Positions 1 to 64,000 of a stretch of 64,000 nt of DNA are shown here, piece by piece. How positions within the stretch are numbered: position 1 is the first letter of the stretch; each line of letters begins with the position of its first letter. The stretch comes from Patescibacteria group bacterium (GTDB lineage Bacteria; Patescibacteriota; Microgenomatia; UBA10105; UBA927), in contig JAMCTH010000009.1 of the NCBI GenBank assembly GCA_023379025.1, forward strand, positions 5,092-69,091, in the 5' to 3' direction. The notes beneath the pieces are model-generated. The model did not search any database. It saw only the letters and a program-made list of their open reading frames with translations, and had not been told where the DNA came from. A program made the position numbers and the translations under genes.

Positions 1-1125
1 CACGTCGTCGGGAAAAGCGGCAGCGATCTGACGTTTGACTGGACAAAACTGGACGAGACGGTGGATACGATCCGCGCAACCGGGGCAACCCCCATGCTCT
101 CCCTCTCCTATATGCCGGAAGCGATCGCCCGGGGAGGCAGCATCATCAATCCGCCGACGGACTGGAACGACTGGGCGCTCGTGGTCGAACGCACTATCGA
201 GCATTTCAGCGGGAAAGGAAACAAAAATCTCTCGAACGTGCACTATGAAGTCTGGAACGAGCCGGATCTTGCGCAATTCGGGAAATGGGGCCTTTCCGGG
301 GACAAAAACTACCTGACACTCTACCGTTATGCCGCCCTCGGCGCCGGGCGCGCGGAAGACGTCAACCGCTTTGCGCTCGGCGGGCCCGCCACGGCGGGTC
401 TTTATAAAAACTGGATACTTGCGCTCGTCAGAAGCGGGAACCGCCTGGATTTTCTCTCCTGGCACTCCTACCTTCCCAATCCGAAACAGTTCGATGACGA
501 CCAGAGAAATATCATCAGCTGGCTCCTGCCCTATCCCCGCTATACCCTCATCCCCAAAATGATCACGGAATTCGGCTTTAGCGGTGATAAAAGTACGCTC
601 TACGGATCTCCATATGCCGCTGCGTATACGGCGGCGGTCATCAGGGAGCTTATTTCCCAACACCCGGCCTATCTCTTTAGCTTTCAGTTGAAAGACGGGC
701 CGGGTCAGGAATCCGGCAACGGCTGGGGCCTTATCACCCACGAATCAAACGGAGCCAAGGCAAAACCGCGGTATTGGGTCTACGATTTTATCGACCGCAT
801 GGCAGGGACCCGGCTCGCGCTCTCTGGCGAAGGGTCGTGGGTCACGGCGTTTGCCACAAAAAAAGACGGTACGTACCGGATTCTCCTTGTCAATTTCGAC
901 GCATCAGGGCGCCATGTCGAAACCGTACCGGTTACCTTCGCAAACCTTGACCCCGGCACGTACACATACAGGGAACGGCAGCTGTTCGGCCGGACCGTCG
1001 AGACGCATGACGTTGTCGCCGGAAGCGTGCAGGATCTTCAGAAAATGGTCTATATGCCCGCGCAAAGCGTCATGATCCTCGAGCTTACGAAAACCGACGG
1101 CAGTGTTGGCGGCGGCGGGTCATGA
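1..1125 (+). CDS. glycoside hydrolase, clan GH-A (GH39/GH5-like), 5'-partial (open frame runs to window edge)
   Basis: WNEPD acid/base motif and ITEFG nucleophile motif typical of clan GH-A (beta/alpha)8 hydrolases. Frame is open from position 1. Confidence 0.6.
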   Translation, partial: HVVGKSGSDLTFDWTKLDETVDTIRATGATPMLSLSYMPEAIARGGSIINPPTDWNDWALVVERTIEHFSGKGNKNLSNVHYEVWNEPDLAQFGKWGLSGDKNYLTLYRYAALGAGRAEDVNRFALGGPATAGLYKNWILALVRSGNRLDFLSWHSYLPNPKQFDDDQRNIISWLLPYPRYTLIPKMITEFGFSGDKSTLYGSPYAAAYTAAVIRELISQHPAYLFSFQLKDGPGQESGNGWGLITHESNGAKAKPRYWVYDFIDRMAGTRLALSGEGSWVTAFATKKDGTYRILLVNFDASGRHVETVPVTFANLDPGTYTYRERQLFGRTVETHDVVAGSVQDLQKMVYMPAQSVMILELTKTDGSVGGGGS

Positions 1126-2772
1126 CAATTTATCCTGCACGCCTCCGTTGATGACCTCGGTTGCCGGCTCAAAAATGACGTGCCGCGAACGCCGGACTTT
1201 GGTGATAAGATTGAGGAGAAGCTGTACCTCGTTGACACCGAGCACCCAGGCAATAAACACATAGATCGACAACCCTATGCCTCCGGTAAATCCGGTCAGA
1301 AGTACCAATCCGAACGTACGCGTCGTGTCAAACACCAGCTGATCCATAAGCCGGAGAAGGATAAAAAGCGGAACCCCCGCGGCAAGTGCCGCAAGGCACA
1401 TCTTGATGACGGGCCCAAGCAGTTCTTCCCGCGTAAACCCGCCGATTTTCCGGTCGAGGAGGATAAAAAGAAAAAACCCGTTTGCGACGCTCGCGACCGA
1501 TGTGGAAAGCCCCAGAGACCAGACCGGCAGATGATACACCTGTATAAACAGAATGCTCAAAACGGAATTAACGGCTATGGAAACGATGCCGACAACCACC
1601 GGTGTTTTACTGTCATAAAGGGCATAGAAGCCCCGGGCGAGCACCTGTACCATGGCCTGTGCCGCGAGCGAAATGCTGAAGGCGGAAAGCGTCATCCCGG
1701 TCATGACGGTTGCCTCCCAGTCAAACTGTGCCGCCCCGAAAACCAGCCGGACTACGGGAATCCTGAGAATGATAAAAAGGACGGAAACCGGCAGGACAAA
1801 AAAGATAATCTGGTGGAGGGAAGAGATGATCGTCCGTTTAAATTGTTCTTTCTCCTCACGCGCGGACGACACGGAAAGCGAAGGAAGCGCCGCCTGGGCA
1901 ATGGTCGCGCCGAAGAGTCCGACCGGCAGCTGCTGCAGGTGCTGGGCAAAGTTAAAAATCGTCACCATCCGGGCGCCCAGAAGGCTTGAGAGGATGAGGT
2001 CAACGGTCGTATCCACCTGGGACACCGCAAGGCCCAGGGTCCGCGGCGCCATAAGGCGGCCGACTTCCTGCACCCCTTTGTGACGGATATCCACCGTGAA
2101 ACGATGGCGGTATCCGAGGTGTACGAGGAGCGGAACCTGAATCGCCATAAAAAGGAATGCACCGATTCCGACACCGGCGACCGGCGCCGCAAGATGAAGC
2201 GCCGGCGTCAGAACAATTATGCCGGCAATGATCCCGATGTTGTACACGACGGGCGCAATCGCCGGAAGCCAAAAACGGTTGAACGACTGGAGAATGCCGG
2301 TAAAAAAGTTCCCGATGAGAAGCGGTATCACCTGAAATATGATCATAAACCGGGTAAATCCCGCCATGATGTCTATCTGCTCCCCGGTAAATCCGGGAGC
2401 CATGAGATGCGAAATTTGCCTCGACCAGATAAAAACGGGAACGGCGACCAGAAGAAGCGTGAGAAACGAAAGGTTTACCAGAATGGAAGCAATCCGCCAT
2501 GCTTCCTCTTTTTTCTCCTGCGTAATGTATTTGGTAAACACAGGAATAAACGCGGACGTCAGCGCCCCCATGACCAGAAGCTCAAACAGGAGGTTCGGGA
2601 TGCGGAATGCGGCAAAATAAATACCAAGCTCATCCGGGGAAAACCGTGCAGCCAGGAGACGGTCCCGGACGAGCCCGAGGATACGCGACGTAAATACCAT
2701 GGACATGAGAATCAATGCGGCGCCGGAAACCGATCGCTGTTCCCTGCCGAATAAAGAGAACACCCGTTTCAT
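1120..2772 (-). CDS. murJ: lipid II flippase MurJ (MviN family)
   Basis: 550 aa polytopic membrane protein. N-terminus LILMSMVFTSRILGLVRDRLLAARFSPDELGIYFAAFRIPN is the canonical MurJ signature. Confidence 0.9.
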   Translation of the reverse strand: MKRVFSLFGREQRSVSGAALILMSMVFTSRILGLVRDRLLAARFSPDELGIYFAAFRIPNLLFELLVMGALTSAFIPVFTKYITQEKKEEAWRIASILVNLSFLTLLLVAVPVFIWSRQISHLMAPGFTGEQIDIMAGFTRFMIIFQVIPLLIGNFFTGILQSFNRFWLPAIAPVVYNIGIIAGIIVLTPALHLAAPVAGVGIGAFLFMAIQVPLLVHLGYRHRFTVDIRHKGVQEVGRLMAPRTLGLAVSQVDTTVDLILSSLLGARMVTIFNFAQHLQQLPVGLFGATIAQAALPSLSVSSAREEKEQFKRTIISSLHQIIFFVLPVSVLFIILRIPVVRLVFGAAQFDWEATVMTGMTLSAFSISLAAQAMVQVLARGFYALYDSKTPVVVGIVSIAVNSVLSILFIQVYHLPVWSLGLSTSVASVANGFFLFILLDRKIGGFTREELLGPVIKMCLAALAAGVPLFILLRLMDQLVFDTTRTFGLVLLTGFTGGIGLSIYVFIAWVLGVNEVQLLLNLITKVRRSRHVIFEPATEVINGGVQDKLS

Positions 2773-2842
2773 ACTGCGGATTATTATAGCGTAGCAATAT
2801 CCGCTTCGTATAGAAAGAAGTTTATGGTATACTTACCGCCAT

Positions 2843-3082
2843 ATGCCGATTACGAAACGCGCTATCAAAAAGCTCGCGCACGACAGAGGGCGCCAAAAAG
2901 CCCGAAGCCGCGAAAAAGATGACCTCATGGGCGCGGTCAAAAACGCGAGACGCACACCGTCACGCAAACATCTTTCCCGTGCCATGAAACTCCTGGATAA
3001 AGCGGCAAAACACCATATTATCCACGCAAACAAAGCCTCGCGTCTCAAGTCCCGCCTTTCAAAACTCGTCAAAACGAAATAA
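2843..3082 (+). CDS. rpsT: 30S ribosomal protein S20
   Basis: 79 aa, highly basic, AIKKLAHDRGRQKARSREK... with a helical Lys/Arg-rich profile like bS20. Confidence 0.75.
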   Translation: MPITKRAIKKLAHDRGRQKARSREKDDLMGAVKNARRTPSRKHLSRAMKLLDKAAKHHIIHANKASRLKSRLSKLVKTK

Positions 3083-3262
3083 CTGAAACCGGAGACACGT
3101 CTTTTCATGGAAGAAATTGAAGGAAATTGAAGAAAATTCCCGTTCATACTAGAATGGAAAGGGATTTTTATTTTCTGTTGATTTGGATTTGAACACTATA
3201 CCATGCATGTCGGACGTTGAGATTTGGGATTTGAGATTTGGGATTTTTTTATAGTTATCATG

Positions 3263-3814
3263 CCTGCCGGTCAGATCGAGATCAACCTTCTGGGTCATGA
3301 AGACCTTGCCCATACGCCTCAGGGGAGGCTGGTGCTGTGGGCGTTGACCTATGGCCGGTATATCATGATCGGTACGGAAATCGTGGTCCTGCTCGCGTTC
3401 ATCTCCCGCTTCAGTCTGGACCGGAAACTTACGGACCTCAAAGATGAAATCGACCAGAAACAGGCGATTCTGACGGCAAATAAACCCCTGGAAACCGAAA
3501 TTCAGGATGTCGACAGCCGCCTGACTGCCATAAAAAGCCTGACCGCGGGTCAGTCCGCCCCCGTCGACCTCCTGTCGCTTCTTGCCAGCATCCTCCCGAG
3601 CGATGTCCGGCTTAAATCCATCGATATCACGCAAAAAAAACTGAGTGCCAACGTGTTTGCCGGTACGACCCCGGGCTTTTCCCAATTCCTCGTGAACCTT
3701 CAGGCGCTGCAGGCAATCGGAAATATAGAAATCGGAGACATCTCACGGGATCCGGTCAGCGGCATCAGTTTCAGTTTTACCGCGGATATCCGGTCCCGGA
3801 ACCCGGGAACATAA
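3263..3814 (+). CDS. PilN-like type IV pilus/fimbrial assembly protein (start alternatively 3224)
   Basis: IEINLLGHE near the N-terminus resembles the PilN INLLP motif. Single TM followed by a coiled-coil and periplasmic domain. Followed by a PilO-like gene. Confidence 0.55.
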   Translation, partial: PAGQIEINLLGHEDLAHTPQGRLVLWALTYGRYIMIGTEIVVLLAFISRFSLDRKLTDLKDEIDQKQAILTANKPLETEIQDVDSRLTAIKSLTAGQSAPVDLLSLLASILPSDVRLKSIDITQKKLSANVFAGTTPGFSQFLVNLQALQAIGNIEIGDISRDPVSGISFSFTADIRSRNPGT

Positions 3815-3818
3815 TCCT

Positions 3819-4526
3819 ATGGCAGCGTTCGACTACAAAACCGAGTTCAAACGCTACCGCCGGTATTATCAGTCGCTCGGCGATTCCCTGAACAAGCCGG
3901 TCGCCAATGCCTATACATCGGCTATCTTTTCATTTCTCGTCGTATCGCTTTTTGGCTGGTACGCCATACGCCCGACGATCCAAACGATCCTCTTCCTCCG
4001 GCGCCAGATTGCGGACGACAAAAAAGTCAGCCAGCAAATGGAGGACAAAATTACACACCTTATTGAACTGCAGGCGTCGCTCCAGAACGTCAGGAGTGAC
4101 CTGCCGGTTCTGGACGAGGCGCTGCCGGAGAATCCGGATCCCATAGCTGTGGTTGCCGAGATCCGCAACCTCGCGGCAGTCACCGATGCGTCACTGTCGG
4201 CAGTGACGATTGCGGATACCGCACTCATCGGGGCCGATGCGCCGCTTCTTGAAGCAGCGCAGCCCCCGGACACACAGAAGACGGTGCCCCTTGTCCCCGG
4301 ACAAAATGTCGGGGTCATGCCGATTACCGTATCCGTTTCCGGTTCCTATGACATGCTAAAAGCATTTCTGAACGGCCTTCTCGCCATGCGCAGAATCGTG
4401 ACCATAGACTCCGCGGATATACTCCGGGAAACGGCCGCAGCCGGCGACATTTCTGCCAATGACAAACCGCTCAGACTTGTTCTAAAATTAAATACATATT
4501 ACCGTAGTCCTAGCTCTAGCCCATGA
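3819..4526 (+). CDS. PilO-like pilus assembly protein
   Basis: N-terminal TM, coiled-coil segment and C-terminal domain. Sits immediately after the PilN-like gene. Confidence 0.5.
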   Translation: MAAFDYKTEFKRYRRYYQSLGDSLNKPVANAYTSAIFSFLVVSLFGWYAIRPTIQTILFLRRQIADDKKVSQQMEDKITHLIELQASLQNVRSDLPVLDEALPENPDPIAVVAEIRNLAAVTDASLSAVTIADTALIGADAPLLEAAQPPDTQKTVPLVPGQNVGVMPITVSVSGSYDMLKAFLNGLLAMRRIVTIDSADILRETAAAGDISANDKPLRLVLKLNTYYRSPSSSP

Positions 4527-4717
4527 AAGCCGATCGGGATTTATTACTGGTTTCTGTATTTACCTTTTTTACGGTTTCGCTGTGGATTTTTTTTGAACTC
4601 GTGAAGACCACAAAAACATCTACCGTCGTTCCGACGGTCCAGAACGTTATTGCCCCGCTTCCCAAATCCCTGGATACCGCTGTACTCACATCGCTTGCTG
4701 CCAGAAAACACTATTAA
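4523..4717 (+). CDS. small membrane protein (64 aa), hypothetical
   Basis: 4-nt ATGA overlap with the upstream pilO-like stop suggests translational coupling. One TM helix. Confidence 0.35.
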   Translation: MKADRDLLLVSVFTFFTVSLWIFFELVKTTKTSTVVPTVQNVIAPLPKSLDTAVLTSLAARKHY

Positions 4718-4721
4718 CCAT

Positions 4722-6047
4722 ATGAAAAACGCACCACGCATCCCCACCATCGTAGGCCTCCTCCTTGTGTGTCTCATCGCGGGTATCTTTATTTTCGCGT
4801 TCAACCAGGTTACGGAGCTCAACTCCCGCGCGGCAGCATCGGAAACGCCATCGGCCATACAGGTTGCCAACATCGGAGACACCTCGTTCAGTATGACCTG
4901 GACGACGCCCGATGCGGCGACAGGACAGGTAGAACTTTCCCAACCCGGAACGGGCAACGCTACGTTTTTTGACGACCGCGATCTTGCAGCGGCAACGGGA
5001 AAGTCGGTTTCCCGTACTGCCATGGCGCGGTATGTGACGCATATCGTCACGATCCGGAGCCTGAATCCGAATACCACCTACTCCCTCCGGATCATTTCGA
5101 ACGGCAGAACATACGATGACAGCGGCGCCCCCTACTCCGTCCGCACCGGACCGATACTCTCGGAAGCGGATAACGGCCTTAAACCCGCATACGGCCAGGT
5201 AAACACGCAGGACAACACGCCGGCAACGGACGCGCTCGTCTTCGTCACGCTGGATGACGGATCACTGCTGGGAACTGCCGTCACATCAAACGGCACATGG
5301 CTCATCCCCCTCAATGTCAGCCGTACCAAATCCCTTGACCATTACGTTGCCGCGGGCGAACGCCTTCCCATTGCGATCCGCGTCGTCTCCGGGACACTGG
5401 AAACAACGGCGATGACCGACAGTTTGAACGCGTCACCGGTACCCCTCATGGTTCTCGGAAAAACCTATGACTTCCGGAAAATCCAGGCAAAAAATTCAGG
5501 CTCCCCGCTTGCCAACGCACCGGCCGGCGGGACAACGCCCGCAGTACTCGGTGCGGAAACGCAGACACCGACCGGTCAAAACTTTCACGTCTCTCTCACA
5601 TCACCGGCAGAAGGGGCAGCGCTCACCGGTACGACACCTCTGGTCGAGGGCACGGGATTCCCCGGAAACACCGTTTCGCTTGTGCTCGGTATCACTTCGC
5701 CCGTCAGCGGCAGCACAAAAGTCGGCACGGACGGAGTTTGGAGATTCACTCCGTCAACGGCGCTTGCCGAAGGAAGACAGAGCGTTACCATGACCACGGC
5801 AGATGCAGCCGGCAAACCCGTAGCTATCACACACATGTTTACGATACTCAAAAGCGGTTCCCAGGTATTGGGAGACGCGACGCCTTCCGCAACACTCGAA
5901 CCCGCGATCACCGCAACACCCACCGCGGAGCCGACAACTATTGCAGCACAGCCCATTCCGACGACCGGTACGGAACTGCCGACGATCATAATGATCGTTA
6001 TGGGTATCGGATTTCTGGCAAGCGGAGCTGTCGTATTTCTCAAATGA
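4722..6047 (+). CDS. cell-surface protein with N-terminal signal anchor, FN3/PAP-N-like beta-sandwich, and C-terminal IPTTG + TM + Lys tail (sortase-like sorting signal)
   Basis: The FSMTWTT...YSLRI pattern resembles a fibronectin-III/purple-acid-phosphatase N domain. The C-terminus is QPIPTTGTELPTIIMIVMGIGFLASGAVVFLK. The start at 4722 lies 4 nt after the previous gene. Confidence 0.6.
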   Translation: MKNAPRIPTIVGLLLVCLIAGIFIFAFNQVTELNSRAAASETPSAIQVANIGDTSFSMTWTTPDAATGQVELSQPGTGNATFFDDRDLAAATGKSVSRTAMARYVTHIVTIRSLNPNTTYSLRIISNGRTYDDSGAPYSVRTGPILSEADNGLKPAYGQVNTQDNTPATDALVFVTLDDGSLLGTAVTSNGTWLIPLNVSRTKSLDHYVAAGERLPIAIRVVSGTLETTAMTDSLNASPVPLMVLGKTYDFRKIQAKNSGSPLANAPAGGTTPAVLGAETQTPTGQNFHVSLTSPAEGAALTGTTPLVEGTGFPGNTVSLVLGITSPVSGSTKVGTDGVWRFTPSTALAEGRQSVTMTTADAAGKPVAITHMFTILKSGSQVLGDATPSATLEPAITATPTAEPTTIAAQPIPTTGTELPTIIMIVMGIGFLASGAVVFLK

Positions 6048-6160
6048 CCTATCATTCAAAGCTACGCTTTCAAAGAGCAAAGCGAAACTTTGAAAAAACG
6101 ACAGACAGGAAGCGACGACTTGACGCAGATCGAAGAAATAGTCTACTGTGATGATAGGGA

Positions 6161-8584
6161 TTGTTTTCTCGTCATACACATACCATGGCTGACATTCTTG
6201 ACGCTGCTCAGAAACAGGCGACGACCGGCAGTACTGCTCCGGGAGATACTGCCGCACCTCCTTCTCCCCAAAAGAACGAGCCTCCGATACCCAATCTGGA
6301 CGATGTGCTCCCCGGAGCATCCGATCCCGTAGTCGTTCCGGAACAGCCGGAGTCTCTCCAACAGACAGAACCCGGGGATACTGCCGCAAAGGATGCTTCC
6401 CCGATTTCTCCGCCATCGGTTCCTCCAGCGTCATCCGCACCCCTCCCGGAGAAGCAGAAGGACGCTACGCTCCCGGCAGATATGCATGAAAAGCCGGCAG
6501 AAATTTTATCCCCGTCGGAAACCCTTGAAGAACCGCCGCCGCTTACCCCTCCCCCCTCCATGAAAAAGAGGCACGGCCACAGGGGTGTTGTGGTTGCGGC
6601 GCTTCTTTTTCTCCTCCTGACCCTCCCGCTTGCCGTCTATTTCGTTGCGCAGCAACGGCAACTCGCGGAAATCAGAAGTAACGCTTCTGCCCAACCCGGA
6701 GTGTATCCGGGTACTACTCCCGGATCAAATACTATGGAACAACAGAGCTGTTATAACAACTGTTTATATAGCTCAAACGGCAGTCCGACGGGCAATACCC
6801 CGGTTGAGTGTGCATCCTATTGCGGGGGCTATAATACAAACTACGGCACGACCCCTACTCCGTCACCCGTAAGCTGCGCTCCAGGAGAAGTACCATCGAA
6901 ATGTCCAGGGTACAATTTTGATGTATGCCTTAATCAATTTTCCGGCGAATGCCCAGCGCCACCGACCTCTAACTGCCAGCAATGTTTGCAATCAGGCAAT
7001 ACCCCTATTGAATGTGCAAGGTATTGTAATATTGTAGTCAATACACCTCCTCCGCCAACACCCCCGTCCTGCGGATTAGGTGAGACACGCTCAGATTGTC
7101 CTGGATATCCTATGGGCGTCTGTTTGAATAGTTTTTTCGGAGTATGCCCCCAACCTCCCGGTACAACAACAGCAACCACTCCCCCGCCATCTACAAGTTG
7201 TCAGGAGGGACAAATCCAGTGTAATGATACGGGGGGAGTTAACTATTGTTCAAGCGGAAGATGGTGGTCCCGTCCTGCAAATATCGGAGTTGAGTGTCCG
7301 GCAAGCGTAAAAAACTGTGGATTAGGTGAGGTACCTGCAAAATGTCCCGGATATAAGTACGATGTCTGTGTGAATCAATTTTCAGGGGATTGTCCACCTG
7401 CTCCAAAACCGACATGGGTTCCCGGGACTGCGGAGTGTACATCATACTGCGGTCAAGCAGGAAACGATGCATCTCAATGCAATGTTCTCTGTAACCCGAC
7501 AAAACCGCAATACAACTGGAAGCCTGGTGATCCGAACTGCATGCAGGAATGTGTAGCATCCGGAAACGGTGCAAGTGAGTGTCAGAAATATCTCTGCGAT
7601 CCGGCGCATACCACACCAACACCGGCATTTATCCGTGGGACGGCAAACTGCCAACAGCAATGTGTTGCTGCAGGCAATGGGTCGGGAGAATGCACAAGTC
7701 TTTGTGGACCTTTGCCCGTTGGATATATTCAAAATGGCAATCCGTGCGACAATAGCACTCAATGTTCGTCGGGCCTTTGTGAAGGAACGAAAGGAGTCTG
7801 TTGGCCGGTACCTACGATAATGCCGGATACCTGTACCGGACCAAAACCGACGTGCAGCGCCGGCACGGAACCGACCTGCGTTCTCAATTACTGGCACTGC
7901 GCCGTGACATTCGTCACTCCCACTCCTCCTCCGCAGGGTGTAGTACCGCAGGTAAGCCAGAATGGCTGCACCGTAACAAATAACACCGATCAGTCGGTCC
8001 GGGTCTGTGCCTTCAGCGGTGGGTGCGAAGGGGACTTCAGCGGCCGCTGCGGACCAAGCTGGAACCAGATAAACAACGAACAGGGCGGAGCAAAATGCAT
8101 AAACCTTACGGCTCACGGGAATACGAATCTTTGCCAGCCCGCAACGGTCCAGTGCGGTTCCTGGCAGACGGATATATCTATCGCAAATAATCCGGATGGC
8201 ACGGCTGCCGTTGCCGGTATAAACACAAGCGGATGCACCAGCACTCCGCCAGGCGGAGGAAATCCTCCGGGTACCACTCCCCCCGGAGGTAACCCGCCAG
8301 GCACGACCCCGCCGACCGGCGGAGGTCCGCAGTGCACGAATATCAAAATCTATAAAGACGGAGCACAGGTGACTCCCTCAACCCTCCGGCCCGGAGACAA
8401 TATCCTGATAGCCGTAGCCGGAACCGGCGCGACAAAAGCACATATCCGTGTCAACGGCGCAGATTGGATAGAAACGACAACGACCAACAGCAACAACGAA
8501 TTTACGGTGCCGTTCACGATCCCGTCGGGCGTCACGAACTTTACGATAGAAGCGGAAATTTATGTTAGCGGCGTCTGGCAATAA
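6161..8584 (+). CDS. large secreted/membrane-anchored cysteine-rich repeat protein (Pro-rich N-terminal region, TM, 3x CxxGExxxxCPGYxxDVCxNxFxGxCP repeats, 5x CxxxC...GN...EC...C repeats, C-terminal Ig/CBM-like beta domain)
   Basis: Internal repeats are visible in the translation and at DNA level (7070-7152 versus 7316-7398). Cys content is very high. A Gly/Pro/Thr linker precedes the last ~100 aa. Confidence 0.7.
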   Translation: MFSRHTHTMADILDAAQKQATTGSTAPGDTAAPPSPQKNEPPIPNLDDVLPGASDPVVVPEQPESLQQTEPGDTAAKDASPISPPSVPPASSAPLPEKQKDATLPADMHEKPAEILSPSETLEEPPPLTPPPSMKKRHGHRGVVVAALLFLLLTLPLAVYFVAQQRQLAEIRSNASAQPGVYPGTTPGSNTMEQQSCYNNCLYSSNGSPTGNTPVECASYCGGYNTNYGTTPTPSPVSCAPGEVPSKCPGYNFDVCLNQFSGECPAPPTSNCQQCLQSGNTPIECARYCNIVVNTPPPPTPPSCGLGETRSDCPGYPMGVCLNSFFGVCPQPPGTTTATTPPPSTSCQEGQIQCNDTGGVNYCSSGRWWSRPANIGVECPASVKNCGLGEVPAKCPGYKYDVCVNQFSGDCPPAPKPTWVPGTAECTSYCGQAGNDASQCNVLCNPTKPQYNWKPGDPNCMQECVASGNGASECQKYLCDPAHTTPTPAFIRGTANCQQQCVAAGNGSGECTSLCGPLPVGYIQNGNPCDNSTQCSSGLCEGTKGVCWPVPTIMPDTCTGPKPTCSAGTEPTCVLNYWHCAVTFVTPTPPPQGVVPQVSQNGCTVTNNTDQSVRVCAFSGGCEGDFSGRCGPSWNQINNEQGGAKCINLTAHGNTNLCQPATVQCGSWQTDISIANNPDGTAAVAGINTSGCTSTPPGGGNPPGTTPPGGNPPGTTPPTGGGPQCTNIKIYKDGAQVTPSTLRPGDNILIAVAGTGATKAHIRVNGADWIETTTTNSNNEFTVPFTIPSGVTNFTIEAEIYVSGVWQ

Positions 8585-8589
8585 CTCAT

Positions 8590-9093
8590 ATGAAATTCCT
8601 TAAAAAATACTGGCAACTCATGATCGTGACTTTCGTAACGATCGGCCTCGGTGTTGCCGCGTTCTTAACCTCACAGCAGCTCAACAAGCCGACTCCTGTT
8701 GCACCCAACGTGCCGCAGCAGAAGCCAAAAGCCGCGGAGCCTGCCTGTACGCTCGCATTTGCCATCACGACCACGGGAACTCCTACCGAAACACCAACGG
8801 ATACTCCGACACCGACTCCTAATCCGACCGCGACTCCGGTACCGACGGCAACGCCGACACCGACTCCTAATCCGACCGCGACTCCGGTACCGACGGCAAC
8901 GCCGACACCCGGAAGCGGCACCTATAGCACTCCCACTCCGACACCCGGAGGAGTACTCACTTCCGCCGGATCATCACCGACACCCACACCCCCGACCCCC
9001 GAAATCCCCGTATCCGGAACCGGACCGGGTATCCTGGGAGCTGCGGCAATCGGCGGCGGACTCCTTCTTCTCCTTGCAGGTCTTGCCCTCTGA
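8590..9093 (+). CDS. Thr/Pro-rich repeat surface protein with N-terminal TM and C-terminal IPVSG + hydrophobic tail
   Basis: 167 aa. TPTPNPTATPVPTATP is duplicated exactly. The C-terminus is EIPVSGTGPGILGAAAIGGGLLLLLAGLAL. Confidence 0.55.
   Translation: MKFLKKYWQLMIVTFVTIGLGVAAFLTSQQLNKPTPVAPNVPQQKPKAAEPACTLAFAITTTGTPTETPTDTPTPTPNPTATPVPTATPTPTPNPTATPVPTATPTPGSGTYSTPTPTPGGVLTSAGSSPTPTPPTPEIPVSGTGPGILGAAAIGGGLLLLLAGLAL
8809..8904. repeat. perfect 2 x 48 bp direct tandem repeat (acaccgactcctaatccgaccgcgactccggtaccgacggcaacgccg) inside the TP-rich gene
   Basis: Seen directly: 8809-8856 is identical to 8857-8904. In-frame (16 codons each). Confidence 0.9.
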
Positions 9094-9243
9094 CGGGTTT
9101 TGTGACAACCGCCCCCAATAAAACCGTATCAATAGGTCAGAGTGTCAATGTGAATGCCCGTGAATATCCGAAGACATGAGACAGGAAACATGAGACATGG
9201 AAAGCCTTGTGTCAGTACTTCGATGTATCGATATATCGGTGTA

Positions 9244-10275
9244 TTATCGCAGGTGTTTTGCTATAAAGGCATGGACGGCATCGTAATCCTGCCGGGGCAC
9301 CAGGACATACCTGCCCCCGTAAAGCCATGCGGGCGGTGCAGTAAACTCCGTATCGATGGCAATTTTTGCGATATTTGCCGGAGGAATGTTCCGCAGAGCG
9401 ACTCCGGTAGCCGCCATGTCCGCCGGAGTCATATCGGTAACGATCGTCTGGACGGCCACACCGTATAGCGCACGGTCCCGCCTGATGTCCGTCCAGAACC
9501 ACGGATTTCCGAGTTTCTCCCGAAGTGCAAGAAGCACGTCCTGTTGCCTCCGTTCCCGGGCAAAGTCGCTTCCCTCGTTGCCTTCGGCATGACGGCTTCG
9601 CACATATTCAAGCGCACGGGTCCCGTTCAGGGTTTGCCTCCCTTTGTCGAAATGAACGGTCATATACCTGCAACCATAGGCGGGATCCCCGCCGCACTCG
9701 TCGTTTTCTTTTCCGGCAACCGGATACTCGCGGTCGGTAAATGCTTCCGGCACATCGAGCGTTACGCCCCCGGCCAGGTTTATGATCCGTTCAAACCCGG
9801 AAAAATCCACAACGACGACATAATGGATGGGCATGCCGATGATGTCTTCGACTTCTGCCTGTGCAAGCACCATGCCCCCTCCTTGTTTCTTCTCCTCACC
9901 ATAATGGTAGGCGCTGTTTATCTTATCCTTTAACGTAAAAGACCATATGTCGCGCGGAACGGAAAGTATCGACAGGGTATGTACGCCCTCGCGGAGAGAG
10001 AGGACAAGCATCGTATCCGTCAAATCCGGTCCGGCATGGTCGCCGCCCGCGACACCAAGAAGGAGAATATTCGTTCTACCGCCGGTCGAATCCAGGACTG
10101 AACGTTTTCCGGCGAATATCTCCGCCGCTGAGATGACATCAATACCCAGGTGCTCTTCGATATGCCCTATCCACAGTGCGGTCCGTATTCCAAAAACGAT
10201 CAAACCGGCAGACAGAAAAACAGCCAGGAGAAACCGCAATTTTGGAACATATATCCGTCTGAATTTTGGCTGCAT
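9244..10275 (-). CDS. LytR-CpsA-Psr (LCP) family cell-envelope phosphotransferase
   Basis: TM anchor, then ILLLGVAGGDHAGPDLTDTMLVLSL...LSVPRDIW, the LCP core motifs. Start chosen at internal Met (MQPKF) to avoid overlapping tpiA. Confidence 0.8.
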   Translation of the reverse strand: MQPKFRRIYVPKLRFLLAVFLSAGLIVFGIRTALWIGHIEEHLGIDVISAAEIFAGKRSVLDSTGGRTNILLLGVAGGDHAGPDLTDTMLVLSLREGVHTLSILSVPRDIWSFTLKDKINSAYHYGEEKKQGGGMVLAQAEVEDIIGMPIHYVVVVDFSGFERIINLAGGVTLDVPEAFTDREYPVAGKENDECGGDPAYGCRYMTVHFDKGRQTLNGTRALEYVRSRHAEGNEGSDFARERRQQDVLLALREKLGNPWFWTDIRRDRALYGVAVQTIVTDMTPADMAATGVALRNIPPANIAKIAIDTEFTAPPAWLYGGRYVLVPRQDYDAVHAFIAKHLR

Positions 10276-10300
10276 AACCGGGAAGCAAAAAAAACAGTGC

Positions 10301-11011
10301 TTAACCAGATGAGCCGGCGCTCTCGATGATCTCGTAAAATTTTCCGGGGTCAAGACTCGCCCCTCCGACACCGACGCCGGAAATATGCGGCATAGCGAAA
10401 AATCCTGATGCATTCTCCGGTTTCACGCTTCCGCCGTACAGTACCGGCAGCTTACCGAGTATCGCCTGAATTTCGGAAGCCTTCGCATCGGCGTTTTCCG
10501 GCGTATCAGGCTGACCGCTTCCTATTGCCGCAAGCGGCTCATAGAGAATGGTGCCGTACGTTTCATAATCCGGATACGCGTCGTGCAAAGCGCGCACCTC
10601 ATCAAGTTCTGAGACGCAAACGACCGGCGCGATCTCACGGGCACGGGCCATCTCCACCTTTGCTCTGACGGATGCATCCGTTTCCCCCAAGAGTCTTCTT
10701 CGTTCGGAATGTCCGATCATGGCGTAGGAGACGAGTCCGCTGAGCATATCTGCCGATATTTCTCCGGTATAAGGGCCCGCAGGATATGCCGATATGGTCT
10801 GGGCACCCAAAGCTACGCGTAACGGGAGACTGCCGAGATGTCCGCTAAAGTATGGCAGATGGATAAATGCCGGGCAAAGGATCGTCGTTACATCCGGCTG
10901 CTGTTGCCTTTCCGATTGCCGGACGAGGGACGCAAACGTTTCCATCCAGACTGTGGCATCCTGAAGGGTTTTTTCGGATTTCCAGTTGCCCAAAACGATA
11001 AGCTTTTTCAT
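10301..11011 (-). CDS. tpiA: triosephosphate isomerase
   Basis: GNWK..., AMIGHSERR catalytic motif, ...YGGSV; 236 aa. Confidence 0.9.
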   Translation of the reverse strand: MKKLIVLGNWKSEKTLQDATVWMETFASLVRQSERQQQPDVTTILCPAFIHLPYFSGHLGSLPLRVALGAQTISAYPAGPYTGEISADMLSGLVSYAMIGHSERRRLLGETDASVRAKVEMARAREIAPVVCVSELDEVRALHDAYPDYETYGTILYEPLAAIGSGQPDTPENADAKASEIQAILGKLPVLYGGSVKPENASGFFAMPHISGVGVGGASLDPGKFYEIIESAGSSG

Positions 11012-11020
11012 GGAAGCGGT

Positions 11021-12907
11021 ATGGTACTATTATATTCTATGGCCGCATCCTTCCTCAACGACCTGAACCCCGATCAACTGAAGGCTGTTACCCGAACCGA
11101 AGGGCCGGTCCTGATCTTGGCAGGCGCAGGCAGCGGGAAAACCCGCGTACTCACCTACCGCGTAGCCTACCTCATGGGTGAAAAACATCTATCCGGTTCA
11201 AACATCCTGATGCTCACGTTCACGAACAAAGCCGCCAACGAGATGAAAGAACGTATCAGGTTACTCCTTTCAAACGGTCATCACGTCCGTTCCGACGACG
11301 CCGGACTGCCGTTTGCCGGGACGTTTCATTCTTTTTGTGTCCGTGTGCTCCGGCAGGACGGCCCCGACATAGGAATTCCGGATGACTTCCTCATCTATGA
11401 TGACGCGGATCAGCTGGATCTTATTAAAGAGTGCATGAAAGCACGTGATCTCTCCGTCAAAAGCTACAATCCGGGCGCTATCCTCCACACCATCTCTCAG
11501 GCAAAAAACGAACTCATACCGGCGACGGAGTATCCGCAATATGCACGCGGAAATTTCCAGGAAGCGGTAGCACAGGTATATCTTGCATACCAGAAGATGC
11601 TCCGGGAAAACAAGGCACTCGACTTTGACGACCTCCTCATGGATGTGGCCGTCCTTTTTCAAAAATGCCCGGACGTACTCGGACGCTATCAGGAACGGTA
11701 TCAGTACATCCTGGTTGATGAGTATCAGGACACCAACAGGGCCCAGTACGTCATCACGAAACAACTCGCAGGGCGGCACAGAAATCTCTGTGTCGTGGGT
11801 GATGCATCCCAAAGCATCTACCGCTGGCGCGGCGCGGATTTCAGGAATATCGTCAATTTCAAAGCCGATTTTCCGGATGTTGCCGTTTTTCATCTTGAGC
11901 AAAATTACCGCTCAACACAGGTCATCCTCAACGCGGCCTTCGGCGTGATCTCCAAAAACACCACGCACCCCATCCTCAAACTCTGGACCCAAAAACACGG
12001 CGGGGCAAAAATAGTGCTCTATGAGGCCCGGAATGAACAGGATGAAGCTACCTTCCTGATCCAGACCATCCTTCAGTCCGGACGTCCCTATACCGATGTT
12101 GCCGTCCTCTACCGCACCAACGCCCAGTCCCGGGTCCTCGAAGAGTCCTTTCTCCATGCAGGAGTCCCCTATACGCTGGTCGGCGGCACCCGGTTTTATG
12201 AACGCAAGGAAATAAAAGACGTCCTCTCCTACCTCCGGCTTCTCGCCAATCCGAAAGACAGCGTTTCGTATAAACGCATCGAGAAACTCGGCAAAGGCCG
12301 TCTTGAGAAATTTCTGGCGTTTTCCGAATCAATCACGAACGATCACAAACTTATCGGCCTCACGACACTCGAGCTTCTTGACCGCGTACTGGAGGATACA
12401 TCGTACCTCTCGCTCTATGATGCACATGTAGAAGAAGAAGCCTACCGTCTCGAAAACATCAAGGAACTCCGCTCCGTCGCCACCGAATTTCCGGTCCTTT
12501 CCGAATTTCTGGAAACGGTTGCGCTCGTCGAGCAGGAATACCAGCCGGCTGCAGTAAAAAACAGAGACGCGAACCGTTCCGCGGTCACCCTCATGACCAT
12601 GCACGCAGCCAAGGGACTCGAGTTTCCGGTGGTGTTTATGATCGGTATGGAGGAGGGGCTATTCCCCCATTCGCGTTCCCTTATGGACAGGGAAGAGCTC
12701 GAGGAAGAACGGCGGCTCTGCTATGTCGGCATTACGCGCGCCAAGGAGCGCTTATATCTGACGTACGCCGACCGGAGGCTTTTTTTCGGCACCCGCACGC
12801 AAAACATGATTTCCCGGTTTATTGCAGATATCCCCCAGGAAGCTATGGAGCTGAATGTGTCCCTGAGCGCGGATCGTGGATTCAGAACCGGTGATTTTCT
12901 GCTCTAG
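11021..12907 (+). CDS. UvrD/PcrA-type superfamily 1 DNA helicase (start 11021 or 11039)
   Basis: AGAGSGKTRVLTYR Walker A, TFTNKAANEM (motif Ia), ILVDEYQDTN (motif II), QNYRST, and C-terminal LMTMHAAKGLEFPVVF...YVGITRAKERL. Confidence 0.85.
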   Translation: MVLLYSMAASFLNDLNPDQLKAVTRTEGPVLILAGAGSGKTRVLTYRVAYLMGEKHLSGSNILMLTFTNKAANEMKERIRLLLSNGHHVRSDDAGLPFAGTFHSFCVRVLRQDGPDIGIPDDFLIYDDADQLDLIKECMKARDLSVKSYNPGAILHTISQAKNELIPATEYPQYARGNFQEAVAQVYLAYQKMLRENKALDFDDLLMDVAVLFQKCPDVLGRYQERYQYILVDEYQDTNRAQYVITKQLAGRHRNLCVVGDASQSIYRWRGADFRNIVNFKADFPDVAVFHLEQNYRSTQVILNAAFGVISKNTTHPILKLWTQKHGGAKIVLYEARNEQDEATFLIQTILQSGRPYTDVAVLYRTNAQSRVLEESFLHAGVPYTLVGGTRFYERKEIKDVLSYLRLLANPKDSVSYKRIEKLGKGRLEKFLAFSESITNDHKLIGLTTLELLDRVLEDTSYLSLYDAHVEEEAYRLENIKELRSVATEFPVLSEFLETVALVEQEYQPAAVKNRDANRSAVTLMTMHAAKGLEFPVVFMIGMEEGLFPHSRSLMDREELEEERRLCYVGITRAKERLYLTYADRRLFFGTRTQNMISRFIADIPQEAMELNVSLSADRGFRTGDFLL

Positions 12908-13123
12908 CGGACGAGAGACAGGAACGCATAAAGTACCGTCCCGCAGACGATACCCACGGACATGACGATTTCCAGCTCTAAAAATACCCGTGCTATGCCC
13001 TTGACGTGACCGAAGGAAAAAATCTGCGGGATTATGCGGGTATCTATAGGGAACCAATGCACCGGCGCGGGCATCTTCGCCCCGCCTCCTAAGCCCTTTT
13101 TGGTCTTCCTCATCGCAGATTCA

Positions 13124-13152
13124 TTGTATCACAGCGCATTCTGCGAGATAAT
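13124..13152 (+). promoter_or_regulatory. candidate sigma70-like promoter (-35 TTGTAT, 17-nt spacer, -10 GATAAT) just upstream of the first Fem gene
   Basis: Hexamers and spacing read from sequence. The predicted start falls within a few nt of the ATG, so the transcript may be leaderless. Confidence 0.25.
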
Positions 13153-13158
13153 GGTGCT

Positions 13159-14184
13159 ATGCAAAGGACCGCCATGACAATACGTGAGGCCAGTCCTCAG
13201 GATCAAAACATATGGGACGGGCTGGCCGGGCATCCGCTCCAGTCATGGGCCTGGGGGGAGTTCCGTACATCCATGGGCATCGACCTTGTCCGGATGATCG
13301 AGGAACGGAATGGAACGCCGGTATCCTGCCTAGAGGTTACGTTCCACCGCATCCCCCATACCCCATGGACCGTCGGCTATGGCCCCAAAGGCCCGGCGGT
13401 TGACCAGCACATGATTGCTGCATTGATGAAGCTCGGTCGACAAAAAAATTCCGTCTTCATCCAACTGGAGCCAAATATACAAGCTTCATCCCCTCTCCCA
13501 ATCTGCCGATCTCCCAATCTCGTCCCTTCCCATCACCCGCTCTTCACCCGGTATACCTTCATTCTCGACCTCACAAAGTCCGAAGACGAATTGCTTTCCG
13601 CCATGCATCCCAAGACCCGCTACAACATACGGATAGCGGAAAAGCACGGCGTACGGGTTGTCATGGATAACTCCGCGGACGGATTTGCGGCATATCTCCG
13701 GCTTACGGAAGAAACGACAAAACGGCAGGGATTTTATGCGCATACGGCAGAATATCACAAAAAAATGTGGGATACCCTGTCCAAAGCCGGGATCGCAAAA
13801 CTCTTTACCGCGTCTTACAAAGGAACCGTCCTGAGCGCCTGGATCGTGTTTCTCTGGAAAGACACACTCTACTACCCGTACGGCAGCTCATCCCGCGAAC
13901 ACCGTGAGGTTATGGCCCCCAATCTTCTCCTCCGGGAAATCTCCACGTGGGCCAAACAAAGAGGATGTAAGGCATTTGACCTCTGGGGGGCGCTCGGGCC
14001 GGATCCCAACCCGCACGATCCCTGGTACGGATTTCACCGGTTCAAAGCAGGATACCGGCCGGCGTTGGTCGAATATGCGGGATCCTTCGACCTCGTGACC
14101 CGTCCCATGCTCTATCGCGTCTATTCGGTTGCGGACACCGTCCGGTGGATGTATCTCAAATCCAAACGGGCCATGGCGCTGTAA
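13159..14184 (+). CDS. FemAB-family peptidoglycan interpeptide-bridge aminoacyltransferase (FemX/MurM-like)
   Basis: 341 aa. Bi-lobed GNAT-like Fem architecture with conserved KTRYNIR...YLWKDTLYYPYGSS...FKAGY motifs typical of PF02388. Confidence 0.7.
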   Translation: MQRTAMTIREASPQDQNIWDGLAGHPLQSWAWGEFRTSMGIDLVRMIEERNGTPVSCLEVTFHRIPHTPWTVGYGPKGPAVDQHMIAALMKLGRQKNSVFIQLEPNIQASSPLPICRSPNLVPSHHPLFTRYTFILDLTKSEDELLSAMHPKTRYNIRIAEKHGVRVVMDNSADGFAAYLRLTEETTKRQGFYAHTAEYHKKMWDTLSKAGIAKLFTASYKGTVLSAWIVFLWKDTLYYPYGSSSREHREVMAPNLLLREISTWAKQRGCKAFDLWGALGPDPNPHDPWYGFHRFKAGYRPALVEYAGSFDLVTRPMLYRVYSVADTVRWMYLKSKRAMAL

Positions 14185-14210
14185 ACCAAATGCAACCACA
14201 GGCATAATCC

Positions 14211-15077
14211 ATGGAAATCCAGCAATCACCGCTCTATATGCAGTATATCGAAACGCTCGGCTGGAGCTGGGACAGGATGGACGGCGCATACATCATATAC
14301 CGGCACTTCCCGCTCATGGGAGGGCTTGCCAAGATGCAGCGCCCGAGGACGCTGCCCCATCCATCGCGGTTCATCCGTTTCCTCAAGCAGCATAAGATTA
14401 CCAGGATAGCCGTTGAGCCTGATCTGTCCGTAGATCAGAAAAAATTTTCCGCGTGGTACTCCCGCGTCGGCCGGGAGATTTCGAGAAACACGGATCCCTT
14501 CATTCCGACGAAAACAATCCGGGTGAGCCTTTCCGGTTCGGAGGAGGACATTTTTCACCGTATGAGTTCCGCAAAACGCCGTGCAGTCCGGCGGGCGCTC
14601 AAAAACGGCATCGTCATACGCGAATCGTCTGACATAGATGATCTGATACGGATAAAAAACAAATCTGCAGGACTTTTGGGATTTATTACAACCCACGGCA
14701 TAAAACATCTGTGGCCCATCATGGCGCCGGATCACACCTCCATAGTCCTTGCCTATGCTCCGGGCGGACTCGGACGGCCATCCCGCGGAAATCTGGTCGG
14801 CGGCATCCTCCTTCTGTTTTTTGACGGCATCGCGTATTACTGGATTGCGGGTGCGACGAAAAAGGGTAAAAAACTGTTTGCGCCGACACTCCTGGTATGG
14901 GAAGCATTCAGGATCTCAAGACGCCGGAAATGCCGTTGGTTTGATTTTGTCGGAGTTGTCGATGAACGTCTGCCGGACAAGTATAGTGCCTGGAAGGGAT
15001 TCACAAAGTTCAAGGAAGGCTTCGGCGGGAAAGAGGTATATTATCCGATTTATTCCCGGGATCATACAAGACGGTAG
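14211..15077 (+). CDS. second FemAB-family paralog (shorter, FemX-like)
   Basis: 288 aa. Shares AKRRAVRRALKNGI, YYWIAGATKKGKKLFAPTLLVWEAF and FKEGFGG motifs with Fem transferases. Sits in tandem with the first Fem gene. Confidence 0.55.
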   Translation: MEIQQSPLYMQYIETLGWSWDRMDGAYIIYRHFPLMGGLAKMQRPRTLPHPSRFIRFLKQHKITRIAVEPDLSVDQKKFSAWYSRVGREISRNTDPFIPTKTIRVSLSGSEEDIFHRMSSAKRRAVRRALKNGIVIRESSDIDDLIRIKNKSAGLLGFITTHGIKHLWPIMAPDHTSIVLAYAPGGLGRPSRGNLVGGILLLFFDGIAYYWIAGATKKGKKLFAPTLLVWEAFRISRRRKCRWFDFVGVVDERLPDKYSAWKGFTKFKEGFGGKEVYYPIYSRDHTRR

Positions 15078-15249
15078 TCAGGACGGCAATAAAACGGAGG
15101 TTCTAACCTACACAGTATCTTCAATGTATACAGAGCTTAACAAAAAAATCGCTGATGAAAAAAACGTACACACGAGGCAGAGATCTGGCGCTCCTATTTC
15201 CATACCTCATTGATTCTTTATCATTGGAAATGTATCATTTATCATTTCA

Positions 15250-18200
15250 TTACTGCCACGCCTCGCAGATGAGCCGGAAGTCGCAGAAGTCACACTGTTT
15301 TCCGGGTGTCGGGTGAAAATCGCTCCGGGCTATTTCTTCTGCCTTTCCGGCAATCTCGCTTTTTGCGCGGGCGAGCTGCTCGTCGGTTCTTGATGCGGAT
15401 AGTTTCTCCTGACCCTCAAAAAAATAAAACGACACGATGACGTCATCCGGCTTTTTTGCCGCCATGCCCGGACCGGTTGCCGCAAGGGCATAGACGGTGA
15501 GCTGGAAATCATCCGCCGCATCACGGCTTTTCGGAGCATGTCCCGTTTTGTAATCGATAATTTCTATCTTTCCGTCCGGCAGCGGATCTACCCGGTCTAT
15601 TTTCCCCCCGAGAGTGAGAGCCGGCGTAATCTTTATCCTGAACGCCTGTTCAAGCGCCAGGGGGACGCGCTTCGGATCATAGCCGTGATCAAAATAACCG
15701 GCCAGTAATTCCCTTCCCCGGGCTTTCATCTTTTCCTCATATGCCTTATTTCCGTACCCCACCGGTGACCACTGGCGGTCAAACAGCGCCAGAAGCGTAT
15801 CTTTCGTCGGGTGTTGATTGTTTTGCACCAGCCGGTAAAATGCCTCGATGACCCTGTGCATGGTACTGCCGAAAGACAGTGCGGCACGGGGGGGAACGGG
15901 AATTTTCAGAATATAGCGGTACCGGTACTGGAGCGGACAGGTTTTGTACGTTTCAAGCTGCGAATACGACAGATAGGTGACGGCAGCCCGTCCGGTCTCC
16001 TGGTCATCCTCTGTCTGTTTGTCCTTTTCCCATCCGCGGAACGCAAGCTGTAATGCCTCCTGATGCTCTTCCGGCACGGGTTCACGCATGGTCTCGCCAA
16101 GGGCTTCCGCGATAAACGGGGAAAGCTTTTTTTCACGTTTCCCTTCCCCGTAATAGCGTGCCGCCGAAAAATACAGCCGGTCGCGGGCACGCGTCATACC
16201 GACATAAAAGAGCCGGCGCTCTTCTTCAATATGGAAATCGCCGGTCGGAAGGATCTCTTTAATGAGAGGGTCCGGCAACGGTATCTGTTCCTTCCGCCCG
16301 ATCGTCGGAAATCTGGCCGAAACAAGGTTTACGAGAAATACAACCGGGAACTCAAGTCCTTTGGATGAATGTACCGTCAGGATCGTTACCGCGTCATTTG
16401 CCACCCAATCCGTGTCCGCGGCAAGGGGAGATTCGCCGAGCTCGCTTGACAGCTCTATCCAGTCGCTTACGGGATAGACGCCCGCATCATCATGTTCCGC
16501 CTCATAGGTCTTGAGCTTATCGAAAAATTTGGCGATGTTCAGCGCCCTGCGTTCGTCTTTGGCGTTTTTGTAGGAAGCAAGAGTTTTCAGGAGCCCCGTG
16601 TCCTCCAGAAAATAGTAGAGTATCTGCCCTGCACTTTCTTTCTTTATGAGAGCCAGATGCCGGTAGATCATCCGAATGAGCCGCAAGATTTTTTCCGTCC
16701 CGTTCTCCGAAAGCTTCGGCACCGGAACGGTTCCGCTTTTCATCGCGTCACCGGCGGCATCCGGGGGCAGGAGTGTCTCGCAGGCCTCAAAAAGAGACTG
16801 TCCGTAGGTTCTGGCATACTGCATGAGCGCGGCCAGATCCCTGGGGTGGATAGCAAACAGATCCATGGAAAGTACCCGGTACATAGCAACACTATCATCA
16901 GGCGACGTAAGGAGTTTAAGATAGCTTATGAGATCCTTTACTTCCGCCTGCCGGAACAGCTGGCCCGGTCCCAAAAACTGATACGGAATCCCGGCGCGCT
17001 CAAGGGCGCGTGAAAATGGTTCTGCATGACTGTTCGCACGGACAAGGATGGCAAAATCTTTCCAGTCATACCCGCCTTCACGTATCTGATTTTCTGATGT
17101 TTGGTGTTTGATATTTGATATTGCTTGAGCCACCCCCTCAGCTTCATTCTCTACGCGGTCTCTGTACAGTACTTCAATAGGCGAACCGTTTATCCTCCGC
17201 ATGCTTTCGAGTTTTTTATCTATCCGTTCGGCAATCTCCAGGCGGTCCGGGTTATTCTGCTGGATAAGCGCATAGGAACGGTTAAGGATTTCTTGTGTGG
17301 AACGGTAATTTTTGGTAAGGACAACGATCTTCGCCCTGGGAAAGCGCTTCCGGAACTGGATGATGTTGCTTATTGCCGCACCCCGCCAGCGGTAAATTGC
17401 CTGATCGTCATCACCGACCACGGTAAGGTTTTTCTTCTTGCCTGCCAGAAGGACAGCCAGTTCATTCTGGGCAAAATTGGTATCCTGGAATTCATCGATG
17501 AGAATGTAACGGAACTGGTCCTGATACCGCTTTAAAATATTTTTTCTCGTACGAAAAAGTTTCAACGTATTACTTATCAGGTCTGCGTAATCCGCCACTC
17601 CTTCTTTCACTTTTAGTTCTTCGTATGTCCTATATGCCCGCGCAAGTTCGAAATATTTTTCACCTTCTTCGTTTCTCCCCTCTGTCATCGCGAGACCGTT
17701 CTTACGGCGTGGCGATCTCTTATTTATTTGAGATTGCTTCGCTTCGCTCGCAATGACAGACGTAAATATATGGTCTTTCACCCATCCTAAGTATTGCTCT
17801 GGTGTGATATCTTCGTCCTTAAGTCTGCTAAAATGCTGCAGCATTCCTGCAATAAATTTAGTTGGATTGCCGAGCGGGCGGAAATAGGAAAGATCAAAGG
17901 AAAACAGGTGTCTACGGAAAAACTGTATGGTTTCCGCTTCGGTCATGAGACGGTATCCGGGATCGTAGCCGATATTGATCGCCTCTGCCCGAAGTATACG
18001 GTCGCAAAATGCATGGAACGTGGATATCCACATGTCGGGTAGCCCATACGGAAGGAGCATATCGATGCGTTCTTCCATCTCACGGCTCGCTTTTTCTGTA
18101 AAAGTAAGGGCGAGAATCCCGTCCGGTCGGACGGATTTTTTTGTTATGAGGTGGGCGATGCGTTCTGTGACAACGGTTGTTTTTCCGGTCCCGGCTCCCG

Positions 18201-18288
18201 CGATGACAAGAAGCGGCCCTTCACCAAAGCCGATTGCACGTTTTTGTTCAGCATTGAGGGTATACCGGTGCTTATTCTCGGTCTTCAT
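15250..18288 (-). CDS. UvrD-type helicase fused to C-terminal PD-(D/E)XK nuclease with Cas4/AddB-type 4Cys Fe-S cluster (AddA-like single-chain helicase-nuclease)
   Basis: 1012 aa. N-terminal AGAGTGKTTVVTERI, TFTEKASREM and ILIDEFQDTN motifs. C-terminal ...IEIIDYKTG (nuclease core). Cys pattern C...(CDFCDFRLIC) equals Cx2Cx5C at the extreme C-terminus with an upstream Cys (TCPLQY). Confidence 0.8.
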   Translation of the reverse strand: MKTENKHRYTLNAEQKRAIGFGEGPLLVIAGAGTGKTTVVTERIAHLITKKSVRPDGILALTFTEKASREMEERIDMLLPYGLPDMWISTFHAFCDRILRAEAINIGYDPGYRLMTEAETIQFFRRHLFSFDLSYFRPLGNPTKFIAGMLQHFSRLKDEDITPEQYLGWVKDHIFTSVIASEAKQSQINKRSPRRKNGLAMTEGRNEEGEKYFELARAYRTYEELKVKEGVADYADLISNTLKLFRTRKNILKRYQDQFRYILIDEFQDTNFAQNELAVLLAGKKKNLTVVGDDDQAIYRWRGAAISNIIQFRKRFPRAKIVVLTKNYRSTQEILNRSYALIQQNNPDRLEIAERIDKKLESMRRINGSPIEVLYRDRVENEAEGVAQAISNIKHQTSENQIREGGYDWKDFAILVRANSHAEPFSRALERAGIPYQFLGPGQLFRQAEVKDLISYLKLLTSPDDSVAMYRVLSMDLFAIHPRDLAALMQYARTYGQSLFEACETLLPPDAAGDAMKSGTVPVPKLSENGTEKILRLIRMIYRHLALIKKESAGQILYYFLEDTGLLKTLASYKNAKDERRALNIAKFFDKLKTYEAEHDDAGVYPVSDWIELSSELGESPLAADTDWVANDAVTILTVHSSKGLEFPVVFLVNLVSARFPTIGRKEQIPLPDPLIKEILPTGDFHIEEERRLFYVGMTRARDRLYFSAARYYGEGKREKKLSPFIAEALGETMREPVPEEHQEALQLAFRGWEKDKQTEDDQETGRAAVTYLSYSQLETYKTCPLQYRYRYILKIPVPPRAALSFGSTMHRVIEAFYRLVQNNQHPTKDTLLALFDRQWSPVGYGNKAYEEKMKARGRELLAGYFDHGYDPKRVPLALEQAFRIKITPALTLGGKIDRVDPLPDGKIEIIDYKTGHAPKSRDAADDFQLTVYALAATGPGMAAKKPDDVIVSFYFFEGQEKLSASRTDEQLARAKSEIAGKAEEIARSDFHPTPGKQCDFCDFRLICEAWQ

Positions 18289-18330
18289 GGGTTTACTCCG
18301 GCCTTAGTATACCGCGGGTCGCAGCTCTGT

Positions 18331-19542
18331 CTAGGGTGTGATTTTTTTCCGTGAGAGTCCGGCCGGAAGAACCGGAAGATCTTTTTCGGCATCGGTAACT
18401 TTTTTTGCGTGTTCTAAAATGACATTTTTCCACCGTACCGCTTCCGCAACGACCGCGTCCTGGCTGTTGAGCTCTATGGTACCGCTTACCTTTCCTTCGG
18501 GAGTTGACGGGACGATACAGACATAACTGTCATCGAAAAGTCCGAAGTCAGGCTCGGGCACCTCATCCTTTATATCATCATAAAAACAGATATATACATG
18601 GATTCCTGCTGCACTATCCAGTTTCATCTGTTCCCGAAGCATCGGGTTTTTCAGGTCTGTCCGTTTTTTTACTACTATGACACGGGTCAGGTCCGCATGT
18701 TTTGCTGCCCGCCGCGCGTCGTTCATATACTGTGAATTGGGATTCCAGAAGGAACTGATTCCCGTATAAAGCGTCACAAACCCATACCGCTCGAGGTATC
18801 TCCAGCGGAATACCCCTTCATCAAGTGCGTCCTGCGCGTTGAGTTTTACTACATTTCCTTTCACCGCGTGGGTATACCCGACGGCACCCAGTTTCTGCTG
18901 AATCATGAGATACCGCTGGTAGAGCGTAAGGTCGAGACGCGTCACGCACAAATCAAGGATCAGGGAAAACTCATTCAGGTTCACCTCGCTGTTCATGTGA
19001 CCCGCCTTTTTCACGTAAATGAGCGAACTGTCCAGCGCTTTCCCAAAAAGTATTGCGTGGTTTTTATCGACATACGGGTCGTTATCCGAATAAAGGACGT
19101 AAGAAAGAGGGATACGTTTTTTGAGGGTCAGAAAATCAAAATCGGTTTTGTAAAAACCTGCGTTTACGTGATCAAATTGCCAGGGGACCCGTTCTCCCAA
19201 TGAGTCCATGAACGGACTGACAAATATCGCGCTGTCGAGCTCCAGATGAAACCGTTCGATTGCGTGGAGGATAAAAACACATCCGAGCGAATGTCCCACA
19301 AACACCAATTTTTTGTCCTTTTTCAGTGAGGGAACATACGGCTCAAAGGCCTTCAACCACAATGGAAGCAGTTGGTGTATGACCTTTCCCTTCGGACCGG
19401 CCTTCGTTACTGCATCCCATTTCTCTACGGGAAATGCCGGAACGATTACTTCCTGTCCCAAAGACTCCAATTTCCCTTTCAGGTCCGGAAACCAATTGCT
19501 CTCCGGGCTTCCGAACGCCCCATGAATGAGAACAAACGTCAT
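18331..19542 (-). CDS. RBBP9/YdeN-like serine hydrolase (alpha/beta fold) fused to ~210-aa C-terminal domain of unknown function
   Basis: N-terminus VLIHGAFGSPESNWFP...VFVGHSLGCVFILH (GHSLG nucleophile elbow). The C-terminal half has no motif I can recognise. Confidence 0.6.
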   Translation of the reverse strand: MTFVLIHGAFGSPESNWFPDLKGKLESLGQEVIVPAFPVEKWDAVTKAGPKGKVIHQLLPLWLKAFEPYVPSLKKDKKLVFVGHSLGCVFILHAIERFHLELDSAIFVSPFMDSLGERVPWQFDHVNAGFYKTDFDFLTLKKRIPLSYVLYSDNDPYVDKNHAILFGKALDSSLIYVKKAGHMNSEVNLNEFSLILDLCVTRLDLTLYQRYLMIQQKLGAVGYTHAVKGNVVKLNAQDALDEGVFRWRYLERYGFVTLYTGISSFWNPNSQYMNDARRAAKHADLTRVIVVKKRTDLKNPMLREQMKLDSAAGIHVYICFYDDIKDEVPEPDFGLFDDSYVCIVPSTPEGKVSGTIELNSQDAVVAEAVRWKNVILEHAKKVTDAEKDLPVLPAGLSRKKITP

Positions 19543-19588
19543 AAGCCTATTATACCGCAGCAGCTATAAGAATGTTGTCCTGGGTTAT

Positions 19589-29088: not shown

Positions 29089-30171
29089 ATGGAATTTCTC
29101 CTTCCGGCTGCCGTGGCGGTGCTCGTCAGCTTTTCGCTAAGCCCCCTGGTCATCCGTTTCGCGCGGCGTTTCCGGCTCGTCGACAACCCGAAAACACGCT
29201 ATCATCCGGCGCACACGCATACGGGTATCATCCCGCGCGCGGGCGGGCTGGCAATCGCCCTCGGGGTCATCATTCCCTGCCTGTTCTTTCTGCCCCCCAC
29301 CAAACTGACCGTCGGAATCATTGCCGGCGTCGCCCTCCTTACGCTGGTCGGACTTGCGGATGACCGGCGGGATGTCAATCCCTATAAACGCCTCTTTACC
29401 AACGCACTCGCCGCACTCCTTGCGGTCGGTGCCGGTGCGGGTATTCCGTATGTTACCAATCCTCTCATGGGCGGCGTCCTACGGCTCGATTCCCTGCGCG
29501 TCTCGTTCACGTTCTTCGGTCCGCATTCCGTCCTGCTCTGGGCGGACATCGTTGCATTCCTCTGGATACTCTGGACCATGAACATCGTCGGGTGGTCCGC
29601 CGGGGTAGACGGACAGATGCCGGGGTTTGTGGCAATCGGCGCAATCACACTGGGCATGCTCTCGCTGAGATTCACGCTTGCCGATCCCAGGCAAAGCGCG
29701 GTGACAGTGCTTGCGGCTATTACCGCCGGCGCATTTGTGGGTTTCCTCCCCTGGAACTTCTATCCCCAGAAAATTATGCCCGGCTACGGCGGAAAAACCA
29801 TCGCCGGGTTTTTACTGGCACTTCTTGGCATCCTCTCATACGGCAAGCTCGGAACCGCGCTTCTCGTGCTCGGGGTACCGATGATCGATGCGGCCTATAC
29901 GCTCCTCCGGCGGGTGACCGGGAAAAAATCACTCGTTGCGGCGGACCGCGGACATCTGCATCACCGGCTTTTAGATCTCGGATGGGGAAAACGGCGGATC
30001 GCCTTGTTTTACTGGGGAGTCTCGGCTATACTGGGTGCAGTCGCCCTCCTCGTCAACAGTCAGCAGAAACTTTTTGCATTGCTGGTGGTTGCCGTAGGAG
30101 TCGGAGGGTTTCTGGTATGGGTGAACTTCTTTACGCAATTGTCAGAACCACAAGACCCAGACAGTGGCTGA
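29089..30171 (+). CDS. polyprenyl-phosphate N-acetylhexosamine-1-phosphate transferase (MraY/WecA/TagO family, GT4)
   Basis: LADDRRDVNP, multi-TM, and HLHHRLLDLGW motif characteristic of the WecA/MraY superfamily. Confidence 0.8.
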   Translation: MEFLLPAAVAVLVSFSLSPLVIRFARRFRLVDNPKTRYHPAHTHTGIIPRAGGLAIALGVIIPCLFFLPPTKLTVGIIAGVALLTLVGLADDRRDVNPYKRLFTNALAALLAVGAGAGIPYVTNPLMGGVLRLDSLRVSFTFFGPHSVLLWADIVAFLWILWTMNIVGWSAGVDGQMPGFVAIGAITLGMLSLRFTLADPRQSAVTVLAAITAGAFVGFLPWNFYPQKIMPGYGGKTIAGFLLALLGILSYGKLGTALLVLGVPMIDAAYTLLRRVTGKKSLVAADRGHLHHRLLDLGWGKRRIALFYWGVSAILGAVALLVNSQQKLFALLVVAVGVGGFLVWVNFFTQLSEPQDPDSG

Positions 30172-31055
30172 AAAATCTTGCGCTCTTCACCCCGATCCTG
30201 TTTGCGGGACAACTCCTCGTTCCGACTCCCTTCCGGCAGACGGTATGGGGATTTGTTGCGTACTGCTTCCTTTCCTCATCAAATTATATCCTCAACGATA
30301 TTCTTGACGCGCCCCGTGACCGTAAGCACCCGTTCAAAAAATACCGCCCCATCGCGCGCGGCATCATCCCCGAACCGCTTGCCGTCATAATATCCGCGCT
30401 GTTTGCCATAGGAGGACTTTTCATCAGTCACACGCTCGGACAGTCCTTTTTCCTGCTCTCGATCCTTTTCCTCTTTCTCGAATATGCCTATTCGCTCTTC
30501 CTCAAGCACCTCACGGTCATCGATATCCTCGCGATCACCGCAGCATATTTCATCCGCGTCTATGCCGGGGAAGCGGCAACCGGGTTCCACATTTCCGTCT
30601 GGCTTGCACTGGCAGCACTTTCCCTTGCTCTTTTCCTCGCAATCGGCAAGCGCCGTGCGGAACTGACGCTGATCCAGGGATACCGCGGCGTCGTCCCGCA
30701 GGATACACGCGTCAGCCTCTCCCATTATTCCGAGAAGTTGCTCGATACCTATACCGCTATGTTTGCGAACTCAACATTTATCACGTATGCCTTCTTTACG
30801 TTTTTGGCGCGGCCGGAAAACAGAGGGCTTTTTTTCCAGAATTATACCGACTTCACACCGGATCTTGCCGACCGCAAATGGCTTATGCTGAGTATCCCTT
30901 TTGTCCTTTTCGGCATCATGCGGTACATGCAGCTTATTTACGAGGGGAAAGGGGAATCACCGGAAAAAATTCTGACGTCCGATCTGCCGCTTCTTCTGAC
31001 GGTCATTCTCTGGGTAGGGAGCGTCCTCATTGTTATTTACGGGATAGGAGGATAA
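30117..31055 (+). CDS. UbiA-family prenyltransferase, decaprenyl-phosphate 5-phosphoribosyltransferase-like (DPPR synthase type)
   Basis: RPRQWLKNLALF...SSSNYILNDILDAPRDRKHP fits the NDxxDxxxD motif of the DPPR-synthase subfamily; 8 TM. Start taken at MGELLY, overlapping the upstream gene by 55 nt. Confidence 0.6.
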   Translation: MGELLYAIVRTTRPRQWLKNLALFTPILFAGQLLVPTPFRQTVWGFVAYCFLSSSNYILNDILDAPRDRKHPFKKYRPIARGIIPEPLAVIISALFAIGGLFISHTLGQSFFLLSILFLFLEYAYSLFLKHLTVIDILAITAAYFIRVYAGEAATGFHISVWLALAALSLALFLAIGKRRAELTLIQGYRGVVPQDTRVSLSHYSEKLLDTYTAMFANSTFITYAFFTFLARPENRGLFFQNYTDFTPDLADRKWLMLSIPFVLFGIMRYMQLIYEGKGESPEKILTSDLPLLLTVILWVGSVLIVIYGIGG

Positions 31056-31093
31056 AAGACACATCTGACGATTACCGGGGTTCGCGACTCCGG

Positions 31094-31978
31094 CTATTTT
31101 GTTTCCGTCGCGTACTGTCCGGAAACCCAGCCTTTATTCGTCCCGTCATAGGAAATCTCAAACCAGCCGTCCTGCTCATCAAAGACATGGAACGTCTCTC
31201 CGGGCTTCACCTGTGCGGCTTCCGTTGCGCCGGTTGTCGGCCCCATCCGTACCCGCAGGAATCCCGTCGGCGTATCGCTCACAACTATGTACGGCGTTTC
31301 CGGCGTGCCGGTTCCCCGGACGGATCCGGACGGCGAGGATCCTCCCTGCGTTTCCGAAGCTGTAATGGATGGTGACGGAGAGGCTTCCTCATTGGATACG
31401 CCGCCGGGAAAAAGTGCAAGTTTGATGCTCCCGATCAGTTTGTACCCTGGCGTTGTCTTTATCTTGAATGAACGGCTGAGAAACCCGGGTGAGGAAAGGG
31501 TCAGTGTGTGATCTCCCGCGGCGACTCCGGGGAGTGTCAGCGGAGTGACGCCTTTCGTGTCGCCGTCAAGAGATACGGCAGCACCTGCCGGGTTTGTTGT
31601 TACGGACAGTTCGGATGTAGTTCCGGAAATCTTTTCAAGCCACAGAACATCCACGGCAGTGGTAAAGTCTGAATCGGAAAGATTGGCATTGACATACGTC
31701 AGAAGATTTGGAGAAACCGTGACATTCCCCTGCCAACCGGCAAACGTACCCGTGGCGGCATCCGGAACCAGCTTGATGGTATATTCACCTGCGTTGACCT
31801 TTTCGTCATACGGAGACTTACCGAGACTGCTGCTATCGAGGAAAACATTGGCCGAGGGATCGGAATTGATCCGCAGTTCGCCTTGCCCGGGGTTTCTGTT
31901 TCCTAGTATTTTGACTATCCCGATGATGAGGACCGCGATACCGGCGAGTATAACGATGAATCCTATCTTGCGCTTCAT
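31094..31978 (-). CDS. PEGA-domain protein with C-terminal SH3b-like domain, membrane anchored
   Basis: N-terminal TM. TNPAGAAVSLDGDTKGVTPLTL resembles a PEGA domain. C-terminus GFLRVRMGPTTG...VFDEQDGWFEISYDG...GWVSGQY is SH3b-like. Confidence 0.55.
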   Translation of the reverse strand: MKRKIGFIVILAGIAVLIIGIVKILGNRNPGQGELRINSDPSANVFLDSSSLGKSPYDEKVNAGEYTIKLVPDAATGTFAGWQGNVTVSPNLLTYVNANLSDSDFTTAVDVLWLEKISGTTSELSVTTNPAGAAVSLDGDTKGVTPLTLPGVAAGDHTLTLSSPGFLSRSFKIKTTPGYKLIGSIKLALFPGGVSNEEASPSPSITASETQGGSSPSGSVRGTGTPETPYIVVSDTPTGFLRVRMGPTTGATEAAQVKPGETFHVFDEQDGWFEISYDGTNKGWVSGQYATETK

Positions 31979-32105
31979 GACAGTACCGATGATAACACAC
32001 TCAGTAAAAGGTGGGCAACCCGTTCATGAGGGACGCCACGCGGGCACAGTGCCTGCCATACCGCCGGATATCGGAAAAATTAACGGTTTGTTTTGAGGAA
32101 CCAGT

Positions 32106-32654
32106 CTACGACACTGCGCAGAAATTCTTCACGTAGTACCTGCGGAACAATAGTAATTCCGTGATCGCCAGAATCCGGGTCCGACTTCTACTGTCAGTCC
32201 TGTGCTTCTGCTTTTTCTGGTTGAAATATGCTCCGCGTTTTATCGATTTATATGGATAGTATGCACCACAATTACAGAGAAGCGATGTAATGCCCGGAGG
32301 GTTGGCCAGCATGGCGGTAGCGGCTCCGAAAGATTGCGCAAATATCCCGATACGTCCTTTTACCACGTCTTCCCGTTCTTTCAGCCACTGCACCATATCC
32401 AAAACCTGCCGGGCTTGCCGCTCTATCGTCATCTCCTTATACGCACCTTCCGAATTCCCTCTGCCGGAAAAACTAAACTGAAGTGTTACGTAACCATTCC
32501 GTACAAGTCGTTCGGATATCTCATCAAACGAATTTTTGTACTCATGGAAATCCATTCCAAATCCTGATACAAATAGCACCGCAGGAAATGTTCCTTGTGT
32601 GGCAGGCTTCCACAATAACCCATCTATTTTTCCCCGTAGCGATTTGTAATCCAC
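32106..32654 (-). pseudogene. alpha/beta hydrolase fragment, probably truncated or frameshifted
   Basis: The N-terminal part has the fold (VLFVSGFG...GIFAQSFGA nucleophile elbow), but the last ~60 aa are low-complexity (KKQKHRTDSRSRTR) and lack the expected Asp/His. Confidence 0.3.
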
Positions 32655-32707
32655 ATATGCTCTTCCATATATCCTTTGTTATCATGTAACGGTACATGAT
32701 AACAGAA

Positions 32708-33631
32708 TTATGTACGATATACCGCATCCATCCAATCGATAACTACGTTCACAAATTCCCTTTCCTTCCCTTCATAACCATGGGTCGTTTCGGGTATGAT
32801 AACACTTTTGTATCGTTTTGAACCGGTATGGGTATCAAAAACCTTTTGAATCTCGTCTATCGGGCGGTCTGCCGTCTCATCGCCGCCGGCAAGCGTCACG
32901 AGCAGGGGTTTGGTGATAGTCGAAAACGCTTCAAGCACATGTTCTGTATCACCGTAGTTGAAAACATCCTCCGGCGTATTGGGAGCCAGGAGGCTCCATG
33001 CGCGCCGGGCGGAGACCGGAAACCGGTGTGCCATAGTAAGGAGGGCGTCTCCCCTTCCTTTGGCAAGAAGGTCTTTGATTATGCCAAGATGCTCCTCATA
33101 CCCCTTTTTATCCGTCTTTTCCGACAACCGGTCGGACATGGGGCCGGCAAGGATGACGCCTCCGACTCTCGGATCGTCTCCGCTCTCCGCCGCGTAGTAA
33201 CAAACTTTATTGGCACCGGTACTGTGACCCGCAATCACGATCTCCGAAAATCCCTTCCCGGAAAGAAACGCTATTCCTGCTTCGATATCGTACACCGATT
33301 CCTCAAATACTTCGTAGGCTGCCCCGATCATCACATGATCACAGCCTCCTTTTGAGTCAGTACGTTTATGAATGTTTGCTATGATATCGTGCCCTCTGTT
33401 GTTGAATGCGGCAAATCCTATGCCCGCGCGGTTGAGAGAATCGGCAAGGCCATCGATGAGTTTCACATCCCCATAGAACCTTCCGGTCAGTCCGTGCACC
33501 CAAAGCAAAGCCTTATTCCCGGGTTTCTTTGGAGGACTTACGATCCCCTGGTGCACGAGATTATCCTTTGTCACAATTTCTGCAAGTTCGTAAAGCGCCA
33601 TCGCCCACATTATACCAAAAGCCCCGCTCAT
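32708..33631 (-). CDS. alpha/beta-fold hydrolase
   Basis: LLWVHGLTGRF...IVIAGHSTGANK (GHSTG), 307 aa. Confidence 0.65.
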   Translation of the reverse strand: MSGAFGIMWAMALYELAEIVTKDNLVHQGIVSPPKKPGNKALLWVHGLTGRFYGDVKLIDGLADSLNRAGIGFAAFNNRGHDIIANIHKRTDSKGGCDHVMIGAAYEVFEESVYDIEAGIAFLSGKGFSEIVIAGHSTGANKVCYYAAESGDDPRVGGVILAGPMSDRLSEKTDKKGYEEHLGIIKDLLAKGRGDALLTMAHRFPVSARRAWSLLAPNTPEDVFNYGDTEHVLEAFSTITKPLLVTLAGGDETADRPIDEIQKVFDTHTGSKRYKSVIIPETTHGYEGKEREFVNVVIDWMDAVYRT

Positions 33632-33693
33632 TGGCGGGACTCTCGGCTTTATTATTTTTTGGTTTTGTTGGTTTTATTGCCTTTCTTGGGTTA

Positions 33694-35412
<1,719 letters not shown>

Positions 35413-35476
35413 CTAAACAATATCAAAATCCTAAGGTTTTGAATTTATTCCGGAATTCGTGCTTCGAATTTCAGAT

Positions 35477-35773
35477 TTACTCAACGATTGCCAATACGTC
35501 TTTCTGCTCAACGATGGTCCATTCTTCCCCGTTTACCTTCACCTCGTTGCCGCCCCACTTTTTGTACATAACTTTCTGGCCGACCTTGACGACCATCTTC
35601 ACGGCATTGCCCTTGTCATCGGATGTCCCGGGTCCGACGGCCATGACGGTACCCATCTGGGGTTTCTCTTTTGCACTGTCGGGGAGAACGATGCCCGAAG
35701 GCAGGGTTTCTTCACCCGGAAGGGGTTTGATGAGGACATTATCAAATAACGGCTGAATGCTGATTTTTGCCAT
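35477..35773 (-). CDS. groS: co-chaperonin GroES (Hsp10)
   Basis: 98 aa, IQPLFDNVLIKP...GIVLPDSAKEKP... Confidence 0.95.
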   Translation of the reverse strand: MAKISIQPLFDNVLIKPLPGEETLPSGIVLPDSAKEKPQMGTVMAVGPGTSDDKGNAVKMVVKVGQKVMYKKWGGNEVKVNGEEWTIVEQKDVLAIVE

Positions 35774-35871
35774 GAATCCTCCTTTTTCCGACGATCATCC
35801 CTGATGGATATATGGTGCCGTATCCATCCCTGATGAACATCGCACTCGTGTACGGTACGTTGTTCTCACGC

Positions 35872-35898
35872 TTGGCAGTCCTATATGATGAGTGCTAT
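35872..35898. promoter_or_regulatory. CIRCE-like inverted repeat (TTGGCAGTC-N9-GAGTGCTAT), putative HrcA operator upstream of groES-groEL
   Basis: Compare consensus TTAGCACTC-N9-GAGTGCTAA: 7/9 and 8/9 matches with an exact 9-nt spacer, about 100 nt upstream of the groES start. Confidence 0.55.
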
Positions 35899-35899
35899 T

Positions 35900-36850
35900 T
35901 TAAATGCCGTAAAAAATCTTGTCAAGAGGGATATTTACCTTTCTGAGACGCCTCGCGAATTCTTTCTTCACGATCTCCCGCGTATCTCTGGGATGGAACC
36001 GGATGAGCGTCGGGGTCGTGACTTCCTGTGTTTTCCGCTTCCTCATATAGCACAACTGCAGGTACATTGCCGGATATTCGAATACTCTCAGTACCCGGGT
36101 TCCGATCGCCGCGTAGCAGAGTCCGGGAAGAGACAGGAGTTCCGATACCATTCCCTGCCGCCGCCGGAAACGGCTGTCTTTTTCCTCTCCGGAAGCACCC
36201 GCCATCCGTTCCGCCCAGGCGGTCGGCAAGTAGGTCCCGGCCCATGCATTTGCCCGTAAAAACCGGAGATACGCGTCTTCTTTCGCGACAACGGGCCGCA
36301 TCTGCAGGACTTCGTGGGCGCTGAAAAAGTCCCGTTCTCCCGGCGGAACAGCCGGTGCGTGTTCATCCATAAACATATTGAGGCAGACGGTGTCTTTCAC
36401 CTGATCCGACCCCGGTCTTCTTCTCAGATGCAGCAGTTCCGCCGCAAGCGTTATGAAAAGACGGGATATCCACAGCGTCTTCGGGGAAACGATGCACATA
36501 AAATCGATATCCTCATCTTCCGGCGCGTTATTCATGGAGAGTCCGCCGGTGACGCCGACCAGGCGCACAGTGGGAAGAAAACCCAATACCCGCGCCGCAT
36601 GCCGCGCAATGAGCCATTTGCCCGCTGCGGCATGCTCGCGGTCCAGGCGAAGGCTGACGGTCCGGCTCCTTCCCCGCAGAAAATAATACGTCCTGCCGCG
36701 TACGGTCTTTGAACCGATAAGCCTGCTGCGCGTATCCGGTGCTGCCCCGGCATACCCCCATACCAGAAGTTCCTGCTTCGTCATCGGATATGCAAAGATA
36801 TCGGCATACGCAAGCGTTACATACGTCAGGCTACCGTCATATCCCTTCAT
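35900..36850 (-). CDS. nucleotidyltransferase-fold (Pol-beta-like) protein, hypothetical
   Basis: LVGVTGGLSMNNAPEDEDIDF matches the hG[GS]x9-13[DE]h[DE]h NTase motif. Start taken at internal Met (MKGYDG), 4 nt downstream of the upstream stop. Confidence 0.4.
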   Translation of the reverse strand: MKGYDGSLTYVTLAYADIFAYPMTKQELLVWGYAGAAPDTRSRLIGSKTVRGRTYYFLRGRSRTVSLRLDREHAAAGKWLIARHAARVLGFLPTVRLVGVTGGLSMNNAPEDEDIDFMCIVSPKTLWISRLFITLAAELLHLRRRPGSDQVKDTVCLNMFMDEHAPAVPPGERDFFSAHEVLQMRPVVAKEDAYLRFLRANAWAGTYLPTAWAERMAGASGEEKDSRFRRRQGMVSELLSLPGLCYAAIGTRVLRVFEYPAMYLQLCYMRKRKTQEVTTPTLIRFHPRDTREIVKKEFARRLRKVNIPLDKIFYGI

Positions 36851-36854
36851 GGGT

Positions 36855-38435
36855 TTATTGCGGGGGAGGAGCAGTCGCGGAAACAAGGCCGTATTTGGCC
36901 AAAACCTGTTGAAAGCCTGCTGCGGCGGTCTGCAGTACCGCGGTGGGTGCCGACCCCTGGGACAGTCCGTTGACCGCATCACCCAGATATTTTATAAGCT
37001 GGTCATTGATGCCGTCGTCAAACGTCCGCGATGCCAACGGGAACGATTTGGCGGTCTGGGCCTGGGAAATATATGCCCCCACCAGCGGATCGGACAGCAG
37101 TGATCTTCCGAGGTCTACGCGTGCATACGGCTCTCCGAACAGGCGTTCCTGCGACTCCTGCGTATAGAGTTTCGTTTCCACGTCGGCGGAGGTCAGGTAC
37201 TGGAGAAATTGCCATGCCGCGTCCGGGTTTTTGCTTTTTGCGGATACTCCTTCCGCCCAATAGGAAGCCCACGTCACGGTATTGCCCGGAAGCTGGGGGA
37301 TGGGAACGATCTTGAAATGCAGGTTGGGATTGATCTGTTTTATGTCAAATGCCCTCCAGGAAGGCGCCATGATCATAGCTACCTTTCCCGTTGCGAATGC
37401 GTAGATGGAATTATCCAGCGTGTCATTCCATGTATAGACCGGATCCGCCGGATCGGAAAACTTATGGTAGAAGATGAGTGTTTCTTCGGCTTCCTTGCCC
37501 GTAGGCTGGGCGAGGCTTGCCCCGTTCTGCATCATCATGGTTGCCAGAATATCGCTGTAGTTTTCAATGTTGCCCGTCGTACCGAGCGCAATAGCGGAGG
37601 TCGTTATGGTTGAGCCGTCTTTAACCGTCAGTTTTGGAACAACATTGAGGACATCCTCCCACGTCTGGGGAGGAGATACGCCGGCTGCGGAAAACAGGTC
37701 TTCGTTATAATAGAGCCCTAATCCGTCTATTTCCATGGGTATGCCGTAGATAGCCGAACCGGCCACCAAATCGGCGCTCGCCACCTTGTAATAGGTAGAA
37801 GCAAAGGCGGCGGGCGTTATGACGGTTGCCGGCACCTTGGCCAGTTCCGTCCGGAGCATCGCCACCCACGTGTTGTGGAACCGGAACACATCCGGTCCGT
37901 CCCCCCGGTCGATTGCCGCCTGGAGCCGCTGCCGGTACTGCTGGGGAGACTGCCGGGTATAGATAACATGTATGTGAGGATTTTTTGCCTCAAAATCCCG
38001 GAGAACGGACTCAAGCACCGGACTGTCTTCCCATAATCCCCAATACGAAATCGTCACGAGCTTCGGCCGGGACACGGCACCGAGCATAAACTTCGCCCCG
38101 ACCGCCACGCCGCCGATAAGAACCAGAAAAACCAGGATCATGAGGATGCGCTTGGGCAGTGAACTCCCGCCTCCGGACGCTACAGGCACCGGCGGGGTTT
38201 CAGCCGCAACACCCTGGGGGATAAACGGGTTCTCCGGTACCCCTGACGGTGCCGTACTCCCCCCTTGAGGCGGAGGGGAAGATGTGCCGGCGCCCCCTGC
38301 AGGGATGACGACCGTCTCCTGAATCGGAGGACCGGATGCTTCGGCAGTTTTGGATTGATCCAGTACCACGCCGCCTTCCTGAAACGGAGCCTGGAATGGG
38401 GACGATGGCGGAGGCGGAGTATCGTTCGGATCCAT
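36855..38435 (-). CDS. extracellular solute-binding protein (ABC transporter SBP family 1, sugar-type) with Pro-rich N-terminal extension and TM anchor
   Basis: After the TM: TISYWGLWED...AAIDRGDGPDVFRFHNTW...GIPMEIDGLGLYYN typical of sugar SBPs. Start chosen at MDPND to avoid overlap with the divergent VanW gene; it could be 38498. Confidence 0.65.
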   Translation of the reverse strand: MDPNDTPPPPSSPFQAPFQEGGVVLDQSKTAEASGPPIQETVVIPAGGAGTSSPPPQGGSTAPSGVPENPFIPQGVAAETPPVPVASGGGSSLPKRILMILVFLVLIGGVAVGAKFMLGAVSRPKLVTISYWGLWEDSPVLESVLRDFEAKNPHIHVIYTRQSPQQYRQRLQAAIDRGDGPDVFRFHNTWVAMLRTELAKVPATVITPAAFASTYYKVASADLVAGSAIYGIPMEIDGLGLYYNEDLFSAAGVSPPQTWEDVLNVVPKLTVKDGSTITTSAIALGTTGNIENYSDILATMMMQNGASLAQPTGKEAEETLIFYHKFSDPADPVYTWNDTLDNSIYAFATGKVAMIMAPSWRAFDIKQINPNLHFKIVPIPQLPGNTVTWASYWAEGVSAKSKNPDAAWQFLQYLTSADVETKLYTQESQERLFGEPYARVDLGRSLLSDPLVGAYISQAQTAKSFPLASRTFDDGINDQLIKYLGDAVNGLSQGSAPTAVLQTAAAGFQQVLAKYGLVSATAPPPQ

Positions 38436-38539
38436 AGCTGTAGTACAATACGGGAACTTAAAACTTCCCTCCTTTTCATCATAGCATGCATCAGGCAAAG
38501 AACAAGACTGTTCCCTTCCTCCGTCGGCGTATACCGGGG

Positions 38540-39910
38540 ATGTGTATAAAAATTCTGGGTGCCATTGTCATCGGAATCTTTACGGTTGTACTGCTCGCCG
38601 TGTTTACGTATGAAGCGTACAATCAAAAATACCGTGAGCATGTCTTTCCCACCGTATCCGTCGGGAATATCCCGTTCGGCGGCAAAACGCCGGAAGAAGT
38701 GCAGGCCTACTGGCTCGGGAAAAATCAACCGTTTGAGGAACGTGCGTTTACCTTTACCTTTGAAGGGGAAACAGCGACGATATCGGGTACGGACCTCAAC
38801 CTCGGATACGATGCCACACTTTCCGCGACCCAGGCATATCTCGTCGGACGGTCGGGGAATCTTCTGACGGATCTTTTCGTCAGCCTGATCCCGTATCACA
38901 CCAACCTGTCCCCCTATTTCCGTTGGGACGACGGAACGCTTACCGGCATGCTCGCGGATATGAGCGACAGCATCGATATCCCGGTTCAGAATGCCCTGTT
39001 TGCCTATAAAAACGGCAGAGTTACCTCCTTTAAGCCGTCCAGGAACGGAAGACGCGTTAACATTGCCGAAGCCAAAAAACGGTTTACGGCCATTCTCGCA
39101 TCCGTACCGCATACAAACACGCATACCTTCACAATACCGCTGCCGGTGGATGTCATACATCCCGCCGTAACGACCGACGGAGCTAATACGTTCGGCATCC
39201 GGGAAAAGATCGGCGAAGGCTATTCGGAGTTCGCCGGATCCGCCGAGGAACGCATCCATAACATCGTCCTGGCAGCAACCAAAATCAACGGCATACTGGT
39301 CAGGCCGGGCGACACCTTTTCGCTCGATGATGCTCTCGGCGATATATCGGCAGCCACCGGGTTCCAGCCCGCCTATATCATACAAAACGGAAGGACTATC
39401 CTCGGCGACGGCGGGGGCGTCTGTCAGGTGTCAACGACCCTTTTCCGTGCGGCACTCAATGCGGGCCTGCCGATCGTCGAACGCCACGCGCATGCGTACC
39501 GGGTGCATTATTATGAAGAGGGGGGCTACAAACCCGGCATCGATGCGACGGTGTTTGCGCCGTCCGTGGATTTTAAATTTAAAAACGATACGCCGGGCTA
39601 TATCCTGATCCAAACAGTACTGGATCTTCGTAAACCATCCCTTACCTTCAATCTCTACGGCACGGGCGACGGCAGACAGGCAGAAATTCTGGACCAGCGC
39701 CTGTGGGCCGAGACCCCGCCGCCGCCGGATCTTTTTCAGGATGATCCGACGATTCCCGCGGGGATCGTGAAGCAGGTGGACTTTGCGGCATGGGGGGCAA
39801 AAGCGTCATTCCGATATCGGGTCACAAGAAACGGGCAAACAATCGAGGATGAGACGTTTAATTCGAACTATCAGCCCTGGCAGGCAGTGTACCTCAAAGG
39901 AACGAAATAG
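38540..39910 (+). CDS. VanW-family protein
   Basis: N-terminal TM and a PG-binding-like region, then GDGGGVCQVSTTLFRAALNAGLPIVERHAH, the conserved VanW core. Start at MCIKILG. Confidence 0.7.
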   Translation: MCIKILGAIVIGIFTVVLLAVFTYEAYNQKYREHVFPTVSVGNIPFGGKTPEEVQAYWLGKNQPFEERAFTFTFEGETATISGTDLNLGYDATLSATQAYLVGRSGNLLTDLFVSLIPYHTNLSPYFRWDDGTLTGMLADMSDSIDIPVQNALFAYKNGRVTSFKPSRNGRRVNIAEAKKRFTAILASVPHTNTHTFTIPLPVDVIHPAVTTDGANTFGIREKIGEGYSEFAGSAEERIHNIVLAATKINGILVRPGDTFSLDDALGDISAATGFQPAYIIQNGRTILGDGGGVCQVSTTLFRAALNAGLPIVERHAHAYRVHYYEEGGYKPGIDATVFAPSVDFKFKNDTPGYILIQTVLDLRKPSLTFNLYGTGDGRQAEILDQRLWAETPPPPDLFQDDPTIPAGIVKQVDFAAWGAKASFRYRVTRNGQTIEDETFNSNYQPWQAVYLKGTK

Positions 39911-39993
39911 GGACATGGCTCAATCATTGCATTGCTCCTTCGCAGAATTGCTGATAAGATCACAGAGTCCTTTATCAATAAACGAATCGCTTT

Positions 39994-40437
39994 ATGGAAC
40001 TCCATAACCAAACGGGCAACAAAAAAGTGGTTCTCGTCGGAGGGTGTTTCGACCTTCTTCACCTTGGACATATCAGCTTTCTCGAACAGGCAAAAAAACT
40101 CGGCGACCACCTGATCGTAGCGCTTGAATCCGACGAAAACGTCAGAAAGATGAAGGGGGACATGCGCCCCATCCACACGCAGGACCAGAGGAAACGGATG
40201 CTTCTTGCGGTCCGTTCGGTAGATGAGGTCTATGTGCTTCCGCCGATGACCGGGGACGCAGCGTATGACAAACTCGTTCGGGCTATCCGCCCCCAGGTCA
40301 TGGCGATTACGGAGGGCGATCCGATTACTGGTAAAAAACGCCGGCAGGCAGGCAGCATCGGAGCCCGTTTTGTGATTATTCCCAAAATTCACACCCCCTC
40401 CACCTCACAGCTCGCTAAACTTTTGGGTCTCGAGTAG
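39994..40437 (+). CDS. cytidylyl/adenylyltransferase (RfaE domain II / TagD-like nucleotidyltransferase)
   Basis: VVLVGGCFDLLHLGHISFLEQAK, the (H/T)xGH-type nucleotidyltransferase motif; 147 aa. Confidence 0.7.
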   Translation: MELHNQTGNKKVVLVGGCFDLLHLGHISFLEQAKKLGDHLIVALESDENVRKMKGDMRPIHTQDQRKRMLLAVRSVDEVYVLPPMTGDAAYDKLVRAIRPQVMAITEGDPITGKKRRQAGSIGARFVIIPKIHTPSTSQLAKLLGLE

Positions 40438-40449
40438 AATACGCGGATC

Positions 40450-41595
40450 ATGGACATCCTGGCTATTGAAACATCCTGTGACGAAACTGCGGCGGCGGTA
40501 GTGAGAGACGGAACGATGGTGCGCTCGAGTTGCGTAGCCTCCTCAACCGCCATGCATGAAAAATACGGCGGCATTGTCCCGGAAGTTGCCGCGCGGGAAC
40601 AACTCCGTTGCATTCTTCCTGTCATTCAGGAAGTTCTCTCTTTTTTCCATCAATGTGACAATGTGACAATGAAACAATGCATTTCAAATCATATTGATGC
40701 CATCGCTGTCACCGTCGGCCCCGGACTCATTGGGAGTCTTCTTATCGGTGTGGAAGCGGCAAAAACCATGGCCATGATCACCGGTAAACCGGTTATTCCG
40801 GTCAATCATGTTCTGGCGCACATGTATGCAAATTTTGTCCGGGACAGACAAAACGGAAAATCACAAATCACAAATCACAATGACCAAACAATGAAACAAT
40901 GTAACAATGAAACAATTCAATTCCCTGCTATTTCTCTTGTCGTTTCCGGCGGTCATACGGAACTATATCTCATGAAATCAGAAAAAAGTCTCCGGTGGCT
41001 CGGAGGGACGCTGGATGATGCGGCCGGCGAATGTTTTGATAAAACGGCACGACTCCTCGGGTTTGGCAACCGGGGCGGACCGGCAATACAGGAAGCAGCA
41101 GAAAAATGCCAAATACCAAATATCACATACCAAAGTACATTGCCCAGGCCAATGATAGGAGAAGATTCAGTAAATTTTTCGTTCAGCGGACTCAAGGCTG
41201 CTGTGGTACGTGAGGTAAACAGCCTGAAAGAAAAACAACAATGTAACAATATAACAGTGAAACAATTATCTTCCGAGATCCAGGAGGCCATCACTGACGT
41301 GCTGGTCAATAAAACCATGAGAGCGGCACAAAAGTATAACGCAAAATCTATCTTGATTTCCGGCGGCGTTGCCGCCAATCTGCGCCTCCGGGATAAATTT
41401 GCTTCAGCAATTCAACAATGTGGCAATGTACCAGTTGAGCATAGACCAGCTCTACGGATACTGCTTTATGTCCCGCCAATAAGCTTATGTACGGACAATG
41501 CCGTCTATATCGCCTCCTATGCGTATTTCCGGGGAAAACCGGTCCCATGGAATAACATTACGGCAAAACCCGATCTCTCCGTGGAAGTTCGGTAA
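40450..41595 (+). CDS. tsaD: tRNA N6-threonylcarbamoyladenosine synthase TsaD (Kae1/YgjD family) carrying four in-frame repeat insertions
   Basis: ILAIETSCDETAAAV, VSGGHTELYL, DDAAGECFDKTARLLG, FSFSGLK, CTDNA. It is 381 aa versus about 340 typical. Confidence 0.85.
   Translation: MDILAIETSCDETAAAVVRDGTMVRSSCVASSTAMHEKYGGIVPEVAAREQLRCILPVIQEVLSFFHQCDNVTMKQCISNHIDAIAVTVGPGLIGSLLIGVEAAKTMAMITGKPVIPVNHVLAHMYANFVRDRQNGKSQITNHNDQTMKQCNNETIQFPAISLVVSGGHTELYLMKSEKSLRWLGGTLDDAAGECFDKTARLLGFGNRGGPAIQEAAEKCQIPNITYQSTLPRPMIGEDSVNFSFSGLKAAVVREVNSLKEKQQCNNITVKQLSSEIQEAITDVLVNKTMRAAQKYNAKSILISGGVAANLRLRDKFASAIQQCGNVPVEHRPALRILLYVPPISLCTDNAVYIASYAYFRGKPVPWNNITAKPDLSVEVR
40651..40680. repeat. CAATG-rich repeat copy 1 within tsaD (caatgtgacaatgtgacaatgaaacaatgc)
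   Basis: Seen in sequence. Encodes the extra QCDNVTMKQC loop. Confidence 0.7.
40861..40920. repeat. CAATG-rich repeat copy 2 within tsaD (tcacaaatcacaaatcacaatgaccaaacaatgaaacaatgtaacaatgaaacaattcaa)
   Basis: Seen in sequence. Encodes the extra SQITNHNDQTMKQCNNETIQ loop. Confidence 0.7.
41236..41267. repeat. CAATG-rich repeat copy 3 within tsaD
   Basis: caacaatgtaacaatataacagtgaaacaatt; encodes QQCNNITVKQL. Confidence 0.65.
41414..41433. repeat. CAATG-rich repeat copy 4 within tsaD
   Basis: caacaatgtggcaatgtacc; encodes QQCGNVP. Confidence 0.55.
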
Positions 41596-41702
41596 TGGCC
41601 GGCTTGCCGCAATACACCAAGCCCGATACAATAGGAGCGTACCGGGAAGCGTGCTGCCGGAGGAGAAACTTGCGCAGATTACCCGGAGCCCCTGTCTGCT
41701 TT

Positions 41703-44030
41703 ATGGAAAAAACATACAATCCGAATGATGCCGAAAAACGTATCTACCGCATGTGGGAAGACGGCGGATACTTTACTCCGCGCATGACCCGGGGCAAGCC
41801 CCCATTTTCCATTCTTCTTCCCCTGCCCAACGCCAACGACCCGATGCACATGGGACACGCGATGTTCACGGTACAGGATATCCTCATCCGCTACCACCGC
41901 ATGCTCGGCAACCCTACTCTCTGGCTTCCGGGCGGCGACCACGCCGGCATAGAAACGCAGTATGTGTTTGAAAAAAAGCTGGCAAAAGAAGGAAAGAGCC
42001 GGTTCCAGTTCGACCGCGAGACACTCTATCGGATGATCGAAGCATTTGTCGAGCAAAACAAAAATATTAACCGCGATCAGATGAAACGCCTCGGGTTTTC
42101 CATGGACTGGACGCGCTACCGGTATTCGCTCGATCCGGATATTGTCGCCGTAGTATGCGATACATTCCGGAAACTGCATGCCGATGGCCTCGTCTATCGT
42201 GATGCCAGACTTGTCAACTACTGCACCAAAGACGGTACGGGCTTTTCGGATCTTGAGGTCAAATATGTCGAACGGACGGATCCCCTGTATTACATCAAAT
42301 ACGGTCCGTTTACCATCGCGACGGTCCGTCCGGAAACAAAATTCCGAGATACGGCACTCGCCGTGAACCCCAAGGACAAGCGGTACAAAAATATCATAGG
42401 AAAAGCCTATGACATTCCGGGTCTGCTGGGGCCGATACACATGACCGTTATCCCGGACCCGGAGGTTGATATGTCTTTCGGTACCGGCATCATGAAGGTC
42501 ACGCCGGCGCATGACCCGCATGACTTTGACCTCGGGAAAAAATTTAATCTTCCGGTTACTCCGATTATCACACATCTCGGACGTATGGATTTTTCCTGGT
42601 TCCTTGCCAAAAGGGATGGTGATCCGAAATTTCGTGCCCGCGCAGAAAAATATCATAACAAAAAAGTTGCGGAGGCCCGTCTTCTCATGATTGAGGATCT
42701 GAAAGAAGACGGCCTCCTCGTTAAAACCGACGAGGAATACTCACACCGGATCGGCACCTGTTACCGGTGCGGCTCTATCCTTGAACCACTCCCGATCCCC
42801 CAGTGGTATGTACGCACAAAAACATTAGCAATGCCGGCAATACAAGCAGTGAGGGCCGGAAAGACAAAAATTGTTCCCAAAAAGCGGTTTGAAAAACTGT
42901 ATTTTGACTGGCTCAAAAATATCACCGACTGGAACATCAGCCGGCAGATCGTCTGGGGTCCGAGAATTCCGGTCTGGTATTGTCTAGACTGTAATTCCCA
43001 AATCTCCCTCACGTTTGTGGATGCGGACGGCAACAAAATTACCGGAAGGGCCGGAGAACTTCTGAAAACCCATACATTCTCCGGGATTGAAAAAGGTCTT
43101 CAATCGCTCAGTGCTCCTCTCGGAGCGTCGTATTCACTGGATAGTCATTGCGGGGCCTGCCATGGGGACCATATTCTCCAGGAAACGGATACGTTCGACA
43201 CCTGGTTCCTTTCAAGCCAGTGGCCGATCACGACACTGGGCTATCCCGACGGCAGGGACTTCAGATATTTTTACCCGACGTCCGTTCTCGACACCATGTG
43301 GGATATATTGTTTTTCTGGGTTGCCCGCATGATGATGATGGGTCTCTATCGGACCGGTAAAGTGCCGTTTCAGGTCATCCATCTTCACAGCCGCGTCGTC
43401 GATGCACACGGCCAAAAAATGAGCAAATCCAAAGGCAACGTCATGAACCCCATAGACATGGTGGAAAAATACGGCGCTGACGCCCTGCGGTTTGCGCTCG
43501 TCTTCGGGGCTGCTCCCGGAAGCGACATCGCGATATCCGAAGACAAAATCCGCGGTATGCGCAACTTTGCCAATAAGCTGTGGAATATCGGCCGGTTCAT
43601 AACCTTTGCAATACAATCCATCGAAAAACCCCGGGACGGACAATCCGCAGGTGTCCCCATCCCCTTTTATGACGAAACCATGCATAAGGGGTTAAAAAAC
43701 CCCGGTGATACACGCATGATTTCCGAGCTGAACATGCTTGTTGCCGGCGTTACTCACCATCTGGAACGATACCGGTTCTCCGATGCCGCCCAATCGCTCT
43801 ATGATTTTACCTGGCACCGGCTCGCAGACACATATCTTGAGGAAAACAAGTCGCGGTATCAAAACGGAGACAGAGAAGCGTTGGCAGTACTCCGGCATGT
43901 CTATCTCACGATCCTCAAACTGCTCCATCCGTTTATGCCGTTTGTGACGGAAGAAGTCTGGAGCATGATACCCCGAAAACATACGGAGCCGCTCATCGTA
44001 TCGCGATGGCCTGTTCCGGAACAAAAATAA
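41703..44030 (+). CDS. valS: valyl-tRNA synthetase (compact form, no C-terminal coiled-coil)
   Basis: PLPNANDPMHMGHAMFTVQDILIRYHRMLG (ValRS-type HIGH region), KMSKSKGNV; 776 aa from MEKTYNP. Confidence 0.85.
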   Translation: MEKTYNPNDAEKRIYRMWEDGGYFTPRMTRGKPPFSILLPLPNANDPMHMGHAMFTVQDILIRYHRMLGNPTLWLPGGDHAGIETQYVFEKKLAKEGKSRFQFDRETLYRMIEAFVEQNKNINRDQMKRLGFSMDWTRYRYSLDPDIVAVVCDTFRKLHADGLVYRDARLVNYCTKDGTGFSDLEVKYVERTDPLYYIKYGPFTIATVRPETKFRDTALAVNPKDKRYKNIIGKAYDIPGLLGPIHMTVIPDPEVDMSFGTGIMKVTPAHDPHDFDLGKKFNLPVTPIITHLGRMDFSWFLAKRDGDPKFRARAEKYHNKKVAEARLLMIEDLKEDGLLVKTDEEYSHRIGTCYRCGSILEPLPIPQWYVRTKTLAMPAIQAVRAGKTKIVPKKRFEKLYFDWLKNITDWNISRQIVWGPRIPVWYCLDCNSQISLTFVDADGNKITGRAGELLKTHTFSGIEKGLQSLSAPLGASYSLDSHCGACHGDHILQETDTFDTWFLSSQWPITTLGYPDGRDFRYFYPTSVLDTMWDILFFWVARMMMMGLYRTGKVPFQVIHLHSRVVDAHGQKMSKSKGNVMNPIDMVEKYGADALRFALVFGAAPGSDIAISEDKIRGMRNFANKLWNIGRFITFAIQSIEKPRDGQSAGVPIPFYDETMHKGLKNPGDTRMISELNMLVAGVTHHLERYRFSDAAQSLYDFTWHRLADTYLEENKSRYQNGDREALAVLRHVYLTILKLLHPFMPFVTEEVWSMIPRKHTEPLIVSRWPVPEQK

Positions 44031-44059
44031 CGGCGCTTCCTCTGTTCCGGTGCGGCTGC

Positions 44060-45088
44060 CTATTGCGTGGATGCGCCTCCTGTTGAAGCAGTTGCTTCCG
44101 GAGGCTGCGGCGTAAGAGGTCGCGGCAGGGCAGTCGCCGGTGCCGCCGGAGGGAACGATACGGTCTTCACAATTTCATCAAACAGAGCATCATCCGCCGT
44201 CCAGTCGGCATTGACTCCGGAAGGAGTAAAATGGTTAATCTCAAGCGTCAATCCATCCCGGCCCGGTATCATGATCCCGCGCATCTGGGCAAATGCATAG
44301 CCTCCGCCTGTCGTCCCGGTAAACAAGCCTGAAAACTCAAGCGCAGGACCTGCAGACCCGGTCGCAACCGTTGCAGGTTGCATGGTAAATGCGCGTCCTC
44401 CGGAATCCGTAAGTATTGCGCCCGCAGAAACGGCGGGCAAAAGCTCTCCGGATCCCCGTGCGGCAACGGTAAACCGCGTCCCTCCGGGCAGATACGTCCC
44501 CTCCGAAGCGCAATTGGCGCCGTCGCATATGGGTGGAGCGACGTCCGGCGGCAGAAGAAACGTGAGACCCGTTATGGGCAGCCGGGTCGCTCCGCTCACG
44601 ACGGAGTAGGACTTCCAGTTGCTGTGGGGGTTCATCTTCGCCGCCGCTCCTGATTGTGATGCCGTACTCCCGGCCGCAGATGACTGTCGTGGTTGCTCCG
44701 AAGGAGCGGAACCCGGCATAGAGCGCCGGACGACCGTACTGAGCCACACCCCTCCGGCAAAAAGAAGAACAAGGATAAGAACCGTCAGAACCTTTTTGCC
44801 GAAAGACGCGGGGGAGATGCCGCTCTTTCCCGGTGATACCGGCGGCGGCAGAGGTGATTCTTCGGGCTGCGGATCGCTTGGCGCAGGAGAGCTATTTCCC
44901 AAAGATAACGGCGCAGATGCCTCAGGCGGCGATGAAGCGCTTTCCGGAGAGGGATCAGCAATAGGCTCTATAATCGGCGTTTCTTCGTACTCAAGCGTGG
45001 TCTTCGGATCGGAAGAAGTCTGATCCGGCGCGCCGGCCTCCTCCCGTGCATGCTGAGGTATATCATCCATATCATGATATTGTTTCAT
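44060..45088 (-). CDS. membrane-anchored Pro/Ser-rich protein with C-terminal globular domain, hypothetical
   Basis: Acidic Pro-rich N-terminus, one TM (VLTVLILVLLFAGGVWL), about 200 aa extracytoplasmic domain. 4-nt overlap with the PP2C gene stop. Confidence 0.5.
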   Translation of the reverse strand: MKQYHDMDDIPQHAREEAGAPDQTSSDPKTTLEYEETPIIEPIADPSPESASSPPEASAPLSLGNSSPAPSDPQPEESPLPPPVSPGKSGISPASFGKKVLTVLILVLLFAGGVWLSTVVRRSMPGSAPSEQPRQSSAAGSTASQSGAAAKMNPHSNWKSYSVVSGATRLPITGLTFLLPPDVAPPICDGANCASEGTYLPGGTRFTVAARGSGELLPAVSAGAILTDSGGRAFTMQPATVATGSAGPALEFSGLFTGTTGGGYAFAQMRGIMIPGRDGLTLEINHFTPSGVNADWTADDALFDEIVKTVSFPPAAPATALPRPLTPQPPEATASTGGASTQ

Positions 45089-45819
45089 CTGGACGACTGC
45101 CCTGTCAATGAAGAACCGGACGCTATCTTTTTTATAATGCAGATACTCATGTTATCCGATCCTCTGTTCTCACGCGCTTTTCTGATGATGTTGCCTGCAG
45201 CCGCGGCGACATGCTGGCTCGTATCGCCCGTCAGCCTGAGTAATTCCGATACTTCGCGGTCCGTTACCGCATTCGTTATTCCGTCCGTTGCCATACAGAG
45301 CGTATCGTTGACGAGAAAATCCCCCGTCCGGAAAGCCGGGAACAGTCCGAAGCGCTGCGTGCCGAGTGTTTTTGTCAGATACCCCTCCGCATCAACGTCG
45401 TTCTCCGTAAGTTTTTCCAGCTGTCCGTCAGAATAGCGGAAAACGGCCGTATCCCCGACGCTTCCCACCCAAAACGTGCGCGTTCCGACCATGACAACGG
45501 AAAGGGTTGTGGCAAGGCCGTCTCCATACCCCTGTTCCCGTCTTTTCTGCCAAACGGCGATATTGGTGGAACGGAAAATTCTGTTCATAAAGAGCTTTTT
45601 ATCCCGCCAGTATGAATGACGGAGCCTGATCTGGCGGTACCCCCAGATTGCGGTATCTCCTGCGAGTTTTGCCGCCGCAGCGCCGTGAGGCATACCGCCC
45701 ACCCCGTCTGCAAGCGCAAAACATTCATCGTTATAATTGGCAAAATAATCCTCCTGGGTCGCTCTGGACCCGATATCCTGGTGCGCCGCGAACAGAACCG
45801 TATACTTCGGCAGCATCAT
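45085..45819 (-). CDS. PP2C-family Ser/Thr protein phosphatase
   Basis: AAHQDIGSRATQEDYF (motif 1), ALADGVGGMPHGAAAAKLA (motif 2), ...MATDGITN. Start chosen at MMLPKY; the longer upstream extension to 46119 would overlap the PBP gene. Confidence 0.7.
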   Translation of the reverse strand: MMLPKYTVLFAAHQDIGSRATQEDYFANYNDECFALADGVGGMPHGAAAAKLAGDTAIWGYRQIRLRHSYWRDKKLFMNRIFRSTNIAVWQKRREQGYGDGLATTLSVVMVGTRTFWVGSVGDTAVFRYSDGQLEKLTENDVDAEGYLTKTLGTQRFGLFPAFRTGDFLVNDTLCMATDGITNAVTDREVSELLRLTGDTSQHVAAAAGNIIRKARENRGSDNMSICIIKKIASGSSLTGQSSR

Positions 45820-46045
45820 GCTCGTCGTATGAAAATCGGTGATCACCATACCATGAAAAACGGCGGTCCGGGGTCTCCGTGTCCCGGATGTACCTGATTG
45901 TATACCAGCGGCGTCCGAAACAAAAAACCTACAGCCATTCTCCGTATGCCGCCCGGAAGGATTATCCCTATACCGGACGTACGACGCATCTTTTTGCCCA
46001 AACAGGGCAAAGAAAATTCTGTCTGTTCGGTATATAATGTGAGCC

Positions 46046-48304
46046 ATGCCGCCACGGAAAAAAATCTTCGCCGCCAAACCGTTTCCCCTGCTTCCAAAAC
46101 CATCCGGAGCCGGGGGCATCCGCCGGTTTTTCCGGCAATCCCGGATCTACCTCTTTTGGCTCCTTCCGATCGCCATGATTGCTTTCTCGTATCTTACGAT
46201 CTTTAAAGACCTTCCCTCTCCGACGAAACTCGGCGCGTACGACATCCCCATATCCACCAAAATCTATGACCGGAACGGGACACTCCTCTATGACATCTAC
46301 GCCAATCAAAACCGTTCCACCGTTCCCCTGTCCCAGATTCCCGGGTATGTCAGGGATGCAACGATCTCGATCGAAGATAAAAACTTTTATACGCACGGGG
46401 GCATCAATCCGATCGGCGGCATGCTGCGGGCCATGGTGGCAACCGTTACCGGCGGGCAACTTCAGGGCGGCTCAACCATTACCCAGCAGCTCGTCAAGTC
46501 AGCGCTCCTCACGCCGGAACGGACGATAACCCGGAAAATCAAAGAAATCATCCTTGCCTCATGGGTGGAACTCCTTTACCCCAAGGACAAGATTCTGGAG
46601 ATGTACCTGAACCAGGTGCCGTACGGCGGTACCGCCTGGGGAGTGGAAACCGCAGCGGAAAAGTATTTCGGCAAGCCGATCAGAGACGTGGACCTGGCCC
46701 AGGCTGCTCTCCTCGCCGGCCTGCCGCAGGCGCCGACGCTCTATTCCCCCTTCGGCGCGCACCCGGAACTTGCGAAGGAACGCCAGAAAGAAGTGCTCAC
46801 CCGCATGACCGAGGACGGATACATCACCAAGGCCCAGGCGGATGCGGCATTTGCGGAAAATCTTGAATACAAACAGACCGAAAATATCAAAGCACCGCAT
46901 TTTGTCATGTACGTCAAGGAACAGCTCGTCGACCGCTACGGCGAACGCATGGTCGAGCAGGGGGGGCTCAAAGTGACGACAACGCTCGATGAACAGCTAC
47001 AGGAATATGCGCAGGCAACCGTTGCGTCCGAAATCGCCAAACTCAAAGGGCTCCATGTCGGGAACGGGGCAGCACTGGTCACGCGCCCGGCAACCGGCGA
47101 GATCCTGGCGATGGTCGGATCCGCCGACTATTTTGCCACTCCGTCCGGCAGCTTCAACGTCACGACGGCACTGCGGCAACCCGGATCATCGATAAAACCC
47201 ATTAATTACGCCATCGGCATAGACAAGCATATCGTGACGCCTGCCACGATGTTTCTGGATGTTCCGACCTGTTTTGCCAATATCAACCAGCCCGGCTACT
47301 GTCCGCACAACTATGACGCCAAGTTTCACGGCCCGGTACAACTCCGGTTTGCGCTCGGAAACTCCTTTAACATTCCGGCGGTTAAAATGCTCTACCTCAA
47401 TACCGTCCGTGATATGGTCGCCTCGGCAAGCGCATTCGGCATCACCACATTCACGGATCCGTCCCGCTACGGCCTCTCGCTGACGCTCGGCGGCGGCGAT
47501 GTCCACATGACGGATATGGCCACGGCTTTCGGCGTGTTTGCCAACGGAGGTGTCCGCAAGAACCTCGTTTCCATCCTGAAGGTCACGGATAAAAACGGCA
47601 AAGTACTCGAAGAGTACAAGGATCCGAACCTCGGCCGCGACATTCCCTCACAGCTGCTTATTTCCGGACCGAGAGTCCTTTCCCCGGAAACCGCATTTCT
47701 CCTGTCGCATATTCTCCTTGATAACAACGCGCGTTCCGAGGAGTTCGGCACGGATTCTTCCCTGGTTATCCGCGGACATCCTGCTGTCTCGGTCAAGACC
47801 GGAACGACCAACGATCTCCGCGACAACTGGACGATCGGCTTTACACCGCAGTTTCTGGTCGCGACCTGGGTCGGCAATGACGACAACTCACCGATGAACC
47901 AATCCCTGGTATCCGGCATTACCGGCGCAGCGCCCATCTGGAACAAACTCATGAGCAAAGTCCTCGAAGGGCGCCCCGATATCTGGCCGAACAAGCCGGA
48001 CGGCATTGTGGGCGCACAAATCTGCGCCGTTTCAGGGCTCCTTCCGCCGAACCCCGATCCCAATGCCGGCGACAAGGGGTGCCCGACGCGGTTCGAGTAT
48101 TTCATCAAAGGTACGGTACCGACCGAGCGGGAAACGCTGGCGCGCCCGGTGCTTATAGACAAGACTACCGGAGACATTGCGCCGCCCGGTAAAACGGATA
48201 ATGTGGAGACTGAGACCCACCAGGTGCTTACGGACCCGACCGGAGCCCAGTGGTGCCTGGACTGCCCGCATCCGCCGGATGAGCAGCCGCAGGTATTAAA
48301 ATAA
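46046..48304 (+). CDS. class A penicillin-binding protein (bifunctional GT51 transglycosylase / transpeptidase), copy 1
   Basis: EDKNFYTHGGIN, GGSTITQQLVK, RKIKEIILA...YLNQVPYGG (GT51 motifs); SSIKP (SxxK), SFN, KTGT in the TP domain. Confidence 0.85.
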   Translation: MPPRKKIFAAKPFPLLPKPSGAGGIRRFFRQSRIYLFWLLPIAMIAFSYLTIFKDLPSPTKLGAYDIPISTKIYDRNGTLLYDIYANQNRSTVPLSQIPGYVRDATISIEDKNFYTHGGINPIGGMLRAMVATVTGGQLQGGSTITQQLVKSALLTPERTITRKIKEIILASWVELLYPKDKILEMYLNQVPYGGTAWGVETAAEKYFGKPIRDVDLAQAALLAGLPQAPTLYSPFGAHPELAKERQKEVLTRMTEDGYITKAQADAAFAENLEYKQTENIKAPHFVMYVKEQLVDRYGERMVEQGGLKVTTTLDEQLQEYAQATVASEIAKLKGLHVGNGAALVTRPATGEILAMVGSADYFATPSGSFNVTTALRQPGSSIKPINYAIGIDKHIVTPATMFLDVPTCFANINQPGYCPHNYDAKFHGPVQLRFALGNSFNIPAVKMLYLNTVRDMVASASAFGITTFTDPSRYGLSLTLGGGDVHMTDMATAFGVFANGGVRKNLVSILKVTDKNGKVLEEYKDPNLGRDIPSQLLISGPRVLSPETAFLLSHILLDNNARSEEFGTDSSLVIRGHPAVSVKTGTTNDLRDNWTIGFTPQFLVATWVGNDDNSPMNQSLVSGITGAAPIWNKLMSKVLEGRPDIWPNKPDGIVGAQICAVSGLLPPNPDPNAGDKGCPTRFEYFIKGTVPTERETLARPVLIDKTTGDIAPPGKTDNVETETHQVLTDPTGAQWCLDCPHPPDEQPQVLK

Positions 48305-48317
48305 CGCAACTCCCCTC

Positions 48318-50777
48318 TTGTTTCAGTCCCATAGGATATGGTATAACGCCTGCACGATGATACGGAAAGCCTCAAGACACAAGCTAAAACAAAACAATGA
48401 TACGCTTTTTATTGATATCCTCTTTTTTCCATTCTGGGTCCTCATCCAGATCGGAAACCTGATACGGTCGTTCTCCGGGACGGTTATACAGTCGTCTCTT
48501 GCCGGCATGCGGACCTTCCGTCACAACGCGGCAATCCGCTCGCAGGCGATTCTCTATGAATTCCAAAAACAACGGCCGCGGATGCCTGCGGGGAAACGCG
48601 TCAGAAAAAAAGGGGCCGCCGCAGGGCGGACAACCGGTTGGTTTTCCCTGCCGGCGCACGGGGTAAAGACATTCCTCCGGCTGCCCGGCGCCGGTGTCTT
48701 GCGGACGCTCAAGAGGTTTTTCACGGTGTTTGTGCGGCAACTGTCGGAACGGCTACGCCGGATCCGGCTTTTCTACCGGAGGAAAAAAACGCAGCAGCGC
48801 CCCGTCAACCTGCCCGACGAGCTCAAATGGTTTGCGATCGGTATCCTCGCGACCACGCTCTTTGTCGTCATCCCGTTCACGGGCTATACCTGGATTGCAT
48901 CCCTGCCGAATCCGCACCTGCTGACGCAGCGCGACATCGAAGTGACGACAAAAATTTTTGACCGGAACGGCAATCTCCTCTATGAAATTTATGCGGACCA
49001 GAACAGGACGCCGCTCCCGCTTGCCGAAATTCCGCTCCCGATGCAGGAAGCGACCATCTCGATCGAAGACAAAAATTTTTACCACCACGACGGATTTTCC
49101 GTCACCGGCATGCTCCGAAGCCTCAAGGAAATTATCTTTAATCATCAGGTTCAGGGCGGGTCAACCATTACCCAGCAGCTCGTCAAATCCGCCCTGCTCA
49201 CCCCGGAAATAAGCATCACCAGGAAAATCAGGGAGCTTGTGCTGTCCGTCTGGGCGGAACACATCTATACGAAAAATCAGATACTGGAGATGTACCTGAA
49301 CCAGGTGCCGTACGGCGGTACCGCCTGGGGAGTTGAGGCGGCCAGTCAGACGTATTTCGGCAAACCTGCCAGGGACCTCTCCCTTGCGGAAGCGGCACTT
49401 CTTGCCGGACTTCCCGCAGCGCCGACGGAATACTCGCCCTACGGCGATCACCCGGAAAAGGCATTTGAACGCCAGGCGGAAGTACTCAGGAGAATGACTG
49501 AAGACCGCTACATAACGCCCGCGGAAGAACGCGAGGCGCTCGCCCAAACCATCCATTTTGTTCCTCCGAAGACCGGCATCCGGGCGCCGCATTTTGTCAT
49601 GTACGTCAAGAACCTTCTGGAACAGAAATACGGAGCCAGACTGGTAGAACGCGGCGGACTCCGGGTAACGACATCGCTTGACCTCACTATCCAGGACGAA
49701 ACGGAACAGATCGTCAATAATACTGTCGATGCGCTCGCAAGCCTCCGGGTCGGCAACGGTGCGGCACTCGTAACGGATCCGAAAACCGGGGAAATCCTTG
49801 CCATGGTGGGAAGCCGGGATTATTTTGACATCGCCCGCCAGGGGAACGTCAACGTCACGACGGCGCTCAGACAGCCGGGATCCTCCATAAAAGTCGTCAA
49901 TTATGCGGCAGCGCTTGAAAACGGATTTACCGCAGCCAGCCTCATCGATGATGCGCCGGTTATCTACAACATCCCGGGCAGTGCCCCGTATGCCCCCGTC
50001 AACTATGACGGCAAATTCCACGGCATCGTGCCGCTCCGCTATGCGCTTGGCAATTCGTTCAATATCCCTGCCGTCAAGGTGCTCTCCAACATCGGCGTCC
50101 AGACCATGATCGATAAAGGGAAAGCCATGGGGATCACCTCCTGGACCGATCCGTCTGCATACGGCCTCTCGCTGACGCTCGGAGGAGCCGACGTCACCAT
50201 GCTTGATATGGCACGGGTATACGGGACGCTTGCGAATCTCGGCAAGCGCGTCGACCTCCTCCCCATCCTGAAAGTCACCGACTATACGGGAAAAGTGCTC
50301 GAAGACAACCGGCCGGCCGATCCCATACCCGCAGTCCGTCCCGGTGTTGCATGGATTCTCGGAAATATCCTGAGCGACAATGCTGCCAGGATCATAGAAT
50401 TCGGACCCAATTCCCCCCTGGTTATCCCGGGAAAGACGGTATCCGTCAAAACAGGGACGAGCAACGACAAACGCGATAACTGGACCATCGGCTATACACC
50501 CTCCTACGTTGCGGTCGTGTGGGTCGGCAACAATGACAATTCACCGATGAACCCGTACCTGGCGTCCGGTATCACGGGAGCGGCTCCCATCTGGCATGAC
50601 ATCATGAGTTTTCTCCTCAAAGACCGCCCCGATGAACCGGAACCGGAACCGGAGGGCATCGTCTCCGTCCCCTGTTATTACGGACGGGTTGAATATTTTC
50701 TTGAAGGCACCCAGCCGCCCGGAGGACACTGCGCGCCGATCCCCACTCCCAGCCCGACCCCGACGCCCAACCCTTAA
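48318..50777 (+). CDS. class A penicillin-binding protein, copy 2 (tandem paralog, long basic N-terminal cytoplasmic extension; true start uncertain: 48318/48357/48507/48582)
   Basis: Same GT51 and TP motifs (EDKNFYHHDG, GGSTITQQLVK, SSIKV, SFN, KTGTS). The TM is about 190 aa from the first Met. Confidence 0.8.
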   Translation: MFQSHRIWYNACTMIRKASRHKLKQNNDTLFIDILFFPFWVLIQIGNLIRSFSGTVIQSSLAGMRTFRHNAAIRSQAILYEFQKQRPRMPAGKRVRKKGAAAGRTTGWFSLPAHGVKTFLRLPGAGVLRTLKRFFTVFVRQLSERLRRIRLFYRRKKTQQRPVNLPDELKWFAIGILATTLFVVIPFTGYTWIASLPNPHLLTQRDIEVTTKIFDRNGNLLYEIYADQNRTPLPLAEIPLPMQEATISIEDKNFYHHDGFSVTGMLRSLKEIIFNHQVQGGSTITQQLVKSALLTPEISITRKIRELVLSVWAEHIYTKNQILEMYLNQVPYGGTAWGVEAASQTYFGKPARDLSLAEAALLAGLPAAPTEYSPYGDHPEKAFERQAEVLRRMTEDRYITPAEEREALAQTIHFVPPKTGIRAPHFVMYVKNLLEQKYGARLVERGGLRVTTSLDLTIQDETEQIVNNTVDALASLRVGNGAALVTDPKTGEILAMVGSRDYFDIARQGNVNVTTALRQPGSSIKVVNYAAALENGFTAASLIDDAPVIYNIPGSAPYAPVNYDGKFHGIVPLRYALGNSFNIPAVKVLSNIGVQTMIDKGKAMGITSWTDPSAYGLSLTLGGADVTMLDMARVYGTLANLGKRVDLLPILKVTDYTGKVLEDNRPADPIPAVRPGVAWILGNILSDNAARIIEFGPNSPLVIPGKTVSVKTGTSNDKRDNWTIGYTPSYVAVVWVGNNDNSPMNPYLASGITGAAPIWHDIMSFLLKDRPDEPEPEPEGIVSVPCYYGRVEYFLEGTQPPGGHCAPIPTPSPTPTPNP

Positions 50778-50826
50778 CGGCTGACGGTTGGAGGAGAACC
50801 AGCGCCCCGGTTCCGTCTCTGAAAGC

Positions 50827-51297
50827 TCAGGTATACCGGTCGGCCACTTTACTTGCCGCATAGCTTTCCGGTTTTGTCCGGACCAGATACCCGCTTCCCC
50901 GGATCATACCGACAATCTCACTGATCATTTCGCGCGTATCCCCGAATGCCCCGATATCGACGTGAATTTCCACATCATATTTGGTAATGCCGTCGTTACG
51001 AAGAAGCGCCAGGACCGTTTCCGCCATGGCAAGGGACATCACTGCCTCCTCGTACATCCGCTGCCGGAGAACATACTTCTTTTTGTTGACAATCCGTTTC
51101 CAGAAATAGATACCGCCGGATCCTACCCTCCGTACCACAATCGCCGTGACAAAATCCACACCCTGCCCGTTATGCGGCTGGGAGTCGGTGCCGATCACGA
51201 TCTCGTAAGTGCGCTCGGGGTCTGCGGACAGATATGCAACAATACGTTTGCGGATTTCCGGAAGATCAAGCGCGCCGTAGGTCGGACTCTGAAACAT
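50827..51297 (-). CDS. YkuK/DUF458-like RNase H-fold protein
   Basis: EIVIGTDSQ...VDFVTAIVV resembles the IGTDSQ signature of the predicted RNase H-like YkuK family; 156 aa. Confidence 0.45.
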   Translation of the reverse strand: MFQSPTYGALDLPEIRKRIVAYLSADPERTYEIVIGTDSQPHNGQGVDFVTAIVVRRVGSGGIYFWKRIVNKKKYVLRQRMYEEAVMSLAMAETVLALLRNDGITKYDVEIHVDIGAFGDTREMISEIVGMIRGSGYLVRTKPESYAASKVADRYT

Positions 51298-51422
51298 ACG
51301 CGGCTAATAGTAGCAAAAGCACCTGTGGCCCGCAAGAAAACGGCGCCCGGCATACGAAAAGTACGAAAGGTGTTACCCTCCCGTACTTTTCCTGTTGTTC
51401 TCCGTTTCGTACGTACAGCAGA

Positions 51423-51689
51423 TTACTGCTGCGGTCGCTCTTCCCGGGGACGTGCTTCATTGACGACAAGCTGCCGTCCTTCCACGTCTTTGTTGTGGAA
51501 CAGTTCGATGGCTTTCTTGGCTTCCTCATCGGTTGCCATTTCCACGAAACCGAAGCCGCGTGATCGACCGGAATATTTATCGGCAATCACCTTGGCTGAA
51601 ACGACGTTTCCTGCCTGGGCAAATAATTGCCCGAGCTTGTCGCTGTCCACAGTGTAAGGAAGGTTCCCTACAAATAAATTGGTGGCCAT
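51423..51689 (-). CDS. RRM-type RNA-binding protein (glycine-poor short Rbp)
   Basis: RNP2 LFVGNL and RNP1 RGFGFVEM. 88 aa. Strong SD (GGAGAAAGGAG) upstream. Confidence 0.85.
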   Translation of the reverse strand: MATNLFVGNLPYTVDSDKLGQLFAQAGNVVSAKVIADKYSGRSRGFGFVEMATDEEAKKAIELFHNKDVEGRQLVVNEARPREERPQQ

Positions 51690-51855
51690 AATGGGCTCCT
51701 TTCTCCTCAGGACTTAAAGGGGACACCGAACGCCTGAAGAGAAAGTCGGATGAGGTATCTCACACGGCTTTTCAAGGTCATGGGTCGCACACTTCTTTCC
51801 TAGGTCTTCCTTCTCCTGGCCCGGAACTTCCCGCGCCTCACAAAGGATCAAGGGG

Positions 51856-51885
51856 AGTATACCACATGCGGACCCGGTGGGACAA
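51856..51885 (-). promoter_or_regulatory. candidate promoter for the rbp gene (-35 TTGTCC, 18-nt spacer, -10 TATACT on the minus strand), implying a ~160-nt 5' UTR
   Basis: Hexamers read from the reverse complement of 51856-51885. Confidence 0.3.
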
Positions 51886-51923
51886 ATGCAATCGGCAGTA
51901 CTGGCAAACCGATAGATCACCAA

Positions 51924-52541
51924 CTACTGCAATATCGCAGTCTCATCCACGGCGGACCCTCCATTCCCTGATCCTCCCTGAGGTGCGCCGGTGAAGGCGA
52001 AGCTTCCGGTTACGACATCGGAAATGCCGCTCCAGTATGCGCTTCCTGACGCTTCAACCGTATAGACTATGCCCTGATCCGGGAATCCGGTAATGATGAG
52101 GTCTGAGCCCGCGGTGCGGATTTTCTTTGCCGGCTTGCCGCCGAGATTCGCGTCCGTGATCACACCATCTGTGAACCGCTTATCGGTTTTCATCCAGGTG
52201 CCCAAGTTGGTTGCCGTGGTATCCCGGACCCATACGATGAGATTTCCGGGATGCTCCGGGTCGGTGAACTCGAAATGGGCGTAATTCACGTTATCTTCCG
52301 GATGTGTATTGAGTGTCAGGTTTTCCGGATAGGAAAATTGCATGCGGTTGTTGTTGTCGGTCAGTGTCTTGAGAGGAACCGGCGTCGGCGTCGGGGAAAC
52401 GGACGACACTGCCTGCTCAGATTCTGCCAGAGGATTGATAATCCTCCCCGGCCTCTTGACGCCGGTGGAGTACCATGCCGCAATACCACCCGCGGCTACC
52501 CCTACCACGACCGCACTGATGACAAGTGGATGGATGCGCAT
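51924..52541 (-). CDS. secreted/anchored hypothetical protein
   Basis: Start at the internal Met giving signal/TM (MRIHPLVISAVVVGVAAGGIAAWY). Thr/Pro linker then beta-rich domain. Confidence 0.45.
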   Translation of the reverse strand: MRIHPLVISAVVVGVAAGGIAAWYSTGVKRPGRIINPLAESEQAVSSVSPTPTPVPLKTLTDNNNRMQFSYPENLTLNTHPEDNVNYAHFEFTDPEHPGNLIVWVRDTTATNLGTWMKTDKRFTDGVITDANLGGKPAKKIRTAGSDLIITGFPDQGIVYTVEASGSAYWSGISDVVTGSFAFTGAPQGGSGNGGSAVDETAILQ

Positions 52542-52579
52542 AGTTTCCCGTAGTATACCATCCGCACGGCCCTGATATA

Positions 52580-53017
52580 ATGAAGGGAATGAGTATCTCC
52601 CGCCGCTTTGCATCACTGGTACTCTGTTGTTGTTTCTTTCTGGTAATCCCCCTGCTTTCCCGCCCGGCACTGGCAGCCAAAAAACGGGTATGGCGCAGTA
52701 ACTCCGGCGGCGGAGAGACGTACTCAACCGGCAAACTCTCCCGACCAACGAACAGCGTCATCATTACGTTTCTCCACCTCGAAACCGTGGATTCCGCAAC
52801 GTATACACTCGAGTACAAAACGAACAAAACGACACAGGGGATCGTCGGAACGGTTACGCCGGCGGGACAGGATACGGAGTCCCGTGATCTCTACTTCGGA
52901 ACCTGCAGCCATGGAGTCTGTACGCCGCATGACAATATCTCCGCCGCCACGCTTACCGTGGAAACGCGGCTGAAAACCGGAGTGACCAACACAAAACGCT
53001 ACTATATCAGAATCTAA
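52580..53017 (+). CDS. small secreted protein with signal peptide, hypothetical
   Basis: MKGMSISRRFASLVLCCCFFLVIPLLSRPALA signal-like N-terminus; 145 aa. Confidence 0.45.
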   Translation: MKGMSISRRFASLVLCCCFFLVIPLLSRPALAAKKRVWRSNSGGGETYSTGKLSRPTNSVIITFLHLETVDSATYTLEYKTNKTTQGIVGTVTPAGQDTESRDLYFGTCSHGVCTPHDNISAATLTVETRLKTGVTNTKRYYIRI

Positions 53018-53616
53018 AATCCCAGTTTTTCCCTAACGAACAGGATCGTTACCCTTCCGGGTTGCTGTTGCCGGACGATGAGAATATCATTTATTGCGCT
53101 TCCTTTTCCGTACGCTTTTTGTGCCCGCTCGTTTTCCAGAGGAAAAACATATTCTTCGATACGCCGGAACCCCTCCTCAACAGACGGGACAATCTTTTGC
53201 GTTCCGGCAATCCACAGCACATGATCTGCCCCATACACGTACGGCCCGAGTTGGCTTCCCGTTGCCGACGCAATCATCACCTGTCCGTCGCGGGTAACGG
53301 CGTGCACACTTCCCACAACCCAGTCCGGAGAAACGGCCACCCGCGTCATCTCTTTGCGCTGTGTTGCTCTGTCCATCGTAAGAAGTGTTTTGCGGATTGA
53401 ACGGTAACGACCGCTTTCGTTAATGTCGTGAAGAAGCCCGATCTGTTCCGACGTTCTCGAGGTGACGGTGAATACGCTCGCGCCTTCCGGCAACAGCGCC
53501 AACGCCCGTTCTTTTGCTTCTTGGGCGTGATCGCACATCAGCACGTCAAACCCGTGACCCCTGAGAGCCCGAGCCGTTTCCCTGAGCGTCTGATCGGATG
53601 CAAGTGTATCCCACAT
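53014..53616 (-). CDS. LUD-domain (YkgG/LutC-like, DUF162) protein
   Basis: 200 aa; ...GSVHAVTRDGQVMIASATGSQLGPYVYGADHVLWIAGTQKIVPS... resembles the LUD fold pattern. Confidence 0.5.
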   Translation of the reverse strand: MWDTLASDQTLRETARALRGHGFDVLMCDHAQEAKERALALLPEGASVFTVTSRTSEQIGLLHDINESGRYRSIRKTLLTMDRATQRKEMTRVAVSPDWVVGSVHAVTRDGQVMIASATGSQLGPYVYGADHVLWIAGTQKIVPSVEEGFRRIEEYVFPLENERAQKAYGKGSAINDILIVRQQQPGRVTILFVREKLGF

Positions 53617-53710
53617 AGAACCGCACTTCCTTTACTTTGCCGGTCGCAATTGGTAAACTACACCGTACATCAATTACTTTACTTTGTAAAGTAGTTACAT
53701 ATTATATAGT

Positions 53711-54019
53711 ATGAATGCCCGTGATAAGCAATGTCTCGGGAAAACCCTCAACATTATCGGGAGTAAATGGACGGTATTTCTCCTCCATGAGCTTACCGGC
53801 GGCACCAGACGTTTCGGCGAACTTGAACGCGCGCTTGACGGCATTAGCCCCCGGACGTTATCACTGCGTCTCAGGGAACTCGAACACGCAGGAATTGTAA
53901 AGAAGAAACTCTACGCGGAAGTGCCTCCCCATGCGGAATATTCCCTGACGGACAAAGGGAAATCACTCCGCAGTATCATCCGGAACATCCATACCTGGGG
54001 AAAGGGCCGGTCGGTATGA
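53711..54019 (+). CDS. HxlR-family winged-helix transcriptional regulator
   Basis: CLGKTLNIIGSKWTVFLLHELTGGTRRFGELERALDGISPRTLSLRLRELEHAGIV. Confidence 0.8.
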   Translation: MNARDKQCLGKTLNIIGSKWTVFLLHELTGGTRRFGELERALDGISPRTLSLRLRELEHAGIVKKKLYAEVPPHAEYSLTDKGKSLRSIIRNIHTWGKGRSV

Positions 54020-54915
54020 TGTCCCTCCTCATCTCACGGGGTTTTGACGGGTATGAGCTTCTGGACACCGGAGCAGGAGAAAAGCTCGAGCGTTTCGGAC
54101 AGTACCGTGTTTCCCGACCCGATCCGCAGATACTCTGGCGCAGAAAAAACACCGTGCCGTGGGACGCGGACGCGGTTTTTTCCCGTACCGCGGCAGACCG
54201 CGGCACCTGGAGCCTCCGTCGGCCTGTACCGGACCCGTGGATCATCCGTTATCGCACACTCCGCTTCCGCCTGAAACTTACCCCGTTCAAGCATCTCGGC
54301 ATCTTTCCCGAGCAGGCTTCGCAGTGGGAATGGGTTATGGCATCGATTGCCGCCGCTTCCCGGCCGGTACACATGCTTAATCTCTTCGGCTATACCGGCG
54401 CCCTATCCCTTGCTGCTGCCGCTTCAGGAGCAGACGTCACCCATGTGGATGCCTCGCGGCCGACCATCGGATGGGCACGGGAAAATCAGCATCTGTCAGG
54501 ACTGGGCCAGGCACCGGTACGCTGGATTCTTGATGATGCGGTTTCCTTTTGCCGACGGGAAATTAAACGCGGTGCGGCGTATGAAGCAATCGTCATGGAT
54601 CCTCCGGTCCGCGGTCACGGACCCCACGGGGAACTCTGGGATTTTACCGCGGGTTTTCCCAGACTCATGGGGTATTGCCGCCAGCTGCTTGCTCCGAAAC
54701 CGCTTTTCATCCTCATCAATGCGTACGCAGTAAGCACCTCTTCCGTCATCCTCGACCGCGTACTCGAAGATGAAACCGGAGGAACGGGAAACATCATCTC
54801 CGGCGAGCTCGGGATGCGCGAACGGGTGTCCGGGCGCATTCTCACCACAGGCATTTTTGCGGCATGGTCGCCGGACGCGGACATCACTTCGGGCATCCTG
54901 AGTCGTTCGGATTAA
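54016..54915 (+). CDS. class I SAM-dependent methyltransferase (RlmI/RlmK/YccW-like rRNA m5C-type)
   Basis: VHMLNLFGYTGALSLAAAASGA (motif I), IVMDPP (motif IV); 299 aa. 4-nt overlap with hxlR stop. Confidence 0.6.
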   Translation: MMSLLISRGFDGYELLDTGAGEKLERFGQYRVSRPDPQILWRRKNTVPWDADAVFSRTAADRGTWSLRRPVPDPWIIRYRTLRFRLKLTPFKHLGIFPEQASQWEWVMASIAAASRPVHMLNLFGYTGALSLAAAASGADVTHVDASRPTIGWARENQHLSGLGQAPVRWILDDAVSFCRREIKRGAAYEAIVMDPPVRGHGPHGELWDFTAGFPRLMGYCRQLLAPKPLFILINAYAVSTSSVILDRVLEDETGGTGNIISGELGMRERVSGRILTTGIFAAWSPDADITSGILSRSD

Positions 54916-55064
54916 GCGTTATATCACGTCCTGCCGCCCCACATTGCAACAACCGGAAAAATCTGTTACCCTGTATCCAGCAAGTCATCCGGCCTGCACC
55001 ATACCCAAACGGATATCCCGGTCCCGGTTTCCCGTGTCCGCAGTGGGTATACTGTGAGGCAGTT

Positions 55065-55736
55065 ATGGACAAAAATGCCGTAAGGAAGATCGATATCTTC
55101 TTTACCAAATTTACTCCTCTGCATTTTGAGAAGAACGATGTCATCCTTCAGGCCGGAGAAACACCGGAAGGCATCTATTACATCACAAAAGGGCTCGTGA
55201 AGCAGTACCTTATATCCAAAAAAGGAGAAACGTTTATCCTCCATGTCTTCCGTGCAGAATCATTTTTCCACATGACGTGGTTTGTAAACGGGGGCATCAA
55301 TACGTCCTATTTTGAAGCTATGGCGCCGGTTGATGTCTACCGTGCACCCATGGAAAAAGTGGAAACCTTTTTTACGGCACATCCTGAACTCTACCGGCAT
55401 TTTGCCAACCGTCTGCTCCGTGGGGTGGACGGCATGATCTCCCGGCTTGGATTCCTGATGCTCGAACCCGCATACGTCAAAATCATTTCCTTTCTCGTAT
55501 ACCTGGCTCAGAAATACAGCAGCAAAGAAGACGGAAAACTGGTCACGCAGCTGCCGTTCAGCCACAAGGAAATTGCATCATGGGTCGGCACCACCCGGGA
55601 AACCGCAAGCATTCAGATGGAACGCCTCAAAAAAATGGGGATCATCAGCTACCGGAGGCGGCTGATCGTCATCCACAACCTCAAACACCTGCAGGACGAG
55701 CTTCTCTCGGGAAGCGAACAGGCGCGCATGTCATGA
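55065..55736 (+). CDS. Crp/Fnr-family transcriptional regulator
   Basis: N-terminal cNMP-binding beta-roll (FEKNDVILQAGETPEGIYYITKGLVK) and C-terminal HTH (SHKEIASWVGTTRETASIQMERLKK). Confidence 0.75.
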   Translation: MDKNAVRKIDIFFTKFTPLHFEKNDVILQAGETPEGIYYITKGLVKQYLISKKGETFILHVFRAESFFHMTWFVNGGINTSYFEAMAPVDVYRAPMEKVETFFTAHPELYRHFANRLLRGVDGMISRLGFLMLEPAYVKIISFLVYLAQKYSSKEDGKLVTQLPFSHKEIASWVGTTRETASIQMERLKKMGIISYRRRLIVIHNLKHLQDELLSGSEQARMS

Positions 55737-55745
55737 CGCCGGCAG

Positions 55746-55976
55746 TCATTTCTTCTGCAGCTGTTTCCAGAGCCAAAGTCCCAACAGGATAAGATCGACA
55801 ACCACGAGAAGATAAACGGCTAGTCCGAATACATTGCCGCCTCCCCATCCTGCCATGTTGCCGTAGGTATAGTTCCAACCCATCATGAACGCGTCACCTC
55901 CCTTATAACGTCTATTGTCGTACTGTTTCTCCACCCGGTCAACTCCGGCAGACGTTGTCATCCATATGTTTGTCAT
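55746..55976 (-). CDS. small membrane protein (76 aa), hypothetical
   Basis: Gly/Trp-rich N-terminus and one C-terminal TM helix. Sits in an otherwise empty intergenic slot. Confidence 0.25.
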   Translation of the reverse strand: MTNIWMTTSAGVDRVEKQYDNRRYKGGDAFMMGWNYTYGNMAGWGGGNVFGLAVYLLVVVDLILLGLWLWKQLQKK

Positions 55977-55999
55977 AGATTCCTGGTATAATACTGATC

Positions 56000-56374
56000 A
56001 TGCTCAAAAACACGAATTTATCCGTTTGCATCTGGTCGGATAACTACAAAGCCCTTGCCGGGTGGTACCGGGATACGTTGGATCTCCCGGTCCGCGAAGA
56101 ACTGACGCTTCCCAGTGATACGGGCATTGATTTTGACTTCGGGGGGAACTACTTCTCTGTCGGGCGCCATGATAAGGTCCACGGAAAAAACAAAGACCCC
56201 TACCGCATCATGATCGGATTTGAGGTGGAAAGTGTCGCAAAAACCTATGCCGAACTCCAAAAAAAAGGGGTCACCGTTATAGCTGCACCATTTGAGGGAC
56301 CGCCCGGCGGCTTTTGGTGCATGACCATTGCTGATCCCGAGGGCAATATCCTCCAGTTTTTCGGCGATAAATAA
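56000..56374 (+). CDS. VOC (glyoxalase/bleomycin-resistance/dioxygenase) family protein
   Basis: 124 aa, paired beta-alpha-beta-beta-beta modules; ...MIGFEVESV...ADPEGNILQFF. Confidence 0.65.
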   Translation: MLKNTNLSVCIWSDNYKALAGWYRDTLDLPVREELTLPSDTGIDFDFGGNYFSVGRHDKVHGKNKDPYRIMIGFEVESVAKTYAELQKKGVTVIAAPFEGPPGGFWCMTIADPEGNILQFFGDK

Positions 56375-56379
56375 CTTCT

Positions 56380-57276
56380 ATGCCGTGGTACGCTTTCGCC
56401 GCCGCAACCCCGGTCCTCTACAGCTGGGCCGTCTTCATCGATAAATTCCTTATCGAAAAACGCATTAAAAACCCGATAGTGTTAACCTCCGTATTCGGCA
56501 TGACGAGCGGTCTCATCGGTGTTCTCATCGGCCTGATTCACGGGTTTCAGCCTATCGGACTGTTCAACACGCTTGTCATTATGGCCGGGGGCATGCTTCT
56601 CGTGTTCTATCTCCTTCCCTACTACGCCGCAATCCAAAAAGAAGATGTGTCGCGGGTCATCCCGATGTATGAACTTATCCCGGTTTTTACCCTCGGTATG
56701 TCCGCGCTATTTTTGCATGAGACACTCACATTCAAACAGATCCTCGGGCTCTTTGTAGTGGTTATTGGGGCGGTCACGATATCCATGGAACACATAGAAG
56801 GGAGTATTTTCCGACCGAGAAAAGCGCTCTGGCTTATCCTCCTTTCGAGCATCCTTTACGGAACGGTCGGAATTGTTTTCCGGTATATCGTAAAAGATGC
56901 CGGCTATTGGACGACGTTTTCCTATGAGTACATCGGTACCGGTATCGCGGGAGTTGCTCTCCTTTTTCTCCCATCAGTCCGGCGGGGTTTTCAAAAAGAC
57001 TTCGCCGCTCTTACATCTTCTCTTGGATTGTTGGCGGTAGATAAAGCCTGCGGCATCACGGCACAACTGTCGGAAGGGGTCGCGCTGTCTCTTGCTTTCG
57101 TTCCGCTCGTTAACACCATCGAAAGCATTCAACCCATCGTCATGCTTATAGAAGGAATGCTTCTTACCGTTCTGTTGCCGCGCTTCATCAGGGAAAATAT
57201 CTCCGGGGGTGTCCTTGCCCATAAAGCCGTCTCTATCGCTATTATTTTCGCCGGGCTGACGCTCATGTACCTCTGA
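56380..57276 (+). CDS. EamA/DMT-superfamily transporter
   Basis: 298 aa, 10 TM, two EamA-like halves. Confidence 0.7.
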   Translation: MPWYAFAAATPVLYSWAVFIDKFLIEKRIKNPIVLTSVFGMTSGLIGVLIGLIHGFQPIGLFNTLVIMAGGMLLVFYLLPYYAAIQKEDVSRVIPMYELIPVFTLGMSALFLHETLTFKQILGLFVVVIGAVTISMEHIEGSIFRPRKALWLILLSSILYGTVGIVFRYIVKDAGYWTTFSYEYIGTGIAGVALLFLPSVRRGFQKDFAALTSSLGLLAVDKACGITAQLSEGVALSLAFVPLVNTIESIQPIVMLIEGMLLTVLLPRFIRENISGGVLAHKAVSIAIIFAGLTLMYL

Positions 57277-57329
57277 CGCTCCTCTCCGGCGCTCTGTCGC
57301 CCGGAAGACAAGAACGGTAGACCCCACGC

Positions 57330-58391
57330 TCATGAGCGGGTTTTTGTTCCCAGATTATCGTATCCCTTCAGGCGGTACACCGCAAGCGAAAGAAGCCAGC
57401 TCAGGAGAAATGCGATAATGATGATATACCCCATGTTGCCGAGATCCACGCGGTTTATGGCGCGGATTACCAAGCCTCCCCACCCCAATTCACGCGCAAG
57501 CAATTGCACTCCTTCAACTCCTCCGATAAACAGCGCTATGACGACGGAAATGAACGTAATATTCAGGTTATAGTACAGTTTCCGGACCGGCTTGACATAT
57601 GCCCATCCGTATGCGCCAAGCATGAGTATACCGTCGAGCGTATCGATAAGAGACATCCCGGCAGTAAACGCGACAGGAAGGAGCAATACTTTCCATGCCT
57701 CCATCCCGCCGGCACCCGTTGCCGCGGAAAGGGAAAGGAGTCCCACTTCGCTTGCCGTATCAAAACCGAGCCCGAACAGAAACCCGACAAAATACATGTT
57801 CCAGCTCGCGGATACCGCCCCGAGGAACGGCCGGAAGAACCGCGCAAGAAATCCCTTGGTTTCGAGATGCATGCGGATCTCCCGCGCATCATATCCTCCG
57901 CCACGGATAACTCTCCGCCACACCCGGACGATATCAAGAAGCGCAAAAAGATTTACAAATCCGATAAGGAGCAAAAATACGCTTGAAACCAGCGTCCCGA
58001 CGAGCGCCCCGGTACTCCGGAATGCCGGCAGATTGGTTCTGATATAGGAAGCAAAGAACGCTATGGCGACGGAAAGCGCCACGACAATTGTCGAGTGGCC
58101 GAGCGAGAAAAAAAACCCGACACCGACCGGCCGTTTCCCCTCACCCATGAGTTTCCGGGTCGTATTGTCGATTGCCGCTATATGATCCGCATCTACGGCA
58201 TGTCGTAGTCCCAACCCGTATGCAAGTACCACGAGTCCAACAAACGTCGTATTCCCAACAGACGCCCAAAGACTACCGGCCCAGACCGACAGGTTGAGAA
58301 GAATCAAAATAGTTGCAAGAGCCGTCAATCTCCGCCGAAAACCTGGTGAAGTTTTGGAAAAAAGAGTATGGAGTTTGCCCGGCAACTTCAT
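57330..58391 (-). CDS. HoxN/HupN/NixA-family high-affinity nickel/cobalt transporter (NiCoT)
   Basis: LGLRHAVDADHIAAIDN is the NiCoT signature in TM2; 8 TM. Confidence 0.85.
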   Translation of the reverse strand: MKLPGKLHTLFSKTSPGFRRRLTALATILILLNLSVWAGSLWASVGNTTFVGLVVLAYGLGLRHAVDADHIAAIDNTTRKLMGEGKRPVGVGFFFSLGHSTIVVALSVAIAFFASYIRTNLPAFRSTGALVGTLVSSVFLLLIGFVNLFALLDIVRVWRRVIRGGGYDAREIRMHLETKGFLARFFRPFLGAVSASWNMYFVGFLFGLGFDTASEVGLLSLSAATGAGGMEAWKVLLLPVAFTAGMSLIDTLDGILMLGAYGWAYVKPVRKLYYNLNITFISVVIALFIGGVEGVQLLARELGWGGLVIRAINRVDLGNMGYIIIIAFLLSWLLSLAVYRLKGYDNLGTKTRS

Positions 58392-58602
58392 ATGATGGTA
58401 TTCTACCGTGACTCCCCGAAAAACGAAAATGATCTCTTTTCATTCGTCTTCCCGGGCACTATGATGAAAACATATCTCGGCATGCCGGGAATGTTGATAT
58501 TGGAGATACGTCAGCCGTACCCATCCGAAAGCGACAATCATCCGAATCACAAGAATTCCTGCCGGTCTTCAACCTTATATCATCCCGCGCACGCATCGTC
58601 TT

Positions 58603-60453
58603 ATGACACATCCATCGGTTGTTCGTCCGGGAAGCGGTATCCGCGGCCTTGGAACAAGTTTTGATGAAAACGGGGTGTTTCTTTATCTCGACACACAACA
58701 AGAACAAAACGCCATCCTTCTCTCCTACGCGGCAAACGGCATGGATTTCCGGCCGGTCTCCGATAACGTGCACATCACCGGTAACGACGGACAACCCGTA
58801 TCAGCCGCATTTCTTGAAGAATTCCGGATCGCATGCCTGAAAAAAAACGACTCCCTCCTCTCATACCGGGATAAACGGGAAAACGGCGTTTTCCTAGCCC
58901 GTTCGCGCGACCGAATCAACTGGAGAACGTTTACCCGGGTGCCCTACGCTGATACTCCTTTCCTCCTTGTGCCGCAATCAGGACTCCGACGCGGACACAT
59001 CGCCTACGCCGGCAACACCGTCATCCATGCTCTCCGGTCCGGCAGTCTCAGGAGCTGGGAACGGGGTCTGCAGATCATCCCGCCAAGCGGATCCGTCCCG
59101 GACCCGCATACTACATACCGGGCCGGCATGACTATGCCAACGGATGATGGTATTGCATTTTTTTACTTCAGCGGCCATGACGGAAAAGACGGGATCCGTT
59201 GGGCGGTCAGGGTAGTCTATGCGGACAAGTACGATCCGGAAAATCTGGTCTGGCGCTCAGGCAATGCCGTCTGGGAGGAAACGGACGAGTGGATACAAAG
59301 AAATATGGCGCCGGTAGGGGTAGCACGTTCGGAAGGACGTCTGGTAAGTTACTGGAATGTACCGGGTGCCGGCATCCATGCAATCACCCATACACCGGTT
59401 ACTCATATATCTGACGAACGCCGTCACATGAGTCCCAATATACTCCGCCGCGTCCTCGAGAACCCGATACTCAAACCGTTAGCCCGGCACCGGTGGGCAT
59501 CGCGGGCCACCTTCAACCCGACCGCGGTCTTTGACCGGGGGACGATTCACCTTATCTACCGCGCCATCGGCGATCAGGATATCTCCGTTTTGGGCTATGC
59601 CACTACCCGGGACGGCACACATATAGATGAACGTCTGGATGAGCCGATATACATTCCGCAGGAGCCCTTTGAGCTCACGCGGTCCGACGCCCCCTGCCCG
59701 GGCCTGTATGCGTCGGGCGGAGGGTACGGCGGCTGCGAAGATCCGAGGATCACAAAAATCGGGGACCGGTTCTATCTCACCTATGTGGCGTATAACGGTG
59801 CAGATCCGCCGCGGGTTGCTTTTACCTCAATCGATGCGACGGACTTCAGGAACCGGCGGTGGCGCTGGGAAAAAGCCGTCCTTATTTCCCGGCCGGGAGT
59901 TGTCGATAAAAATGCGGTGCTGTTTCCGGAAAAAATCAATGATTCCTATGTATTTCTCCACCGGATATTTCCGGATATGCTCCTTGATTATGTCCCGTCG
60001 CTTTCGTTTGACGGAACCGTGTGGCTCAGAGATGCCGACCGAATCCGGCCAAGAATATTTTCCTGGGATTCAAGAAAAATCGGTGCCGGACCTCCCCCTA
60101 TCAAAACGCCGTACGGATGGCTCCTTATCTATCATGCGGTCGGCGACCACGATCCCTCCCGGTACAAAATCGGGGCCATGCTCCTTTCGCTCGATGATCC
60201 TTCACGGGTACTATGCCGTTCCCGCATGCCCATCCTTGCGCCGGACCTGCCGTATGAAAACGAAGGGCATAAAGCGGGTGTCGTCTATCCGTGCGGCGCT
60301 GTCGTGCACGGCAATGATCTCATCATCTACTACGGCGGCGCGGATACCGTCATCTGTGCGGCAAAAACACCGCTTAGATCGTTTCTTGAAAACCTGAAAG
60401 AGGAAGGGTCTCTCGAACAGAACGCAGTCCGTATGCAATCCTACCGCTTATGA
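58603..60453 (+). CDS. two-domain protein: N-terminal beta-rich domain of unknown function + C-terminal GH130-family (PF04041/DUF377) glycosidase/phosphorylase-like domain
   Basis: C-terminal half: ENPILKP...FNPTAV...IHLIYRA...GCEDPRITKIGDRFYLTYVAYNG...DKNAVLFPEKI...KIGAGPPPIKTPYGWLLIYHAVG...VVYPCGAVVHGNDLIIYYGGADT. Confidence 0.65.
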   Translation: MTHPSVVRPGSGIRGLGTSFDENGVFLYLDTQQEQNAILLSYAANGMDFRPVSDNVHITGNDGQPVSAAFLEEFRIACLKKNDSLLSYRDKRENGVFLARSRDRINWRTFTRVPYADTPFLLVPQSGLRRGHIAYAGNTVIHALRSGSLRSWERGLQIIPPSGSVPDPHTTYRAGMTMPTDDGIAFFYFSGHDGKDGIRWAVRVVYADKYDPENLVWRSGNAVWEETDEWIQRNMAPVGVARSEGRLVSYWNVPGAGIHAITHTPVTHISDERRHMSPNILRRVLENPILKPLARHRWASRATFNPTAVFDRGTIHLIYRAIGDQDISVLGYATTRDGTHIDERLDEPIYIPQEPFELTRSDAPCPGLYASGGGYGGCEDPRITKIGDRFYLTYVAYNGADPPRVAFTSIDATDFRNRRWRWEKAVLISRPGVVDKNAVLFPEKINDSYVFLHRIFPDMLLDYVPSLSFDGTVWLRDADRIRPRIFSWDSRKIGAGPPPIKTPYGWLLIYHAVGDHDPSRYKIGAMLLSLDDPSRVLCRSRMPILAPDLPYENEGHKAGVVYPCGAVVHGNDLIIYYGGADTVICAAKTPLRSFLENLKEEGSLEQNAVRMQSYRL

Positions 60454-62369
60454 TTACCGTCAACCGCTGCCGCGATAACCCTATTCTGTCCCCGATGAGC
60501 GCTCATCCGTGGGAAGCCAAAGCCGCATTTAACGGCTGCGTTATAAAATCGGATGACATCTACCGGATGGTATACCGTGCACTCTCATCTCCCCAGACTA
60601 TTGCCGGGAGTGAACTTCCGCTTTCTACCGTGGGGTACACAGACGGTCCGGATGGCATTCATTTCGAAAATCGAAGACAACTCATCACTCCGGAATTTGA
60701 ATGGGAGCGATACGGCTGTGAAGATCCGAGAGTAACAAAAATAGCTGATACATACCATATATTTTATACCGCTCTTTCTGCGTTTCCCTTTAGTCCGAAT
60801 GGCATCAGAATCGGGGTCGCGCTCACCCAAGATTTCCATACCATTATTGCTAAGCATCCGGTCACACCCTTTAACGCAAAGGCTATGGCGCTCTTTCCCG
60901 AAAAAATTCATGGTAACTATACCGCCATCCTGACGGTTGATACTGACCTGCCTCCGGCGAAAATATGCATCGCGTCTGCCAAAAGCTTATCGGACTTCTG
61001 GGATGCAACATATTGGGACAGATGGCACGAAGAACTGGACACCCACACGCTCCCGCTGTTGCGCTCTACCAGAGACCATCTGGAAGTGGGAGCGCCCCCC
61101 ATTAAAACATCGGAAGGATGGCTTATCATCTACTGTTACATACGCCACTATCAAAGCTCGGCACGGACGTTCGGTATTGAAGCTGTCCTTTTGGATACTG
61201 AGAACCCCATGAAAATTATCGGGAGGACCTCGACTCCCGTGATGGTTCCGCAAAAATCCTATGAACTCCAGGGCAATGTACCAAACGTTATTTTCCCAAC
61301 AGGAGCGCTCCTTAATGCTGACGGTCATACGCTTGCTGTTTATTACGGCGCTACTGATACAACCTGTTGTCGGGCCACAGTGCCGTTGGGAGAGCTTATG
61401 ACCGAACTTACACTGCATTCCGATATGCCGGTCAAAACCGGAATATATAACGTGCTGAAATTTGAACGGTCGCGGGAAAATCCGATTATTTCTCCGGTTG
61501 CCGCACATCCGTGGGAGTCAAAAACAACATTAAATCCTGCAGCAGTCTACAAACAGGGTGCAGTGCACATCCTCTATCGCGCCCAAGGGGCCGATGACCG
61601 ATCGGTTCTTGGTTATGCGACGGCAACAGACGGCATCCATATAGACACACGCTTACCGGAACCCGTGTACAGACCCCGGAATTCATTTGAAGCGATGGGT
61701 TGTGAAGACCCGAGACTCATGTTTCTCGAAAACAGACTGTATATGTGCTATACCGCCTATGATGCAAAAAATCCGACCCGTGTTGCTCTCACTTCCATTT
61801 CGGAAGAGGATTTCCTGAGTAGAAACTGGGTCTGGGACCGGCCGATACTTATCTCACCACCCGGTACGGATGACAAAAACGCGTGTCTCTTTCCGGAAAA
61901 GATAAACGGCAGGTATGTTTTTCTCCACCGGATTGCCCCCTGTATCTGGATCGATTTTATGGACAGTCTGAGATTCGGAAAAGGCATATGGCTCAAAGGA
62001 ACAATTCTTATGGATCCGAGAACCGATTGGTGGGACAGCGAAAAAATCGGTATCGCGTCTCCCCCGATCAAAACTCCCGACGGCTGGCTCCTCCTCTACC
62101 ACGGGCTTTCTAAAATTGACAGAAAATACCGTATCGGAGCCGCACTTCTCCATAAGGAACATCCTGATCACGTGATCGGCAGACTCCGGGAGCCGATCCT
62201 CGAACCGCAGGCCAAATATGAGACGCGCGGGCTCCGGCCCGGTACGGTCTTTGGATGCGGCGCCGTCGTCATAAACGGCATCATCTTCTTCTATTACGGG
62301 GGTGCGGATCAGTGTGTTGCCGTTGCGACGATAAATCTGAAACACCTCGTCACCGCCCTCAAATCCTGA
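60450..62369 (+). CDS. tandem double GH130-family (PF04041) domain protein
   Basis: Two complete copies of the same motif set (DNPILSP...CEDPRVTKIADTYHIFYTA...APPIKTSEGWLIIY... and ENPIISP...CEDPRLMFLENRLYMCYTAY...ASPPIKTPDGWLLLYHG...YYGGADQ). 4-nt overlap with the upstream gene. Confidence 0.7.
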   Translation: MITVNRCRDNPILSPMSAHPWEAKAAFNGCVIKSDDIYRMVYRALSSPQTIAGSELPLSTVGYTDGPDGIHFENRRQLITPEFEWERYGCEDPRVTKIADTYHIFYTALSAFPFSPNGIRIGVALTQDFHTIIAKHPVTPFNAKAMALFPEKIHGNYTAILTVDTDLPPAKICIASAKSLSDFWDATYWDRWHEELDTHTLPLLRSTRDHLEVGAPPIKTSEGWLIIYCYIRHYQSSARTFGIEAVLLDTENPMKIIGRTSTPVMVPQKSYELQGNVPNVIFPTGALLNADGHTLAVYYGATDTTCCRATVPLGELMTELTLHSDMPVKTGIYNVLKFERSRENPIISPVAAHPWESKTTLNPAAVYKQGAVHILYRAQGADDRSVLGYATATDGIHIDTRLPEPVYRPRNSFEAMGCEDPRLMFLENRLYMCYTAYDAKNPTRVALTSISEEDFLSRNWVWDRPILISPPGTDDKNACLFPEKINGRYVFLHRIAPCIWIDFMDSLRFGKGIWLKGTILMDPRTDWWDSEKIGIASPPIKTPDGWLLLYHGLSKIDRKYRIGAALLHKEHPDHVIGRLREPILEPQAKYETRGLRPGTVFGCGAVVINGIIFFYYGGADQCVAVATINLKHLVTALKS

Positions 62370-62420
62370 AGATTTATTTCTTCGTTTCTTTCGTGGCTGT
62401 TTCGGATACCGGCAGGAGTT

Positions 62421-63520
62421 TTAGGACGGTAAATGCCGGGCACCGTCAGGAGTTTGTATGGCGGCAAGAATATCGGCGTTTTTCGGAAGCCGGCAGTCAT
62501 TTTTATCAACATAGACCGTATTCATTTCCGTGCGCGCTATCTGCTCGGGGTTTCCCTCCATGGGACAGGGATTTGTCGTATAGACGATGTTTAAAAAATG
62601 CAATCCGTCATGTTCTTTGGGCGATCCCATAGCCTGAAACCGGGAAGGGGGAAACGCCGTATAGAACAGATAGTGGATGAGGTTGTTATTGCGTTCCGTA
62701 GTCATCACCACTTTCGGATAGTGGGCCCTCAGTTTCTCGACGGTGGCAACGAGCTCCGGTTCCGCCGCCGAACGGTACCACGGCTCATGGATCCTGCCGT
62801 GATAGAAATAATTATGCAGAAAGGAAAGAACATTCTGTACGAGAATTGCGCAAATAATGACGGTCACGGCGGGCTTCCAGTTCTTCCGTACGAGGTCCAT
62901 TGCTTCCAGCAACCCTATGCCAGACATGATTGCAAGGGGATAAAGCATGAAGGATGCGCGTTCGACGTTCGGAAGGTCTTCCCACGTCAGGCCTGCAGGT
63001 ACTGCAGCCAGGAGAAGCCAGGTGACCGGAATAAGACAGCGGTACGTTCTTTTCTTTATGCCGTCAACCAAGAGTACCGCAAAGCCGAAAACGATAAACG
63101 GCGCCTCCACCGCATACAGGTTTCCGTTGTTGATAAACAGAAACTGCCCATCAAAATGTTCAAAGTACGAGCTTATGAACAGTCTGCCGTAGAAATCGAG
63201 CTTATTATGGAAAAAGCGTGTTATTAAGGAATTTTGGGTTCCGTCCTCATCCTGCTGCTGCTTAAGGTCCCGCGTCCCTCCCGGTACATTCAGGATGCTG
63301 AGCCTGCGGGCCGCCAGTCTCCGAACTGGTCAATGGCAAGAGGCAGGAAATTTCCGTTCTGATCACGGCCGGTTTTGAGGAGTGAATATGCATTGTAACC
63401 GATACTCACTTCGTCTCCGTGGAGGCCGACCGGCATGCCGGCCAGATTGAAGAATCTGACGGCAAGCCCTGCCAGAATGATGCAGCCAAGAATGATCTGC
63501 GTCCGCAAACGCGCATTCAT
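62421..63520 (-). pseudogene. GT-C (ArnT/PMT-like) glycosyltransferase, disrupted (N-terminal 76-aa ORF 63290-63520 and C-terminal 229-aa ORF 62421-63110 in different frames)
   Basis: N-terminal piece LHGDEVSIGYNAYSLLKTGRDQNGNFLPL is the GT-C first-loop DE motif. The downstream piece is TM-rich plus a soluble C-terminal domain. The two pieces are in different frames, with a stop at 63290 and a ~180-nt gap between them. Confidence 0.4.
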
Positions 63521-63586
63521 CGTATTACTCCTTTTCCACTATACCACAGAGCGACCGGGGTAACCCGGTTCCGGCGGGAACAAAGC

Positions 63587-64000
63587 CTAGATACGGGGGA
63601 AGATATACCGGGCAACACCGAGTTTTTCCAGAACTTCTGCGGTCCACGGGGTCAGTCCTCCATACCACCCCAATACCATGGAAATTCCCACCAGTATGAG
63701 GAGAAGTCCCGCTATCATGTTAAGACCCGCGATATGCCCCCGGAGCCTTCGGAGAAACGGGTAGGAACTGCCGAAGGTAAGCGCTACCGCGACAAACGGT
63801 ACGGCGATGCCCGCCGCGTAGACAAGAAGGAGCATCATGCCGCCCGCCCCGTTTCCCGTGGTGGCGGCAAGGGTCAGGATCGCCCCGAGGGTCGGGCCGA
63901 CACACGGAGACCAGGTCAGCGCGAAAACGACACCGAGGAAAAACGGATTTACCAGCCGGAGCCGGTAGACCGCTCCCGGCATTTCAAGACGGAATCCCAC
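63587..64000 (-). CDS. CcdA/DsbD-family thiol:disulfide interchange membrane protein (cytochrome c biogenesis), 5'-partial (runs off window)
   Basis: TWSPCVGPTLGAIL (first redox Cys in SPCxGP context), multi-TM. Open to the window edge. Confidence 0.6.
   Translation of the reverse strand: MGFRLEMPGAVYRLRLVNPFFLGVVFALTWSPCVGPTLGAILTLAATTGNGAGGMMLLLVYAAGIAVPFVAVALTFGSSYPFLRRLRGHIAGLNMIAGLLLILVGISMVLGWYGGLTPWTAEVLEKLGVARYIFPRI

Follow-up and report, generated by a model that had tools for sequence, protein, structure and literature searches.

Organization of the pilN/pilO locus

Six genes encoded on the plus strand (g1 to g6) form two units with different histories. g1 to g4, which code for PilN, PilO, a small membrane protein, and a three-domain stalk protein, were linked universally within the clade, whereas the g5-g6 pair, coding for a Cys-rich and a Thr/Pro-rich protein, was variable. 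In the interpretation that we favor, and to which we give about an even chance, g1 to g4 would supply an ordinary monoderm type IV pilus (T4P) machine with its PilN/PilO component and two lineage-specific envelope partners, and g5-g6 would be a separate, hypervariable cassette. The locus is located near the start of the window, i.e., the whole 64-kb stretch of DNA that was analyzed, and comprises the following features:

3083 to 3259, plus strand: region between rpsT and pilN, containing one promoter-like site at 3127-3155 as well as short tandem repeats at 3110-3138 and 3217-3246
3260 to 3814, plus strand: g1, PilN-like bitopic membrane protein, 184 aa (Pfam PilN)
3819 to 4526, plus strand: g2, PilO-like bitopic membrane protein, 235 aa (Pfam PilO, T2SSM_b)
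4523 to 4717, plus strand: g3, single-pass membrane protein, 64 aa (family specific, one transmembrane segment)
4722 to 6047, plus strand: g4, envelope stalk, 441 aa (Pfam fn3, Pur_ac_phosph_N, Big_13; LPXTG-like C-terminal signal)
6048 to 6184, plus strand: g4-g5 spacer, 137 nt, possible internal promoter region (conserved as a feature)
6185 to 8584, plus strand: g5, type II membrane protein, 799 aa, 53 Cys (from the conservation profile and orthologue starts)
8590 to 9093, plus strand: g6, Thr/Pro-rich protein, 167 aa (conserved ends, tandem repeat)

The genes g1-g2, g3-g4, and g5-g6 are separated by 4, 4, and 5 nt, respectively, and the start of g3 overlaps the pilO stop by 4 nt (ATGA). The 4- to 5-nt gaps or overlaps of the original prediction were thus found at these four junctions, but not between g4 and g5, where the gap is 137 nt to ATG 6185 (113 nt to the TTG assumed previously). 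Five genes had been counted after pilN and pilO, while there are four, as in the prediction's own list, and the start of g1 was moved from 3263 to the ATG at 3260. g5 is Cys rich as described, but 799 instead of 807 aa long: "MADIL" opens its orthologues, and the gene caller picked the same start. In the NCBI annotation, g5 is represented by a 254-aa fragment only, g1 (MCL4360262.1) is a "hypothetical protein," and g2 (MCL4360263.1) is named "type 4a pilus biogenesis protein PilO." g1-g4 is tightly packed and probably forms a translationally coupled operon.

g1 and g2 encode PilN and PilO

g1 consists of an N-terminal "EINLL" peptide, one transmembrane segment (aa 35 to 53), a coiled-coil stretch, and a PilN domain (PF05137; E value of 5.3e-5, 23.6 bits at a cutoff of 22.8). 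A profile of 44 g1 orthologues had Myxococcus xanthus PilN (3jc8) as its top PDB match (E value of 6.5e-4), with "ISINLLG" of the latter aligned to "IRINLLP" of the g1 family; among these orthologues, L10 was invariant and N9 conserved in at least 90%. g2 matched PilO (PF04350; 2.1e-8) and T2SSM_b (1e-4) in Pfam and reached 24.9 bits against NCBIfam GspM, which is under the family cutoff. The top PDB sequences for its family profile were PilO of 3jc8 (1.6e-10), 2rjz, and 5uvr. Hence, the prediction of a PilN-like and a PilO-like gene was borne out by HMM searches, with both proteins above the Pfam cutoffs, and by concordant PDB profile matches. The PilN score of g1 in Pfam was barely above the threshold, which we counted against our favored interpretation.

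No prepilin motif or GspE-type Walker A motif was detected in a real open reading frame of the 64-kb window, and its unassigned open reading frames had no PilM or type II secretion system (T2SS) match in Pfam, in agreement with the reported absence of PilM, ATPase, and pilin genes. The locus had been regarded as something other than a canonical T4P locus. PilN and PilO are indeed encoded outside such a locus, but a function unrelated to T4P is disfavored by the retained INLL motif. In known T4aP systems, PilM is bound by the N terminus of PilN (PMC6916266). Since g1 keeps this motif, we infer that the PilN/PilO pair most likely serves an ordinary T4P machine encoded elsewhere. PilM, PilB, and PilC are among the T4P genes that are widespread in CPR bacteria (PMC6744442; PMC11623550), and for one complete Microgenomates genome, the only T4P locus listed includes PilM but not PilN/PilO (PMC7143001).

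The locus resembles the PilM-PilN-PilO arrangements of monoderm T4aP (Streptococcus sanguinis, Clostridium, and Saccharibacteria loci) in the adjacent PilN-then-PilO order, the bitopic topology of both proteins, the INLL peptide at the PilN N terminus, and the absence of secretin and PilP, as would be predicted for a cell with one membrane. Unlike in these loci, pilN follows rpsT, no genes for PilM, PilB, PilC, PilD, or pilins adjoin the locus, and g3 and g4 are joined to pilO in every relative. Furthermore, g2 is of ordinary size (235 aa), in contrast to the enlarged PilO of Firmicutes.

g3 and g4 are invariably linked to pilN and pilO

About 140 related loci were found, all from Gottesmanbacteria-type CPR bacteria, consistent with the reduced genome suspected previously; homologue searches yielded no relatives outside this clade. 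The order g1-g2-g3-g4 was present in 63/63 genome loci retrieved via PilO and in 56/56 metagenome loci retrieved via g4, and in none of the latter were g3 and g4 seen apart from pilN/pilO. Median gaps within g1-g4 were 3, 3, and 4 nt across relatives, and the g2/g3 and g3/g4 junctions were kept at 1 to 4 nt or as overlaps in about 120 loci despite 40 to 55% protein divergence. Median identities of g1 to g4 (55, 43, 56, and 45%) were comparable to those of the neighboring envelope genes (LCP, 47%; MurJ, 63%), which points to purifying selection.

g3 is the small membrane protein noted before. It carries a transmembrane segment at aa 9 to 27 with the conserved core "LLVSVFTFFTV.LWIFFELVKT," directly follows pilO in all loci found (median identity, 56%), and matched no family in Pfam or NCBIfam. 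The assignment of g4 as FN3-like was confirmed by matches to fn3, Pur_ac_phosph_N, and Big_13. Its N-terminal half comprises a transmembrane segment or signal anchor, an FN3 domain (aa 44 to 141), and a second beta domain (156 to 250), followed by a linker, an Ig-like Big_13 domain (291 to 375), the invariant motif LKSGTQVLG[DE]ATPSAT, another linker, and a terminal "IPTTG" with a transmembrane segment; 303 orthologues were identified. AlphaFold2 (AF2) modeled g4 confidently (mean pLDDT, 82.9) as a stalk of three beta-sandwiches with a helix at each end. Foldseek matched this model to generic tandem FN3/Ig strings only (contactins, SiiE, and ice-adhesin extenders) and found no resemblance to any known T4P component. 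Neither g3 nor g4 matched PilP, GspC, or TsaP in sequence or fold; to PilP, TsaP, and GspB/GspC of diderm T4P and T2SS, they are alike only by position and presumed role. Diderm PilP is, like g4, beta-sandwich based, but the organism studied here has no outer membrane, and g4 bears an LPXTG-like anchor.

Conserved linkage could also reflect adjacency without function, with PilN and PilO as T4P parts and g3 to g6 as unrelated wall or surface proteins in a collinear, envelope-rich region. The 20-kb neighborhood (MurJ, rpsT, ..., LCP, tpiA, uvrD, femAB) is indeed collinear in every relative found, so the order of g1-g4 is weak independent evidence of a functional link. In addition, the region is rich in envelope genes (MurJ, LCP, FemAB, and penicillin-binding proteins), the folds of g4 are generic, and an unrelated Cohesin/Big_13 protein bears the same C-terminal sorting signal. 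However, the g2/g3 and g3/g4 junctions stayed tight while g4-g5 is loose, and g3 and g4 never occurred on their own. We therefore consider mere adjacency rather unlikely.

g5 and g6 form a variable pair

In contrast to the other junctions (1 to 4 nt), the conserved, AT-rich g4-g5 spacer had a median length of 82 nt (42 loci); in the window, its GC content is 38%, and it contains no terminator-like site within its 137 nt. Promoter-like matches occurred in this spacer in 12% of relatives versus 2% of shuffles, a modest enrichment. Upstream of g1, matches of at least 10/12 were present in 25% of the relatives' loci versus 3% of shuffles, but the count of such sites in the window itself was not above chance.

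g5-g6 was absent from 18 of 89 loci (about 20%) and duplicated in 6 to 7. Only one of the two genes was left in 4 loci, the pair was fused in 3, and it lay inverted on the opposite strand in 2 (L066 and L069). Together with the spacer, this indicated that the six genes are not one obligate unit. The proposed six-gene arrangement is therefore not fixed: linkage in relatives held throughout for g3-g4, but not for g5-g6. These data also bear on the original prediction of a single, dedicated non-T4P adhesin or appendage module, in which a PilN/PilO scaffold would assemble or anchor g4 to g6 for host attachment. The common orientation of all six genes, the lack of PilM, ATPase, and pilin genes within 64 kb, the anchoring signals of g4 to g6, the restriction of g5-g6 to this locus among detectable homologues, and the existence of non-T4P pili in CPR bacteria with Ig-like subunits and membrane-anchored helpers (bioRxiv 10.64898/2026.03.03.709456) are compatible with it. 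Given the variability of g5-g6 and the PilM-binding motif kept in PilN, we regard such a module as improbable.

g5 had no family match in Pfam or NCBIfam. Its N terminus comprises a conserved MADILDAAQKQ, a Pro-rich cytoplasmic linker, and a transmembrane segment (aa 135 to 153). The Cys-rich ectodomain contains two kinds of diverged internal repeat (60 to 81% DNA identity) and leads via a PT/G linker to a conserved 85-aa C-terminal beta-sandwich; across orthologues, the ends are conserved and the center is hypervariable. Only the C-terminal ∼85 aa were modeled confidently by AF2 (pLDDT of >90), as a complete 7-strand sandwich with weak resemblance to CBM56 and beta-GRP (E values of 0.016 to 0.04). 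In the 378 representatives of this domain family, it was always at the extreme C terminus. g6 starts with a conserved signal/anchor and "PVAPNVPQ..PKA..PACTL.F" and ends with "IPVSG.GP" and a transmembrane segment. It contains a perfect 48-nt tandem repeat (2.2 copies, 8806-8909), in accordance with its prior description as a Thr/Pro-repeat protein, and lacks the one or two extra Cys-rich modules usual in its orthologues.

The conserved g5 sandwich and g6 N-terminal strand always travel together, as might be expected if g4, g5, and g6 were pilus subunits polymerized by donor-strand exchange or sortase; for example, the g6 strand "ACTLTF" could insert into the g5 sandwich. Pam pili of CPR bacteria consist of PamA/B pilins, PamC/D chaperones, and a PamR terminator, and those of Microgenomatia have Ig-like pilins as well as FnIII-type terminators anchored at the C terminus (bioRxiv 10.64898/2026.03.03.709456). 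By description, they share with g4 to g6 CPR-specific Ig/FnIII-type envelope proteins, signal peptides, C-terminal transmembrane anchors, and paired cysteines. However, no PapD-like chaperone, two-domain pilin-like gene, or class C sortase was seen in the cluster, pam operons lie next to ATP synthase genes and have no PilN/PilO described, unlike the window locus, and the g5 sandwich is already complete in the model. A pilus of either type thus appears very improbable.

C-terminal signals of g4 and g6

The prediction of surface or envelope proteins downstream of pilO was supported; g4, g5, and g6 carry anchoring signals. "[LIVM]Px[ST]G" plus a transmembrane segment ends g4, g6, and the unrelated nearby Cohesin/Big_13 protein, and therefore looks like a general sorting signal. 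g4 shares with LPXTG/sortase-anchored surface proteins of Gram-positive bacteria an N-terminal signal/anchor, a tandem beta-sandwich stalk, and the C-terminal motif plus hydrophobic segment; about half of its orthologues have a K/R terminus. It differs in scoring below the curated cutoff of the LPXTG_anchor model (TIGR01167; 13.9 versus 15.9 bits); g6 lacks the basic tail typical of classical sortase signals. No sortase TLxTC motif was found in any real open reading frame of the 64 kb, and no sortase gene is located nearby. Sortase is near-ubiquitous in Microgenomates (PMC6744442), and the putative signals of g4 and g6 may be processed by it.

Discussion

In our favored interpretation, unit 1 (g1-g4, 3260-6047) would provide the PilN-PilO membrane subcomplex of a type IVa pilus in a single-membrane CPR bacterium. 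The cytoplasmic INLL peptide of PilN would dock PilM, with PilM, PilB, PilC, PilT, PilD, and pilins encoded elsewhere in the genome, and PilN and PilO would form a ring at the outer face of the membrane. g4, a stalk of ∼3 FN3/Ig domains, would be attached to the wall or membrane via its LPXTG-like signal. g3 and g4 may work physically with PilN/PilO and would then tie the ring to the cell wall or aid passage of the fiber through it. In diderms, coupling of the ring to the wall or passage of the fiber is the task of PilP and secretin-associated proteins. For monoderms, it is not settled how T4P traverse or are fixed to peptidoglycan; a large additional C-terminal portion of PilO, present in Firmicutes, has been put forward for this function (PMC6916266).

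Unit 2 (g5-g6, 6185-9093) would be an autonomously evolving cassette of disulfide-rich, wall- or membrane-anchored surface proteins, which would be under diversifying pressure and dispensable for unit 1. These proteins might act as adhesins or decoys, and the locus might be involved in host attachment.

Organization of the locus

The six genes studied here lie on the + strand, flanked upstream by rpsT and a MurJ gene (- strand) and downstream by an LCP (LytR-CpsA-Psr) gene, tpiA, a UvrD helicase gene, and two FemAB genes.

Gene calls at the locus (window positions)
2843-3082, + strand: rpsT, upstream of g1 and followed by a 177-nt spacer
3260-3814, + strand: g1, PilN-like protein, 184 aa
3819-4526, + strand: g2, PilO-like protein, 235 aa
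4523-4717, + strand: g3, small membrane protein, 64 aa
4722-6047, + strand: g4, FN3/Ig stalk protein, 441 aa
6185-8584, + strand: g5, Cys-rich protein, 799 aa
8590-9093, + strand: g6, Thr/Pro protein, 167 aa

Within g1-g6, three junctions have gaps of 4 to 5 nt and one has a 4-nt overlap. The g4-g5 junction differs, with 137 nt to the ATG at 6185 or 113 nt to a TTG. The original prediction had described 4- to 5-nt gaps or overlaps throughout, which holds at every junction but this one, and had counted five further genes after PilN and PilO, where four is correct and matches its own list. Its 807-aa length for the Cys-rich protein came from the TTG; since orthologues start with 'MADIL' and an independent gene call picked ATG 6185, the latter is the better start, and the protein is corrected to 799 aa. 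With these corrections, and with co-transcription of the genes taken as presumptive, the original observation holds in essence. The g5 ORF is intact over this length, with an N terminus ('MADILDAAQKQ') shared by orthologues. In the NCBI annotation, g5 is reduced to a C-terminal fragment of 254 aa (MCL4360266.1, starting MPDTCTG...), g2 is listed as PilO, g1 and g3 as 'hypothetical,' and g4 as 'Ig-like domain-containing protein.'

The spacer between rpsT and pilN carries two short tandem repeats, GAAATTGAAG x 2.6 at 3110-3138 and TTGAGATTTGGGAT x 2.1 at 3217-3246, the second of which stops 14 nt ahead of the pilN start. Promoter and terminator scans of the window returned counts at chance level. 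Searches for tRNAs across all 64 kb, and for Rfam families in both the region and the window, found none.

Envelope genes predominate in the window: MurJ, LCP, two FemAB, an MraY/WecA-like gene, a UbiA-like gene, genes for two PBP1-type proteins and VanW, and one for a PEGA+SH3 protein. Two UvrD/PcrA-type helicases and a tandem pair of GH130-like genes (58603-62369) are present as well. Four sizeable ORFs are without a Pfam family: 35900-36982 (-), 44060-45088 (-), 21124-21831 (+), and 51924-52748 (-). The product of 44060-45088 resembles the N-terminal half of g5 in architecture, with a transmembrane (TM) segment behind a Pro-rich N-terminal region.

The first two genes encode PilN and PilO

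The assignment of g1 and g2 to PilN and PilO was confirmed, as both passed their Pfam models, g1 narrowly, and both family profiles matched PilN or PilO structures in the PDB. For g1, the PilN model (PF05137) gave 23.6 bits, just above its gathering score of 22.8 (E = 5.3e-5), and the best PDB match of a profile of 44 orthologues was Myxococcus xanthus PilN (3jc8; E = 6.5e-4). The protein has a short cytoplasmic N terminus with an INLLP-type peptide, followed by a single TM segment (aa 35 to 53). Within this N terminus, 'EINLLG' occupies aa 7 to 12, L10 being invariant and N9 at least 90% conserved among the 44 orthologues, and the '[IV]NLL' stretch aligns with 'IRINLLP' of M. xanthus PilN. 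In characterized type IVa pilus (T4aP) systems, the PilN N terminus binds PilM (PMC6916266).

The gene g2 starts 4 nt after g1 and encodes a bitopic protein with one hydrophobic segment, 'YTSAIFSFLVVSLFGWYAI,' which is invariant in the family. It scored 34.8 bits with the PilO model (PF04350; cutoff, 22; E = 2.1e-8). Among all PDB sequences, the best match of its profile (31 orthologues) was M. xanthus PilO (3jc8; E = 1.6e-10), together with PilO of Pseudomonas aeruginosa (PDB matches 2rjz, E = 2.9e-4, and 5uvr, E = 3.7e-4). We rejected a reading of the pair as GspL/GspM of a type II secretion system: the GspM match was far below the cutoff, PilO matched better, and the organism is without an outer membrane.

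A small membrane protein and a putatively wall-anchored stalk follow PilO

The g3 product spans the membrane once, through a TM core that is highly conserved. Searches of g3, g5, g6, and their orthologues against Pfam and NCBIfam returned nothing significant.

For g4, AlphaFold2 (AF2) produced a confident model (mean pLDDT, 82.9) in which an N-terminal helix, an FN3 domain, a second beta domain, an Ig-like domain (Big_13), and a C-terminal helix are joined by disordered linkers. Foldseek matched it to generic tandem FN3/Ig strings only (contactins, fibronectin, and the extender regions of SiiE and ice-binding adhesins). The motif LKSGTQVLG[DE]ATPSAT (5847-5894; aa 376 to 391) sits in an AF2-predicted disordered region. 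Across 72 orthologues its core residues (K, G, QVLG, TPS) do not vary, and every other position is conserved to at least 90%. The motif may serve in docking or processing.

Directly before the C-terminal helix of g4 lies 'IPTTG.' The family consensus, P-[LIVM]-P-x-[ST]-G, is present in 45 of 59 orthologues, about half of which have K or R among the last two residues; against the LPXTG-anchor model TIGR01167, g4 reached 13.9 bits (cutoff, 15.9). A Cohesin/Big_13 surface protein adjoins a GH39 glycosidase both in this genome (L001, 3833-4939, just upstream of the window start) and in a relative (L005, 4875-5918). Although unrelated, it shares the ending '[LI]P.[ST]G' plus hydrophobic segment, which reads 'IPVTG' here and, in a relative, 'LPTSG.' Because this ending is common to the Cohesin/Big_13 protein, g4, and g6, it is a putative LPXTG-like sorting signal of general use in the lineage.

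Two downstream genes probably form a hypervariable surface-protein cassette

The g5 product is a type II membrane protein that starts with a conserved N-terminal peptide (MADILDAAQKQI.DAA), a Pro-rich linker, and a conserved TM segment, continues with a hypervariable Cys-rich ectodomain, and ends in a conserved C-terminal domain. The ectodomain here has 53 Cys residues and two kinds of diverged internal repeat. In an AF2 model built from 6 sequences, the C-terminal domain (85 aa) is a 7-strand sandwich with pLDDT above 90, and pLDDT is about 30 everywhere else. Homologues were sought with the 92-aa C-terminal domain, as the g5 protein query gave 5 hits and was swamped by low-complexity words. 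The domain search yielded 378 representative homologues; in every listed hit the domain lay at the extreme C terminus, mostly of proteins of ~200 to 680 aa, and a distant homologue was again found in the same locus. Fold resemblance of the domain to CBM56 and beta-GRP was weak (E = 0.016 to 0.04; no match at E <= 1e-3), and we do not classify the domain as a carbohydrate-binding module.

In g6, the N-terminal region and a C-terminal signal are conserved, the latter being '[VI]PV[AS]G.GP' plus a hydrophobic segment; [VI]PV[AS]G occurs without a basic tail in 37 of 39 cases. The center consists here of Thr/Pro repeats only, and orthologues have Cys-rich modules. A perfect tandem repeat (8806-8909; 48 nt x 2.2) encodes PTPTPNPTATPVPTAT; the Thr/Pro linker seems to have expanded or contracted very recently at this point. 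The many Cys residues of the g5-g6 cassette could be oxidized by the MdbA/VKOR systems enriched in CPR. Together, g5-g6 are best seen as a hypervariable surface-protein cassette whose products are candidate adhesins, decoys, or wall components.

A fixed g1-g4 core adjoins an optional cassette

Scanning one genome per GTDB species with the PilO profile recovered 63 loci, and a scan of JGI metagenomes with the g4 profile added 80. All homologues belong to CPR of the Gottesmanbacteria type within Microgenomates. Many of the GTDB species-representative genomes with the locus (among L007-L069) carry the title 'uncultured Gammaproteobacteria bacterium,' which evidently stems from their submission and does not give their taxonomy.

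The order g1-g2-g3-g4 was found in 63 of 63 GTDB loci and, directly upstream of g4, in all 56 metagenome loci with enough sequence. Median gaps within g1-g4 were 3, 3, and 4 nt; the g4-g5 gap had a median of 82 nt and was AT-rich (38% GC), and the g5-g6 gap had a median of 1 nt. Median identities to the window were 55% (g1), 43% (g2), 56% (g3), and 45% (g4), similar to those of LCP (47%) and S20 (55%) and lower than those of MurJ (63%) and UvrD (72%). Of g5 and g6, the conserved ends alone aligned (11% and 35% of the query, respectively). For 89 loci, we tabulated what lies between g4 and LCP.

Content of the slot between g4 and the LCP gene
g5 g6: 55 loci
Duplicated (g5 g6 g5 g6, or g5 g5 g6): 7 loci
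g6 only: 3 loci
g5 only: 1 locus
Inverted pair: 1 locus (L066; L069, seen outside the census count, is also inverted)
Empty, gap of 170 nt or less: 18 loci
Other content, fusions among them: 4 loci

In the fusion genes (L058, 13267-15168; L062, 12060-13841; L052, 9119-10222), a g5-type N terminus, TM segment, and Cys-rich region are joined to a g6-type C-terminal 'PVSG' anchor, indicating recombination within the cassette. Near-identical tandem duplications of g5-g6 or of g5 alone occur within the individual genomes of L011, L036, L054, and L015, the C-terminal 40 aa being identical between copies. The census thus identifies g1-g4 as a fixed core and g5-g6 as an optional, recombining cassette, which must have its own promoter at least in the inverted loci.

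The proposal that all six genes form a single adhesin module distinct from a type IV pilus (T4P) survives only in part: g5-g6 are dispensable and inverted in some loci, and g1 keeps the PilM-binding motif. We consider such a module improbable.

The whole 20-kb neighborhood is collinear in every relative found, and the GTDB PilO-profile scan, a g4 protein search, and the JGI g4-profile scan yielded no relatives outside the clade, all being of the Gottesmanbacteria type and fully collinear. Conserved order alone is therefore no proof of function, and g3 and g4 might stand beside pilN and pilO by pure adjacency. This view draws on the general collinearity, but g1-g4 maintain tight or overlapping spacing, unlike the loose and variable g4-g5 junction, and are thereby set apart from mere collinearity. 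Adjacency without function is a possible but rather unlikely explanation.

Other pilus and sortase genes are absent from the locus

The window was predicted to lack PilM, ATPase, and pilin genes, and a six-frame motif scan, ORF inspection, and Pfam searches bear this out. No prepilin cleavage motif or GspE-type Walker A was present in any frame of the window, and PilB/PilT, PilC, PilM, PilD, and prepilins were not found in the locus by ORF inspection and Pfam. By the same means, unassigned ORFs proved to be hydrolases, a PEGA/SH3 protein, a solute-binding protein, VanW, and a LUD domain protein, with nothing PilM-like. PilM was likewise absent from the 20-kb loci of relatives, where the neighbors are housekeeping or envelope genes; rpsT, not pilM, lies upstream of pilN. 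T4P genes are widespread in CPR (PMC6744442; PMC11623550), and in one complete Microgenomates genome a T4P locus is listed with PilM and without PilN/PilO (PMC7143001).

The sortase motif TLxTC did not occur in any real ORF of the window, sortase Pfam domains were absent from neighboring genes of relatives, and no sortase was found within the cluster in about 140 loci by gene calls or motif scans. Sortase-assembled pili of Gram-positive bacteria combine a class C sortase and subunits with a pilin motif in one cluster, unlike the cluster here. In Microgenomates, sortase is reported to be near-ubiquitous (PMC6744442).

CPR do possess Ig-based Pam pili, assembled by donor-strand exchange from two-domain pilins (a 9-strand N-terminal domain, a linker strand, and a truncated Ig C-terminal domain) with PapD-like chaperones that carry a C-terminal TM helix, at a locus beside ATP synthase genes (bioRxiv 10.64898/2026.03.03.709456). 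Compared with this description, the g4 model consists of FN3, beta, and Ig domains that are all complete; no chaperone-like gene is present, and the neighbors are MurJ, rpsT, LCP, and tpiA, not ATP synthase. With these defining parts and this genomic context absent, a Pam-like or sortase-type polymer is highly improbable.

Implications for pilus assembly in monoderm CPR

The pilNO genes here form a putative operon that is split off, includes clade-specific partners, and adjoins a variable surface cassette. We see roughly even chances that g1-g4 supply PilN and PilO to a normal monoderm T4aP machine, along with two lineage-specific envelope partners, the remaining machine parts then being encoded elsewhere in the genome.

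The way in which T4P traverse the wall of single-membrane bacteria, or are anchored to it, is acknowledged to be an open question; monoderm PilO has a large extra domain, speculated to help the pilus cross or anchor to peptidoglycan (Pelicic; PMC6916266). PilO here is, in contrast, ordinary-sized and welded to g3 and g4, which may therefore supply this function as separate proteins. A bolder proposal, tentative and in our estimate doubtful, is that g3 and g4 constitute a previously unrecognized T4P wall adaptor in monoderm CPR, with g5-g6 as exchangeable surface proteins. In such an adaptor, g3 and the wall-anchored, three-domain g4 stalk would attach to the PilN/PilO ring, perhaps via the disordered g4 motif, and would guide or anchor the fiber through peptidoglycan and S-layer, taking in monoderms the part of PilP and the secretin accessories. 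The cassette would provide exchangeable disulfide-rich surface proteins, e.g., adhesins, at the same exit site.

Pili of CPR are thought to be central to host attachment and DNA uptake. If the linkage reflects inherited gene order only, the result is an ordinary annotation refinement, its main gains being that g1 is named PilN and g5 is corrected. As a pilNO pair outside the main pilus locus and always welded to g3 and g4, the unit is a concrete candidate for the missing link between pilus and wall, testable in a lineage with many genomes, and the adjoining g5-g6 cassette is a hot spot of surface variation between species that could reflect host or phage pressure.

Follow-up and report, generated by a model that had tools for sequence, protein, structure and literature searches.

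Translated non-triplet tandem repeats in the surface loops of TsaD from a Patescibacteria genome and its CPR relatives

Introduction

Rickettsia palindromic elements (RPE) are in-frame insertions in protein genes, built of palindromic units of 100-150 nt with conserved ends. Lineage-specific insertions are also found in the Kae1/Qri7/TsaD family, where they are stable and structured and set lineages apart. Among the long simple-sequence repeats (SSRs) of prokaryotes heptamers are the most frequent, and they are ascribed to polymerase slippage; as a published rule, non-triplet units are mostly intergenic, while those inside coding sequence have lengths divisible by three (Mrazek et al. 2007, cited after PMC4679880 and PMC4692102). 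Genome-wide heptamer families include the cyanobacterial STRR, TAACTGA of Beggiatoaceae and the GGGAATC type of Xanthomonas and Nostoc (PMC4679880, PMC4692102). Contingency loci, for example the CAAT tetranucleotide tracts of H. influenzae, are phase-variable SSRs (PMC2651432).

The tsaD gene described here lies in a 64-kb stretch of a Patescibacteria genome, called the window below, and contains non-triplet tandem arrays that are translated. These resemble the 5-11 nt long SSRs of prokaryotes, as outlined in the sources above and with slippage as their accepted origin, in having head-to-tail units of 7-8 nt with heptamers dominant (34 of the 52 arrays in CPR tsaD genes), and differ from them in that they are translated, lie within an essential gene and gather in a single gene family. 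With the heptamer families they share short arrays (about four units), a lineage-preferred 7-nt unit and an occasional location within ORFs. In those families, however, hundreds of loci carry one and the same unit, for the most part between genes and near gene ends, whereas tsaD has units that change from lineage to lineage, its arrays lie in mid-gene loops, and the 64-kb window contains no further copy. Like RPE, the arrays add extra surface-loop peptides to housekeeping proteins that presumably still function, and the likeness extends in orthologous CPR tsaD genes to a palindromic double-hairpin element in frame; unlike RPE, the insertions of the window are direct tandem repeats of 23-31 nt and are not dispersed in it. 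As in contingency loci, the unit in the coding region is non-triplet and a slip by one unit would switch the frame, but the tracts of contingency loci are polymorphic, run long without imperfections and belong to surface or restriction-modification genes, while in tsaD, an essential housekeeping gene whose recovered (ORF-selected) copies are in frame, an array has 3-5 units that are often imperfect. The other Kae1/Qri7/TsaD insertions likewise leave the ASKHA core conserved with loop lengths varying by lineage, but the CPR loops consist visibly of DNA repeats and appear to be replaced even among close relatives. Literature searches for TsaD repeats in CPR returned nothing, and translated repeats in tsaD loops seem not to have been described before.

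The tsaD gene and its product

A profile search assigned the product of the ORF to TIGR03723 with 332.6 bits against a cut-off of 296.1, the match extending over protein residues 3-361 and, in a profile of 314 positions, over positions 1-312. Solved TsaD chains in the PDB were matched with E=1e-63, and the metal-binding residues H120, H124 and D349 are kept, in alignment columns that are invariant in 28 CPR orthologues. The AF2 model has a pLDDT of 85, and in a Foldseek search with this model TsaD chains came out on top, with E values down to 1.6e-28 and target-normalised TM scores of 0.85-0.89. On these sequence and model data the ORF is identified as TsaD (TIGR03723/PF00814) with the two-lobe ASKHA fold, and its enzyme core is predicted to be intact.

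Annotation and a search for tsaB-like genes found no tsaB, tsaC or tsaE, whether in the window or among the loci fetched from relatives, the search returning tsaD itself and nothing more; neither t6A-pathway partners nor trmD were found within the 64-kb window.

Tandem arrays at five insertion sites

Alignment with T. maritima TsaD revealed five extra segments, at approximately aa 66-76, at aa 132-152, and at approximately aa 221-224, 259-264 and 325-335. An earlier note on this DNA had reported four insertions, all made of a CAATG-rich short repeat; the insertions are real, but their number is five and their make-up is mixed. They comprise four octamer arrays (CAATGNNA), three of them clear and the fourth weak, which agree with that description, together with two heptamer arrays, which do not: the insertion of about 4 aa at site 3 consists of AAATACC units, and the insertion given as about 20 aa, which is the 21-aa site 2, has an octamer array in its 3' half only, its 5' half being a perfect AAATCAC array. 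Tandem Repeats Finder (TRF), run on the window, reported five arrays inside tsaD (Table 1). The tsaD arrays have 3-4.4 units each, and three of them are imperfect. As a unit of 8 or 7 bases cannot be divided into whole codons, translation runs through each array in all three phases and yields a peptide with a period of 8 or 7 residues, about three units of the array corresponding to one peptide period.

All insertions are in frame and without stops, and leave the protein intact. Mapping onto the confident TsaD model places them in surface loops between secondary-structure elements. The site 1 peptide is predicted to lie mostly in the loop that joins helices 44-66 and 74-81 (aa 67-73), with its end reaching into the start of the second helix; residues 138-148 of site 2 have pLDDT below 50, as a disordered loop; and site 5, an 11-residue gap in T. 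maritima TsaD, falls in the modelled loop 326-337.

Table 1. The tsaD gene, its tandem arrays and one further coding array, with positions in the window
Feature	Unit and copies	Positions	Strand	Encoded peptide	Basis
tsaD ORF, intact		40450..41595	+	381 aa	TIGR03723, PDB TsaD match, conserved metal-binding residues, AF2 model
Site 1, octamer array	CAATGTGA x3.6	40651..40679	+	QCDNVTMKQC (aa 68-77)	TRF, motif scan, self-lag score 16
Site 2, 5' half, perfect heptamer array	AAATCAC x3.3	40858..40880	+	KSQITNHN	TRF, self-lag scan
Site 2, 3' half, octamer array	AAACAATG x3.9	40886..40916	+	QTMKQCNNETI, continuing into conserved TIQFPA codons	TRF, motif scan, self-lag score 18
Site 3, imperfect heptamer array	AAATACC x4.4	41104..41134	+	KCQIPNITYQS	TRF, 79% matches
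Site 4, imperfect octamer array	AACAATGT x3.8	41237..41266	+	QQCNNITVKQL; 3' half codes for start of helix 267-295	TRF, motif scan
Site 5, weak octamer array, then remainder of 11-aa extra loop (AIQQCGNVPVEHRPA)	CAATTCAA CAATGTGG CAATGTAC	41408..41460	+		Motif scan, T. maritima gap
Sole other coding period-7 array of the window	TATTTGA x5.6	17083..17122	-	ISNIKHQTSENQI	TRF, self-lag score 13.5

Periodicity of the DNA

The motif CAATGWRACAATG, with at most one mismatch, has eight matches, all of them in tsaD, compared with an expectation of 0.35; in 100 shuffles a count of eight was never reached. A self-lag scan with a mismatch penalty of -1.5 (at -3 the imperfect arrays are missed) detected eight arrays in the window, where Markov-2 nulls gave 0.03; three of the five arrays with a period of 7 or 8 are in tsaD. 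The contributions of DNA and peptide were separated by randomising synonymous codons, with the peptide preserved, and counting matches at lag 7 or 8. Site 1 has 19 of 22 matches at lag 8, compared with 12.3 under randomisation (P=3.5e-4); the site 2 heptamer has 16 of 17 at lag 7 (P=8e-4) and the site 2 octamer reaches P=3.5e-4; site 3 has 19 of 26 at lag 7, compared with 11.2 (P=5e-5), and site 4 reaches P=6e-4. Throughout the six segments tested the sole Gln codon is CAA and the sole Thr codon ACA, whose usage in the window is 31% and 18%. The periodicity of five arrays is carried by the DNA and not by the peptide, with P from about 1e-3 to 5e-5.

The octamer signal of site 5 (41408-41431) is weak, with P=0.06 when taken alone, and nothing more speaks for a chance of codon choice or an assembly artefact. 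Such an origin has next to no probability and is refuted by the excess of motif matches and of arrays, by an independent Logan assembly of run SRR10278331, which matches identically across 3,146 bp, and by the relatives, where the same kind of array appears in dozens of independent metagenome assemblies.

The mobile-element interpretation

The first interpretation offered for these repeats was a small element inserting in frame, analogous to RPE. The motif scan, covering 64 kb of the genome, found no copy of the motif in the remaining 62.8 kb of the window. No inverted or terminal repeats were found within or beside the arrays, which are direct repeats without inverted arms, and an Rfam search gave no family (the only match, to a scaRNA, was below threshold, reaching 16.5 bits where the gathering score is 65). 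The arrays also merge into native conserved codons, at site 2 those of TIQFPA and at site 4 those with which helix 267-295 begins. All this speaks against an RPE-like element, and the insertions of the window are probably translated filler. The alternative named in the same note, repeated slippage, fits better, given the periodicity at the DNA level, the lineage-specific units and the unit changes extending over whole arrays described below.

A palindromic, MITE-like double-hairpin element does occur in frame in the same tsaD loops of relatives, in either orientation. Its hairpins gave 23 matches in 74 kb of tsaD compared with 3 in 382 kb of flanks, about 40 times the background; the element is absent from the window.

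Arrays in tsaD genes of CPR relatives

Arrays were found in 33 of 64 distinct CPR tsaD genes, and all 52 of them lie in the same five loops; the period is 7 or 8 in 49. Their density is 0.79 per kb in tsaD and 0.042 per kb in the flanks, a difference of about 19 times, and in the fetched loci the flank arrays are almost all intergenic, arrays being essentially missing from other coding sequence. All recovered tsaD genes are in frame, having been selected as ORFs that span both TsaD motifs, a selection that frameshifted alleles would escape. The length of CPR TsaD ranges from 318 to 443 aa. Insertions of this kind, which the earlier note considered unusual for an essential tRNA-modification enzyme, are common among CPR TsaD proteins, and very unusual by comparison with neighbouring genes.

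The unit differs between lineages, being AAGTTCA, GCATCCC, GTATCAC, CAAATAG, TTGAAAA, AATTCAC or AAGTTTA at site 3, which argues against a single inserted sequence. Between L170 and L171, with 86% core identity, AAGTTCA is replaced by TCATTCA in all inner units, and between L199 and L186 (90% core identity) AAAAACTC is replaced by AAGAACTC in all units.

Conservation of the arrays for a function, either as length-tunable loops altering contacts with partners or tRNA or as slippery phase-neutral stretches that couple the synthesis of TsaD to translational fidelity and would make tsaD alone tolerant of non-triplet slips, is rather improbable. The enrichment in tsaD and the occurrence in two deep CPR clades would agree with it, as would the octamer segment of site 2, in which the window and L002 share about 90% of their nucleotides although their core amino acid identity is 76%. 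The modification itself offers a possible connection, since t6A is reported to prevent frameshifting, and its depletion raised +1 frameshifting 2-3 fold at an A-AUU context (PMC3561968, PMC8887486). However, many orthologues with 71-76% core identity to the window have no insertions (318-322 aa) and the units are not conserved from one lineage to another, so no specific sequence or loop is required. Genes for an aaRS and for a helicase contain arrays as well, and the in-frame state of every recovered tsaD is a further difficulty, with the above reservation that ORF-based selection would miss frameshifted alleles. The arrays of the window are rich in ANN codons, but those of relatives, such as GCATCCC and CAACCATC, are not, and a feedback of ANN codons on t6A was rejected as a general explanation.

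Somewhat less improbable, but still unlikely, is a lineage-specific dispersed family of short repeats, or a small mobile element, that seeds arrays at many loci, including tsaD in frame; the STRR heptamers of cyanobacteria, the TAACTGA arrays of Beggiatoaceae and the RPE of Rickettsia would be comparable cases. The CAATG flavour is common to four sites of the window tsaD, with G in eight of the nine CAAT units, while orthologues have other flavours, A or T being found at the same site elsewhere; sites within one genome share their unit flavour. The arrays of sites 1 and 4 are 82-84% identical to that of site 2 over 38 nt (84% for site 4). CAAT-type arrays are found in intergenic DNA near tsaD in three lineages, as an inverted pair in L001 (9457-9525) and in L123 and L124/125, and in a distant clade one octamer unit, AAGAACTC, is present in tsaD of one genome and in the adjacent aaRS gene of related genomes. 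The use of the same loops by a true palindromic element in relatives would also suit a dispersed family, but that element is missing from the window. Against such a family are the lack of any further copy in 62.8 kb of the window and of terminal or inverted repeats, the variation of units by lineage at one site and the overlap of arrays with native conserved codons.

Broad occurrence of the octamer was considered as well. Four copies of ACAATNNN gave at least 120 matches in a collection of genome contigs, from many phyla, but the control pentamers AACTA and ATACA at the same 8-nt spacing are likewise common among the viral-contig matches listed. With A/T-rich pentamers at this spacing common in large collections, the wide occurrence of the ACAAT octamer is no evidence of a family, and the octamer was rejected as a special one on this ground.

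Origin and persistence of the arrays

The explanation preferred here, which we hold to be probable, is that the arrays are non-triplet microsatellites, born by slippage and homogenised, that are tolerated and translated in permissive loops of TsaD. An array would arise by replication slippage or a small tandem duplication from short direct repeats in the local coding sequence, candidate seeds being ACAATTCAACAATT (TIQQL) and TTCAACATTCA (FNIH). Ongoing slippage or conversion among units may then maintain the periodicity, conversion probably acting also between the four CAATG sites of the window tsaD. The surviving arrays are only those that add a multiple of three bases without a stop codon, and they would persist because the loops appear to accept nearly any hydrophilic filler.

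A slip by one unit shifts the frame, and keeping it needs steps of three units or compensating events, so a high incidence in an essential gene is hard to explain under slippage. Passive tolerance also leaves the difference in density between tsaD and its flanks unaccounted for: it does not explain why tsaD is a hotspot of arrays. The shared G flavour, the unit common to tsaD and the aaRS gene and the intergenic CAAT arrays noted above also tell against purely local birth and suggest exchange between loci or a dispersed family.

One conceivable answer, which we regard as a long shot, is that tsaD is a self-buffering sink for non-triplet repeats. Loss of t6A would increase ribosomal +1 frameshifting, so that out-of-frame tsaD alleles would be leaky and not null. 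A tsaD put out of frame by a one-unit slip or a hairpin insertion in a phase-neutral array could then still yield some enzyme, and such an allele might survive until a second event restored the frame. If true, this would account for why translated 7-8-nt arrays, as well as palindromic elements, accumulate in tsaD but hardly anywhere besides, and it predicts a like pattern in tsaB, tsaC, tsaE and trmD.

Non-triplet microsatellites have been thought to be excluded from the interiors of essential genes, and TsaD, a universal and essential enzyme, carries them in five loops in many CPR lineages. If passive tolerance of slippage-born repeats is the whole explanation, the arrays are a natural map of the permissive loops of TsaD, and DNA repeats generate variation of protein loop length in reduced genomes. 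If the specificity for tsaD is causal, a gene of translational fidelity would be linked to its own mutational robustness. In annotation, peptides of the QQFNN/TMKQCNN and KYQI/FNIH types in CPR proteins should be taken as derived from repeats. The N-x-T sequon seen in every CAATG peptide is a by-product of AAT-NNN-ACA and was rejected as a meaningful signal, TsaD being cytoplasmic.

The TATTTGA array of the window (Table 1) lies in frame in an ORF (15250-18288, 1012 aa) assigned by Pfam to an AddA-like UvrD/PD-(D/E)XK helicase.

The tsaD gene and its product

The open reading frame at 40450-41595 on the forward strand encodes a 381-aa TsaD, which scored 332.6 bits in a profile search with TIGR03723 (cut-off 296.1), matches solved TsaD chains (E=1e-63) and has the same sequence as MCL4360296.1, an NCBI protein of a Patescibacteria (CPR) MAG. 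A second, independent assembly (Logan, run SRR10278331) is identical to the window over 3,146 bp around tsaD, which makes an assembly artefact unlikely. The gene order is VanW, cytidylyltransferase-like, tsaD and class-I aaRS. The TAA of tsaD and the ATG of the 811-aa aaRS gene share one base (TAATG, 41593-41597), and this overlap suggests that the two genes are translationally coupled. H120, H124 and D349, which bind the metal, do not vary among CPR TsaD orthologues, and an AlphaFold model of the window protein has a pLDDT of 85 and target-normalised TM scores of 0.85-0.89 to TsaD structures; judged by sequence and model, the enzyme looks functional.

Repeat arrays in five loops

Alignment with T. 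maritima TsaD revealed five extra segments (sites 1-5, at about aa 66-76, 132-152, 221-224, 259-264 and 325-335), not the four insertions counted in the earlier note. Their proposed location at surface loops agrees with the model, where all map between secondary-structure elements (loops 67-73, 133-159, 219-240, 262-266 and 326-337); residues 138-148, in the site 2 loop, have pLDDT below 50. Some arrays extend into adjoining helices. The 3' half of the site 4 array codes for the start of helix 267-295, and the site 2 array continues into the conserved TIQFPA codons, so the arrays overlap native coding sequence and are not clean foreign inserts.

Tandem Repeats Finder called five head-to-tail arrays within tsaD. 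Their positions and units show that the original description as CAATG repeats holds for sites 1 and 4, the 3' half of site 2 and, weakly, site 5, while heptamers of other sequence make up site 3 and the 5' half of site 2. The motif CAATGWRACAATG, with at most one mismatch, has eight matches in the window (0.35 expected), all in tsaD.

Positions of arrays and repeat elements in the window and in tsaD loci from metagenomes
Feature	Position	Strand	Source
tsaD site 1, CAATGTGA x3.6	40651-40679	+	Tandem Repeats Finder
tsaD site 2, 5' half, AAATCAC x3.3	40858-40880	+	Tandem Repeats Finder
tsaD site 2, 3' half, AAACAATG x3.9	40886-40916	+	Tandem Repeats Finder
tsaD site 3, AAATACC x4.4	41104-41134	+	Tandem Repeats Finder
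tsaD site 4, AACAATGT x3.8	41237-41266	+	Tandem Repeats Finder
tsaD site 5, weaker CAAT octamer	41408-41431	+	motif search
TTGAGAT x4.3	3217-3246		
48-bp repeat x2.2	8806-8909		
AGACATG x4, intergenic	9172-9203		
TCAAATA-type heptamer array	17083-17122	-	
GroEL 9-bp repeat, CCATTCCGC-type	33702-33739	-	
aaRS octamer arrays	L187/L193/L194 about 6917-6955; L191 6156-6194; L188 6788-6821 and 7301-7336		
Inverted pair of ACAAT-octamer arrays	L001 9457-9525		
Double-hairpin element	L002 1024-1095; L141 about 921 and about 1279-1345; site 2 of L143, L144, L145, L151, L123		

As 8 and 7 are not multiples of three, each array is translated in all three phases, and about three units yield one peptide period of 8 or 7 residues (e.g. 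QCDNVTMK, then QC again). The periodicity resides in the DNA. Compared with synonymous codons redrawn from the window's own usage with the peptide fixed, five arrays had an excess of lag-8 or lag-7 matches (P from 5e-5 to 8e-4); site 5 had P=0.06. Every Gln codon in the arrays is CAA (window usage 31%) and every Thr codon ACA (18%). A self-lag scan, scoring matches of the sequence to itself at fixed spacing, found eight arrays in the window where Markov-2 nulls gave 0.03; five have period 7 or 8, three of them in tsaD, one in the ORF of an AddA-like helicase and one formed by TTGAGAT.

Arrays in related bacteria

CPR TsaD homologues at 55-68% identity are 336 to 443 aa long and vary in length at exactly the window's sites; words such as TIQQFNN, TMKQCNN and QQFNNxTIQQ recur in them at up to four sites. 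From 80 tsaD loci obtained from metagenomes, 65 distinct genes were aligned. Several orthologues are insertion-free (318-322 aa) at 71-76% amino acid identity to the window over the TsaD core, the highest core identity seen being 76.5%. The same self-lag scan, with L133 left out, found at least one array in 33 of 64 distinct genes; all 52 arrays lie in the five loops, 49 of them with period 7 or 8. In the main clade, array density is 0.79 per kb in tsaD (42 arrays, 52.9 kb) and 0.042 per kb in flanking DNA (10 arrays, 236.8 kb); those in the flanks are nearly all intergenic, though ORFs of at least 100 aa hold 95% of flank bases. Sites 2 and 4 have arrays in a distant CPR clade as well (41-49% identity to the window). 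There, the adjacent downstream gene, which encodes the aaRS, carries in-frame octamer arrays, (TCAAGAAC)n, encoding QELKNSRTQELK, with the site 2 unit of tsaD in the related L186.

The units differ by lineage: AAGTTCA, GCATCCC, GTATCAC, CAAATAG, TTGAAAA, AATTCAC, AAGTTTA and AAAAGTC at site 3, and TTCAACA, AATTCTC and CAACCATC among others at site 5. They also change in concert. Between L170 and L171 (86% core identity) AAGTTCA is replaced by TCATTCA in every inner unit, and between L199 and L186 (90%) AAAAACTC by AAGAACTC in every unit.

Sites 2 and 4 in many of the CPR orthologues contain, in frame and in both orientations, a GC-rich double-hairpin element, TCATTCCCGC..GCGGGAAT ... GGATCCCCGATC..GGGGATGAC, which is MITE-like with near-inverted ends (GTCATTCCCG...CGGGGATGAC) and encodes peptides of VIPAKAGIQ / WIPDQVRDDK type. 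tsaD (74 kb) contains 23 hairpin matches and the flanks (382 kb) 3, a roughly 40-fold higher density in tsaD; the window lacks the element. L159 and its close relatives L167 and L170 (96-98% core identity) differ by a palindromic insert at site 2, and a 27-nt hairpin at site 1 is present in L170 and lacking in L167, indicating that tsaD loops quickly gain and lose material.

Origin of the arrays

The earlier note favoured an in-frame mobile element resembling Rickettsia palindromic elements, with slippage as the alternative; the latter fits better. At the window tsaD arrays no inverted repeats and no Rfam family were found, nor were dispersed copies of the CAATG motif in the window outside tsaD. 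Together with DNA-level periodicity, lineage-specific units, concerted change and overlap with native codons, this makes it probable that the insertions are non-triplet microsatellites: slippage would give rise to them, continued slippage or conversion would keep their units homogeneous, and they would be tolerated and translated in permissive loops, the only filter being an intact reading frame free of stop codons. This agrees with published accounts in which heptamers are the most frequent long SSRs and originate by polymerase slippage (Mrazek 2007, as summarised in PMC4679880 and PMC4692102). Supply of the arrays by a dispersed repeat family or mobile element is unlikely, given these same absences, even though eight of nine CAAT units across four window sites share a 'G' flavour (where other genomes have A or T), the site 1 and 4 arrays are 82-84% identical to that of site 2 over 38 nt, and CAAT-type arrays are also intergenic near tsaD in three lineages. 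In one locus, L001, the inverted pair of ACAAT-octamer arrays lies between the VanW and cytidylyltransferase-like genes, about 500 bp upstream of tsaD, and could form a long hairpin.

That a selected function keeps the arrays is more doubtful still; its support consists of the unexplained specificity for tsaD and some DNA-level conservation, as at site 2, where the arrays of window and L002 are about 90% identical in DNA at 76% core identity. Shared ancestry and tolerance may be enough to make tsaD a hotspot of arrays. Alternatively, and speculatively, as t6A prevents frameshifting and, at an A-AUU context, +1 frameshifting rose 2-3 fold on its depletion (PMC3561968, PMC8887486), out-of-frame tsaD alleles might be leaky and survive until compensated; if so, tsaB, tsaC, tsaE and trmD are predicted to behave like tsaD.

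A literature search found no paper describing translated repeats in CPR TsaD. SSRs, in-frame repeat insertions and variable Kae1/TsaD loops are each already known; what appears new is their combination, with translated non-triplet arrays restricted to five loops of one essential gene, recurrent in CPR lineages at about 19 times local background.

Other repeats and features of the window

The AddA-like helicase-nuclease (UvrD and PD-(D/E)XK; ORF 15250-18288) contains the window's sole coding period-7/8 array besides those of tsaD, in frame and encoding ISNIKHQTSENQI. The TTGAGAT array lies at the 5' edge of ORF 3224-3814, inside a longer reverse-strand reading frame. In ORF 8590-9093 the perfect 48-bp tandem repeat encodes a Pro/Thr-rich linker, and at its 3' end the GroEL gene (33694-35367) has the 9-bp repeat, an ordinary feature that encodes the common Gly-Gly-Met C-terminal tail. 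At 20000-24000 GC falls to 44-45% (window: about 53%); this stretch may be foreign DNA and contains several small ORFs without Pfam matches as well as the 5' part of the MetRS gene at 22604.
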